Below are positions 1 through 64,000 of a stretch of DNA of 64,000 bases, one piece after another. The number at the start of each line of letters is the position of its first letter. Position 1 is the stretch's first letter. The notes under the pieces were generated by a model. That model had not been told where the DNA came from, did no database searches, and saw only the letters and a list, made by a program, of their open reading frames with translations. A program made the translations under genes and the position numbers. Origin of the DNA: Octopus vulgaris (taxonomy: Eukaryota); contig OX597825.1 in NCBI GenBank assembly GCA_951406725.2, positions 80,104,001 through 80,168,000 on the forward strand, read 5' to 3'.

Positions 1-439
1 TTAGGGCCTTTTCCCTTCATCAATTACATTCGCTCGTATATTCGCAAACCCTTCAATAAAATACACGCACTTCTCTCAAGTTTTAAAATACGCGGCATAA
101 AAAGCGAAGAAAAACTGGAACAATAATTTTTGATTTTAGGAATTCACGAAAGCTTTTTGAATTAAAGTAAAATTAACGTAGCCTGATTTTTGTCAGTTAC
201 AAAATGCAAAATTATAAATTGTTTAATTAAAAATAAAATTAACGATCAGATAACTAATTAAATAAAAAGAAAATTAACAAGTGGCCCCAAAGCTTTGTCT
301 TTTTTTTCCACAAAGTGCTTTGTTTGTTTTATTTGTTGGTTTCTTTTTCCTTTGTTTTTTTTTTTTCCATAATTTTCAGCGCATTAAGTTGCGCCCCCTA
401 CCGACAACTAAACTCAGCAACACACGAAGTGCGCCTTTA

Positions 440-693
440 AATTCATAGTAGTTCGGCACCGAATACCAGGCGACGCAGCGATTGGTGGAGAAAACGACGA
501 TGTCATCCGTGCACGTTAGTAGGCGCCATATTGGTAAGGAAGAGTGAAAAAGGCGTCAAATATTCGATTGTTGTGGAAAGTTGATGGTGGTCGATTGGAC
601 GGCGAAGCTTTGGAAGAAAAAACATACGAACGGGCACTGCTTTAATTTATTTCCCCTCCCCTTGTACATAAGGCACGCACAGCCCCATCAAGG
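440..693 (+). promoter_or_regulatory. CpG-enriched promoter/5'UTR region of ENSA
   Basis: Local CpG/GC enrichment in AT-rich background directly upstream of the ATG at 694; ATTGG (reverse CCAAT) at 481-485 and YY1-like GCGCCATATTGG at ~523-534. TSS not determinable. Confidence 0.55.
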
Positions 694-846
694 ATGTCGT
701 CTGAAACAGGAGGGACGGCTGTGTCGAGTGCCGCCGCCGGGATGAGTCGGGTGGAGTCTTCTTCCACCGTCCGAGAAGACAACACCAATAATACTTCTTC
801 AGTCGACAGCACCGGACCCCATGCCGACACTCAGAAACAACCTCAG
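694..846 (+). CDS. ENSA: Alpha-endosulfine/ARPP19 family protein, coding exon 1 (MSSETGG...TQKQPQ, 51 codons)
   Basis: ATG in AGGATGT context; donor CAG|GTACGC at 846/847, phase 0, in frame with exon 2. Low-complexity N-terminus, so this exon rests on splice logic rather than homology. Confidence 0.8.
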
Positions 847-979
847 GTACGCGCAACGTCCCTTCTTACCCTGCAACCCTTATTATTCAACCCTTGCTCC
901 CATTATTATTATTATTATTATCTCCTCGGTGGTTTTTTTTTTTTTAACCCCGGTATTTCAACTATTTCCTATCAATGTT

Positions 980-1190
980 GTGTATATACATACATATATA
1001 TATAATGTGTGTATATATATATAATATATTGTGTAAAATATATTTATATTACTATTGAGCAGACTATCGGATGTTATACATTCCTGATCACAATGTGCTT
1101 CCATGCATTGTGGCTTTGAAATGAAGCCACCCCGCTGGCGAAGCGGCCAGGCATGCATATATATATGTATGTATATATACATACACACAC

Positions 1191-1232
<42 letters not shown>

Positions 1233-1545
1233 TGTGTACATCGCCCCCAATACTTCTAACATATATATGTATATATACACTCACACACATATGTATACAT
1301 ATATATATACACTCACACATATGTATATATATACACACACACATATGTATATATATACATACACACACACATATATGTAGATATAAACACACATATATAC
1401 ACACACATATATGTATATATATATACATACACACACATATATGTAGATATAAACACACATATGTATGTATATATATATATACACACACACGCACACACAC
1501 ATGTAAATATATATATATATATATATTTGCACACACACACACACT
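980..1545. repeat. Compound (TA)n/(CA)n microsatellite with higher-order repeats
   Basis: Visible dinucleotide tracts; explains all YI/VC/HT-rich ORFs here. Confidence 0.95.
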
Positions 1546-3904
1546 GCTTTTGATTGTCTCTTCCTTCTTAAACCGTTTATTCAGTTTTCTGTTTATATTT
1601 TGTCTCTCAGCGTTTAAATATTTCGTGCAAATTACAGGAAAGCAGTTTAAAGACAATATTTCACACTTATTTTTTTTTTAAAATTACTTATTTAATCCCA
1701 GAATTGAAAACCTCAAAATTAAATTATTACTTTCATCTCAGATTCAGACAAATTATAAATTTTATATATACATACATATACATATATATATGATTAGTAA
1801 GGTGAAGTCGAACTGGACGAATGAATTAAAAATTGCATTGCTGTTAATAGTAAGAGATTATCATCAATATAGAACATAGAATGCGGTTTTTAAAATATTG
1901 CTGTACTAAGACCGGGTTTCGTGGGTTTAAATTATTATTTCATTCGACTGGACATAAAGAAACCCATATTTTTAGGGTCTGGGGAAAATTGAATGTTGGT
2001 GATGTTTCTCGATTATTATGGACAATCATTTGTCGAATTAAGGCGGTGGTGGTAATGATGTTAAGTGGATTTCCGCTAGCCACAAATATAAATAAATGAC
2101 GTATTAACTTTCGATCCCCGATTTTAAAATAAAGAAGAAAAAAAATGCAACCGTAACATTGTGAGGGACATAGGAAATGTGTTTCTCACTATGAAATATT
2201 TTTGTTATGAAAAACATTGTTTTATTGTTTCGGCTCTTGGCTTGTTTCTGTAATAAAATTAGAACTAATTGTCGCTAAAAAAGATAGCAAAATTTCTGTT
2301 CTTGATAAGATAGCTACATCTGAGGCTAGCATAAGTAAATAGCTGTGCTATTTCTTATGGCCATGGTGGTGGTGAAAGTATCGATTGGTGTGGTGGCGAG
2401 TGCTACGATGTGAAACGTTTCATTTTGGCCCCTTCATACAAGACGATTCAGTGAGAGAAAGCGAAGACGGGAACCGATCTCGGTATTTGACCGGTACTTT
2501 ATCAACCCCCGGAGGAACGAAAGATAAAGATGGTCTGGGCGGGATTTGAAATCGGAGCGCAGAGGCTCGGAACAAATACCAAATCAACGCTTAATGTCTG
2601 TCGTTGAAAACGTTAGTCACGTGCTGAAAACATTAATGCTTGGCTTGCTTGAAATGGTAGTCAAATTTACCTCAAGTCACACCCTGCCGCCTTTGGAAAA
2701 CAATAGACATAGATAATGTTGTTCTACATAACCTTAAAATGGCGGGATGGTCACGGCTGGTATACCTTCGATCAGAGCTGACCTTGGGCTGAAGAACTAT
2801 AACCAGTGGTCGGTTGTTGAACTGACATTTTTTTCCTTAAATCAGTTTTAAGGAGATTGTAACAAATAATTGTTTTAAAATTCCCATTTCTCAGCTCAAT
2901 TCAGGCCATGTTTTCAATCTTCATAAGAGACAATTCTGGATTAAATTTGGTTTAAGACGAGTCCCCTTTTTGTTGGAACCTTGCCTTCTTTGATCACGTG
3001 TTTCTCTCCAGCTAGATCTCCTTGTTCAAATAAATATTCATTGATCACTTATATAAATTAGGTTTGATCTTGTAAAATTGCTGTACTGAACGTTTTTTAT
3101 CTATCTTTTCAGTCTGGAAGGAATGTAGTAACCCTGATACAATACAGGGCTTCTGAGATTGGTGGGAGGGGTGGAGGAAGGTTTCCTCGGTCTGGAAACC
3201 TGGCTTTGAATGCTTGCAACAGAGTGGACTCTGTTAGAAGCCTCCAATGTGCCAGGTGGTGGGGAGTCTACCACCCAACTAGGTTATACCTGGGCTTGAA
3301 CTCAGAACAAACACTGCAAGGCATCCATCAAACCTGACATTCTTACAGTCTCACCAATCCTTTGCCTTTCTCTTAATTCTTTATCAACCCCAAAATAATG
3401 AAAAGTAAAGTTGACCTTGGCAGGATTTGAACTCAGAATGCAGAGAGTTGGACAAATACTGTGAAGCCTTCTGTCTGATGTTCTAACAACTCTGCCAATT
3501 CACTCTCTTTAACTCTGGAAATTTGAAAATTGTATTTTTTTAAGTTCCTTTTTTTTTCTTTAACCCTTTTTATATGTATGTTTACGCTTAAAAAGGGTTT
3601 GCTGTTTCTGCAAATTTAAATATTTGCAGGAATTGTGGAGATAGATGCTCAGAAGCAAAATGGGAGTGAATTGGGAACTGTATGTTGTTTGAAGTCCAAC
3701 TCCCAATAGCAGGGTACAATCCTTTATTTAAATTATATCTAAACCCTAATAAACTGGTCCATAAATTTGGTAATGTTGTCATCCCTGCCTGAAGTCAATC
3801 AGTAGTATCATCATCATTTCGTTTTTACATACTCTTTTCCATGATGGTATGAGTTGGGGAGAGTGACTGAGGCAGTTCTTCTTCAACAAGATTATGCTGA
3901 TGCT

Positions 3905-4141
3905 ACGTAAAAAGCATCCAGTCCACACTTTTGAAGGGCATTCTTGCCAAAACTGACCTCGCCTGTGCTTGTGCCATGTAAAAAGCACTCGGTCCACTTT
4001 GCTGGGTGGTTGGTGTTAGGAAGGGCATCCAGCTGTACAACCCCTGCCAAATCAGACGGCAAAGACTGGTGCAGGCTCCTTCCAGGCCAGCTCCTGTCAA
4101 CCCATGCCAGCATGGCAGGCAAATGTTTAAGTGATGATGAT
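3905..4141 (+). mobile_element. RTE-LINE 3' tail / RTE-tail SINE copy ending in (ATG)n
   Basis: GGTTGGTGTTAGGAAGGGCATCCAGCTGTA...AACCCATGCCAGCATGG...GATGATGA, shared with >15 copies in the window and attached to RTE RT remnants at 25.8 and 40.5 kb. Confidence 0.75.
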
Positions 4142-5482
4142 TAGGCTCTTTCTGTCCCCTGAAGCAAGGGGGCTCCTTTTTATAGCTGTTTTTGCTTAAA
4201 TTGCATCACATGAGGACACGCACACACATCATGGGTTTCCATTTCTTTGTCTGTTTATAAGTTCCACTTGCAAAGTAGTCCATTGTGTTTGGCTGTGTGT
4301 ATGTGCTGTCTGTCTTTACTTTGACATAGATAGAAAATTCATTTTTCCAGTCATCAGATATCATTTTTCATTTTGCTCTTAGACCACATTCTACCCCTCC
4401 TTGCACATCTGGTTGTTTTAGGTGCACAAAAGCAATCAGGACAGACATCTGTAGTCTCTTTGAGAAATAACATTTCTGGTGCCATGAAAATATGCATCCA
4501 GTACATTCTGTAAAGTGTTTGGTACCTATAAATGAGGATACAGCCTTTTGCCATCAACATTAGCAGAACCTCCAAATGTATACTGACTCCCAATCACGGC
4601 AGCTTTTCCACTCAGTGTTTAAAGTGACCATATCTACATGTTTAATGTTCAAACTGTCAGATCCTGGCCTCTTACAACCCCAATCCTGGCCTCAATGTAT
4701 ATTTCTAAAAATATACTATTATATCATTGAAATTTCAAAGTTACAAGATAATGCATGATTAATTCAAAACCAATGCAAATTAATAAGTATGAAATTTGAA
4801 TACTAAATGTGAATGCTAAAGGATTAATTGAAAGATTGATTTGTACTTTTGAATTGTAGTTTTTCATGATTGTAGCATTGCTTTACTACCATCAACCACT
4901 TTAAAGCCTTGACTAGGATTGCTTCATCTTGCCATCGGCATCAAAGATTGTCCTGTGTTAAAATAAGATTACTCTCTGGGATACACGGCCAATTGGATTT
5001 GGTATGGGAAATTAACCTAACATCAATACATATTACTGTACTTATTGATGACAATTTGATAGTATTACATATAAGTTGACCCAATTGGTGAGCAAGACAG
5101 TGAGTCAGATATTCTATTATATTCTCTCAATCATTGTTAGGAATATTTTTTTCAGTCAGTAAAAATTTTAAGCTAAATCAAACCAGTTTGTTAGTTTTCT
5201 CCATTTTTAATGTTCCTGTCAAACTCAATTCTCATAGTTGTTAAAGAAGGAGCGTTTAGATTTAAGCCTTTCAACATCACCCCCCACCTCAGACTGTCTC
5301 TGCTTTCTATGATACAAGCTTCCTGTCCTAAGGTGATCTAATTTAAAACCTATCGACATTTCGTGTAGATTTAGGTTCCAAACATCTGCTTAATAATGAG
5401 TTATTTTACTGAATTTATTATTTTGAAAGAATGAATTAAAACGAAGGTTATGTCTTCCAGCAGATAAACAGTAACAAACGGG

Positions 5483-5700
5483 TCAACCCTTTAGCATTTA
5501 AATCATCCATATCCAGCCCAAATATTCTACCTGTTTTATATTCAAAGTGGCCAGATCCCTCCTCCCATACCTGCCCTACAATGTTGTTCTAAAAATAATC
5601 ACATCAAAATCTCAAAGCTATGAGACAATGCATGATAAATTCAAAGTATGTGAATAAATAAGCATCACATTTGACAGGACACTGAATGCTTAAGGGTTAA
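5483..5700. mobile_element. piggyBac-type MITE (CCCTTTAGCATT terminal repeats)
   Basis: AACCCTTTAGCATT...AATGCTAAGGGTTAA ends; related copies at ~4640-4827, 56200-56425, 60795-60990 and 61030-61205. Confidence 0.7.
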
Positions 5701-7369
5701 AGCAAACCTGTATAATGTTGCCATATTCTAGTAAACCTGGAATGGGTGCTTTTTCGATTCCAACTGACACTAATTCAGTATCTGCCTTTGGTTTATGGCT
5801 GTGACTCCTTAGTTTGATATCGTCTTTGTTTAGACAAACTATTCCCCCACCTATATATATATATATATATATACACACGGTTGCTGCCTTAAATTCCAAA
5901 TAGTAACAAAACTGGTTTTTATTGTTTAATGTATTTATGTAGTGTGGAAAGATTGTTTTAATGTCTATTTTTTCCCATGCTTGTACGGATCAGATGAGTG
6001 CATTGGGCAGTTTTTTTACAGCTGGATGCCTTTCCTGGTGCCAACCAACACCTGTTTCTAAATGAGGTAATAATCTCTCTCTTGAACAAGTAGCAGCCTG
6101 GACATGTTTTCACCAAGAACTGGAAACAAATGACGCTGTCAGTGGGGCCATTGTTTACATCCAATGAACCTGTGAAGACAAGGGAAATGGGATCTCACAC
6201 ACACACACACACTGGAGTGGGTTTGTAGTTTTTCTCTACCAAATCCACTTACAAGGCTTTGTTTGGCCTGGGGCTATAGTGGATGACATTTCCCCAAGCT
6301 GCCACTTAGGTAGACTGATCCTGAATCCATGTGGTTGGAAGCAAACTTCACTAGTTGGCTATAGACAAAAATGATATTTCTGCTGTTTTATATATATATA
6401 TATCAATTAGACTAAAAGCTGCAGGCGATGTGTCTTCCTCCATACTTCCATTGTAAGATTTTCCTTTCTGTTTCATAAAGACCTGAACATTTTTAGATAA
6501 GCTACTTTAAACATATGTATCTTATTACAACACAACTTGAAAAATTTTATCTCTTATTCTCAGTTATATTTATTCATATGACTATTCATTAGACTGTGTA
6601 ACTTAAAGCTTTCCTCTGATAAAACACTTTCCTTAACTAGGTGCAGTCATTTTCATTATTAAATTAACGTTTGTATTTAAGATAATGGTTTTCTGAAAAT
6701 TAGTGAGATTTCTAATTTTCGTTGATTATTAAAAGCTATTTTAGATTCAAGAGTCAGAAGAAGAAATTAAAAAGATTATTTATTACATGTAAAATTTTCT
6801 GAATGACTTTTATTTAAACTTTTTGTGACCACTTTTCTGAGAAGAATTCACAATTTCAGAAAATTTTAGAAATAGTTTCAAATGTACAAAGGTTTGATTA
6901 AAAATAGCTGTAGATTTGTGTACTTATTAATTGGTTTTTGAGCTATGATGGAAATTTCCCTTCTGAAATATTCATGTCAGATTTTACTTTAAATGTGAAC
7001 ATTTTGATATGTGGGTTGGTGGCATTACATGTTAACATACACTGTGACTTGTAGTATAAATACAACTTTTGGCATCGTTTTGTTTTCTTAGAATTATTCC
7101 ATTCTGACAAAGTTGGTTCACTGCCAGACTGTAATGGTTTCTCTTGTATTTTGTGTCTGTGTGTTAATAGCTAAATGCTTAAGATGACAAAATATTGGCT
7201 TGTGCATTCATAATGACATGGAAACTTTTTTCCTTGATTGTAAAAACTCTTAAAATTTATTTAGTTATTATTTATTGGAAGTTATTCCTTAGAATGAATG
7301 TTTTGGTTTATATTTTGGCTTGGCACTGTTGGGTTTAAACACTTATGGAGTAAGATAAAATTCATGTAC

Positions 7370-7760
7370 AAGGTGTGTTTTAAGCAAAGCTTTTCACAAG
7401 CAAAAATTTCTTTTTTCCCTTAGAATTTAATCAGACTTGCCTCAACCGAAACAGCTCCCTCTATTGTTGATACAGTATTTTTTCCTGTTTTGAAACCTGT
7501 TTTCAGGGGTTGAGCACAGTTCATGTGGTGGATTTTCTTCAATGTCTTCTGTTGTCTGAAATCAGTGACATTTCAGGGTAGACTTCAACTTTGGAAACAC
7601 ACACACACAAAAAAAAAACCTTGCAGGGTTCAAATTTTGATAGTCAGGCGGTTGAAGGATGAGAGCGACCTTAAATGTTGCTAAAAGGAATGATGTGTGA
7701 ATAGGTGCATTGTCATGGTAACCATCAAGATTTTGTTTGTCCATACATCAAGCTTTATTC
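7370..7760 (-). mobile_element. Degenerate mariner transposase fragment
   Basis: ORF 7562-7744 gives YHDNAPIHTS...QPPDYQNLNPARFF...FPKLKSTLK, matching mariner HDNA.H / HPPYSPDLAP.DF.LFPKLK motifs. Confidence 0.7.
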
Positions 7761-8458
7761 ATTGATCTACATTGTGGCTGTACAGTCTTGTCATAAAGCA
7801 GTGACTGTTTGTGTTGATAGACCTTGAAGGTTTGATTTGAGGGGAATATCAATAGAGTGAAGTTGATGGAATGGTGTAGAGGAATAGACAATGCAATAAA
7901 ATTTAGGATTGTAGAAGACTTGTAAAGGAGAAGGAGCTTGGCATTCACATTCTATAATAATCAGAAAAGTAGGTGTGAAGTCTCAAAGTTGTGTGAAAAC
8001 TAATAAAAACATTAATATCGATAAGTTACTGGGGTCTGATTAGTGAGAGTAAGCCTAACCTATGTATGATGTGGAATAAGTCCATTTTTCTTTTGCTATT
8101 TCTACTTTTTGGCTCATTTAAATTATTCTAGATTCTGTAGGCTGTAAACCAAAAGTTCCACTGTTATAAAATACATTATTATTTATACAAATTCTCGCCC
8201 TTGATTGAATTGTTCTTCCCAATGACCTATAAGTTGCTTGCTGGAAAGCACTATTCTGTTTACTTTATAATCTAACCCCAGCTTCTTACTGTAGCTAAGT
8301 TATAGATTTACTGTTTGGTAAAATCTTGTTAAAAATCCTATCTCCCCTGTGATATATCGTCTCCTGCTGCCCCTCATTTCACATTAACTCTTTCATTATG
8401 ACATTTCTCTTGAAATGCACTGCATTTGTTGCAGTTTATTTTGAAAATGGTGCTCTTA

Positions 8459-8830
8459 GTAGGGTATTAAGAGCACCATCCGAGCTTGATCGTTGCCAGA
8501 GCAGCCATCTGGCCTCCGTGCCGGTGGCACGTAAAAGACAACATTCGAGCGTGATCATTACCAGCATCGCCTTACTGGCACCTGTGCCGGTGGCATGTAT
8601 AAAAGATTTGGGCGTGGCCATTGCCAGTACCACCTGACTGGCCCCGTGCTGGTGGCACATAAAAGCACCCACTACGCTCTCAGAGTGGTTGGCATTAGGA
8701 AGGGCATCCAGCTGTAGAAACTCTGCCAGATCAAGATTGAAGCCTGGTGCAGCCATCTGGTTCACCAGCCCTCAGTCAAAATCGTCCAACTCATGCTAGC
8801 ATGGAAAACAGATGTTAAACGATGATGATG
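8459..8830 (+). mobile_element. RTE-tail element with tandem ~60-bp subrepeats
   Basis: Closely similar to 17168-17533 including the same 5' start (GTAGGGTATTAAGAGCACCATCCGA); ends in GATGATGATG. Confidence 0.8.
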
Positions 8831-9617
8831 GCAGGTTTTAATCTGAATGAATCACTTAAAAACAAGTTTATACTAAAGAACCAACTGGGTTGGTATCAAA
8901 GGGTTAATCGCAGTTTTGTTTTAGGAACCATTGCTCTGATATACACACACATCTATGGATTTATCCAAAGTGTTTCCTAGCTTCTTGATGCCATTCTTCC
9001 ACATTGGCTTGTCATGACAGCAAGTCTAGCCGATATTTAATGTAGAATCTATCGCGTGATTGTCTTGCTATTGACAACATAGTGGACGTATTTGCAGCAC
9101 ACTTTATGAATCTACAATATCACCAAGAGACCCAGCATGTTGAAAACTGCAGTTTGGAGATTGTGAGGTTGATATTCACCTCCTATTTCAACCTGACTCT
9201 CTCATCATATGCTTCTACCTTGTTCTGGACTGTAGACCAATGTTTGCATTATTTCATTTTTGCTGTAGAAAACTGTCCAAGATTTGCAAAAGTTGAACAT
9301 TTGGGGAAATAGAATTTAAATGAAAACAGCTAAAACAGAAACTCCAATTAGCAACAGGAGCTTCAAAGGGTCCAGGAAAAGGATTATATTAGGTGTGTAG
9401 AATAGGAGCATAGTACTAGCAGTGGGTGTGATAACACAAAACATAAATGCTGTAGTGTTTTTAGTTGAATGGCCATGGATGGCTTTGATGAAAATGTATT
9501 GTTTTTTTTATGTAATGTGATAATGAGGTTTAGCCCTAGGTTGGTCATAATTGAAATGACCTACGGTCAAATGATATTCCAACTGCCCCCCCCCCCCGCA
9601 CTGTTGTCCCTTGTTAA

Positions 9618-9945
9618 AGTGTGTGGCTTAGTGGTTAGGGTGTTCTGATCATGATTGTATGGTCATGGGTTCGATTCCTGACCTCTTATGGTGTCCTTGA
9701 ACAAAAGATGTTATTCCACGTTACTCTAGTCCACTTAGCTGGCAAAATTGCATTGTACTTTTATAACAAGAGGAACAGCAAGGAATAGCCTTGTTACAAT
9801 GTGTGTCACACACTGAATGTCCCTGGAAACTATGTTGAGAGTAAGCATGTCTGTGGAGTGTTCAGCCACTTGCACGTTAATTTCACAAGCAGGCAGTTCC
9901 ATTGATTGAATCAACTGAAACAATCGTAACCAACAGAGAACCTGG
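9618..9945 (+). mobile_element. tRNA-derived SINE
   Basis: A-box TGGCTTAGTGG and B-box GGTTCGATTCC, followed by a GTGTCCTTGAACAA core. Confidence 0.7.
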
Positions 9946-10439
9946 CTGATCCCTATTAAAGACGATAGTGTGTGATTTAAAGGAGATTTGGTTGCTTCTT
10001 CTAGCTGTTAGAATGACTACATAGACCCTGCCTTTGTGGAACTACTTTAAAACAAAAACCCAAAAAAGCTAATGAATATCTCATTTTGAACATTTATCAG
10101 GAATTTTAAAGTTTTCTTTGAATTACAAACTTTGACTGACTCTAACTATGTCAATTTGTAGACAATGAAAACTGGTTTTATGAGCAAAATAATTTCTTTG
10201 TTCACATAATTATAACTTACAGGGTTACTAGATATTTCTATTGTAACAGTGTCAGCCAGACACAAGCTGGATGTCATTAGTGGAGATTATTGTTCTATTG
10301 TTACAGCTTTTTTTTTTTTAAGATTAATTGTTTAATCTGTTATATCTGCTGATATAGCAACTCTTGGCACCATGGGGTTTTACTGCTTCAAAACAGGCCT
10401 GTTCTCTTAAACATAATTTTTCCATGACAGTGACAATGT

Positions 10440-10728
10440 TAAAAGCACCATTTGAGTGCAGTTGTTGCCAGTGCCGCCTGACTGGTTCCCGTGTAGGTGG
10501 CACGTAAAAAGCACCATTCAAGCGTGGCTGATGCTGGTACTGCCTGACTGGTCTTCATGCCAGTGACACATAAAAAGCACACAGTGGATGGCGTAAGGAA
10601 GGGCATCCAACTGTAGAAACTTTGCCAGATCAGATTGGAGCCTGGTGCAGCCTTCTGGCTCACCAACCCCCAGTCAAACCATCCAACCCATGCCAGCATG
10701 GACAGCAGACATTAAGCGATGATGATGT
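10440..10728 (+). mobile_element. RTE-tail element copy
   Basis: Same subrepeats and (GAT)n tail as other copies. Confidence 0.75.
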
Positions 10729-11029
10729 TTTATCCTCTTTTTAAATTCTATATCTTAACTCTTTTGATGCCAACCTACCTGCCCCTGGTTCTGTGATACA
10801 AACTTCTTTTTTAAAATTAAAGCTTTCCATCAAAATATATTCAATTTGTTTCAAACTCCAGCTTAATAATAAGTTGATTAAATTCTTTTTTTTTTCTTTA
10901 CTTAGAATAAAGGCAATGTATTCCAAAAGAAATATGGTAACAAATAATTACTTTTGTCTTCAAGAATTAAGTGGTGTAGTAATTTAAGCTCAAAAGCTTC
11001 TGACCCTATCCACCGTGGTTAAATAGTAA

Positions 11030-11985
11030 AAATGCTACTGGCCTTTGGGGGTCCCTGAGGAAACAATAGCACAATTATGATGCTCTGTATTACCAGATCA
11101 CTGGTAAGATCCACAGATGGAGATACAAATTTCTTAGCAATCAAAACCAGAATATTCCAGCAGGACACATTTGCACTTTTTGCCTTTGTGATCACTTTGG
11201 ATTATGTCCTCAGAACATTGCTTGACTATCTAAACAGTCTCACGCTTGTGAAAGATCGATCAGACAACAAGCTCAAAGCCAATGGTTTTAGCTTTGCTCT
11301 CTGTTACAATGTCAAATTTCTCCCAATTATAGAATTAGCTGCAAATTGTGTTGAACTACTTGTTAATCCTAGTAAAACCAAGTTCATTGCTAACAATTAT
11401 CAAGGACCCCTCACCAATATTAGCAGAGACCCCATCAATCAAGATGATGATTTCACGTACCTTGATTCTGAGATACCTTGACTGAAATTGATATAAAAAC
11501 TCAGGCAGCCAAAGCATGATCAACCCCAAACAAACTGGACATTGTCTGGAAATCAACCCTCTCAAACCACCTTAAAAAGAATTTTTTCCATGCAGCAGAA
11601 GAGTCAGTCCTTGTATATAGAGCAACGAACTGGAGTCCAGACTAGATGGAACTTAAACCTGAATATTAAGAGCAGTCTGAAAGATATCTTGGAGAAACCA
11701 TTCCACTAAGAAACAAACTGTATGGATATCTCTTTCCTGTTTCCACCAAAATAAGGGAAAGGCACTTGTGCTTTACAGGACATTGCTGGTGAGCTAAACA
11801 AGAGCTAGCAAGTGACCTTTGGCTATGAGTGCCAAAGCACGGCTGTATTTGAGCAGATTATCCAAACACAATGTGTGTAGATAACTCACTAGAGACATTG
11901 GATGCCTACTTTAAGGCCTCCCTCAACAAATGCAGATAGCCTCTGGGTTAAAAATGTCCAAGCAAACTTGACCAGATGTTGATAA
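11030..11985 (+). mobile_element. Degenerate non-LTR retrotransposon RT / C-terminal fragment
   Basis: ORF 11077-11481 contains IFQQDTFALFAFVITLDYVLR (GxxQGDxLAPxLF-like) and FTYLDS (FxYLGS-like); many disruptions. Confidence 0.65.
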
Positions 11986-13986
11986 GTTTGGGGCTGATAT
12001 ATTTAAAATGTTTCCAGTCTTCATGCTTATCATGGTAGTTAAAACATAATCATGATTTAATGTCAGTCTTCCATTGCTGGCATGGGTCGGACAGTTCAAC
12101 AGGAGCTGGTGAGCCAGAGGACTGAGCCAAGATTCACTGTGTAGTTTGGCATGGTTTTTACAGCAGCATACCTGTGCAGGTGGGAGTGAGCATAAAACTC
12201 TGTGGTTGAGTAACTAATTTATTGACCACACAGCCATGTCTGCATCTATTTAAATCCAGTAATTAATAATCCTATTCCTTTTCCACAATGTATATTGAGC
12301 TAAAGACCTGAAAATAGCTGAACAGATAGACTTAATGAGTTAATGGCCATAACTTCAACCACTGTACCATCCCACTTGACTCGGTTCCGTCAGTTTGCAG
12401 AATGAATGATAGCCATCTGAGAAAAGTGATTCCACCCCTGCTAATGTGGAAACTGGATGTAAGACATGCATGCACACGTGTGCAGGGAGTATTTAATGAA
12501 TGCTTGATGGCAATGTGGTTTGGTTTATTCTGTTTATGTCTTGACATTTTGATCTCAGTGAGGCTTTACGTTACTGAAACCATCTCAGTTCAAAAATCAT
12601 TCAGTGCCAATCAGCTTGTGCCATTTGGAATGGCACTTAGTCTTTTTAATTTCATTAAAGTTCAGTTTGAAATAATTTATATGCAGAAATTTGTGAGTAC
12701 AGTAGGTGAAATTAGTGTGTTGCGGAATAGTCCATGTCCAAACTATGACTCTTAATGGTAATAGGTTGATTTAGCTGTTGTACCAGACTAAAAACTAGTT
12801 GACCAAAAACCCTTGAAGACTGTAGCCAGAATGACTGCTGTCCAAAGACTGGAGCTATTCGTGACAGATTAGGTACTTGGGCATGCACAATATTCTCTTG
12901 GATCCAGAATCAATTACTCACATTTTTATAGAATTCATTGCAAGTACAAAGTATGGCTAAAATAGTGGCCACACATTCCTTTCAGCATGTCATGGCTATA
13001 CCTTCTCTATGTTAGCATGACTGTTGAAATGGTCCACTGCTGGCCATGGGTGAAATTGCAGACTTTTTTTTGTTTCTTTTCAATTCTTAATTTATGGTAC
13101 TGGAACCTAACTCATGACCTTGTTTTTTAATTAGCACCAAATATTGGTGATTCTCTGGGCTGTGACCAACAAACAGACAGGCTGTTTATTATTTTAGTGT
13201 AGGAAGATTTTGTTATAATTGTTGAGTTTGTTTTTTATTTCTAAAACTTTCCTAGTTTGCTAACTTTTGCAGACATCCAAGATAACTGTTGAAAAAATGT
13301 AAATCACTTAAATAGTAATTTCTTCAAGAAACGGAACTGTTTTATTTACTCTTGTGTTTAAGGTGGCAAGCCAGCAGGATCATTAGTTTGTCAGTTGGAA
13401 TGCTTGGCAGCATTTCTTCTTGTTACATTCTGAGTTCAACCCCTGAGGTCACCTTTTCCTTTCAGGTTTGATAAAATACCAGTCAAGTACTAGGGTCAGT
13501 GTAATCAACTTAGCTCCCACCTCAAAATTGCCGGCCTTATGCCAAAATTAGAAAGAATTTACTATTGCATTTACGTGTCACTTTTTACTCCCACTTTTAA
13601 GCTGAAAGAATTTGTCATCATCATTTAACATTGATGTTCCATTCTGGCATAGGTTTGACATGTGTCCAAGGATCAGATCATGCTCCAATGTCCATTTTGG
13701 CATGGTTTCTATGGCTGGATGCTCTTCTACATGCCAGCCTCTTCACAGTAAGTACTGGGTGCTGTCTTTGTGTCATTGGTACTAGTGAGACCACCATGCA
13801 GCTTGTGGGTGGAAGTGATGCATTTATGGAAGGAGGCAGGAGCAGAAGATACATAGTTACTCACCTTTAGGAGAGAGAGAGAATGGGAGTGAGTTACAAA
13901 ATATTTAAAAAATCCAAAACTGATTGTTCCTACAATTAAACAGTTGCAGTTGTATTTTATTTTTATTTTATATTTATATTTTGTAG

Positions 13987-14097
13987 GGTAAAAATGTCAT
14001 AGAACATCAAGAAGAAGCCAAGCTAAAGGCCAAATATCCAAATTTGCAAATAAAAGGAGGTGGCCCAGCCTTGTTGCAGAAGCGTTTACAGAGAGGT
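13987..14097 (+). CDS. ENSA: Endosulfine coding exon 2 (GKNVIEHQEEAKLKAKYPNLQIKGGGPALLQKRLQRG)
   Basis: T-rich tract plus TAG acceptor at 13984-13986; GTAAGT donor at 14098; EEAKLKAKYP...L.KRLQ.G is the endosulfine signature. Missed by the ORF track. Confidence 0.95.
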
Positions 14098-14269
14098 GTA
14101 AGTATCTGTTGTTGTTGTTCTTATCACGCCCATATTTCTCTCGTGCAATACACACGCATACAATACTGATATTTAGAAATGATTCCTTTGATGAATAAAG
14201 AATTGCTTTCATAAAACCATTTATTATTTGACGTGAGGTAGTGAACTGACTGATTTCATGTGGTTCCAT

Positions 14270-14740
14270 TTATGTATTTGCTCTCCTTGAAGATGAAAGG
14301 AAAGGTTTATCGGAGTTGCGTGAGATCTGCAATGCTCTGTGGGGGTGAGACATGGTGTCTGAGGGAAAGCGAAATGGCAATTTTGAGAAGGACCAAGGGA
14401 GCAATGTGTGGTGTGAAACTACTGGATAATGGAGGACTTGATGGAGATGCCAGGGTTGGAGGAATCGGTGGAACAGCTGGCAAGGGCGAATGGAGTACGG
14501 TGGTATGGACATGTGTTGAGGATGGACGAGGATCATGTCTTGAGACGAGTGCTTGAGTTTAGAGTGAATGACTCACGAAAGTGAGGTCAACTGAAGAAAA
14601 TGTGGAGATTGGAAGGGTTAGCTTCAGGAGGGAGGATGCCCAAAACTGGGTTTGAGGGCAGTTGCTGTAGGAGTGAGGGAGATCCAGCCACCCCTGTTAA
14701 CGGGTACAAACCCGGTTTTAAAATACTGGACATCGATCGA
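14270..14740 (+). mobile_element. RTE-clade LINE 3' fragment
   Basis: LSLKMKGKVYRSCVRSAMLCGGETW...LRRT is the RTE post-RT motif (K..Y...V...MLYG.ETW). Confidence 0.8.
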
Positions 14741-15929
14741 TTTCACTTGTTCAGTTTTTTACTTTTTACTGTTTATCATTTATAATCATCGTTGTTTCAA
14801 ATCTTGCTTTCCCATGCTTGCACGGGTTAGATGATACATTGCGGCAGACTTTTTTCAATGTCCAGCTGCTCTTCTCTGTTGCCAAGTAATGTAATATTCT
14901 TCCCTTGTCTGGATATGTTTTCACTGGAGACTGAAAACACCACTGTTTGTGTGTGGAGCATTGGATCAAATGCCTTGTTCTTTGTGCTTTGAGTTCAGAT
15001 CCTGCCAAGACCGACTTGTTATCCTTGAGAGGAGTGGAGGGGATCGATGAATTATCAGTCCAGGATAGTGAATTGGTCAAGTTGATAGAACAGTGATTAG
15101 GATGTCTTGTGGCATTTGTTCGGACTCTGTTCATTCCGAGTTTAAAATCCTTTATAGACCTCCACACTTACATATATTTTTTCATAGGTGGCTGTTGGTA
15201 CTAACTCCCTCCATTCAGTCACAAATACTCTATTCTAATAAATTTAATTAGGAACTTCTGAGGTCGGTTTTTACCAATGTTGGCCTCAGCAAAGTTTAGA
15301 GAAATATCATTTTATGTCCACTTTCCGTGCTGGCAAGGGCTGAACATTTTGACATGATCCAGTGGGCAGTTTCTCTGTTTTTGCAGGATTTCTATGACTG
15401 GATGCCCTTTTTTCATGGGCCCAAAGCCTCACGGTTGCAAAGTAAGCTCCTTAACCACACATCCATACCTGCAACTCTCTCTCTCTACATTTTATATATC
15501 ATTGGACATGGATGCATGGTGTTCAATTAAATAATGATGTGTGTGTGTGTTTGCGTGCATATATGGGTAGAGGACGTCACCAACTGAGCAAACATGAAAT
15601 ACGTAAACGAGAGAGAGAAAAAATGGAAAACAGGACAAGTAAGCAGAGAAACGACCCTTCATTGGTTGTCAGCTGTCTATCTCCTCATTTCAAGCATTGT
15701 CGTTGAGTGCTCGAAATGAGTAGATAGACAGCCGACAACTGATGAAAAGTCATTTCTCTGTGTTTACTTGACCTGTTTTCCTTTTTTTTTTTTTTTTTTT
15801 TTGTCATTGTGTACATATTTAGCTTGTTTGTTTACGTATTTCATGTTTCAACAGTTGGTGACACATGCACACACACACACACACACACACACGTGTGTGT
15901 TTATATATCTATACATATACACATACATA

Positions 15930-17153
15930 CAGAGGTTGGACAAAATAATGGAAACACCTTAAAATTTTAAACAAATTTCTTTTAATATGGGGTAGGACTG
16001 CCTTTGGCAGTAATTGCAGCTTGGATTCTACAAGGTATGAACTTGTACAAAGTTTGAATTGTTTGCAAAGGAATTTTTGTTTATTCTTCAGATAAAACAG
16101 TCTCCAGATCTTGTAGTGATGATGGTGGAGGATATTGACTCCTTATTTGTTTTTCTAAAATGCACCATAAATGTTCAATAATATTGAGATCTGGAGACTA
16201 TAGTGGCTAGATAAGATGTTCAACTTCACTAGAATGTTCCTCGTGCCATTCAGTAACAACTTTAGCTGTGTGAATTGGTGCAGTATCATCCTGAAAGATT
16301 GCATTTCCCTCTGGAAACAGTTCCACAATCATAGAATGAATCTGATCAGATAAAATGCTTAAATAGTCTTGACTATTATTTCTGCCATGAAGGGGAAACC
16401 ACTGGGCTGGCAGAACTTTCCAAGATATAAACCACCTGCCAGATCATCCCAGATCTTCCATGTTTAACAGTTGGAAGAAGGCAGTGTGGGTCAAATGCTT
16501 CTTTGGGCTGGTGGTCGGAAATAAGGCAAAGGATGATTCGTCCGAGAAAATAACATTCTTCCACTGCTCTAGGGATCAATTCTGTAGGTTTTTACTCCAT
16601 TCTAAATGCTTTGCAACCTTTGTTTTTGAAACTAGTGGTTTTCTGATTGCAGCCCTCCCATGAAATCTGGCTTTGTGCAGCTCCCGGCAAATGGTTTTTG
16701 TGGAAACTGGATTCTCAAGGTGGCCATTAATCTCTGCAGTAATTTTGGGAGCTGTACTCTTGTAATCCTTTCTGACAATTCGCGTAAGAGTCCGACGGTC
16801 TCTATTTGAAAATTTTGGTTTTCTTCTGGAGTTTTGTTTCGACAAGGTTTTTCCCTCTTTCTCAAAGGCTGTCATTACTTTCGAGACAGTACTTCTTTAT
16901 ACACTAAACATTTTGGCTGTTTTCGTTACACTAGTGCCTGCCATACAATTTGACTTCTTTGAAAGTCTGCTAGATCTATCATTTTAATTACTTTTTCTGA
17001 TGATATCTGAAAAGAAACAGCAATTTTAGCAAAACATATTAAGCAACACTAATAATAAATAAAAAAATCATAAAAATAAACAAGCTTTTGATGGTTTTAT
17101 AGATATTTCAAAATTATGATGCTAAGTGTTTCAGTTATTTTGTCCAACCCGTG
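15930..17153 (-). mobile_element. Full-length but inactivated Tc1-like DNA transposon (~1.22 kb)
   Basis: ~28-bp imperfect TIRs (CAGAGGTTGGACAAAATAATGGAAACAC / GTGTTTCAGTTATTTTGTCCAACCCGTG) with flanking TA; minus-strand transposase pieces RKPKFSNRDRRTL..., PTVKHG, FQDDTAPIHTA and SPDLNIIEHLW; frameshifts and stops. Confidence 0.92.
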
Positions 17154-17167
17154 TATATATATGTAGT

Positions 17168-17533
17168 AGGGTATTAAGAGCACCATCCGATCGTGATCGT
17201 TGCCAGGGCGGCCATCTGGCCTCTGTGCCGGTGGCACGTAAAAGACACCATTCGAGTGTGATCATTACCAGCATCACCTTACTGGCACCTGTGCCAGTGG
17301 CATGTGTAAAAGATTCGAGTGAAGTCGTTGCCAGTACCACATGACTGGCACATTAAAGCACCCACTACACTCTTGGAGTGGTTGGCGTTAGGAAGGGCAT
17401 CCAGCTGTAGAAAATCTGCCAGATCAAGATTGAAGCCTGGTGCAGCCATCTTGTTCGCCAGCCCTCAGTCACATCGTCCAACCCATGCTAGCATGGAAAG
17501 CGGACGTTAAACGATGATGATGATGATGATGAT
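17168..17533 (+). mobile_element. RTE-tail element copy inserted next to the Tc1 end
   Basis: Paralog of 8459-8830, with a (GAT)n tail. Confidence 0.8.
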
Positions 17534-18037
17534 ATAAAGTGTGTGTGTTCATTTTCATTGTATGCTCTGTAAAAGTCACAAGTTACAAGCAGTATTGTTA
17601 CTTTTCCTGTCAGTTAATTCAAAGGCATCTGGAGTGAGTGAGTCAGCACCAGGAAGGCTGTTTGGTTGTCAGACAATGCCTCAATAATATAGTCATTCAT
17701 CTAACCCATACTAGCATGGGAAAATGTACATAAAAACGAGAGACCAAATATGCAATGGTCTTCTTGCATTTTCAGTCCTTCACATGGCATTGGTCATATT
17801 GAGACTTTAGCAGAAGGCACCCAAGGTGCTCTGTGGTGGGACTGAACCTGAGACTATGGGAACACCCCAGTCAGTACAATGTAGTATTGTAAAGAACAGA
17901 TGCTCACTTTGTTAGGAAATATTGGAGTGGTATTCCTTGGAACAAGAGCTGTGTAATGTCATAAAATATCTTCATGTGTCCATTTAAAAATGTGATTTAA
18001 AGCTATATTTAATGCCTCTTTTTGTTTTCTTTTTCAG

Positions 18038-18262
18038 TTTCAGTACTTTGATTCTGGGGACTATAACATGGCAAAAGCCAAACAGAACAACCCGTCAGCT
18101 CCTTTACCTGCATTAGAGAAACGCTATTTTCAAGATTCCTTTGGAGAGCCTATTCCCAAACCTCCAAAACCTGAAAACCTCCCTCCAAAAAAACCTCACT
18201 GTCAGACAAGCAAACTGGCCAGTGATACAGCAGCGACAGCTTCTTCTCCTTCTCCTTTATGA
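18038..18262 (+). CDS. ENSA: Endosulfine coding exon 3 (FQYFDSGDYNMAKAK...TSKLASDTAATASSPSPL*)
   Basis: Polypyrimidine tract plus CAG acceptor (18035-18037); contains the Greatwall/MASTL target motif YFDSGDYNM and TSKLA; TGA stop. Confidence 0.96.
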   Translation, partial: FQYFDSGDYNMAKAKQNNPSAPLPALEKRYFQDSFGEPIPKPPKPENLPPKKPHCQTSKLASDTAATASSPSPL

Positions 18263-20170
18263 TCAGACATTTTATAGTTGCTGGCTTGGGCTGCCTCTTT
18301 TCTCCCCCCATTCCCTCCTCTTTTTTTTTTTTTTAACTGTGTGTGTGGGTGTGCGTGTATGTGTGTCTTTTTTTTTTTTTTTTGTTTTGCAGTTGAGCAG
18401 CAGTCATGATACTTAACACCCGTCTTTGCATTATTGACACATGCTCGTTTCGAAACACTAATGCAATTGCAAATTAATCTTGTTCCCTCCTCTCTTATTT
18501 TGTTGTTGTTGTTGTCACAATGCAATAAGTACCACCACAAAAGAAAAAAGGAAAAAAAAAAAAAGCAAGCAGCCATTTCACTGCAACTGCGACAGGTATC
18601 ACCTTTGAGGTAACCCTGTTGTTGTTGGAGATTTTTGCAGACAAGAAATATTCCGTTAAAACCCTCTTTCAGTACAATGGTCATCCAGTGAATGAAGAAG
18701 ATATTAGCAAAAGCGCTGCTACTGTACTCTTTCCTTTTCTTCCCCACCAGTTTTTAAAATAAAATTATTTTTTCTTTTTTTTTTCCTTGCCTTTTCCTAA
18801 CTCCACTGCTTATCGTTAATTAATTATCTCCTATATTTGATAACTTTTTTTTAATCTATCCACTTTTGGTGGTTTTTAATTTTTTTAAAATTACATTTAA
18901 AGTTAAAAATAATTTTTTTTATTTTAGTTTGTAAATTCTTGTCTTTTCTCATCATTGCTTTTCACACCTGTTCCCGATTGAACTGAATTTTGTTTGGAAG
19001 GAACAAGTGGGTTTTTTCTTTTTTTTTATATTTTAGTTTTTAGTGTATTTTTTAGCTTCACTTTATCTACTTGGTTTGTATATGAAAGTTGGTGTTGATT
19101 TCTAGCTACCTTCTCTCCTATAATATATATGTATATATATGTGTTTATGTATGTATGTATATATATATAATATAAGAAATCAATATATTTGGTTATTTGT
19201 TTGAAAGAAGTCTAAAGAGTGGTATTTTTATCTAGGAGAAATATATATAGCTTGAAGGGTAGCCAGGCTAATTATTGGCTCACGGAGATGTTTAATAATA
19301 CTGTTTTTTTTTTCTTCTTCCCTCTCTTTTTTTTCCTGAGTGCTCTAAACTCATCTCCTATCCTTTTACTATAGTGTAGAAAGCTGGAAGACTAATAATT
19401 GTTGCATGATAGATGAGAATACATGGCATATTAATGTTTACAATTGCTAATATTGCAATTATGTTATATCAGTTGTTGGCATCAGTTGAATAAAAAAAGC
19501 AAAAAAAAACCCAAACCAACCTTTATGTATATACATATATATATATATAAATGTAAATGATTTAATGTGTTTCTCACTTTAGCCATTTGATTTTTGGCTG
19601 TCCTGATTAAAGACGTTTTTTAAATTAGCTCAAGTGTTTCATTTTTTTTTCCTTATTTTATTTCTTTGTCTTTCCACATCAAACTTGATATAGGAATGTT
19701 TTGAAAATAGTAAAATTTATCCTCAGTCGTTTGATAAAAAGTGAAGTAAAACAACCTTACTTCAAGCCTTGCTCACTTTCTCCTTTTAACCTTTTTTTTT
19801 TTTTTTCTTTTTAGCCCAAGTTATCAGTACCTTAGTCTTCTAATGTAACAGTATATTGCTATTAAGGGGGCACCTTTTTTTTTTTTTGTTTTATTGTAAA
19901 TAGTTGTTTTGTTTTTCATGCTTGGCAGTGATTTCATTGAACATGTCTGCCAAGACATTAGTTAATTTAACTTTGGAATTACCTGTCTGTGGTCACTAAC
20001 TCCCATGTTTATTGCTTAAACATTCTACAGCGTCCTACAAAAGGACGCAGTTTGTCCAATGAAAAGGACAAACTGTAAATAATATTAAGTGATTTTTTTT
20101 TTTTTCTAAACTGATTTTTGAGAAAGTCATTTACTGTGATGAATAAATGTCTTGAGAATCTTCATCCTAA
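18263..20170 (+). other. Probable long U-rich 3'UTR of ENSA with AATAAA at 20142-20147 (alternative at ~19489)
   Basis: ~1.9 kb TE-free, U-rich stretch after the stop codon, ending at a canonical polyA signal; TE density resumes downstream. Confidence 0.55.
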
Positions 20171-21294
20171 CTGATTTGATTCATTAAACAACTTACCTGC
20201 CTGAGCTTAGTAGTGTTGTCATCCTAAGTTAATAAAAACCCTTCAAACATATTCAGGATTTAAACCATTTTAATTGCAAGGTAACTTGTTCCTAACTTAC
20301 TGAAACTATCCTCTCAGAAGTTGGGTTTATAAATTGTTATAGCAACACTCAATTCACTTTCCTAAAATTGTTAATTCAAATTTTTAAAAATCTTTCAACT
20401 TATAAGAATGTTCTCTTTAAAAGTCCCTAATAATGATAAGACTTACAAAATATGGATGGGGCTCTTTGCATAAATTTACATTTTTTTTTCCTTAGTATAG
20501 CAACCTTGTTGGAGAAAACTTGGATACAGTGCAGATTGAGATCAAATAGTGAAGCTGACTAATTACTAGGGGACTAGCAACAACGCATCTGGAGATATTT
20601 AGACTTTAATTATACAACACTTTACCTTCTATGCTTATTTGTGGCCATGTAAATAAGACAGCAATTGCTTAGTCCCAGGTGAGCTCTTTTAGAGCAGGAC
20701 TTCTATCAAAGCTGATTCAGTTTTTACAAACCTGTTTATATATATTTATCTAATCCCTCAGATTTGACTTATTTCTAGCAGGCCAAGAACATTAGGTAGT
20801 TCCTATTCTGTTCCTTTATGGTGCACTAGTGTACTGCATATGGAATATTAAAACTGTTATATACTTTCCTTTCATTAATATTTAATGTCCATGTTCCACA
20901 TTGGCATGGTTCAAAGGGCTGGCTGCTTTTCCTAAAGCCAACCACTTTACTGTGTACCAGGTTTTTCTCTTGTGTCACAAGCACCAGTGAGGTCTCCATG
21001 CAGCTTATGAAACTCAGGGGAGGGGCCTTATGGTAGATAACACAGTATTTTCTTGTAGGGGAGTTTCATGACTACTCGCATTTAAGGATGAGGGAGAAGA
21101 AATGAATCCAGTTTCAGCAAAGACAGAAATAGTGGTAATGCAGTGTCCAGGTGGCACCTCAGGGTAAGACGAGGTGAGTAGGAGTGGTGGGTGTTGTTTG
21201 AGAAGTTTGCTTCAGTTCTGCAGCACTTCAGGAAAGTGATAGGTCAACCAAAACCTCATGACCAAATTTGGTAGAAGCAAACTGAATGAAGCCC

Positions 21295-22484
21295 ATTATG
21301 TTGGTCTGTTCTCTTTTCATGGTCAAACAGCTGGACCAATGGTGACAAAGCTTTATGGGATTATGAAGGCAGTAAGGTTTTTAGCAAGGAAAATTAATGT
21401 GAAAAAGTATGATTTAGTGGATATTGAGTTTTGTATTAATAAATCACCTTTTGATTATCTTTTATAATTCCAGCGACGGGGCTTAACTCTCGATTAGCCC
21501 CACCCATATAGTTCATGAATTTAGAGGGTTTATATTTGCAATACTATCCCTTTATTTTCCATTGCATATGGGTTGATTTGCTATCTTACTATAATAAGCA
21601 TTATGTCCATCTGTCAGTTCCCCCTTCACAGCCATTAGAAAGCGTGATTATTTCATGGATATTTTTTTTCTTTTTCCCTTGATAAACCACCTTTGCATTT
21701 TCAGTAAAAATTTGCCGACTACAAGTAACTCTGGATTTCCACTGTGTAGCTTGTGGGGGTCCCATCATAGATACAAAGGGGGACACAAGGATGGTTAATA
21801 GCAAAAATAAAATGGAAAAAGTGCATCAGCCTCTAGCAGGATTTGAACCAGCTATTGTGTACATCTCAGCTTTGTCAATCAAAATAACCCCTGGTACCAG
21901 AATATCCAGACATTCACATAGAACAGTGAGAGGTAAGTCTTTGTTCTTTTGCAACCCTAAAGATTCCACTCACAGCAAACAAGGCATAGGGCCAGACTTT
22001 AGAAAGTGTATTTTGACCTATGGCCAGTATACATCACTAAAAATAGAGCAACATACTCCAGTAATTTGAAAATTAATGTCGACCAAACAGAAAATATCGT
22101 CTACAAAGAAGCTTTGTAATCGTATATCGAAAATGCGATTCGTAATTTAAATAAGGAAATTTGTGAACTTTGAAAGCATAAGTGTATAAACAAGTGTAAA
22201 CTAAAAAGTATATCTAAATAACTTTTTACGTAGTGGTTGAAGGATGCTCTGGCTTTCATTCGGAGTGATCCACATAACCATTCATGATGCAGAGGCTGGG
22301 AGCCTATTTCAGTTTGTGAGTAAATCGTTATATAATTGCAATAGAATGCAGTATCACCAACAATATTTCTCTAAGATGTCGCCCAGTAATATTTATTAAA
22401 TCCATTTACACATTTTTCAATACATACTGCTATGACCTGCTTCCCTCAGGCTATGCCTTCGTCACAGATGGGTAGATTTGCTAG
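21295..22484 (+). mobile_element. Possible non-autonomous Helitron remnant
   Basis: Ends ...GGGTAGATTTGCTAG|T (CTAG at 22481-22484); the 5' part resembles invertebrate Helitron leaders. 5' boundary uncertain. Confidence 0.4.
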
Positions 22485-23508
22485 TATATATAATGGAGCT
22501 TCTAAAAATAGTCACTTCTTTCAAAGTACACCTAATAGTCTATTGCTGAGAATAAGATATGAACTGAATGCTTTTCGTCAGGGTTGACTTAGAGCAAAAC
22601 AATTTGGTTTTGTATATGACCTGCCTTTGTAGAAACCTGTAAAACATGAATATAAGACATTAGGAAAACTGAATGTCTGTTCAGATTGTGCACTCAATAC
22701 ACTAACACTGCACTGTTTTAGAATTAGAACACTTCAACTGGGCTGTGAAGTTTACTAGATTTCTGTAGGAAACAAACTGTCTGTTTTAATTACTTTTAAA
22801 AATGAACTTAATTAAGCTGATGTAAAAGGAATGAGCTGGCAGAACTGGAACCTACCTGTTTAACTGCTTCAGCTCTTTAGATTCTGAATTCTAATCCACC
22901 TTTAATCCCTATGGAAGTCAGTACTAATCAAACACTAGGAGTAACTCTTTTCATACCAGACCATCTGAGGCCAGTCTACTTGGTGGTGGTACAAACTTCC
23001 CGTTTTAAAGAGATCTAAATTCAAAGTTCCCCTTTTAGATTTGAGTCATGTAAAAAACAAAAAGAAAAAAGCACCTGGTACTCTGTAAAATGGTTGGCAT
23101 TAAGGGCAGTCTCCAGACTTGCCAGTTCCTGTTGAACCATCCAACCCATTGCAGCATGAAAAGCTCATGTTAAATATTTCAAATATCAGCTTAGAACCAA
23201 GGTCAGAATATTAGGAACAAGCTGGTCATACAAACTAAAGTCTATGGAATGAACTAAAACTAAAATTAATGCAACTGAATTCCCAGCATTAACTTTTTCA
23301 AAATCTCTCCATCCCTAACATTACGAACTTCCTAGATCACTTAGGTTCCATTTAGTTAATCATTTTCAAAAACTCTTGGTAATGAAAATATCGATGTAAG
23401 GAACAGATTTTCCTGATATTTGCTACAAGAGGAATAAATGTTAGCATAAAACAAGACTAACATCAATTTTAGTGTCTACTTTTCTATGCTTCCACAGACC
23501 AGATGGAG

Positions 23509-24793
23509 TTAACCCTTTCGTTACTATATTTCTGACCAAAATACACCCCTTATGTGTTTCAATTAATTTCTAACATAATCATAAATTTAGTCTGGTTTCA
23601 TTAAACAACTATAACTTTTTTATTTATCAATATATTAACGTGAATTTTGGAAGATAATTTAATGAAATGTTCTCAACCAATTCTATACTATAATTTTTGT
23701 CACAAAGTGACTAATTAAAAATAATAATAATAATGAAATTATTGTATACAGTGCTCAGGTGCACCACAACTTGTCAGAAAGTGCATATAAAGTACATGCA
23801 GTAATGTAGAAATGTCTGGAAAGTGAACATGCTTGTGTGTGTATGGAGGGGAGAAAATCAAGTGTAGTGTTGGCGAATCTCAGGAAGCATGGAAGTCTTG
23901 AAGGATGCAGTGCTCTGACAACTAACAACCGATGCCGGCAGTTTGTTCCACGCTTCAGCAACTCTCAGCATGAAAATTGCAGGTAGATACAGGTAAATTC
24001 AACAAAATATAAAATTATTAAAATTTTGTTCAAACATCGCTATAGAAAATGGGTTATTAGCTAATATTCAATTGGGTATACAACAAAATTTTACGATAGA
24101 ATTTGTTATTCTGGGTAACTTTCTGATACCCATAATATTTATGGCAAAATAGTCTTAATTTCATTTAAGGTTGTGGGAAACCACTATCCTTTCTTTCGTT
24201 TTCTTTACATTTAGCGTAACGGTTCATTTCCGCCGTAATGATTTCAAATAGGCTCATTCGAAAAAGTAAAAAGAAATAGTCTAAGGCTTTACTCTTCTGG
24301 GAAAGTCTGTGGCTTGGTCCAGTTTCTTCAGAAAAATCACCGAAAGAAACAGTTTTTAAATTTTCACTCCATTCAGGTGCCAATTCATTTTCTTTATCGC
24401 TGTCGGATTCACTGTTTTCACTTTCGGAAAATGAAACATCAGATTCATTATCAAATACCACATGCTTTTTTTTTTCAGTCATAGAGTTAGATTTATGAAG
24501 GTCTTCAGTAGAAAATCCTTCGAATTCTGACTCGCTGCTTGATATAATGAAATTCGTATCCATTTTTTTGTCAGAATTACAAATTTTGAAAACACAATAG
24601 GAACAAATTTCGGAAAAAAATCTCCCAAAATTCACGGAATTAAAATTACACTTCGATTTTTGTACAAAACTGTAGTTGAACTCTTTACGAAGTATAATAC
24701 GTGTTTTCACGAATGTACTAAAGAGATTTGCTCTGATATTCTCATTTAAATATGAATAGGTAAATTCGGGCGGTTTGGTAACGAAATGGTTAA
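23509..24793 (-). mobile_element. Internally deleted piggyBac element with TTAA duplication
   Basis: TTAA-CCCTTTCGTTAC ... GTAACGAAATGG-TTAA; ORF 24165-24851 gives an acidic N-terminus plus FSEETGP...ALDYFFLLF...IITAEMNRYA (piggyBac/PGBD N-terminal region), with no catalytic DDD part. Confidence 0.88.
23720..23975 (-). mobile_element. CR1/L2-type LINE 3' end nested in the piggyBac element
   Basis: Reverse complement matches 51485-51750 (LRVAEAWNKLPASVVSC...EIRQHYT) with an (ATT)n tail. Confidence 0.75.
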
Positions 24794-25222
24794 AGCAGAT
24801 TTTCTGACCAGAGGCCCTTCCTATCACCAACTTCCACCTGTTTCTGAGCAAGGTAATATTTCCACATCAGATTGGAAACAAATTACATCACGTACTAAGA
24901 TATGGCACAAAAATAAATACACACACATCTCAGTATGTGTACACGAGAAGATTCTTTTAGTTTACACTTACCGATACATACACAAAGCTTTGGCTGGCCC
25001 AGGATTATAGAAGACACTGGCCAAATGAGAAGTGAACCTGAAAGCAAGGTTATCTGCACCCCTGCCTTTAACAATTGTCTCAGGTGCCTATGTAGTAGTT
25101 GTAAGTAGAATATAGAGGTAAAAGCAACAGCAGAAGTCCATTCTTTAACTAAAACCGTTTTTGGTGTAATATGTAAACTTTATCTTCCCCGAACAGTTCC
25201 TCTTCAAAATCAATTTACAATA

Positions 25223-25427
25223 CAGTAATCCCTCACCATATCGCAGTTTATTATTTAAGCTTATGCCAATCCATCTGTGGCGGTGCTGTTTTGCATTTGT
25301 ATTAAAATATATACAAATCATAGAAATAATTAAAAAACATACAGCACTCTTCTACTTCACAGATTTTCACCCATCGTGAGGGAGCGGGGTTCAGAACATG
25401 ATACCCGTGATAGTCAAGGGATTACTT
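25223..25427. mobile_element. Tc1/pogo(Tigger)-like MITE
   Basis: TA-CAGTAATCCCT ... AGGGATTACTT-TA termini. Confidence 0.6.
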
Positions 25428-25657
25428 TATATAAATTGCTCGTATACTACAAAAGGAATCCTAATTTACCAGCAATGTAAAAAGTACTTCAAATAAACAT
25501 TTCCTTCTAATCTGTTAGATATACAAAACTAAAAAAAAAAAATGCAATTAGGTACTTTGTATCAAAACTAATGGTTCTACAAATCCATTGGTCCTAAGAA
25601 TAAAAAAAAAGACAAGCCAAATTTATAGATTTATAAATTTATTTAGTTGTAATTACA

Positions 25658-25738
25658 TTATGTTCTGGGCCCATTTCTGAAGCCACCCATAGATGGAATA
25701 GGTTGTGTTACTTGAAGACCTTCCAAATTACCAAAGTC
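25658..25738 (-). CDS. RPS17: 40S ribosomal protein S17, exon 5 (DFGNLEGLQVTQPIPSMGGFRNGPRT*)
   Basis: TAG acceptor, TAA stop, AATAAA on the minus strand at 25638-25643; matches the eS17 C-terminus DFG.L..LQVTQP. Confidence 0.93.
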   Translation of the reverse strand, partial: DFGNLEGLQVTQPIPSMGGFRNGPRT

Positions 25739-25794
25739 CTAAAAAAATGAAAATAGACAAATTCATGTTAAAACAGCTTTGAATGTAACACTGT

Positions 25795-26610
25795 GGTAAC
25801 TGCTATAGCAAAATTTAGAAAGGTTCTACCCCTACTGGTGACAAAGAGCCTCTTGATCAGAGTGAAAGGTAGACTGTACGATGCATGTGTGCGAACTGCC
25901 ATGCTTCACAGCAGTGAAATATGGGCTGTGACTGCGGAGGACATGTGTAGGCTTGAAATAAATGAAGCTAGCATGATCCGCTGGATGTGTAATGTCAGAG
26001 TGTAAGCGCCCTGAGAGAAATGTTGGACATAATAAGCATCGGATGTGTGCGTGCAAGAGAGATATTTGCACTGGTATGGACATATACTACGGATGGATGA
26101 AGTGCCACTCTCGAACAGTTGAAGGAATCTGGGGTAGAGGTTGACCCAGGAAGACATGGGATGAGGTGGTCAAGCATGACCATCAAACGTTGGTCCTCGC
26201 AGAGGCGATGATGTAAGACTGAGACCTCTGGAGATATGCTGTGACTGCGAAGACCCAACAAATAAAGTGAGTCCATGGCGTATCCTACACCAGCCGCAGC
26301 CCATTCAAAGTACCCTGGATCGTAGGACATGATGTGCCTACCTTGGATCGTAGGGTGACCTGCTGTGCTTGAGGAGACCTACTGAGTCAAGTACATCAAT
26401 ATCAAATGGAAATTGTAGTTGTGATACTCATGCTGGCGGCATGTAACAAACACCCTCTACACTTACGGAGTGGTTGGCGTTAGGAAGGGTATCCAGCTGT
26501 AGAAACACTGCCAGATCAGACTGGAGCCTGGTGCAGCCTCCTGGCTTCTTAGACCTAGGTCGAACCGTCCAACCCATGCTAGCATGGAAAATGGACACTA
26601 AACGATGATA
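25795..26610 (+). mobile_element. RTE LINE 3' fragment in RPS17 intron 4
   Basis: AKFRKVLPLLVTKSLLIRVKGRLYDACVRTAMLHSSEIWAV...IRWMCNV, followed by the family 3' tail. Confidence 0.88.
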
Positions 26611-26754
26611 ATGTACTTGTCAATATATATGCAGAACAGTTTTTAAAAAGGGACCTATGAGGCGTGTAGCATCAGATCAAAACCCTATCACAACTTCACC
26701 TAAAGAGGAGGAGATAAAATAAAATGACTATGAAAAAGTTGTTAGAAAACTCAC

Positions 26755-26823
26755 CAAAGCCTTTAACATTTCCTTTGTATCAGGATCAACTTCAATAATT
26801 CCATTCTGTTCAATAGCTGAGAC
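26755..26823 (-). CDS. RPS17: RPS17 exon 4 (VSAIEQNGIIEVDPDTKEMLKAL)
   Basis: CAG acceptor, GTGAGT donor, phase 0/0; IIEVDPDTKEMLK signature. Confidence 0.96.
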
Positions 26824-26946
26824 CTGATTAATAAAAAAATCAAAACCAAAATATATACAAGGAAGAAACAACACTAATATAAAAAAAAATCTCACGAAGG
26901 GTTAATTAAATTGCAAGGAGAGGAGGGAAGTATCCTTAAAGAATTA

Positions 26947-27084
<138 letters not shown>

Positions 27085-27224
27085 CTAAAATATACATAAC
27101 ATTTTATGACCTCTTTCCAAAAATAATAAAACATTATTTGACTAAGGAATTGACATGCCTTCCCAGACAATACTATGCAAGTCAGCTTATAATTCATTTT
27201 GAATACCAACCCGCTGGTGGTTCC

Positions 27225-28870
27225 ATGATACAAACTGTAGAGTGTATGATGCATGTGTCCAAACTGCCATGTTACATGGCAGTAAAACATAGGCCATAAC
27301 TGCTGAGGGTTGAAAGAAATGAAGCTAGTATGATCCGCTGGATGTGTGATGTCTGTGCATACACGACAGAGTGAGCGCCCTGAGAGAAAAGTTAGACCTA
27401 AGAAGCACCAGATATGGTGTACAAGAGAGACAACTGCCACACCGTAACTGTGGAAGGGGTAGACCCAGGAAGACATGGGATGAGGTGGTGAAGCATGACC
27501 ATCGAACATTGGGCCTCACAGAAGCATACCTTTGAAGAAATGCTGTGATTGAGAAAAACCAGAAATTAAAGTGAGATCGCAGCCATGGCTGGTGCCAGTG
27601 TTGCATGTCTGGCCAATTTAAGAGTACTCTTGATGCATCAGGAAATAACATGCTTGAGAAGACCTGTTGAGTCAAGTAGAACCAAAATTGTAGCTGTGGC
27701 CAGTGCCCCTGGCTGGCTCCCGTTCCGGTGGCACATAAAATGCATCATCCAAATGTGGTCGATGTCAGTGCAGCTACCATACCAGTGGCATGTAAAAAGC
27801 ATTATCCAAACATGAACAATGCCAGGCCCACCTGCAGAAACATTGCCAGATCAGCCTGGTGCAGCCGCTGGGTCAAACCGTCAACCCATGCCAGCATGGA
27901 AAACGGACTCAACAATGATGCTGAAACCTCCTGCTTCAAAATGATCTAAAAACACTACCAAAAGACAGGGAAACACCCTGGTCCACCAGGAATTACTGCT
28001 GAACAGCTTAGGAAATTTGGAAGAGCTGGATATGGTCTTGACACTCATATAGTTAATCAAGTTATTCAGAAAGGTGCAATCCCCAGTGACTGGTGTAGCA
28101 GCATCATAGCTGCTACAAGGGAAGAGGAGATACCTTAGAATTATAGAGGTATCAAACTGCTGGACTGGGGTGATGAAAGCTGTAGAGAGTCAAAGCCCAT
28201 TTAATTAGGAACAGAATTAGATTAGATGAAATGCTCTCTGGCTTTGGCCCAGGGAGAAACACCACAGATGCTATTTTCATGCTATTAGTGAGGCAACTAA
28301 CTGCAAGAAGTATTTAGCTAACAACAAGATGTACTTGACATGGGTTGATCTAGAGAAAGCCTACAATAGAGTACCTTGCTCTGCAATAATGGTGGTCTCT
28401 GAGGAAGCTAGGGACACATGAATGGCTTGTGAAAGCAGTACAGGGGTACTGTTAGTAAGCTATGGGTACAGTGATGAATTTAGTGTACAGGATCACCCCT
28501 TATATTCAACTTTGTCCTCCAAGCCATAACAGAGGAATTTAAGACTGGAAGCTCACTGGGATTTCTTGCTCTCATAGAGAAGCTGTAACAGAACTAGAAA
28601 AGAAATTCCAAGTTTGGAAAGAAAACCTGGAATCAAAGGGTTTAAACTTAGCAAGGAAACAGACAGGACCCTAGTCCATATGTAGGGAAAATGTATTCAG
28701 AAATTCCATTCAGTGTAGCCAGTGCAAGCTATGTTAACAGAGAAAGTAGTCTTTATATGTGGAAGATGTAGAGGAACCAAGAAAGACTTCAGATACTTGG
28801 GAAATAGACTTTCTCAAATGCCTCCAAAGGGCTCTTTGGAAATAGTAGCTAATAATTTCTGTTTACTGAA
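27225..28870 (+). mobile_element. Two degenerate RTE LINE fragments (3' end; RT domain) in RPS17 intron 2
   Basis: 27225-27920 parallels 25860-26610; 27950-28870 shows YRGIKLL, GF.PGR.TTDAIF and DLEKAYNRVP RT motifs, with many disruptions. Confidence 0.8.
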
Positions 28871-29365
28871 AGTAGAACTGCTAGAATAATTACTGTAAAA
28901 ACTTTTTCAAGGAGAGATACGATTCTACATTAGCTCCCAGATAAGACCACTTGGTTGATTTTTCCCACTAACACCAGGGATTAGAAGCAGGAAATTTGGT
29001 TATGGAGAACATCTGTTGACCAAATTAGAAATTTATTTGAATCTTTCGTTTGCAGACAATTGTTTACCACATAAGAACGTGGCTGGCACAGAGCTCGCCA
29101 AAATATATTCCACCCATGTTCCAATACTTGGACCACAAAGATTATTTACCAACAGTATTGAGGAAATTATTTTTCATAAAGTACAAAAACGAAAACGAAG
29201 CACGGCAAAAAAAAAGGAATTGGCTTCGTTGTTCTTACCATCAACAGAATTACTGTATAATTAAGAGGGAAAATTGCATAAAAAACGTAAATAAGGAAAC
29301 CGTTGAACAGATTCCAATCAATTTTAGGATTCATTTCGAAAAAAGAAAGAAAATGTTTGACTCAC

Positions 29366-29517
29366 CCAGCAATTTTGTTGCGAAGGGTCTTGCTAGGGAT
29401 AATAGCAATTTCATCACATATCTTTTTGTTTGTATGAAAATCTAGTGTCATACGAGTGTAGTATTTCTCGATGATAACACGTGCGGCTTTTTTCACAGTT
29501 TTAGTTCGTACAGCACC
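29366..29517 (-). CDS. RPS17: RPS17 exon 2 ([51 protein letters not shown])
   Basis: CAG acceptor, GTGAGT donor, 152 nt; eS17 N-terminal signature. Confidence 0.97.
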
Positions 29518-29725
29518 CTGCAAGACAGACAAACAGGTTCGTTATTAAGAGACGGGCGACTGAATAATTGTTAGAATTTCTATACTGTTGGTGTTGAATA
29601 CAATAAAATAAACACACACATATATAAGATCGATAAAAAGGCTTCTTTTAGATGGTACTGATGGTAGAAATAAAACGAAGAATAAAAGAGATAATTAGAG
29701 ATTTATTGTAAGCCTCGTTACTCAC

Positions 29726-29728
29726 CAT
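29726..29728 (-). CDS. RPS17: RPS17 exon 1 coding part (ATG only)
   Basis: CATC-ATG|GTGAGT on the minus strand; an ATG-only first coding exon is typical of RP genes and is in phase with exon 2. Confidence 0.9.
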
Positions 29729-29850
29729 GATGGATTAATGCTGAGGAAATACGGAAAGGCCGGATGTAGAATTTGTTACCCAGAATTCAATTAAAATAAC
29801 GGGAAATAACTCCTACAGCAACCGGAAGTGAAATAAAAGAGCATGGCGCC
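29729..29850. promoter_or_regulatory. Compact bidirectional promoter: RPS17 TCT/5'TOP start plus ETS and YY1-like motifs
   Basis: Minus strand GCCTTTCCGTATTTCCTC (pyrimidine initiator, ~29759) about 30 nt before the ATG; CCGGATGT at 29760-29767, CCGGAAGTG at 29822-29830, CATGGCG at 29842-29848. Confidence 0.7.
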
Positions 29851-29923
29851 AGTCGTGTGATTGATTCATTCGTCTCTGAAAGAAAACCCGGAGAAGAAGA
29901 ACGAGGAGCAGCGACTAAGAAAG
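29845..29923 (+). other. Probable non-coding first exon of AMACR
   Basis: Purine/CpG-rich segment ending in AAG|GTAAAA at 29923/29924. The AMACR ATG exon is preceded by an acceptor (TTTCAG|AAAATG), so an upstream exon is expected, and I saw no other promoter-like island in between. Start approximate. Confidence 0.55.
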
Positions 29924-30019
29924 GTAAAACTTTTATTGTAAATTACTAAATTATAACTTACAAAGGACAAAAAAAAAAAATGAGATATTTCTATTGTGTA
30001 ACCTGACGGGGAAAGTAAA

Positions 30020-31800
30020 TAACTTTTTGTTCTGTTTCTCATATAATTATGACTTTCATAGAATTACGATCCTCACGAATGATTTTTTCCCAATTGTTCA
30101 AGGTTTTGATCTCTTTTTGTTTGTTAGCTTATTCGGCACTGTCATGCTTTTAGCTAAAAGCATGACAGTGCCGCTTATTCTTCATAAGTATGAGACATCT
30201 GTTCCTAAACTGCTATTTTATTTATGATAGGGTCGGTCCTAGAAAATATACGACATCCTCCAAGTGTCGGATGTGTGCCATGCGCATCCACCCCTTTCTG
30301 ATTAAAAAAAAATTGTCTACAAAATCCCACGTGGCGACCTTTCCGTCGATTTTCGTAAAAAACTTCTTTTTTTTTTACATATGGGCTTGCGGGAACTTTT
30401 GAAGTAATGAGAGCGAAAGAGACTAAGAGAAAGCGATTTTATGACGAGGGAAGTTCTTTTGAAGTTACCGTGCATGGGAGCATTGATGGACATGTGTGTG
30501 TGCGTGTGTTTGATGGGGTGTGGGAGACAGACAGTATGTTGTGTAAGTGAAGTGCTTCTGTTAGTGTGTGTGAAGAGACAGAGAGAGTAATGTGTGAAAG
30601 AGAGAGATAACTGAAAAACGAAGACACACATACATGCATACAATGTGATAATGTTCCAATAATCATTCAGGTTTTGGCTTCTGAATGAGACCCGTGTTCA
30701 AAAATAGTCCTAAAAAGGTCAAGATCAAGGATATTGTCGGCTGAGAGGACAACTTTGGCCACTGACTGAACCTGCTTTGTGGCGAAAGTCCATCGCCCTG
30801 GCCCCGAACTTGGTGTTCTTCTGCCATCTTGTCCATTGCCTTTGTAGCATACTTTTTCGTGAAGTCAATCAGAAAGAAGTCAAGTGGTTGCTTTGTCCTC
30901 TGAAGGTTGATCAACAATCCCCAACCAGGGACCAACACCTTGCCCTTCACCTTCATCGCTACTACTGTCCTCATTGTCATGTTCACATAATTCACCTTCA
31001 TCATTGCTGCTTTCAATGTGCTCAAAGTTCACCGAAAAAGTCACCTTCTGACAGCATATACATGCCTGAAACATCACTCTTGTCACCATAATCACTATTA
31101 GAGTCAAGGCCAGGATCATGGAATCACTCAACTGAAAATATCAAGCTTTGGAGATCGTAGAAGCAAGCATAGCACAGAATACGAACTCACGACAAATGCT
31201 AAATCTTCATGCACACAAAAATATAGGGAATTGTTGTATTCATTTGGAAAGAGATTGCATGATGAATAATTAAGCCATCTTTCGGCTGAAATTTAATGTT
31301 GTACAATTTTTGAAATTCTGATAATCTCTTTCCAATTAAGAATTATGGTAAGTTAATTGACTATTTGAATCTGAATTTTTGTTCTTTTTATTTCAATAAA
31401 ACGGGTGGGTGTTCTTGGCTCGCTTTGCTTCGATCATTTTCAAAGAATCGGTTTTTATATTTTGTCACAAATTAGATACTTGTAACTAGTAACAGCAGGG
31501 AGGCCTAAGTCATTTTCTTTCACTAGTTAAGATATACTACTTATACACAGAGCAGGGTTTAATATGGTGTCTAGTCTTAGATCTTGTGACTTCATATATT
31601 TTTGTATTATTTATTTTGCAGATAGTTTCTATAACACTCTTACTACTTGTGATTTGCAGCTATGTAATCCTATCATATGGTTCTTCTTTTGTGTTCAATA
31701 AATTACAGTTTTTTTGGTTTTTTTGAAAATCAATAATATTGTGGCCTGTCAACCTGTGCCTGATGGCCACAATCATGGCCTGTCACACTTAATGTGTTAA
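30020..31800 (-). mobile_element. Degenerate piggyBac-like element, longest copy and source of the array core
   Basis: Minus-strand acidic tract (ESSNDEGELCEHDNEDSSSDEGEG) followed by PLDFFLIDF...YA...FLGLFLNTGLIQKP, typical of PGBD transposases; candidate end CACTTAATGTG-TTAA at 31786-31800 with subterminal GGCCTGTCA repeats. Confidence 0.65.
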
Positions 31801-32199
31801 AGTCGACACTGCTCCGCTAAACGCAGAAAATTTCTGTCTCACTATCAGCCAAAATGCACAAATTTTTTTATTTTTAAACCTCTGTAACTTTTTCTTCTAA
31901 TTTTTTTCTCCAAAGCATCATACCTTCATAGCAATTAGACTGAAAGACTTTATTATACCTGATTTTCAGATCTTTTACTGCCTTTTAAAACATGTATACT
32001 TTGTGAATGAAAAATCTATAGTCATTCAAGCAACGCTAACAATACAAAGGTTAGCCAGAAAAACACGAGTGAACTATATAATTCCAACAGAACATAATGC
32101 TTGTGCTCTATTACCAAAAGAGGGAACAGGAAGACAAACTACAAAACCCTTCAGGTAGATGGCCCTTCTCGACCTGTAGGAAAGGTGTAGGTAGAAACT

Positions 32200-32689
32200 C
32201 TATAAGATGTACCCAGTGTAAGCTATGGACACATAAGAGGTGCAGCAATATCAAAGGAAGGCTAACTGGGAAGACAGTTTTGTATGTGGCAAATGCTCAG
32301 ATGCTATAAACACTGAAAATGTGCAGAGAACAGCTTCTGTCACATTCCAGGGAGAAAAACTTGAAGTAGTTGATAGCTTCTGTAACTTAATGGACCAAGT
32401 AAATAGCAGGGGTGGATGCTCTGAAAGTGTAGCTTCTAGAATAAGAATAGCCTGAGCAAAGTTCAGAGAGATGCTACCTCTGCTGGTGACTTGGTCCCCT
32501 AGGTAACGGAAGCTATCAACTACTTGTAGTTTTTCTCCCAGGAATGTGACAGAAGCTGTTCTCTGCACATTTTCAGTGTTTATAGCATCTGAGCATTTGC
32601 CACATACAAAACTGTCTTCCCAGTTAGCTTTCCTTTGATATTGCTGCACCTCTTATGTGTCCATAGCTTACACTGGGTACATCTTATAG
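32200..32689. repeat. RTE-derived long inverted repeat, copy 1 (core orientation A)
   Basis: 32200-~32415 is the reverse complement of ~32475-32689, with a ~60-nt spacer. Confidence 0.95.
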
Positions 32690-34166
32690 TGAAAAACTTT
32701 TTGTACTGCTTCTCATATAATTGTCTTTCATAGAATTACGACCATGACGAAAGATTTTTTTTCCCCAATTGTTCAAGGTTTTGCTGTGTTTTTGTTACAA
32801 CACCTTGCCCTTCCCCTTCACTGCTGCTTTCAATGTGCTCAAAGTTTACCGAAAAGTCACCCTCTGACAGCATATACATGCCTGAAACATCACTCTTGTC
32901 ACCATAATCACTATTACTCAAGGCCAGGATCCATGGAATCACTCAAATGCAAAATAAACTGAATTGTTGTATTCATTTGGAAAGAGATTGCATGATGAAT
33001 AATTAAGCCATCTTTCGGCTGAAATTTAATGTTGTACAATTTTTGAAATTCTGATAATCTCTTTCCAATTAAGAATTATAGATATCAATTAGATTCTATT
33101 TTGTATATTGTTACAAGAGAGCTTTTGTGTTTTCTGGCCAATGAGATTGTCTTCAAAGTAAGGAGAGAAATCATCTTTGTTTATACAAATACATCTTTGA
33201 AATGTCTGTATAGTTGCCAAAAGCAAGATGATGAACATATAAATTGTAATTGCTGAATATGTAGTCATGATACCAGTATGTCATAGTGGCTGCTTTGTCC
33301 TCTGAAGGTTGATCAACAATCCCCAACCAGGGACCAACACCTTGCCCTTCACCTTCATCTACTACTGCCCTCATTGTCATGTTCACATAATTCACCTCCA
33401 TCATTGCTGCTTTCAATGTGCTCAAAGTTCACCGAAAAAGTCACCTTCTGACAGCATATACATGCCTGAAACATCACTCTTGTCACCATAATCACTATTA
33501 GAGTCAAGGCCAGGATCCATGGAATCACTCAAATGCAAAATAAACTGAAAATATCAAGCTTTGGAGATCGTAGAAGCAAGCATAGCACAGAATACGAACT
33601 TGCGACAAACGCTAAATCTTCATGCACACAAAAATATAGGGAATTGTTGTATTCATTTGGAAAGAGATTGCATGATGAATAATTAAGCCATCTTTCGGCT
33701 GAAATTTAATGTTGTACAATTTTTGAAATTCTGATAATCTCTTTCCAATTAAGAATTATGGTAAGTTAATTGACTATTTGAATCTGAATTTTTGTTCTTT
33801 TTATTTCAATAAAACGGGTGGGTGTTCTTGGCTCACTTTGCTTAGATCATTTTCAAAGAATCGGTTTTTTCTCCAAGGCATCATACCTTCATAGCAATTA
33901 GACTGAAAGACTTTATTATACCTGATTTTCAGATCTTTTACTGCCTTTTAAAACATGTATACTTTGTGAATGAAAAATCTATAGTCATTCAAGCAACGCT
34001 AACAATACAAAGGTTAGCCAGAAAAACACGAGTGAACTATATAATTCCAACAGAACATAATGCTTGTGCTCTATTACTAAAAGAGGGAACAGGAAGACAG
34101 GCAAACTACAAATCCCTTCAGGTAGATGGCCCTTCTCGACCTGTAGGAAAGGTGTAGGTAGAAACT

Positions 34167-34656
34167 CTATAAGATGTACCCAGTGTGAGCTATGGACACA
34201 TAAGAGGTGCAGCAATATCAAAGGAAGGCTAACTGGGAAGACAGTTTTGTATGTGGCAAATGCTCAGATGCTATAAACACTGAAAATGTGCAGAGAACAG
34301 CTTCTGTCACATTCCAGGAAGAAAAAACTACAAGTAGTTGATAGCTTCCGTTACCTAGGGGACCAAGTCACCAGCAGAGGTAGGATCTCTCTGAACTTTG
34401 CTCAGGCTATTCTTATTCTAGCAGCTACACTTTCAGAGCATCCACCCCTGCTACTGACTTGGTCCATTAAGTTACAGAAGCTATCAACTACTTCAAGTTT
34501 TTCTCCCTGGAATGTGTCAGAAGCTGTTCTCTGCACATTTTCAGTGTTTATAGCATCTGAGCATTTGCCACATACAAAACTGTCTTCCCAGTTAGCCTTC
34601 TTTGATATTGGTGCACCTCTTATGTGTCCATAGCTCACACTGGGTACATCTTATAG
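34167..34656. repeat. RTE-derived long inverted repeat, copy 2 (core orientation B)
   Basis: Same arms; centre reads ...CTCTGAACTTTGCTCAGGCTATTCTTATTC..., the reverse complement of the copy 1 centre. Confidence 0.95.
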
Positions 34657-36188
34657 TGAAATACTTTTTGTACTGCTTCGCTATTTTATATAATTATGTC
34701 TTTCATAGAATTACGACCCTGACGAAAGATTTTTTCCCCAATTGTTCAAGGTTTTTGCTGTGTTTTTGTTAGAACACCTTGCCCTTCACCTTCATCGCTA
34801 CTACTGTCCTCAATGTCATGTTCACATAATTCACCTCCATCATTGCTGCTTTCAATGTGCTCAAAGTTCACCGAAAAAGTCACCTTCTGACAGCATATAC
34901 ATGCCTGAAACATCACTCTTGTCACCATAATCACTATTACTCAAGGCCAGGATCCATGGAATCACTCAAATGCAAAATAAACTGAATTGTTGTATTCATT
35001 TGGAAAGAGATTGCATGATGAATAATTAAGCCATCTTTCGGCTGAAATTTAATGTTGTACAATTTTTGAAATTCTGATAATCTCTTTCCAATTAAGAATT
35101 ATAGATATCAATTAGATTCTATTTTGTATATTGTTACAAGAGAGCTTTTGTGTTTTCTGGCCAATGAGGTTGTCTTCAAAGTAAGGAGAGAAATCATCTT
35201 TGTTTATACAAATACATCTTTGAAATGTCTGTATAGTTGCCAAAAGCAAGATGATGAACATATAAATTGTAATTGCTGAATATGTAGTCATGATACCAGT
35301 ATGTCATAGTGGCTGCTTTGTCCTCTGAAGGTTGATCAACAATCCCCAACCAGGGACCAACACCTTGCCCTTCACCTTCATTTACTACTGCCCTCATTGT
35401 CATGTTCACATAATTCACCTCCATCATTGCTGCTTTCAATGTGCTCAAAGTTCACCGAAAAGTCACCCACTGACAGCATATACATGCCTGAAACATCACT
35501 CTTGTCACCATAATCACTATTAGAGTCAAGGCCAGGATCCATGGAATCACTCAAATGCAAAATAAACTGAAAATATCAAGCTTTGGAGATCGTAGAAGCA
35601 AGCATAGCACAGAATATGAACTCACGACAAACGCTAAATCTTCATGCACACAAAAATATAGGGAATTGTTGTATTCATTTGGAAAGAGATTGCATGATGA
35701 ATAATTAAGCCATCTTTCGGCTGAAATTTAATGTTGTACAATTTTTGAAATTCTGATAATCTCTTTCCAATTAAGAATTATGGTAAGTTAATTGACTATT
35801 TGAATCTGAATTTTTGTTCTTTTTATTTCAATAAAACGGGTGGGTGTTCTTGGCTCACTTTGCTTAGATCATTTTCAAAGAATCGGTTTTTTCTCCAAGG
35901 CATCATACCTTCATAGCAATTAGACTGAAAGACTTTATTATACCTGATTTTCAGATCTTTTACTGCCTTTTAAAACATGTATACTTTGTGAATGAAAAAT
36001 CTATAGTCATTCAAGCAACGCTAACAATACAAAGGTTAGCCAGAAAAACACGAGTGAACTATATAATTCCAACAGAACATAATGCTTGTGCTCTATTACT
36101 AAAAGAGGGAACAGGACGACAGACAAACTACAAATCCCTTCAGGTAGATGGCCCTTCTCGACCTGTAGGAAAGGTGTAGGTAGAAACT

Positions 36189-36678
36189 CTATAAGATGTA
36201 CCCAGTGTGAGCTATGGACACATAAGAGGTGCAGCAATATCAAAGGAAGGCTAACTGGGAAGACAGTTTTGTATGTGGCAAATGCTCAGATGCTATAAAC
36301 ACTGAAAATGTGCAGAGAACAGCTTCTGTCACATTCCAGGAAGAAAAAACTACAAGTAGTTGATAGCTTCCGTTACCTAGGGGACCAAGTCACCAGCAGA
36401 GGTAGGATCTCTCTGAACTTTGCTCAGGCTATTCTTATTCTAGCAGCTACACTTTCAGAGCATCCACCCCTGCTACTGACTTGGTCCATTAAGTTACAGA
36501 AGCTATCAACTACTTCAAGTTTTTCTCCCTGGAATGTGTCAGAAGCTGTTCTCTGCACATTTTCAGTGTTTATAGCATCTGAGCATTTGCCACATACAAA
36601 ACTGTCTTCCCAGTTAGCCTTCTTTGATATTGGTGCACCTCTTATGTGTCCATAGCTCACACTGGGTACATCTTATAG
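36189..36678. repeat. RTE-derived long inverted repeat, copy 3 (core orientation B)
   Basis: Essentially identical to copy 2. Confidence 0.95.
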
Positions 36679-38073
36679 TGAAATACTTTTTGTACTGCTT
36701 CGCTATTTTATATAATTATGTCTTTCATAGAATTACGACCCTGACGAAAGATTTTTTCCCCAATTGTTCAAGGTTTTTGCTGTGTTTTTGTTAGAACACC
36801 TTGCCCTTCACCTTCATCGCTACTACTGTCCTCAATGTCATGTTCACATAATTCACCTCCATCATTGCTGCTTTCAATGTGCTCAAAGTTCACCGAAAAA
36901 GTCACCTTCTGACAGCATATACATGCCTGAAACATCACTCTTGTCACCATAATCACTATTAGAGTCAAGGCCAGGATCCATGGAATCACTCAAATGCAAA
37001 ATAAACTGAAAATATCAAGCTTTGGAGATCGTAGAAGCAAGCATAGCACAGAATACGAACTCGCGACAAACGCTAAACCTTCATGCACACAAAAATATAG
37101 GGAATTGTTGTATTCATTTGGAAAGAGATTGCATGATGAATAATTAAGCCATCTTTCGGCTGAAATTTAATGTTGTACAATTTTTGAAATTCTGATAATC
37201 TCTTTCCAATTAAGAATTATGGTAAGTTAATTGACTATTTGAATCTGAATTTTTGTTCTTTTTATTTCAATAAAACGGGTGGGTGTTCTTGGCTCGCTTT
37301 GCTTCGATCATTTTCAAAGAATCGGTTTTTATATTTTGTCACAAATTAGATACTTGTAACTAGTAACAGCAGGGAGGCCTCTGTCATTTTCTTTCACTAG
37401 TTAAGATATACTACTTATACACAGAGCAGGGTTTAATATGGTGTCTAGTCTTAGATCTTGTGACTTCATATATTTTTGTATTATTTATTTTGCAGATAGT
37501 TTCTATAACACTCTTACTACTTGTGATTTGCAGCTATGTAATCCTATCATATGGTTCTTCTCTTGTGTTCAATAAATTACAGTTTTTTTGGTTTTTTTGA
37601 AAATCGATATTATTGTGGCCTGTCAACCTGTGCCTGATGGCCACAATCATGGCCTGTCACACTTAATGTGTTAAAGTCGACACTGCTCCGCTAAACGCAG
37701 AAAATTTCTGTCTCACTATCAGCCAAAATGCACAAATTTTTTTATTTTTAAACCTCTGTAACTTTTTCTTCTAATTTTTTTCTCCAAAGCATCATACCTT
37801 CATAGCAATTAGACTGAAAGACTTTATTATACCTGATTTTCATATCTTTTACTGCCTTTTAAAACATGTATACTTTGTGAATGAAAAATCTATAGTCATT
37901 CAAGCAACGCTAACAATACAAAGGTTAGCCAGAAAAACACGAGTGAACTATATAATTCCAACAGAACATAATGCTTGTGCTCTATTACCAAAAGAGGGAA
38001 CAGGAAGACAAACTACAAAACCCTTCAGGTAGATGGCCCTTCTCGACCTGTAGGAAAGGTGTAGGTAGAAACT

Positions 38074-38563
38074 CTATAAGATGTACCCAGTGTAAGCTAT
38101 GGACACATAAGAGGTGCAGCAATATCAAAGGAAGGCTAACTGGGAAGACAGTTTTGTATGTGGCAAATGCTCAGATGCTATAAACACTGAAAATGTGCAG
38201 AGAACAGCTTCTGACACATTCCAGGGAGAAAAACTTGAAGTAGTTGATAGCTTCTGTAACTTAATGGACCAAGTAAATAGCAGGGGTGGATGCTCTGAAA
38301 GTGTAGCTTCTAGAATAAGAATAGCCTGAGCAAAGTTCAGAGAGATCCTACCTTTGCTGGTGACTTGGTCCCCTAGGTAACGGAAGCTATCAACTACTTG
38401 TAGTTTTTCTCCCTGGAATGTGACAGAAGCTGTTCTCTGCACATTTTCAGTGTTCATAGCATCTGAGCATTTGCCACATACAAAACTGTCTTCCCAGTTA
38501 GCTTTCCTTTGATATTGCTGCACCTCTTATGTGTCCATAGCTTACACTGGGTACATCTTATAG
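38074..38563. repeat. RTE-derived long inverted repeat, copy 4 (core orientation A)
   Basis: Centre oriented as in copy 1. Confidence 0.95.
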
Positions 38564-40525
38564 TGAAAAACTTTTTGTACTGCTTCTCATATAATTGTCT
38601 TTCATAGAATTATGACCATGACGAAAGATTTTTTTTTCCCAATTGTTCAAGGTTTTTGCTGTGTTTTTGTTAGAACACCTTGCCCTTCCCCTTCATTGCT
38701 GCTTTCAATGTGCTCAAAGTTTACCGAAAAGTCACCCTCTGACAGCATATACACGCCTGAAACATCGCTCTTGTCACCATAATCACTATTACAGTCAAGG
38801 CCAGGATCCATGGAATCACTCCAATGCAAAATAAACTGAAAATATCAAGCTTTGGAGATCGTAGAAGCAAGCATAGCACAGAATACGAACTCGCGACAAA
38901 CGCTAAATCTTCATGCACACAAAAATATAGGGAATTGTTGTATTCATTTGGAAAGAGATTGCATGATGAATAATTAAGCCATCTTTCGGCTGAAATTTAA
39001 TGTTGTACAATTTTTGAAATTCTGATAATCTCTTTCCAATTAAGAATTATGGTAAGTTAATTGACTATTTGAATCTGAATTTTTGTTCTTTTTATTTCAA
39101 TAAAACGGGTGGGTGTTCTTGGCTCACTTTGCTTAAATCAGTTTCAAAGAATCGGTTTTTATATTTTATCACAAATTAGATACTTGTAACTAGTAACAGC
39201 AGGGAGGCCTAAGTCATTTTCTTTCACTAGTTAAGATATACTACTTATACACAGAGCAGGGTTTAATATGGTGTCTAGTTTTAGATCTTGTGACTTCATA
39301 TATTTTTGTATTATTTATTTTGCAGATAGTTTCTATAACACTCTTACTACTTGTGATTTGCAGCTATGTAATCCTATCATATGGTTCTTCTTTTGTGTTC
39401 AATAAATTACAGTTTTTTTTTTGTTTTTTTTTTTGAAAATCAATAATATTGTTATATAAGTGAATTGAGCATGTTTGGAACAGAACTGATGACATAAGTA
39501 TTTCACTGGTTTTTGGATGGAGATTTTATGATGATTTTTTTCGGCTGAACCAGAATGATTCATAATCTTCCGAATTCTGATGGTCCCTTCCAAATAGTAT
39601 AACATTTTATGCTAAAGGTAGAACTTAGTAGTCGCTTTATATTGTCCTCAGTTTCCTGTGTTTCGTTAAGATAGGAATTTGTTTACAGGTCAACTGGATA
39701 TAAATTAGATTCTATTTTGTATATTGTTACAAGAGAGCTTTTGTGTTTTCTGGCCAATGAGGTTGTCTTCAAACTAAGGAGAGAAATCATCTTTGTTTAT
39801 ACAAATACATCTTTGAAATGTCTGTATAGTTGCCAAAAGCAGGATGATGAACATATAAATTGTAATTGCTGAATATGTAGTCATGATACCAGTATGTCAT
39901 AGTTACGCTGACTGCTTTTCAGTATATTGTTTACCCATGCAAACCACAGCCACACGCACGCTAATGAGGACAACATGAAACCTTCAAATCTCTTTGGAAA
40001 TTTCTGTGAGTGTTCATACATTCAGAATTACAAAAAACATCTAAAAATATGTTATTACCTATCATTTCATGGAAAATAAATATCTATATTTTACCATCGC
40101 TACTACTGCCCTCATTGTCATGTTCACATAATTTACCTCCATCATTGCTGCTTTCAATGTGCTCAAAGTTCACCAAAAAGTCACCCTCTGACAGCATATA
40201 CACGCCTGAAACATCACTCTTGTCACCATAATCACTATTAGAGTCAAGGCCAGGATCCATTGAATCACTCCAAATGCAAAATAAACTGAAAATATCAAGC
40301 TTTGGAGATCGTAGAAGCAAGCATAGCACAGAATACGAACTTGCGACAAACGCTAAATCTTCATGCACACAAAAATATAGGGAATTGTTGTATTCATTTG
40401 GAAAGAGATTGCATGATGAATAATTAAGCCATCTTTCGGCTGAAATTTAATGTTGTACAATTTTTGAAATTCTGATAATCTCTTTCCAATTAAGAATTAT
40501 GGTAAGTTAATTGACTATTTGAATC

Positions 40526-41373
40526 TCTTCTGGATGTGTAATGTCAGCGTGCATACACAACAGAGTGTAAGCACCCTGAGAGAAAAGTTGGATTTAAGAA
40601 GCATCAGATGTGGTGTGCAAGAGAGACGGCTGCACTGGTATAGTTATGTGTTGCGAATGAATGAGGACAGATGTGTGAAAAAGTGTCACACCCTAGCAGT
40701 TAAGGGAACCTGTGGAAGAGGTAGACCCAGGAAAACCTGGGATGAGGTGGTGAAGCACAACCTTTAAACATTGGGCCTCACCAAGGCACTGACAAGTGAC
40801 CGAGACCTTTGGAGATATGCTGTGCTTGCGAAGACCCGGCAAGTCGAGACCATAACAATTGCCTATGCCAGTGCTGTATAACCAGCCCATTTAAGATTAC
40901 CCTTCAATCATTGGACAATAAACTATGCTTGCGAAGACCTGTTGAGGTAAGTGAAATTGCTGTCATGGCCAATGACAGTACCACTTGATAAGCACCAGTG
41001 TCACGATTAGAAGCACAATTCGAGCGTGATTGTTGCCAGGCCCGCTGACTGGCTCCTGTGCCAGTGGCACGTACAAAAGAACTATTCTAGTGTGGTCATT
41101 GCCAGTGCCGCCAGACTGGCTCCTGTGCAGATAGCACATAAAAAGCTCTATTTGAGCATAGCCAATGCCAGTACCGCCTGACTGGCCCTCGTTCCAGTGG
41201 TACGTAAAAGTACCAACTATGCTCTCAGAGTGGTTGGCGTTAGGAAGGGCATCCAGCTGTAGAAACTTTGCAGATCAGATTGGAGACTGGTGCAGACTTC
41301 TGGCTCACCAGCCCTCAGTCAAACTGTCCAACCCATGCCAGCATGGAAAGCGGACATTAAATGATGATGGTGA
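40526..41373 (+). mobile_element. RTE LINE 3' end (repeated in each B unit: ~43172, 45970, 48735)
   Basis: WMCNVSV...LREKLDLRSIRCGVQERRLHWY...GRGRPRKTWDEVVK plus the 3' tail ending ATGATGATG. Confidence 0.9.
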
Positions 41374-41651
41374 TGTTAACAGTTGTAAGCTTGACAATGA
41401 AATATTATGCTTTTCAATAGACTTCAAGACCAATTTGTTGCATATCAGTCTGTTTCTGTTATCTTTTGCTGTTTATATAATCAGGTCAGCACTGATACCA
41501 AGAAGGTACTCGTTCAAAGTTCTTTTTGTCTTTCATTTTGTGAAGAAATCCAGATTGTGGAAGTAAGAAAGCAGTTATATTTTTTCTTCATTTTGCATTA
41601 CTTGTATTGCATATATTTGTGTATTTATATATATATATATGTATGTGTGTT

Positions 41652-41716
<65 letters not shown>

Positions 41717-41801
41717 ATGCGTACATATATATTTATATATATGTATATATACATATATGTATGTACATATATATATGTACAATTTCATATATATATGTAT
41801 A

Positions 41802-42243
41802 CTAGCAGTATTGCCCAGCTCAACGGGGATTTCAGGGGAGAGTTTCAGGGAGTCGCTGACGATGTATCATGATGATCTAAAATTTGGTTAAAGTGATTCA
41901 AACTGCAGACTCAACGCAAAATGGTCACATATCTTGATTTTTTTTTTTTTTTTCATGCAATTTACGCATGCTTGCACGCGTGGTGAACACAGTTCATGTC
42001 AAACAGCTGACTGAGTAAAGTTTCCTATTCAATGCATGGGATAAGGCCTAAACAAACACATCGATGTTTCACTTGCAAGATGAATTTCGGAACAGAAATA
42101 GCGCAGTTCAATTTTCATTCGCCTAAACTTTAAGTGACCCATTTTTGGTGGTTCTACAATTTGTTGGCTAGGAGGAGATGTGCCAGGAAGTTAAGCACAC
42201 AGATACACACACAGACACACAAGTTGAGTTTTATATATATAGA
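41802..42243 (-). mobile_element. Non-autonomous Helitron (also 44456-45046, 47224-47810, 50238-50826)
   Basis: Minus strand A|TCTATATATATAAAACTC...(GT)-rich leader...CTAG|T: 5'-TC, 3'-CTAG, inserted at AT with no TSD. The first copy has a ~150-bp internal deletion. Confidence 0.7.
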
Positions 42244-44293
42244 TATGTATGTTGTTTGTGTGTGTGTATATCATCATCATCATCGTTTAGCGTCCGCTTT
42301 CCATGCTGGCATGGGTTGGACGGTGCAACTGGGGTCTGGGAAGCCAGAAGGCTGCACCAAACCCAGTCTGATCTGGCAATGTTTCTACGGCTGGATGCCC
42401 TTCCTATCGCCAACCACTCCATGAGTGTAGTGGGTGCTTTTTACGTGCCAGACGAGGCTGGCAAACGGCCACGATCAGATGGTGCCTTTTACATGCCATT
42501 GGCACGTATATATATAGTGTCTTCTAAAATAGGCTCGGGCTGACCAAGTTACGCTGACTGCTTTTCGGTATATTGTTTACCCATGCAAACCACAGCCACA
42601 CGCACGCTAATGAGGACAACATGAAACCTTCAAATCTCTTTGGAAATTTCTGTGAGTGTCCGTACATTCAGAATTACAAAAAACATCTAAAAATATGTTA
42701 TTACCTATCATTTCATGGAAAATAAATATCTATATTTTACCATCGCTACTACTGCCCTCATTGTCATGTTCACATAATTTACCTCCATCATTGCTGCTTT
42801 CAATGTGCTCAAAGTTCACCGAAAAAGTCACCTTCTGACAGCATATACATGCCTGAAACATCACTCTTGTCACCATAATCACTATTAGAGTCAAGGCCAG
42901 GATCCATGGAATCACTCCAATGCAAAATAAACTGAAAATATCAAGCTTTGGAGATCGTAGAAGCAAGCATAGCACAGAATACGAACTTGCGACAAACGCT
43001 AAATCTTCATGCACACAAAAATATAGGGAATTGTTGTATTCATTTGGAAAGAGATTGCATGATGAATAATTAAGCCATCTTTCGGCTGAAATTTAATGTT
43101 GTACAATTTTTTAAATTCTGATAATCTCTTTCCAATTAAGAATTATGGTCAGTTAATTGACTATTTGAATCTCTTCTGGATGTGTAATGTCAGCGTGCAT
43201 ACACAACAGAGTGTAAGCACCCTGAGAGAAAAGTTGGATTTAAGAAGCATCAGATGTGGTGTGCAAGAGAGACGGCTGCACTGGTATAGTTATGTGTTGC
43301 GAATGAATGAGGACAGATGTGTGAAAAAGTGTCACACCCTAGCAGTTAAGGGAACCTGTGGAAGAGGTAGACCCAGGAAAACCTGGGATGAGGTGGTGAA
43401 GCACAACCTTTAAACATTGGGCCTCACCAAGGCTCTGACAAGTGACCGAGACCTTTGGAGATATGCTGTGCTTGCGAAGACCCGGCAAGTCGAGACCATA
43501 ACAATTGCCTATGCCAGTGCTGTATAACCAGCCCATTTAAGATTACCCTTCAATCATTGGACAATAAACTATGCTTGCGAAGACCTGTTGAGGTAAGTGA
43601 AATTGCTGTCGTGGCCAATGACAGTACCACTTGATAGGCACCAGTGTCACGACTAGAAGCACAATTCGAGCGTGATTGTTGCCAGGGCCGCTGACTGGCT
43701 CCTGTGCCAGTGGAACGTGCAAAAGAACTATTCTAGTGTGGTCATTGCCAGTGCCGCCAGACTGGCTCCTGTGCAGATAGCACATAAAAAGCTCTATTTG
43801 AGCATAGCCAATGCCAGTACCGCCTGACTGGCCCTCGTTCCAGTGGTACGTAAAAGTACCAACTATGCTCTCAGAGTGGTTGGCATTAGGAAGGGCATCC
43901 AGCTGTAGAAACTTTGCAGATCAGATTGGAGACTGGTGCAGACTTCTGGCTCACCAGCCCTCAGTCAAACTGTCCAACCCATGCCAGCATGGAAAGCAGA
44001 CATTAAATGATGATGGTGATGTTAACAGTTGTAAGCTTGACAATGAAATATTATGCTTTTCAATAGACTTCAAGACCAATTTGTTGCATATCAGTCTGTT
44101 TCTGTTATCTTTTGCTGTTTATATAATCAGGTCAGCACTGATACCAAGAAGGTACTCGTTCAAAGTTCTTTTTGTCTTTCATTTTGTGAAGAAATCCAGA
44201 TTGTGGAAGTAAGAAAGCAGTTATATTTTTTCTTCATTTTGCATTACTTGTATTGCATATATTTGTGTCTTAATATATATATGTATGTGTTTT

Positions 44294-44350
<57 letters not shown>

Positions 44351-44377
44351 ATGCGTACATATATATTTATATATATG

Positions 44378-44415
<38 letters not shown>

Positions 44416-47091
44416 TATATGTACATATATGTACAATTTCATATATATATGTATACTAGTACTATTGCTTGTTCAGCACAACGGGGATTTCAGGGGAGAG
44501 TTTCAGGGAGTCGCTGACGATGTATCATGATGATCTAAAATTTGGTTAAAGTGATTCAAAATGCAGACTCAACGCAAAATGGTCACATTTAATTCAAAGC
44601 GTTAAAAATGTTATGAAAACAATTGGTATGCGTTCACAAAGTTCAAACGATTAATACAAAAAACCCTCCAGGCTACATCCTGAAAATTCATATTCTTTGC
44701 CGAATTTCTACAATGTTTACAGCGATTCGTTTTTATATCTTGATTTTTTTTTTTTTCATGCAATTTACGCATGCTTGCACGCGTGGTGAACACAGTTCAT
44801 GTCAAACAGCTGACTGAGTAAAGTTCCCTATTCAATGCATGGGATAAGGCCTAAACAAACACATCGATGTTTCACTTGCAAGATGAATTTCGGAACAGAA
44901 ATAGCGCAGTTCAATTTTCATTCGCCTAAACTTTAAGTGACCCATTTTTGGTGGTTCTACAATTTGTTGGCTAGGAGGAGATGTGCCAGGAAGTTAAGCA
45001 CACAGATACACACACAGACACACAAGTTGAGTTTTATATGTATAGATATGTATGTTGTTTGTGTGTGTGTATATCATCATCATCGTTTAGCATCTGCTTT
45101 CCATGCTGGCATGGGTTGGACGGTGCAACTGGGGTTTGGGAAGCCAGAAGGTTGCACCAGACCCAGTCTGATCTGGCAATGTTTCTACGGCTGGATGCCC
45201 TTCCTAACGCCAACCACTCCATGAGTGTAGTGGGTGCTTTTTACGTGCCAGACGAGGCTGGCAAACGGCCACGATCGGATGGTGCCTTTTACATGCCACT
45301 GGCACGTATATATATAGTGTCTTCTAAAATAGGCTCGGGCTGACCAAGTTACGCTGACTGCTTTTCGGTATATTGTTTACCCATGCAAACCACAGCCACA
45401 CGCACGCTAATGAGGACAACATGAAACCTTCAAATCTCTTTGGAAATTTCTGTGAGTGTCCGTACATTCAGAATTACAAAAAACATCTAAAAATATGTTA
45501 TTACCTATCATTTCATAGAAAATAAATATCTATATTTTACCATCGCTACTACTGCCCTCATTGTCATGTTCACATAATTTACCTCCATCATTGCTGCTTT
45601 CAATGTGCTCAAAGTTCACCGAAAAGTCACCCTCTGACAGCATATACATGCCTGAAACATCACTCTTGTCACCATAATCACTATTAGAGTCAAGGCCAGG
45701 ATCCATGGAATCACTCAAATGCAAAATAAACTGAAAATATCAAGCTTTGGAGATCGTAGAAGCAAGCATAGCACAGAATACGAACTTGCGACAAACGCTA
45801 AATCTTCATGCACACAAAATATAGGGAATTGTTGTATTCATTTGGAAAGAGATTGCATGATGAATAATTAAGCCATCTTTCGGCTGAAATTTAATGTTGT
45901 ACAATTTTTGAAATTCTGATAATCTCTTTCCAATTAAGAATTATGGTCAGTTAATTGACTATTTGAATCTCTTCTGGATGTGTAATGTCAGCGTGCATAC
46001 ACAACAGAGTGTAAGCACCCTGAGAGAAAAGTTGGATTTAAGAAGCATCAGATGTGGTGTGCAAGAGAGACGGCTGCACTGGTATAGTTATGTGTTGCGA
46101 ATGAATGAGGACAGATGTGTGAAAAAGTGTCACACCCTAGCAGTTAAGGGAACCTGTGGAAGAGGTAGACCCAGGAAAACCTGGGATGAGGTGGTGAAGC
46201 ACAACCTTTAAACATTGGGCCTCACCAAGGCTCTGACAAGTGACCGAGACCTTTGGAGATATGCTGTGCTTGCGAAGACCCGGCAAGTCGAGACCATAAC
46301 AATTGCCTATGCCAGTGCTGTATAACCAGCCCATTTAAGATTACCCTTCAATCATTGGACAATAAACTATGCTTGCGAAGACCTGTTGAGGTAAGTGAAA
46401 TTGCTGTCGTGGCCAATGACAGTACCACTTGATAGGCACCAGTGTCACGACTAGAAGCACAATTCGAGCGTGATTGTTGCCAGGGCCGCTGACTGGCTCC
46501 TGTGCCAGTGGAACGTGCAAAAGAACTATTCTAGTGTGGTCATTGCCAGTGCCGCCAGACTGGCTCCTGTGCAGATAGCACATAAAAAGCTCTATTTGAG
46601 CATAGCCAATGCCAGTACCGCCTGACTGGCCCTCGTTCCAGTGGTACGTAAAAGTACCAACTATGCTCTCAGAGTGGTTGGCATTAGGAAGGGCATCCAG
46701 CTGTAGAAACTTTGCAGATCAGATTGGAGACTGGTGCAGACTTCTGGCTCACCAGCCCTCAGTCAAACTGTCCAACCCATGCCAGCATGGAAAGCAGACA
46801 TTAAATGATGATGGTGATGTTAACAGTTGTAAGCTTGACAATGAAATATTATGCTTTTCAATAGACTTCAAGACCAATTTGTTGCATATCAGTCTGTTTC
46901 TGTTATCTTTTGCTGTTTATATAATCAGGTCAGCACTGATACCAAGAAGGTACTCGTTCAAAGTTCTTTTTGTCTTTCATTTTGTGAAGAAATCCAGATT
47001 GTGGAAGTAAGAAAGCAGTTATATTTTTTCTTCATTTTGCATTACTTGTATTGCATATATTTGTGTCTTAATATATATATGTATGTGTTTT

Positions 47092-47142
<51 letters not shown>

Positions 47143-49839
47143 ATGCGTACATATATATTTATATATATGTATATATACATATATGTATGTACATATATGT
47201 ACAATTTCATATATATATGTATACTAGTACTATTGCTTGGCACAACGGGGATTTCAGGGGAGAGTTTCAGGGAGTCGCTGACGATGTATCATGATGATCT
47301 AAAATTTGGTTAAAGTGATTCAAAATGCAGACTCAACGCAAAATGGTCACATTTAATTCAAAGCGTTAAAAATGTTATGAAAACAATTGGTATGCGTTCA
47401 CAAAGTTCAAACGATTAATACAAAAAACCCTCCAGGCTACATCCTGAAAATTCATATTCTTTGCCGAATTTCTACAATGTTTACAGCGATTCGTTTTTAT
47501 ATCTTGATTTTTTTTTTTTTCATGGAATTTACGCATGCTTGCACGCGTGGTGAACACAGTTCATGTCAAACAGCTGACTGAGTAAAGTTCCCTATTCAAT
47601 GCATGGGATAAGGCCTAAACAAACACATCGATGTTTCACTTGCAAGATGAATTTCGGAACAGAAATAGCGCAGTTCAATTTTCATTCGCCTAAACTTTAA
47701 GTGACCCATTTTTGGTGGTTCTACAATTTGTTGGCTAGGAGGAGATGTGCCAGGAAGTTAAGCACACAGATACACACACAGACACACAAGTTGAGTTTTA
47801 TATGTATAGATATGTATGTTGTTTGTGTGTGTGTATATCATCATCATCGTTTAGCATCCGCTTTCCATGCTGGCATGGGTTGGACGGTGCAACTGGGGTT
47901 TGGGAAGCCAGAAGGTTGCACCAGACCCAGTCTGATCTGGCAATGTTTCTACGGCTGGATGCCCTTCCTAACGCCAACCACTCCATGAGTGTAGTGGGTG
48001 CTTTTTACGTGCCAGACGAGGCTGGCAAACGGCCACGATCGGATGGTGCCTTTTACATGCCACTGGCACGTATATATATAGTGTCTTCTAAAATAGGCTC
48101 GGGCTGACCAAGTTACGCTGACTGCTTTTCGGTATATTGTTTACCCATGCAAACCACAGCCACACGCACGCTAATGAGGACAACATGAAACCTTCAAATC
48201 TCTTTGGAAATTTCTGTGAGTGTCCGTACATTCAGAATTACAAAAAACATCTAAAAATATGTTATTACCTATCATTTCATAGAAAATAAATATCTATATT
48301 TTACCATCGCTACTACTGCCCTCATTGTCATGTTCACATAATTTACCTCCATCATTGCTGCTTTCAATGTGCTCAAAGTTCACCGAAAAGTCACCCTCTG
48401 ACAGCATATACATGCCTGAAACATCACTCTTGTCACCATAATCACTATTAGAGTCAAGGCCAGGATCCATGGAATCACTCAAATGCAAAATAAACTGAAA
48501 ATATCAAGCTTTGGAGATCGTAGAAGCAAGCATAGCACAGAATACGAACTCACGACAAACGCTAAATCTTCATGCACACAACAATATAGGGAATTGTTGT
48601 ATTCATTTGGAAAGAGATTGCATGATGAATAATTAAGCCATCTTTCGGCTGAAATTTAATGTTGTACAATTTTTGAAATTCTGATAATCTCTTTCCAGTT
48701 AAGAATTATGGTCAGTTAATTGACTATTTGAATCTCTTCTGGATGTGTAATGTCAGCGTGCATACACAACAGAGTGTAAGCACCCTGAGAGAAAAGTTGG
48801 ATTTAAGAAGCATCAGATGTGGTGTGCAAGAGAGACGGCTGCACTGGTATAGTTATGTGTTGCGAATGAATGAGGACAGATGTGTGAAAAAGTGTCACAC
48901 CCTAGCAGTTAAGGGAACCTGTGGAAGAGGTAGACCCAGGAAAACCTGGGATGAGGTGGTGAAGCACAACCTTTAAACATTGGGCCTCACCAAGGCTCTG
49001 ACAAGTGACCGAGACCTTTGGAGATATGCTGTGCTTGCGAAGACCCGGCAAGTCGAGACCATAACAATTGCCTATACCAGTGCTGTATAACCAGCCCATT
49101 TAAGATTACCCTTCAATCATTGGACAATAAACTATGCTTGCGAAGACCTGTTGAGGTAAGTGAAATTGCTGTCGTGGCCAATGACAGTACCACTTGATAG
49201 GCACCAGTGTCAGTGGAACATTAGAAGCATGATTCGAGTGTGATTGTTGCCAGGGCCGCTGACTGGCTCCTGTGCCAGTGGCACGTACAAAAGAACTATT
49301 CTAGTGTGGTCATTGCCAGTGCCGCCAGACTGGCTCCTGTGCAGATAGCACATAAAAAGCTCTATTTGAGCATAGCCAATGCCAGTACCGCCTGACTGGC
49401 CCTCGTTCCAGTGGTACGTAAAAGTACCAACTATGCTCTCAGAGTGGTTGGCATTAGGAAGGGCATCCAGCAGTAGAAACTTTGCAGATCAGATTGGAGA
49501 CTGGTGCAGACTTCTGGCTCACCAGCCCTCAGTCAAACTGTCCAACCCATGCCAGCATGGAAAGCGGACATTAAATGATGATGGTGATGTTAACAGTTGT
49601 AAGCTTGACAATGAAATATTATGCTTTTCAATAGACTTCAAGACCAATTTGTTGCATATCAGTCTGTTTCTGTTATCTTTTGCTGTTTATATAATCAGGT
49701 CAGCACTGATACCAAGAAGGTACTCGTTCAAAGTTCTTTTTGTCTTTCATTTTGTGAAGAAATCCAGATTGTGGAAGTAAGAAAGCAGTTATATTTTTTC
49801 TTCATTTTGCATTACTTGTATTGCATATATTTGTGTATT

Positions 49840-50236
49840 TATATATATGTATGTGTGTTTGTGTGTATGTATGTATATATATGTGTGTGTGTGTGTATGT
49901 GTACATATATATTTATATATGTGTATATATATATTTATATATGTGTACATATATATTTATATATGTGTATATATATATTTATATATGTGTACATATATAT
50001 TTATATATGTGTACATATATATTTATATATGTGTACATATATATTTATATATGTGTACATATATATTTATATACGTATACATATATATTTATATATGTAT
50101 ACATATATATTGATATGTGTGTATATATACATATATGTGTATATATACATATACATATATGTGTATATATACATATACTTATATGTGTATATATGTATGT
50201 ACATATACATATGTACAATTTCATATATATATGTAT
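49840..50236. repeat. Expanded microsatellite with ~22-bp higher-order unit (ATATATTTATATATGTGTACAT)
   Basis: Visible; much longer than the orthologous tracts in units B1-B3. Confidence 0.9.
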
Positions 50237-51094
50237 ACTAGTACTATTGCTTGGCACAACGGGGATTTCAGGGGAGAGTTTCAGGGAGTCGCTGACGATG
50301 TATCATGATGATCTAAAATTTGGTTAAAGTGATTCAAACTGCAGACTCAACGCAAAATGGTCACATTTAATTCAAAGCGTTAAAAATGTTATGAAAACAA
50401 TTGGTATGCCTTCACAAAGTTCAAACGATTAATACGAAAAAACCCTCCAGGCTACGTCTCGAAAATTCATTTCTTTGCCGAATTTCTACAATGTTTACAG
50501 CGATTCGTTTTTACATCTTGATTTTTTTTTTTTTTTCATGCAATTTACGCATGCTTGCACGCGTGGTGAACACAGTTCATGTCAAACAGCTGACTGAGTA
50601 AAGTTCACTATTCAATGCATGGGATAAGGCCTAAACAAACACATCAATGTTTCACTTGCAAGATGAATTTCGGAACAGAAATAGCGCAGTTCAATTTTCA
50701 TTCGCCTAAACTTTAAGTGACCCATTTTTGGTGGTTCTACAATTCGTTGGCTAGGAGGAGGTGTGCCAGGAAGTTAAGCACACAGATACACACACAGACA
50801 CACAAGTTGAGTTTTATATATATAGATATGTATGTTGTTTGTGTGTGTGTATATCATCATCATCGTTTAGCGTCCGCTTTCCATGCTGGCATGGGTTGGA
50901 CGGTGCAACTGGGGTCTGGGAAGCCAGAAGGCTGCACCAGACCCAGTCTGATCTGGCAATGTTTCTACGGCTGGATGCCCTTCCTAACGCCAACCACTCC
51001 ATGAGTGTAGTGGGTGCTTTTTACGTGCCAGACGAGGCTGGCAAACGGCCACGATCGGATGGTGCCTTTTACATGCCACTGGCACGTATATATA

Positions 51095-51395
51095 TAGTGT
51101 CTTCTAAAATAGGCTCGGGCTGACCAAAGCCTTGAGAGTGGATTTGGTAGACGGAAACTGAAAGAAGCCCATCGTATATATATATCATCATCATCATCAT
51201 CATCGTTTATGATGATGATGATATATATATATGTGTGTGTATGGTTTGTGCCCCCAACATCGCTTGACAATCGATGCTGGTGTATTTACATCCCTATAAC
51301 TTAGCGCTTCGGCAAAAGAGAACGATAGAATAAGGACTAGGCTTACAAAAAATAAGTCCTGGGGTCGATATGCTCGATTAAAGGCGGTGCTCCAG
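51095..51395 (+). mobile_element. SINE-like element (GACCAAAGCCTTG.GAGTGGATTTGGTAGACGGAAACTG family)
   Basis: Related copies at 53820-54260 (-), 61795-62105 (+) and 6210-6350 (-). Confidence 0.7.
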
Positions 51396-51760
51396 CACCT
51401 ATTCAGATTCCACCTGTCTAACACCCGTGGACATGTTTACAAAGTCAGACAACAGCACAGCTCCCATGACTTCAGGAAACATTTTTTCACACTGAGAGTT
51501 GCTGAAGCATGGAACAAACTGCCGGCATCAGTTGTTAGTTGTCTGAGCACTGCATCCTTCAAAATTTCCATGCTTTCTGAGATTCGCCAACACTACACCT
51601 GATTTTCTGCCCTCCATACACACGCAAGCATGTATCTGACTCGTACACTGTTCGCTTCCCAGACATTTGTACATTACTGCATATGCTTTATACGCACTGA
51701 CTGACAAGTTGTGGTGCACCTGAGCACTGTATACAATAATTTCATTATTATTTATTTTAT
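51396..51760 (+). mobile_element. CR1/L2-type LINE 3' end
   Basis: SNTRGHVYKV...DFRKHFFTLRVAEAWNKLP.SVV is the canonical TRGH...FFxxRVxxxWNxLP C-terminus; (ATT)n tail. Confidence 0.85.
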
Positions 51761-52225
51761 TACATTTTTACAAGTAAATGTTATCAGGAATTGTATTAAA
51801 AAATTGTTAAAGTATTTTGTGTTTTGTCGAGGTATGAGCAATTTATTGCTCATAAGCTTTAAGATCAAGATCTAATATGGAACGCCTCCCCACCACCGGG
51901 TCATGTGGACCTTGGTTGAGAACTGCTGCATTGAATGATGATGATGATGATAGAATCCTACTACTATCTTCAATAGTACAGGAAGCAATGATATGGCTGT
52001 CTGTGATAAGCACCGATGCTTGTTTAAACTGTTGCTTGATTAGCCAAAGCTTATCAAGAACCAAATAACAAGAAATGTATTTTCATCATATGATTTCTGT
52101 TTTAACTGCTTCAATATTCTAAAGAAGGCCCTTCCCAACACCAACCACCTTACAGAGTGGACATAGCCAATGCTCCAAAATGAATTACTTCTGGATCTTA
52201 TTGAATATTTTTTCACTTTCAGAAA

Positions 52226-52333
52226 ATGGCTCTGAAAGGATTGACAGTTTTGGAGTTTGCTGGCCTGGCACCAGCACCATTCTGTGGAATGATTATGGCA
52301 GATTTTGGAGCCAGAGTGATTAGAATAGACCGT
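52226..52333 (+). CDS. AMACR: Alpha-methylacyl-CoA racemase, coding exon 1 ([36 protein letters not shown])
   Basis: CaiB/BaiF (CoA-transferase III) N-terminus; acceptor at 52221-52222, donor GTGAGT at 52334. Missed by the ORF track. Confidence 0.95.
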
Positions 52334-52548
52334 GTGAGTAAATTTATTTCCTAGTTTTTGTTTATTTTATTTATTAACTTTTTTTTTTTGTACACTTTTA
52401 ATTGTCTTTGCATCCATTTTGGAAAACGTGGGGGTGGGGTGAGGAAGGGGACACTCACCAATCGAAGTGAACTCAATCCTTGCCTGAGAGGAAAGTCAAT
52501 GTTGATCCTGGAGGCGTTTGAACTCATAATACAGAGAACTAGAACACC

Positions 52549-52592
<44 letters not shown>

Positions 52593-52661
52593 TTGTTTCA
52601 GTCATTTGGTAATGCGCTCGGTAATGCAGTGAAAGCACGAGATAAAAATATGACTACTGAC

Positions 52662-53050
52662 ATCATCATCGTTTAACGTCCGTTTTCCATGCTAGCATGG
52701 GTTGGACGATTTTGACTGAGGACTGGCGAACCAGATGGCTGCACCAGGCTCCAATCTTGATTTGGCAGTGTTTCTACAGCTGGATGCCCTTCCTAATGCC
52801 AACCACTCCGAGAGTATAGTGAGTGCTTTTTATGTGCCACTGGTACGGAGGCCAGACAGGCAGTACTGGCAATGATCTCGCTTGAATCTTTTTACACATG
52901 GCACAGGTGCCAGTAAGGCGACGTTGGTAACGATCACGCTTGAATGGTGTCCTTTTACGTGCCATGGCATGGGGGCCAGTCAGTTGGTACTGGCAATGAC
53001 CTCGCTCAAATCTCTTTACACATGCCACCAGCACAGGTGCCAGTAAGGCA
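52662..53050 (-). mobile_element. RTE-tail element copy (others at 58000-58230 and 59084-59390 on -, 62450-62668 on +)
   Basis: Begins CATCATCATCGTTTAACGTCC, the reverse complement of the family tail. Confidence 0.8.
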
Positions 53051-53197
53051 ACAATAATAGTAATAGTAGTAGTGGTAGAAGTAGTAATTTATTGTCAGTT
53101 TTTATTGACAAGGGCTGGTGTATGATAAAGAGACAGATGTACAAATACATGCAATTTATGCACAATATGATAAACATATTATCAACGTCAGACTGAG

Positions 53198-53229
<32 letters not shown>

Positions 53230-53648
53230 CTTTTGAACATTACTGTCCTGAGTTCTGGAACTCACAGGGCCAGCTACCTGATATGAGGCCAGTTAACTGG
53301 TTACCATGTGACCAAGATCGCAGCATCCTCCTCGAAGAGGATGCCAGGTGGTCAAGTGTTATTCATTTACGGCTGAGTGGACTTGGAGCAACATAAAATG
53401 AAGTGTTTTGCTCAAGAACTCAATGCACTGCCCAGTTCAGGAATCGAAACCACAACCTTGTGATGGTGAGTGCAACCCTCTAATCCTTAGGCTATGTGAC
53501 TTCACTGGACTAAGATCTGGGACCATTAAAACCAACTTCCATCCATTGAGGGAGATGCTCCTGTATGGCTAGAGGTCAATGAGTGCAACTGATGCAAGAA
53601 ATATAAGATGCTTCTGTATTTCTGATTGATTTCCCTCATCTGTTGCAG

Positions 53649-53787
53649 CCTCAACCTCAGTATTCAATTGATACGTTGGGCCGTGGCAAAGAATCAATAT
53701 GTGTTGATATGAAGAAGCCCAGTGGAACGCAGATAATCAAAAGATTGTCTGAGACGTCTGATGTCCTCATTGAACCTTTCCGAACAG
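53649..53787 (+). CDS. AMACR: AMACR coding exon 2 (PQPQYSIDTLGRGKESICVDMKK...DVLIEPFRT)
   Basis: CAG acceptor, G|GTAGAG donor; RGK.S..D.K and DVLIEPFR motifs. Confidence 0.95.
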
Positions 53788-54027
53788 GTAGAGTTTCTCT
53801 TATTCTTTTATTTGTTTTTTATTCGTTTCAGGCATTTGACCATGCTGCCATGCTGGAGCACTGCCTTTAGTCGAATAAATCGACCCCAGGACTTATTCTT
53901 TGTAAGCTTAGTGCTTATTCTATCGGTGCCTTTTGCTGAACTGCTAAGAAGTTACAGGGATGTAAACATACCAACATCTGTTGTCAAGCGATGGTGGGAG
54001 GACAAACACAGACACACACACAAGCAT

Positions 54028-54070
<43 letters not shown>

Positions 54071-54590
54071 TACACACACACACACACAAATGATATATTT
54101 ATACCTAATTATGATGTCTTTGAATTTTTACTCTCAAGAATATACCCAAGTGAATTTTTTGGCCTAATGCCACAGTAGAAGACACTTGTCCAAAGTGCCA
54201 TGCAGTGGGACTGAACCCAGACATATGTGATTGGGAAGTAAAATTTTTACCCTATAGCTACCCCTCTTCCTATAGTCTCTTTATTTATTTCTATGCTGAT
54301 CACTCCTTTAAGTCTTGCAAACTGCATAGAATATCCGTAACTGATAAGACCCAACAAGACTGAAGCATGTCTGTTACTTTCGTCAATTGCTTTTTTAAAG
54401 ACATCAACATTTATTTTCCGAAAATATGGAGTTATCTCCCTTATTAGATGTAATCTTCTCCAATGATGTTCAAAAAATTATGTATGTGAAATCCTACTGT
54501 ATGTGTACTTAGCATTGTCCTACTTAGTATGTGTACTTAGCATTGTCCCTCGTTCTTGTTCCTTATTCATATTGCTATTTCATTTTCTAG

Positions 54591-54734
54591 GAGTCATGGA
54601 AAAATATGGTTTAGGACCTGAAAGTTTATTGTCTGTTAATCCAAGATTGATTTATACCAGACTTTCTGGCTTTGGACAGAATGGATCTTTGGCAAAAAGA
54701 GTTGGACATGACATCAATTTTCTTGCCATATCTG
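54591..54734 (+). CDS. AMACR: AMACR coding exon 3 ([10 protein letters not shown]...[14 protein letters not shown]...[10 protein letters not shown])
   Basis: TAG/GTAAGA, phase 1/1; catalytic His in GHDIN. Confidence 0.96.
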
Positions 54735-54845
54735 GTAAGAATGGCTTTATTCTTGCTTTTTAATGATTTTATGTAAGTAACTCTGTGTGTGATTAAGAAC
54801 AAACATATTTTCTGATACAGTTCTATATTTAAGAGATGAGGAAAT

Positions 54846-55846
54846 ATGTACATTATTTACATTTGACGGATATTTGTCCTCATCTTGTTTGTTGTTAACA
54901 TGTTTCGGTTTATATACCCTCCGGCCTTCGTCAGGTGTCTTGGGGAAATTTCGAACCTGGGTTCTCATTCCTAAAGTATTTTTTGATGTTATTGTTGTTA
55001 TTATTATTATTGAGTGAGAGAGCAGCGCATGCCATCAAAGTGACACTGGGGTAAAATATACGAAGCCCAGTATACCCATCATGACTACCTGTCTGATAAA
55101 GGTACACCAGGCACATGCATCACAACTATATGTGCACGACATGGTGATCTCATATCAAGATAAACAGCACATGACCTTGCAGGTGAGACCCAGTTAGAAT
55201 TTTCTTCTGGTCAAGTAGCCCACCCAGCTCAAAAGGTCCCTAAATAAGGATTGTTTAAGGATGTTGAACAAACCACCCATGTTTCCAAAGGTGAATTATT
55301 CAAACCCCAAAGAATCCCTCTCAACACATGGCTATGATGCTCCCCCACTACTTCTGCTCATGATCAGAGATGCATATATTGTCAGCCACTAAGGGACATG
55401 CTCAACAGGTTAAGGTCAAACAACTGACAAGCATATCTGGTATTGAGCAGAATATTTGCTGTAGCCCATCTTTTATACCAAGACAAAACAATGTACATGA
55501 TGACACTTCCAATCAGTTAAGATCAGAAGCCACGAGAGCCACTGCCTGGTACTGCATCAGGGCATTATTATTATTATTCAGGTCACTGCTTGGAATCGAA
55601 CTCGGAATCTTGATGTTAGTAGCATATGGCATAGTGATTAAGAGCGTGGGCTACTAACCCCAAGATTTCGAGTTCGATTCCAAGCAGTGACCTAAATAAT
55701 AATAGCATCGAAAAATTCCTTAGGAATGAGAACCCAGGTTCGAAATTTGCCCAAGATTCCTGATGAAGGCTGGAGGATATATAAACCGAAACGTGTTAAC
55801 AACAAACAAGATGAGGACAAATATCCATCAAATGTAAATAATGTAT
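54846..55846. mobile_element. Fold-back element built from two head-to-head tRNA-headed SINE-like arms, interrupted by a ~550-bp insertion (55010-55563)
   Basis: 54846-54990 is the reverse complement of ~55705-55846; 55578-55622 is the reverse complement of ~55645-55693; A/B boxes TGGCATAGTGA / GAGTTCGATTCC. Confidence 0.8.
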
Positions 55847-58792
55847 ATTTTCTGATGTTCAAAACTTAGAAATCCAAAGAATATTTTGAAAACCAAGTAA
55901 AAAGAGAAAAAAAGCAATGCTGCATGATTCGCCAGTTTTGAAGTATTTACTGAACCCATTGTTGCTGGATTCATTCTTTAATTTCTATGTCTTTTACTTG
56001 TTTCAGACATTAGACTGTGGCTATGCTGGGGCACAGCTTTGAAGAATTTTTCAGTTGAATGAATCAATTCCAGCACTTTTTTTTTTAATTACATCACTTT
56101 TCTTCCTGGATACTCTGAAGAAATGTCAGCATGTATTGTAGATGAGACATTTTCTTTTTCTCGCATTTCAACTGCTCCCAAAATAGGGGTGCACCTTATC
56201 CCTTTGGTATTTGGATTGCAATTTCAAACATAATGCTTATGTTTCCACTTCATTTTAAATTAATCCTGCATTATTTGATAGCTTTGAGATTTTGATGATG
56301 TGATTGTTTCTTTCTAAAATGACATTGTAGGGTAGGTGTGAAAGGCCAGAGATGACCAGTTTGGAGATAAAACAGGTGGTAGAATATTTTGGCTGGACAT
56401 GACTGGTTTAAATGCCAAAGGGTTATACATGAGTGCATGTTATACATGGATAAATATGGTAAGAACCCATCAACTTAATTTTGTCATAGATAAGAAAGAA
56501 ACGCCAGCCAAACGATTAATCTGTGCTGATGAAGGGAAATAACCCAGAAACCGCGATACACAGATATTGTTTTGAGCTGAGTGGGGGGTGGTGCTAGATT
56601 CCCTTGTTTGAAAATATAAGGACACAGATTGTGTCGTATAGCCAGCTGGAGACAATGTCTCCTGGGGCTAAATTACAGCAACATTCATCTTAAACCAGGA
56701 CTGCCATGTTATGTTGGCAAACAATCTTTGCTCCAAAGTACTATTGCTGAATATCTCTCGTTGTGAGATTTAGAAATGGTAATTTTCTAAAGAAACACCT
56801 GTTAACCATTTCCATTAAATAAAAAGAGATGGATATTCCTTCCACTGAAATATTAATCATCTATGGATGGATGTGATTGTCTGGAATTATACAATTGTTT
56901 AAAAGGTGAGGAAAGTCCCCAATGAATGGTTGGCTATTTGGCGCTTCCAATTATTAGGATATTTCAAAGAATTACTGATGCAAAATATCTTATAGCAGGA
57001 TGCTTTTCAGAAAGTGAAGGGCATTGTGGATATTTTTCAGTTCCGTTGGTTGCAGTCTATGCCTATGAGTAATAGCCTTATCTTCGTCATCGTCATTTAG
57101 CGTTTGTTTTCCATGCTGGCATAGGTTGGACAGTTTGACCAGAGCTGGCCAGGCTCCAACTGTCTGTTGTGGCAGTGTTTGAAATTGAATTTGCAGTCTG
57201 ACCCTTTTTAGTTCATTCTTCAACTTTCTATCATCTTTTATTCTCATATAAGGGGATGTATTGAAATAATTTGAGGTCATAAGACTATCAGTGGTGCCGT
57301 ATGGTGGGGGCAGCCACTTTATATGCACGTTTGCTGTAGTGGAAGGTATGTTACATTTAAGGAGTTGGGTGGAGAGAAGCAGTCAAAACCCTTATTACAC
57401 CATTGAACACTGTGCTATCCCACCTCCTCTTTCTCTCTCTCTCTCTTGCTTTGCTCCCAATAATTGTAACAGGTGGGTTTTTTTCATTTAGTTGAGGAAG
57501 GAAACGTTACACCCATAGTCTAGCTATTCACCCCCCACAATTTTTTTTAAGGGTTTCTGAAACTGATGGTGTCAAAAGAGCAGAGGTTAGCCCCACATCA
57601 AAGACTTGGTCTGAGTATTTGCAGCACAGGGAACTTCAATAAGGACAACCAAGGATTAGGTGGAATGGGGTGGGGAGTTGAACTACACAACAAGTTTTAT
57701 CTCCCCAGAACTCAGGACACAGGGTTGGAATAACTACCACAGGGTATCTTGTCTTGTCTTCGACCTAACAATTCATTGAATCCTTTGTTCTGGGTTGGTA
57801 CTTTATTTTATGGGCCACGAAAGATGGAAGATAAAGTTGGCCTTGGCAAAGAAATGAGCCTAGAATCCAGAGATCAAAGACAAACATTACAAACTATTTT
57901 GACCTATGTTCCAACCTCTTGGCCATTTCACCATTTTTTAGTGCCTTGCTCAAGAGATTGTTTTCCTTCTGCTCTCTTGTGAAGTAAATGGTACCTTATA
58001 TCATCATCATCATCATCTATCCATTTTCCATGCTAGCATGGGTTGGATGGTTCGACCGGTGTTTGGTAACCCATGGAGGCTGCACCAGGCTCTAGTCTGA
58101 CTTGGCAGTGTTTCTACAGCTGGATGCCCTTCCTAACGCCAACCAATCTGTGAGTGTAGTGGGTGTTTTTTACGTGCCACTAGCACAGGTGCCAGGGGAG
58201 GCTGGCAAATGGCCACAATCAGTTGGTGTGATATAAAACAATTCAGCCATGTCTAAAATACAACATAAAAAGTTTGTTGTCCATGAAACTGAGTCTTACC
58301 CAGAGCACAGCATAATGCTGTTCTGTATTGAAAACTTACCCCCAACACATAAATGGTATCAATAGTTCTTCCTTTTAATGTTTGATATTTTGTTAAGGTG
58401 GTGAGCCATTTCATCTGTCTTCGTGGTTTGAGTTCAAATTCTGTTAAAGCTGACTTTTGCTTTTTATCTATGTTTTGGGGTTGATAAAATAAGTACGAGT
58501 TGAACACTGAAGTTGATGTAATCAACTAGCCCCCTGCCCCCCTCCTCCGAAATTGCTGGCCTTGTGCCAAAATTTGAAGTTATTATTTAAAATTTTGTCT
58601 CCATTTTAATTTTTAAGAATAAAGGGAAAGTCAAGTATTAGCCTCAATGTAACCGACAATAATTTCTACGAGTTTTTTAAGGGAATTATGGTCATCCTAG
58701 ACTGGTTCATTATTTTGAAATATTAAAAAGAGAATAAAAAATATCATTTCATCATAAAATTCATTATTTTCAGATTTCTGTTGATTTTTCAG

Positions 58793-58975
58793 GTTTATTG
58801 TCAACCCTGGGCCGTGCAAATGAACGACCACATGCACCTATCAATCTCTTGGGTGACTTTGCTGGCGGCAGTCTGCTGAGTTTAATAGGAATTCTGCTTG
58901 CTCTTCGTTACCGTTCCCAAACTGGTCAAGGTCAAGTGGTTGATAATAATATGACTGCAGGGGCAGCATACCTTG
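58793..58975 (+). CDS. AMACR: AMACR coding exon 4 (LLSTLGR...PINLLGDFAGG...GQGQVVDNNMTAGAAYL)
   Basis: CAG/GTAAGT, phase 1/1; catalytic Asp in NLLGDFAGG. Confidence 0.96.
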
Positions 58976-59044
58976 GTAAGTGTACCTTGTTTATTTCACC
59001 AAATTAGTTGGTGTACAAAGGCTTACTTTATAGAATATGTATAT

Positions 59045-59960
59045 ATGAGGGGAAGTCAAAAATTATCTGCACTTTCACTATAACATCATCATCATCATCG
59101 TTTAACGTCCATTTTCCATGCTAGCATGGGTTGGACGGTTCGACCGGGGTCTGGGAAGCCAGGAAGCTGCACCAGTCTGATCTGGCAGTGTTTCTACAGC
59201 TGGATGCCCTTCCTAACGCCAACCACTCCGTGAGTGTAGTGGGTGCTTTTTACGTGCCTGGTGAGGCTGGCAACGGCCACGATCGGTTGGTGCTTTTTAT
59301 GTGCCACCGGCACTGGTATCACAACTACAATTTCCATTGATTTTTGATCGATTTCGATTTCGCTTGCCTCAACAGGTCTTTGCAAGCAGAGTTTTACATA
59401 TCTTCATTATTGTCACGCTACCCTCTACGCATCCGTGTTTATAGTTGGTACTATTGGGGTCATATGATCGAAGTTCGAGTCTGATCACACCATTTTTTCT
59501 TTTTCTGGCTTTACAGTGTAAGCATGGCCCCCTCCACTAGCAATGTGCACAAAAGAAGAACAAAGAACAGTAATCTGAGAGATGTTAATGATAAACCGGT
59601 TCACCATTACCATCTCTTGGGCTTGCTGAATCTTCTTGTCAGTAGTGGAAGATGACAGGCGTCCTACTCCCTCTTCGTGTGTCATGCTCGTCCAGCCACT
59701 TATAAACTTCTTGACCCACTCACACACACTTCTACTCAGTAGTCCTAAAAGTCCCCATATTGTGCTAAAAGCCTCTGATGGATTTCAGCCCCTGACACAC
59801 CTTTTGGCCAGAAAACTTGAATCACTGCTCTTTGTTCTTCTAGTGGAGCAGAGGAGGTACTTAGATAATTCTATAATTCTCTCTCAAGTATATCTTCGTC
59901 ACAACTATACACACGTACAAAGTATGGCAAATTTAAATCTGAATTTTCTAGGGGTTCATT
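59045..59960 (-). mobile_element. Degenerate mariner element with a nested RTE-tail
   Basis: TATGAGGGGAAGTCAAAAATTAT end; EWVKKFISGWTSMTHEEGVGRLSSSTT (W...F..G..S..D..R.GRP-like HTH region). Confidence 0.6.
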
Positions 59961-60191
59961 TAATGTTTCAATTTCGACCCTTTACCTGTCCAAAGCATTT
60001 TCATAAATGCTTCTTTCATACATTCTGAATAACATAAACCTTTCCTTTCATAAGTGCCAAGTTATTCTGCTGGACGAAAAAGAATAATTGGGACTGTGTT
60101 TTGTAGAGGATGCATGGATGCCAGGGAAAGATGTCGTGTGTGCCACGTGATGCAGGGAACGGGCAGAGGGTTCATACAACTCTGATTACTA

Positions 60192-60723
60192 TTAACCCTT
60201 TCGTTACTGTATTTCTGTTGAGATGCTCTGTGTTTCTTTCATTTAATCTTGTATATAACAAAGAATTTAGTAAAATCACTTAGTTATTATTATTCAGCTA
60301 GTATTAGGAACATAATTTGTGAGTAAGGTTTGGTGGAAGATTTTAATTCAAAACTTATGTAAACAAGACATTTGTACTCAGAGCCAGAGCTGGTTTCAGC
60401 CAGGCTGGTAATGAAAGGGTTAATTTGCAGATTGGCTTGTTAGAAATAGCAACCAAATCTTGTGCAAATTAAAGACACATTTGACTGACTGTCTTTAACC
60501 CTTTTGTTACCATATTTCTGTTGAGATGCTCTGTGTTTCTTTCATTTAATCTTGTATATAACAAAGAATTTAGTAAAATCACTTAGTTCTCATTATGCTA
60601 GTGTTAAGAACATAAATTGTGACTAAGGTTTAGTGGAAGATTTTAATCCAGAACTTTTGAAAACAAGACATTTGTACTCAGAGCCAGAGGCGGTTTCAGC
60701 CAGGCTGGTAATGAAAGGGTTAA
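60192..60723. mobile_element. Pair of ~230-bp piggyBac MITEs (60192-60423, 60495-60723)
   Basis: Each is TTAA-CCCTTT(C/T)GTTAC ... GTAATGAAAGGG-TTAA; same TIR as the 23.5-kb piggyBac. Confidence 0.88.
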
Positions 60724-61310
60724 ACATGGTGTTGAAAGAGTGGTAGAGATGGGAATGGTAAAGTTCCCGCCACACACACTCATACCGTTCCTCTAACCCT
60801 TTAGCATTCAGATTATTCTGTCAAATGTAATCTTCCATGCATTATCTCATAGCTTTGAGATTTCAATGACATGAATTCATTTTAGAAAGACATTGTAAGG
60901 TTGGTGTGAAAGGCAGGATCTGGCCAGTTTGAACATAAAGCAGGTGGGTTATTTGAGCCAGATGTGGCCACTTTAAATGCTTCAGGGTTAAATGGATTAA
61001 AGTGCCTTTTCTGGTTCAGGGGTTTATCTCTTTAGCGTTCAAATTACTTTGGCAAATGTAAAGCTTAATTCATTCATATTATTTTGAATTAATCCTGTAT
61101 TATCTCATAGATTTGAAATTTCGACGATGTTATTGTCTATATTTAGAATGACATTATAGGGTGGGTGTGAGAGGCTGGATCTGGCTGGTTGAAATGCTAA
61201 ATGGTAAAATTCTGTTGCGGCTGAACTTCCAAAGGTCCAATAAAGCCTGTAACATTTAGGCACTTCACTCAATTGAACCCCTTGAAAATTATTGATTTTT
61301 CTAATTTCAG

Positions 61311-61478
61311 GGAGCTGGATATGGAAGTCTCAAGAGTTACCTCTAGTATGGGGCAAATCTAAAGGGGAAAATCTCTTGGATGGTGGTGCTGCGTATTATG
61401 ATACTTACGAGACATCCGATGGCAAATACATGGCAGTTGGCGCTTTGGAACCACTTTTTTATTCCAATCTTCTTAAAG
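61311..61478 (+). CDS. AMACR: AMACR coding exon 5 (SWIWKSQ...[36 protein letters not shown])
   Basis: CAG/GTAAGA, phase 1/1; LDGGA.FY.TY.T.DG..MAVGA.EP.FY motif. Confidence 0.96.
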
Positions 61479-61544
61479 GTAAGATTAGGGGCACAAATAC
61501 CATTTCTTTTCTTCACACTTTGGAATTATTGCAGTATTCTTATT

Positions 61545-61775
61545 TCTTTACTGCCCATAAGGGGCTAATCACAGAGGGGACAAACAAGGACAGACAAATG
61601 GATTAAGTCGATTGTATCGATCCCAGTGCGTAACTGGTACTTATTTAATTGACCCCGAAAGGATGAAAGGCTAAGTCGACCTCGGTGCAATTTGAACTCA
61701 GAACATAGCAGCAGATGAAATACTGCTTAGCATTTTGCCAGGTGTGCCAACGTTTCTTCCAGTTCTCCGCCTTTT
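61545..61775 (-). mobile_element. SINE-like element (AAGTCGACCTCGG...ATTTGAACTCAGAAC family)
   Basis: Related copies at 2480-2590, 3380-3510, 13360-13555 and 58400-58580. Confidence 0.65.
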
Positions 61776-63261
61776 TATTGCAGTATTCTAGCTATCTCTG
61801 TGTGGCACCTTGGGCAAGTGTCTTCTGCTATAGCCTGATGCCAATGAAAGCCTTGTGAGTAGATTTGGTTGACAGAAACTGAAAGAAGTCCATTGAGTGT
61901 GTGTGTGTTTCCACCTCTGCTTAACAACCGGTGTTGGTGTGTTTACATCCTCATAACTTAGCAGTTCAGCAGAAGAGACTGATAGAATAAGTAGCATGCT
62001 TGAAAAAATGTAAGTACCAGGGTTGATTCATTCAACTAAAAAAAAATTCTTCAAGGCGGTGCCCCAGCAAGGCCACAGTCAAATGACTGAAACAAGTAAA
62101 AGATAACAAGATCTCTCTTTTATTATGGATCAGTTTGCTGTTTTAGAATTTCGTAATTACAAATGATTCATGTTGTAAAGATAGAGAATTAGCTGAGGAA
62201 TATTCAGCCATAAGTTGTCTCATTTATCATTAATCTGGGATAACGTGGTACACTTAACCGTGAACCATGTTATACTCATCACAAATTGAACTGTGATAAC
62301 ATCTTTTGATGATTCATCAAAAATTCTGCTTCAACCACAAAATCATCCTCCAGCCATGACCATCACTTTTATTCATGACTAACTGCAAAAGGTGCATATT
62401 TTTTTCTATAGATTTAAGTACTTGTATCCATCCTGGTTCCACATATAAAGCACTTGTGCCAGTGTCACATGGTGAGCACCCATGCTGGTGCCACATAAAA
62501 AGCATCCAGTAAACTCTGTAAAGTGGTGGTTGGCATTAGGAAGGGCATGCAGCCATAGAAACCATGCAAAGACACAGCTGAAGCCAGATGCAGTCCTCTA
62601 ATTTGCCAGCTTCTCTCAAACCGTCCCACCCATGCCAGCATGGAAAATAGACTTCTAATGAAGATGATTCCCCGTCAACATGGGACCAATGAACAGAAAA
62701 AAATATAAATTTACCAAATTCTAACGAACGAGGCAGACAAGCATATTTTCTACAGTAAAAAGTTATCCTAATCAAGAAAATACTCAACAATGGAAGCTTT
62801 GCTGCTGTGGGCTGCGAGTTTGGTATCAGGGAATCTATCATTCATTCCATTTACTAAGATGCTTCATTTATCACTGCTTCTCAACCAAATCTGTGACAAA
62901 CGAGGTTAGATGTACTTCAACATTTCGAAATATAGACACGAACCTCTGTTTGTTGTTCACTCATCTATTTGGTTCCTTAAGTCTGAATTGATTCCAAAGA
63001 ACTAAGAATACTTCACACTGATCCCACTTCGTCAGTCTGCCCATGGCCACTACTAATGTTTTTGATAATGTTTATAATAGAGAGACTACAGAAACACTCC
63101 TGTAAAATAATTCTCTTCTCATCACATTCGACAGCCAACTACACAAGGGAGACAATCGCTCAAAGCAGCCTCCAACTCATTCAAACCTTTTAAGGCAGTG
63201 CTCCAGCATGGCTGCAGTCAAATGACTGAAACAAGTAAAAGAATAAAAGAGAAGAATATAT

Positions 63262-63426
63262 TTAGGTTGGTGCATAATTATTGAGGCTTTTTGACAATAG
63301 ACTTCAAACAAAACGCCAAGCAGTAATTGAAGTAGATGGTGAATATGCTCCAGAATAATCACTTAAAGGTGTTTTTGTTGAATAAAATTTATTGAAAAAA
63401 GCTGCAATAATTATACATCAACCTAA
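63262..63426. mobile_element. Mariner-type MITE
   Basis: TTAGGTTGGTGCATAATTATTG ... CAATAATTATACATCAACCTAA inverted termini. Confidence 0.7.
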
Positions 63427-63586
63427 TACAATGTTTTTGCCAGGTTTGGCCATGTTGGGGCACTACCAAGTGTGTGGTTGAAATTTATAGGTTTACATAT
63501 ATTTTAGCTTCTTCAAATCCAGTCAAATTTTGTAAAAGAAAAACGTTGTTTCCAAATTTTAATTGAATTTTTTTTCTTTTTCTAAG

Positions 63587-63993
63587 TTTTGGAACTTGAT
63601 GAAAATGACTACCCACAATTCGGTGGTGACCAAGAATACATTCGAAAGGCATTGAAAGGAAAATTTTTGAATCAAACACAGAAATATTGGATTGATAAAT
63701 TTGAAAATATTGATACCTGTTGTACTCCTGTGTTGAGTCTGCAGGAAGCAGCACTTGACTCACATAATAAGACAAACAAATCATTTATGATTGATTCTGA
63801 TGGCAATTCCGTACCTTCACCGTCTCCTCTCTTGTCCAAGTCACCAGCAATTACGTCTGCTAGGGAGGACCCTGTCATTGGTCAACACACACACAAGATT
63901 TTAAAAGAAATCGATTTTACAGAAGAAAAAATCAAGGAATTGATTTCAACTCAAGCTGTGAAGCAAAACTCACCTCTGAATTCTAAACTTTAA
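63587..63993 (+). CDS. AMACR: AMACR coding exon 6 (LELDEND...PVIGQHT...NSKL*)
   Basis: Strong polypyrimidine tract with an AAG acceptor; CTPVLS, P.P.P.LS..P and G.HT..IL motifs; PTS1 SKL. Exons sum to 1149 nt = 382 aa plus stop. Confidence 0.94.
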
Positions 63994-64000
63994 TTTCTCT

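What the first reader, a model, noticed from the sequence alone, without database searches (positions are those of the whole stretch)
32200..38563. Invertible core: the hairpin centre is flipped in copies 2/3 relative to copies 1/4
Seen: all four 490-bp inverted repeats have the same outer flanks in the same orientation. The central ~200 bp reads ...CTTGAAGTAG...CTGTAACTTAATGGACC...GAATAAGAATAGCCTGAGCAAAGTTCAGAG... in copies 1 and 4 and the reverse complement in copies 2 and 3 (ORF 32251-32649 on - shares its peptide with 34286-34633 on +). Established: crossover between inverted repeats inverts the intervening DNA (flip-flop). Inference: at least one inversion occurred during array growth, and both states are preserved side by side (A-B-B-A). 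It may still be flipping somatically or be polymorphic. No recombinase is encoded here.
Basis: partly seen in the sequence, partly recalled or inferred. Interest (0 to 1): 0.72.

Follow-up and report, generated by a model that had tools for sequence, protein, structure and literature searches.

The report
Flipped core in retrotransposon hairpin array
Four neighbouring copies of a 490-base mirror repeat made of retrotransposon debris carry their middle in two orientations (A-B-B-A), which is likely the trace of one past flip by ordinary DNA repair rather than a working genetic switch.

Summary
Four 490-bp hairpins (32200, 34167, 36189, 38074) have same-direction flanks; copies 1/4 differ from copies 2/3 at 58-59 places read forward but only 12-13 read reversed. 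The hairpin is a piece of an abundant octopus-type LINE reverse-transcriptase gene, folded back at the LINE's own short inverted repeat. A fifth, short-armed copy about 171 kb away has the orientation of copies 2/3, so copies 1/4 are probably the flipped ones, opposite to the title's framing. Orientation follows the flank-defined lineages exactly, so one inversion suffices. The arms also copied each other: site 21 changed in both arms of copies 2/3, and two array-specific changes sit in all eight arms. Spacer inversion with arm homogenisation between inverted repeats is well known (yeast template switching, primate microinversions, Y palindromes). No recombinase domain was found in 104 of 118 long frames scanned. 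Ongoing or somatic flipping has no support and could not be tested: only assembled short contigs were available, and none phases a flank with a core. Verdict: real, ordinary, a tidy small record of a known process.

The parts
32200..32689 (.). Hairpin copy 1, orientation A (probably derived)
34167..34656 (.). Hairpin copy 2, orientation B (same as the outside copy L003)
36189..36678 (.). Hairpin copy 3, orientation B, identical to copy 2
   Evidence: 0 differences
38074..38563 (.). Hairpin copy 4, orientation A, 5 differences from copy 1
32128..32490 (+). LINE reverse-transcriptase fragment (end of RT, PHD-like finger, downstream region) read in sense in copy 1; begins about 70 bp left of the hairpin
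   Evidence: family identified
32200..32360 (+). Outer left arm of copy 1 (161 bp; 2 differences from the right arm)
32529..32689 (-). Outer right arm of copy 1; ends at a junction found 4 times in G000, once per copy
32362..32527 (.). Smallest certainly inverted segment in copy 1: two diverged inner arms (16 differences in 64 columns) and the loop
32399..32490 (+). The LINE's own imperfect inverted repeat (two 17-nt boxes, 58-nt loop); the fold-back junction lies at its downstream box (about 32480-32496)
34187..34187 (+). Site 21, left arm of copy 2: G where copies 1/4, the source and 11 of 12 dispersed copies have A; mirrored at 34636; same in copy 3 (36209, 36658)
32629..32629 (-). Site 61, right arm of copy 1 (and 38503 in copy 4): rare letter shared with the left arm of the source L003
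31902..32199 (+). Left flank; four full-length copies found in G000; separates copies 1/4 from 2/3
32690..32800 (+). Right flank; separates copies 1/4 from 2/3; related to 30014-30121
30879..39452 (+). Irregular tandem array of about 2-kb modular units that carries the four hairpins

Best explanation
Four tandem copies of a fold-back piece of a LINE retrotransposon carry their centre in two orientations, and the difference likely goes back to a single past inversion made by ordinary homology-guided repair or polymerase template switching between the arms, with no dedicated recombinase. Steps: (1) shown: the hairpin is two head-to-head pieces of the same LINE family joined at the LINE's own short inverted repeat. 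(2) shown: a short-armed version in orientation B lies about 171 kb away inside a rearranged LINE insertion; inferred: a 443-bp piece of it, or of a shared ancestor, seeded the array. (3) inferred from shared letters: one arm was copied onto the other at least twice, once before the copies split and once in the lineage of copies 2/3. (4) inferred: the unit split into two lineages and the core flipped once, in the lineage of copies 1/4. (5) inferred: later tandem duplications gave A-B-B-A. For the flip itself I favour an intermolecular template switch or break repair at the hairpin (about 0.55) over a reciprocal intrachromatid crossover (about 0.35). It probably has no function.
For: Flip. LINE origin: relatives give RVT_1 and PHD hits; the best protein match is 88% identical and labelled Octopus bimaculoides, and many full-length relatives carry endonuclease + RT (+ PHD). 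Natural inverted repeat: 10-13 of 17 pairs in 15 dispersed copies, 15 of 17 in a sixteenth. Source: L003 1286-1727 is 95.5% identical to copies 2/3 in the same direction, and to copies 1/4 84% forward but 96% reversed; the long-arm signature occurs 5 times in G000, in the source and the four copies. Polarity: at core columns 282, 284, 317 copies 2/3 and the source keep the family letter (14, 14, 15 of 15) and copies 1/4 do not; the left flank shows the same. Lineage: both flanks split the copies {1,4} vs {2,3}. Arm-to-arm copying: site 21 is G in both arms of 2/3 (family A in 11 of 12, source A); columns 154 and 157 differ from source and family in all six arm strands aligned, and copy 3 equals copy 2. 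No recombinase domain in 104 of 118 frames of 85 aa or more. Known mechanism: PMC8604942 and PMC8755829 (passages).
Against: Orientation rests on one assembly; no read or contig joins a flank to a core. The match of orientation to lineage has a 1-in-8 chance with four copies if orientations were random. Polarity rests on one outside copy, which could itself have flipped. A two-inversion history (arm extension with a flip, then a flip back that also copied site 21) needs no more events unless site 61 is inherited; site 61 could be a parallel change (the letter occurs in 25 of 557 dispersed matches) and was picked out after the fact. Template switch and crossover plus conversion leave the same sequence here.
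Confidence: 0.75

Rival explanations
1. The core has flipped more than once: B to A when the right arm was extended by a long template switch, then A to B in the lineage of copies 2/3 by a second switch that also copied site 21 to both arms. The hairpin would be a slow recurrent toggle, possibly still polymorphic.
For: Each such switch inverts the spacer and homogenises the arms in one step (REG2 case in PMC8604942, passages), so two events cover the arm extension, the two orientations and site 21. The same paper reports reversible spacer flips.
Against: If site 61 is inherited from the source, this history needs a back-mutation. No copy has a core that disagrees with its flanks (0 of 4).
Confidence: 0.15
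2. The A orientation is an assembly or polishing artefact: the near-identical outer arms let the assembler place the core either way.
For: The outer arms are 97-99% alike over 161 bp; no raw read was available; short contigs break at the arms.
Against: Two separate copies (1 and 4, 5 differences apart) show A, each with its own lineage letters in both flanks and in the core. Site 21 lies 20 bp from unique flanks on both sides and agrees with them. A read fold-back artefact would not return to new flank sequence. G000 has 227 contigs for 2.8 Gb, which suggests long reads (inference).
Confidence: 0.07
3. A programmed or functional switch: an enzyme flips the core at a high rate in somatic cells and changes an output.
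For: None beyond the geometry. The array may lie in the first intron of a CoA-transferase III (AMACR-like) gene (inference).
Against: No recombinase domain in the frames scanned; arms are generic LINE sequence, not short specific sites; the core holds a broken LINE frame with a stop; the hairpin folds about equally in both orientations (-242.5 and -233.2 kcal/mol); the locus is confined to four copies plus the source.
Confidence: 0.02

Closest known systems
Template switching at inverted repeats in yeast (Abraham and Hazkani-Covo 2021, PMC8604942; passages read)
   Same: Spacer inversion and arm homogenisation at one inverted repeat, sometimes in one event, reversible over short evolutionary time.
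   Different: There the arms are 7-16 bp and inverted spacers a few bases, in coding DNA; here the arms are 161 bp near-perfect plus about 60 bp diverged, in LINE debris, and both states sit in one haplotype as tandem paralogues.
Human-chimpanzee microinversions flanked by inverted repeats (PMC8755829; passages read)
   Same: Precisely copied inverted segment between inverted repeats; site-specific recombinases rejected; template switch, break repair or homologous recombination proposed.
   Different: Those are 17-33 nt with 3-75 nt repeats; this one is at least 166 bp, with arms in the 50-250 bp range that the paper gives as the minimum for homologous recombination.
Y-chromosome palindrome P6 (Hallast et al. 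2013, PMC3723533; abstract and section 13 read)
   Same: Arm-to-arm conversion more frequent than inversion (56 conversions against 3 inversions in their phased set); here at least two arm-copying events against one inversion.
   Different: P6-type arms are many kilobases and above 99.9% alike; this is a 0.5-kb hairpin with no gene in the arms.
Octopus RTE-clade LINEs such as RTE-2_OV (Petrosino et al. 2022, PMC9115989; passages read)
   Same: Single-ORF endonuclease + RT LINE of about 1,100 aa with a zinc finger; relatives of this fragment have that size and layout.
   Different: Identity with RTE-2_OV was not tested (no sequence at hand); the finger here scores as PHD, the paper calls its finger C2H2; the copies here are dead fragments.
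Programmed DNA inversion switches (Hin/hix, FimB/FimE, shufflons, 2-micron FLP; recalled, from no call)
   Same: A segment between inverted repeats is found in two orientations.
   Different: No recombinase found, no short specific sites, no known cargo, no evidence of a mixed population.

Membership tests
Inverted-repeat-flanked small inversion (template switch or homology repair) | Inverted segment is a precise reverse complement | tested here: met
   12-13 differences in 491 columns reversed against 58-59 forward
Inverted-repeat-flanked small inversion (template switch or homology repair) | Flanked by near-perfect inverted repeats, outer flanks not inverted | tested here: met
   2-5 differences between outer arms over 161 bp; flanks match only on the same strand
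Inverted-repeat-flanked small inversion (template switch or homology repair) | Arm-to-arm homogenisation | tested here: met
   Site 21 in both arms of copies 2/3; columns 154 and 157 in all arms aligned but not in source or family
Inverted-repeat-flanked small inversion (template switch or homology repair) | Template switch distinguished from crossover plus conversion | tested here: inconclusive
   Both give the observed letters; breakpoints lie in near-identical sequence
Programmed invertible switch (Hin, Fim, shufflon, FLP) | Linked site-specific recombinase | tested here: not met
   104 of 118 stop-to-stop frames of 85 aa or more scanned with Pfam (14 low-complexity frames left out): only a Tc1-type helix-turn-helix, endosulfine and CoA-transferase III. 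Short exons or an unlinked enzyme would be missed.
Programmed invertible switch (Hin, Fim, shufflon, FLP) | Short specific crossover sites around a functional cargo | tested here: not met
   Arms and core are all LINE sequence with hundreds of dispersed relatives; core frame has a stop
Programmed invertible switch (Hin, Fim, shufflon, FLP) | Both orientations among molecules of one individual | not testable with these tools
   Only assembled contigs were offered; none spans an arm
Large sex-chromosome palindrome | Multi-kilobase arms above 99% alike, usually with genes | tested here: not met
   Whole hairpin 490 bp, 88% self-identity, no gene; it works like one in showing conversion and a rarer inversion
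MITE or fold-back DNA transposon | Dispersed copies with the same two ends and a target-site duplication | tested here: not met
   Right junction 4 times in G000, all in this array; LINE homology runs about 70 bp past the left end; no duplication seen at the ends
RTE-clade LINE | Endonuclease and RT in one ORF of about 1,000-1,100 aa | tested here: met
   Met in relatives, not in this fragment: PF03372 + PF00078 in many hits of 1,029-1,105 aa
RTE-clade LINE | Clade placement by RT phylogeny | not tested
   No tree built; the label RTE is recalled from the look of the peptide and from octopus papers

The most novel reading that the evidence does not exclude
The hairpin is a self-repairing toggle: the same hairpin-driven template switch repeatedly copies one arm onto the other and flips the core, often enough that orientation differs between haplotypes or cells today; and because the array may sit in the 5' intron of an AMACR-like gene, its pre-mRNA would carry four 490-nt double-stranded LINE hairpins open to editing or small-RNA processing against an abundant LINE family.
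Probability: 0.08. Interest if true: 0.5.

Novelty: new member of a known kind. Interest (0 to 1): 0.2.

Why it matters
As it stands it is a compact, datable record in an invertebrate of a known process: a source copy, an arm-copying step, a lineage split, one flip and later duplications can all be read from five copies. It shows that a LINE's own weak inverted repeat can seed a hairpin that then keeps rearranging. It opens no standing question by itself. It would matter more if long reads showed frequent flipping, since that would give a direct rate of conversion against inversion at a 0.5-kb hairpin in an animal.

Tried and rejected
Read-level test of orientation: one run search listed 24 runs, all kept as assembled contigs; no RNA holder listed. 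Seven different runs were laid in two calls (22, 24; X1 and X2 in both... X1, X2, X5, X10, then X1, X2, X7, X6, so six distinct runs of 24). Thousands of LINE-family contigs swamp the arms; no listed piece spans an arm or bridges the fold-back junction, so orientation stays untested. What they do show: an exact 262-nt contig over the left flank 31915-32176 in X1 and X2 (X1 may be the assembly's own sample), and a contig over 31880-32200 in X10 with letters of copy 4 (31969) and of copies 2/3 (32115). A 60-nt contig of organism B with one difference overlaps the long-arm signature, and a one-base shorter A-run appears in X2 and X7; neither can be assigned to the array rather than the source or the family. 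Junction search: 6 exact hits, of which 4 are the source and copies 1-3 (copy 4 is missed by one substitution), one is an uninterrupted LINE copy (L021) and one is unrelated sequence (L022); so no independent fold-back at this site was found. ADAR-type origin of the arm differences: rejected, 0 of the 6 long-arm changes at columns 243-272 is A>G or T>C. Inversion of a larger block: rejected. The two shared ORFs as a gene: rejected; no Pfam hit at 0.001. Extension of the hairpin array beyond the window: no match in the 10 kb on either side. Earlier notes near this place or like this sequence: none. Five paper searches listed nothing on this locus, but they were aimed at mechanisms, so this is no proof that it is not in print. 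No supplements were read.
Full report
Observation. The four 490-bp inverted repeats are at 32200-32689, 34167-34656, 36189-36678 and 38074-38563. Copies 1 and 4 differ at 5 places, copies 2 and 3 at none; between the pairs there are 58-59 differences forward and 12-13 reversed. The repeat finder gives the same as four 281-nt inverted pairs at 98%. The flanks match only on the same strand. The pattern A-B-B-A is therefore in the assembled sequence and far beyond chance (folding z -38 and -39).

Anatomy. Each hairpin has outer arms of 161 bp that differ at 2 (copy 1), 3 (copy 4) or 5 (copies 2, 3) places, inner arms that differ at 16 of 64 columns in copy 1, and a short loop. Because the outer arms are nearly identical, the inverted length has only a lower bound: 166 bp from the first arm-specific letters, 210 bp if site 141 is used (it travels with the long inner arm in copies 2, 3 and 4 but not in copy 1).

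What the sequence is. The arms translate to a PHD-like finger and the region after it. Dispersed relatives carry RVT_1 and PHD domains; the best protein match is 88% identical and labelled Octopus bimaculoides, and many full-length relatives have endonuclease and RT in one frame. So this is debris of an abundant non-LTR retrotransposon in an octopus-like genome of 2.8 Gb; the clade name RTE is recalled and was not tested by a tree. The LINE has its own imperfect inverted repeat, 10-13 of 17 pairs around a 58-59 nt loop in 15 dispersed copies and 15 of 17 in a sixteenth, L021. The fold-back junction of the hairpin sits at the downstream box of this repeat. The two inner arms differ from each other (12 of 89) at least as much as dispersed copies do on average (10%), so they may come from two templates or from one with a mutation cluster; this is not resolved.

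Source and polarity. A DNA search of G000 (40 of 2905 candidates scored) gave one more full-length match, L003, about 171 kb from copy 1. A pattern specific to the long arm occurs 5 times in G000: L003 and the four copies. The right junction occurs 4 times and the left flank 4 times in full, all in the array. L003 1286-1727 matches copies 2/3 in the same direction at 95.5% over 443 bp, and copies 1/4 at 84% forward and 96% reversed. Its right arm is short, and it lies in a LINE insertion whose 3' part runs on the other strand. At core columns 282, 284 and 317, L003 and copies 2/3 keep the family letter while copies 1/4 do not, and in the left flank copies 1/4 lack 4 bases and have one change that L003 does not share. 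Both flanks split the copies {1,4} against {2,3}. The simplest reading is B ancestral and one flip in the lineage of copies 1/4. Divergences give the order: source to array 4.5%, A to B about 2.5%, copy 1 to 4 unit 15 substitutions in 1602, copy 2 to 3 unit 9 in 1981.

Arm-to-arm copying. Site 21 is G in both arms of copies 2/3 and A in both arms of copies 1/4, in L003 and in 11 of 12 dispersed copies. Columns 154 and 157 differ from L003 and from the family in all six arm strands aligned (copy 3 equals copy 2), so one arm was copied from the other after the split from the source. Site 141 in copy 1 may be a third case or a back-mutation. Site 61 is suggestive: the right arms of copies 1/4 share a rare letter with the left arm of L003, in each case on the side of the short inner arm; the letter is in 25 of 557 dispersed pattern matches after removing source and array hits (28 and 536 raw). 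If inherited, the breakpoints lie in the outer 60 bp, the flip covers 370 bp or more, and copies 2/3 lost the letter by conversion. It was noticed after the fact and may be a parallel change.

Mechanism. Shown: the flip, the LINE origin, the outside copy, the letters shared by both arms. Inferred: the order of events and the enzymology. Template switching between inverted repeats inverts spacers and homogenises arms, sometimes in one event and reversibly (PMC8604942, passages). [quoted passage not shown] In the Y palindrome P6 conversions outnumber inversions 56 to 3 (PMC3723533, abstract and section 13). I favour a template switch or break repair at the hairpin over a reciprocal crossover, about 0.55 to 0.35, because the arms nearly abut; the sequence cannot separate them. 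A two-flip history is possible (0.15). An assembly error is unlikely but untested (0.07).

Against an active switch. Pfam found no recombinase in 104 of 118 frames of 85 aa or more; 14 low-complexity frames were left out. The core has no intact frame. Orientation never disagrees with lineage (0 of 4), though four copies are few. Long fold-backs are common in this genome: 12 rows at 10 places, one of them the source, in 93 kb of 21 fetched loci (mostly chosen as LINE hits, some with AT-repeat centres), and two more in the window. Read data could not test flipping: six of 24 listed runs were laid, all as contigs, and none of the listed pieces joins a flank to a core.

Setting. A CoA-transferase III (AMACR-like) gene starts coding at 52226 right behind a splice-acceptor-like site, and a CpG-rich stretch with promoter-like words and a donor-like site lies at 29.0-30.5 kb (motif names recalled). 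The array may thus lie in a 5' intron, which would make the hairpins double-stranded RNA. This was not tested.

Verdict. The direction is probably the reverse of the title, arm-to-arm copying is the added finding, and nothing supports a working switch. New member of a known kind; interest 0.2.

Noticed in passing
window 29700-29930 and 52221-52330: CpG-rich stretch with promoter-like words, a donor-like site near 29925 on + and an ATG followed by a donor-like site near 29727 on -; the AMACR-like coding start at 52226 follows an acceptor-like site. Both tandem arrays (30.9-51.1 kb) may fill one 5' intron behind a two-way promoter. No RNA evidence examined.
   Followed up: partly
window 39901-51127: A second tandem array of four units of about 2.65-2.8 kb, 96-98% alike, shares a 430-bp module with the hairpin array and holds a LINE 3' end, but no hairpin.
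   Followed up: no
L021 1420-1520 (G000:C9:58206730): An uninterrupted LINE copy carries a two-base change that makes the LINE's own inverted repeat perfect over 11 bases (15 of 17 pairs against 10-13 in 15 others); it looks like a quasi-palindrome correction, here or in a parent element, and it shares one more rare letter with the short arm.
   Followed up: partly
L003 281-1727 (G000:C12:79963385-79964831): The source insertion reads sense, antisense, sense: a 5' inversion with about 60 bases missing at the joint, as in twin priming (recalled), plus the extra fold-back arm; its 3' end meets another LINE tail to tail; no target-site duplication seen.
   Followed up: partly
window 32362-32391 (long inner arm, all copies and L003): Five substitutions absent from all 15 dispersed copies lie within 30 bases next to the fold-back, a possible cluster from error-prone synthesis.
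   Followed up: no
window 30663-31140, - strand: An acidic frame followed by a stretch that recalls the start of a piggyBac-type transposase (recalled resemblance only; no Pfam hit); pieces of it recur in every array unit.
   Followed up: partly
window 15618-15788 and 55569-55704; L007, L010, L015, L019, L039: Other fold-back stretches of 130-420 bp at 72-97% identity, some probably miniature inverted-repeat elements.
   Followed up: no
window 16579-16896 (-) and 17996-18259 (+): A Tc1-type transposase fragment and an endosulfine-like exon.
   Followed up: no
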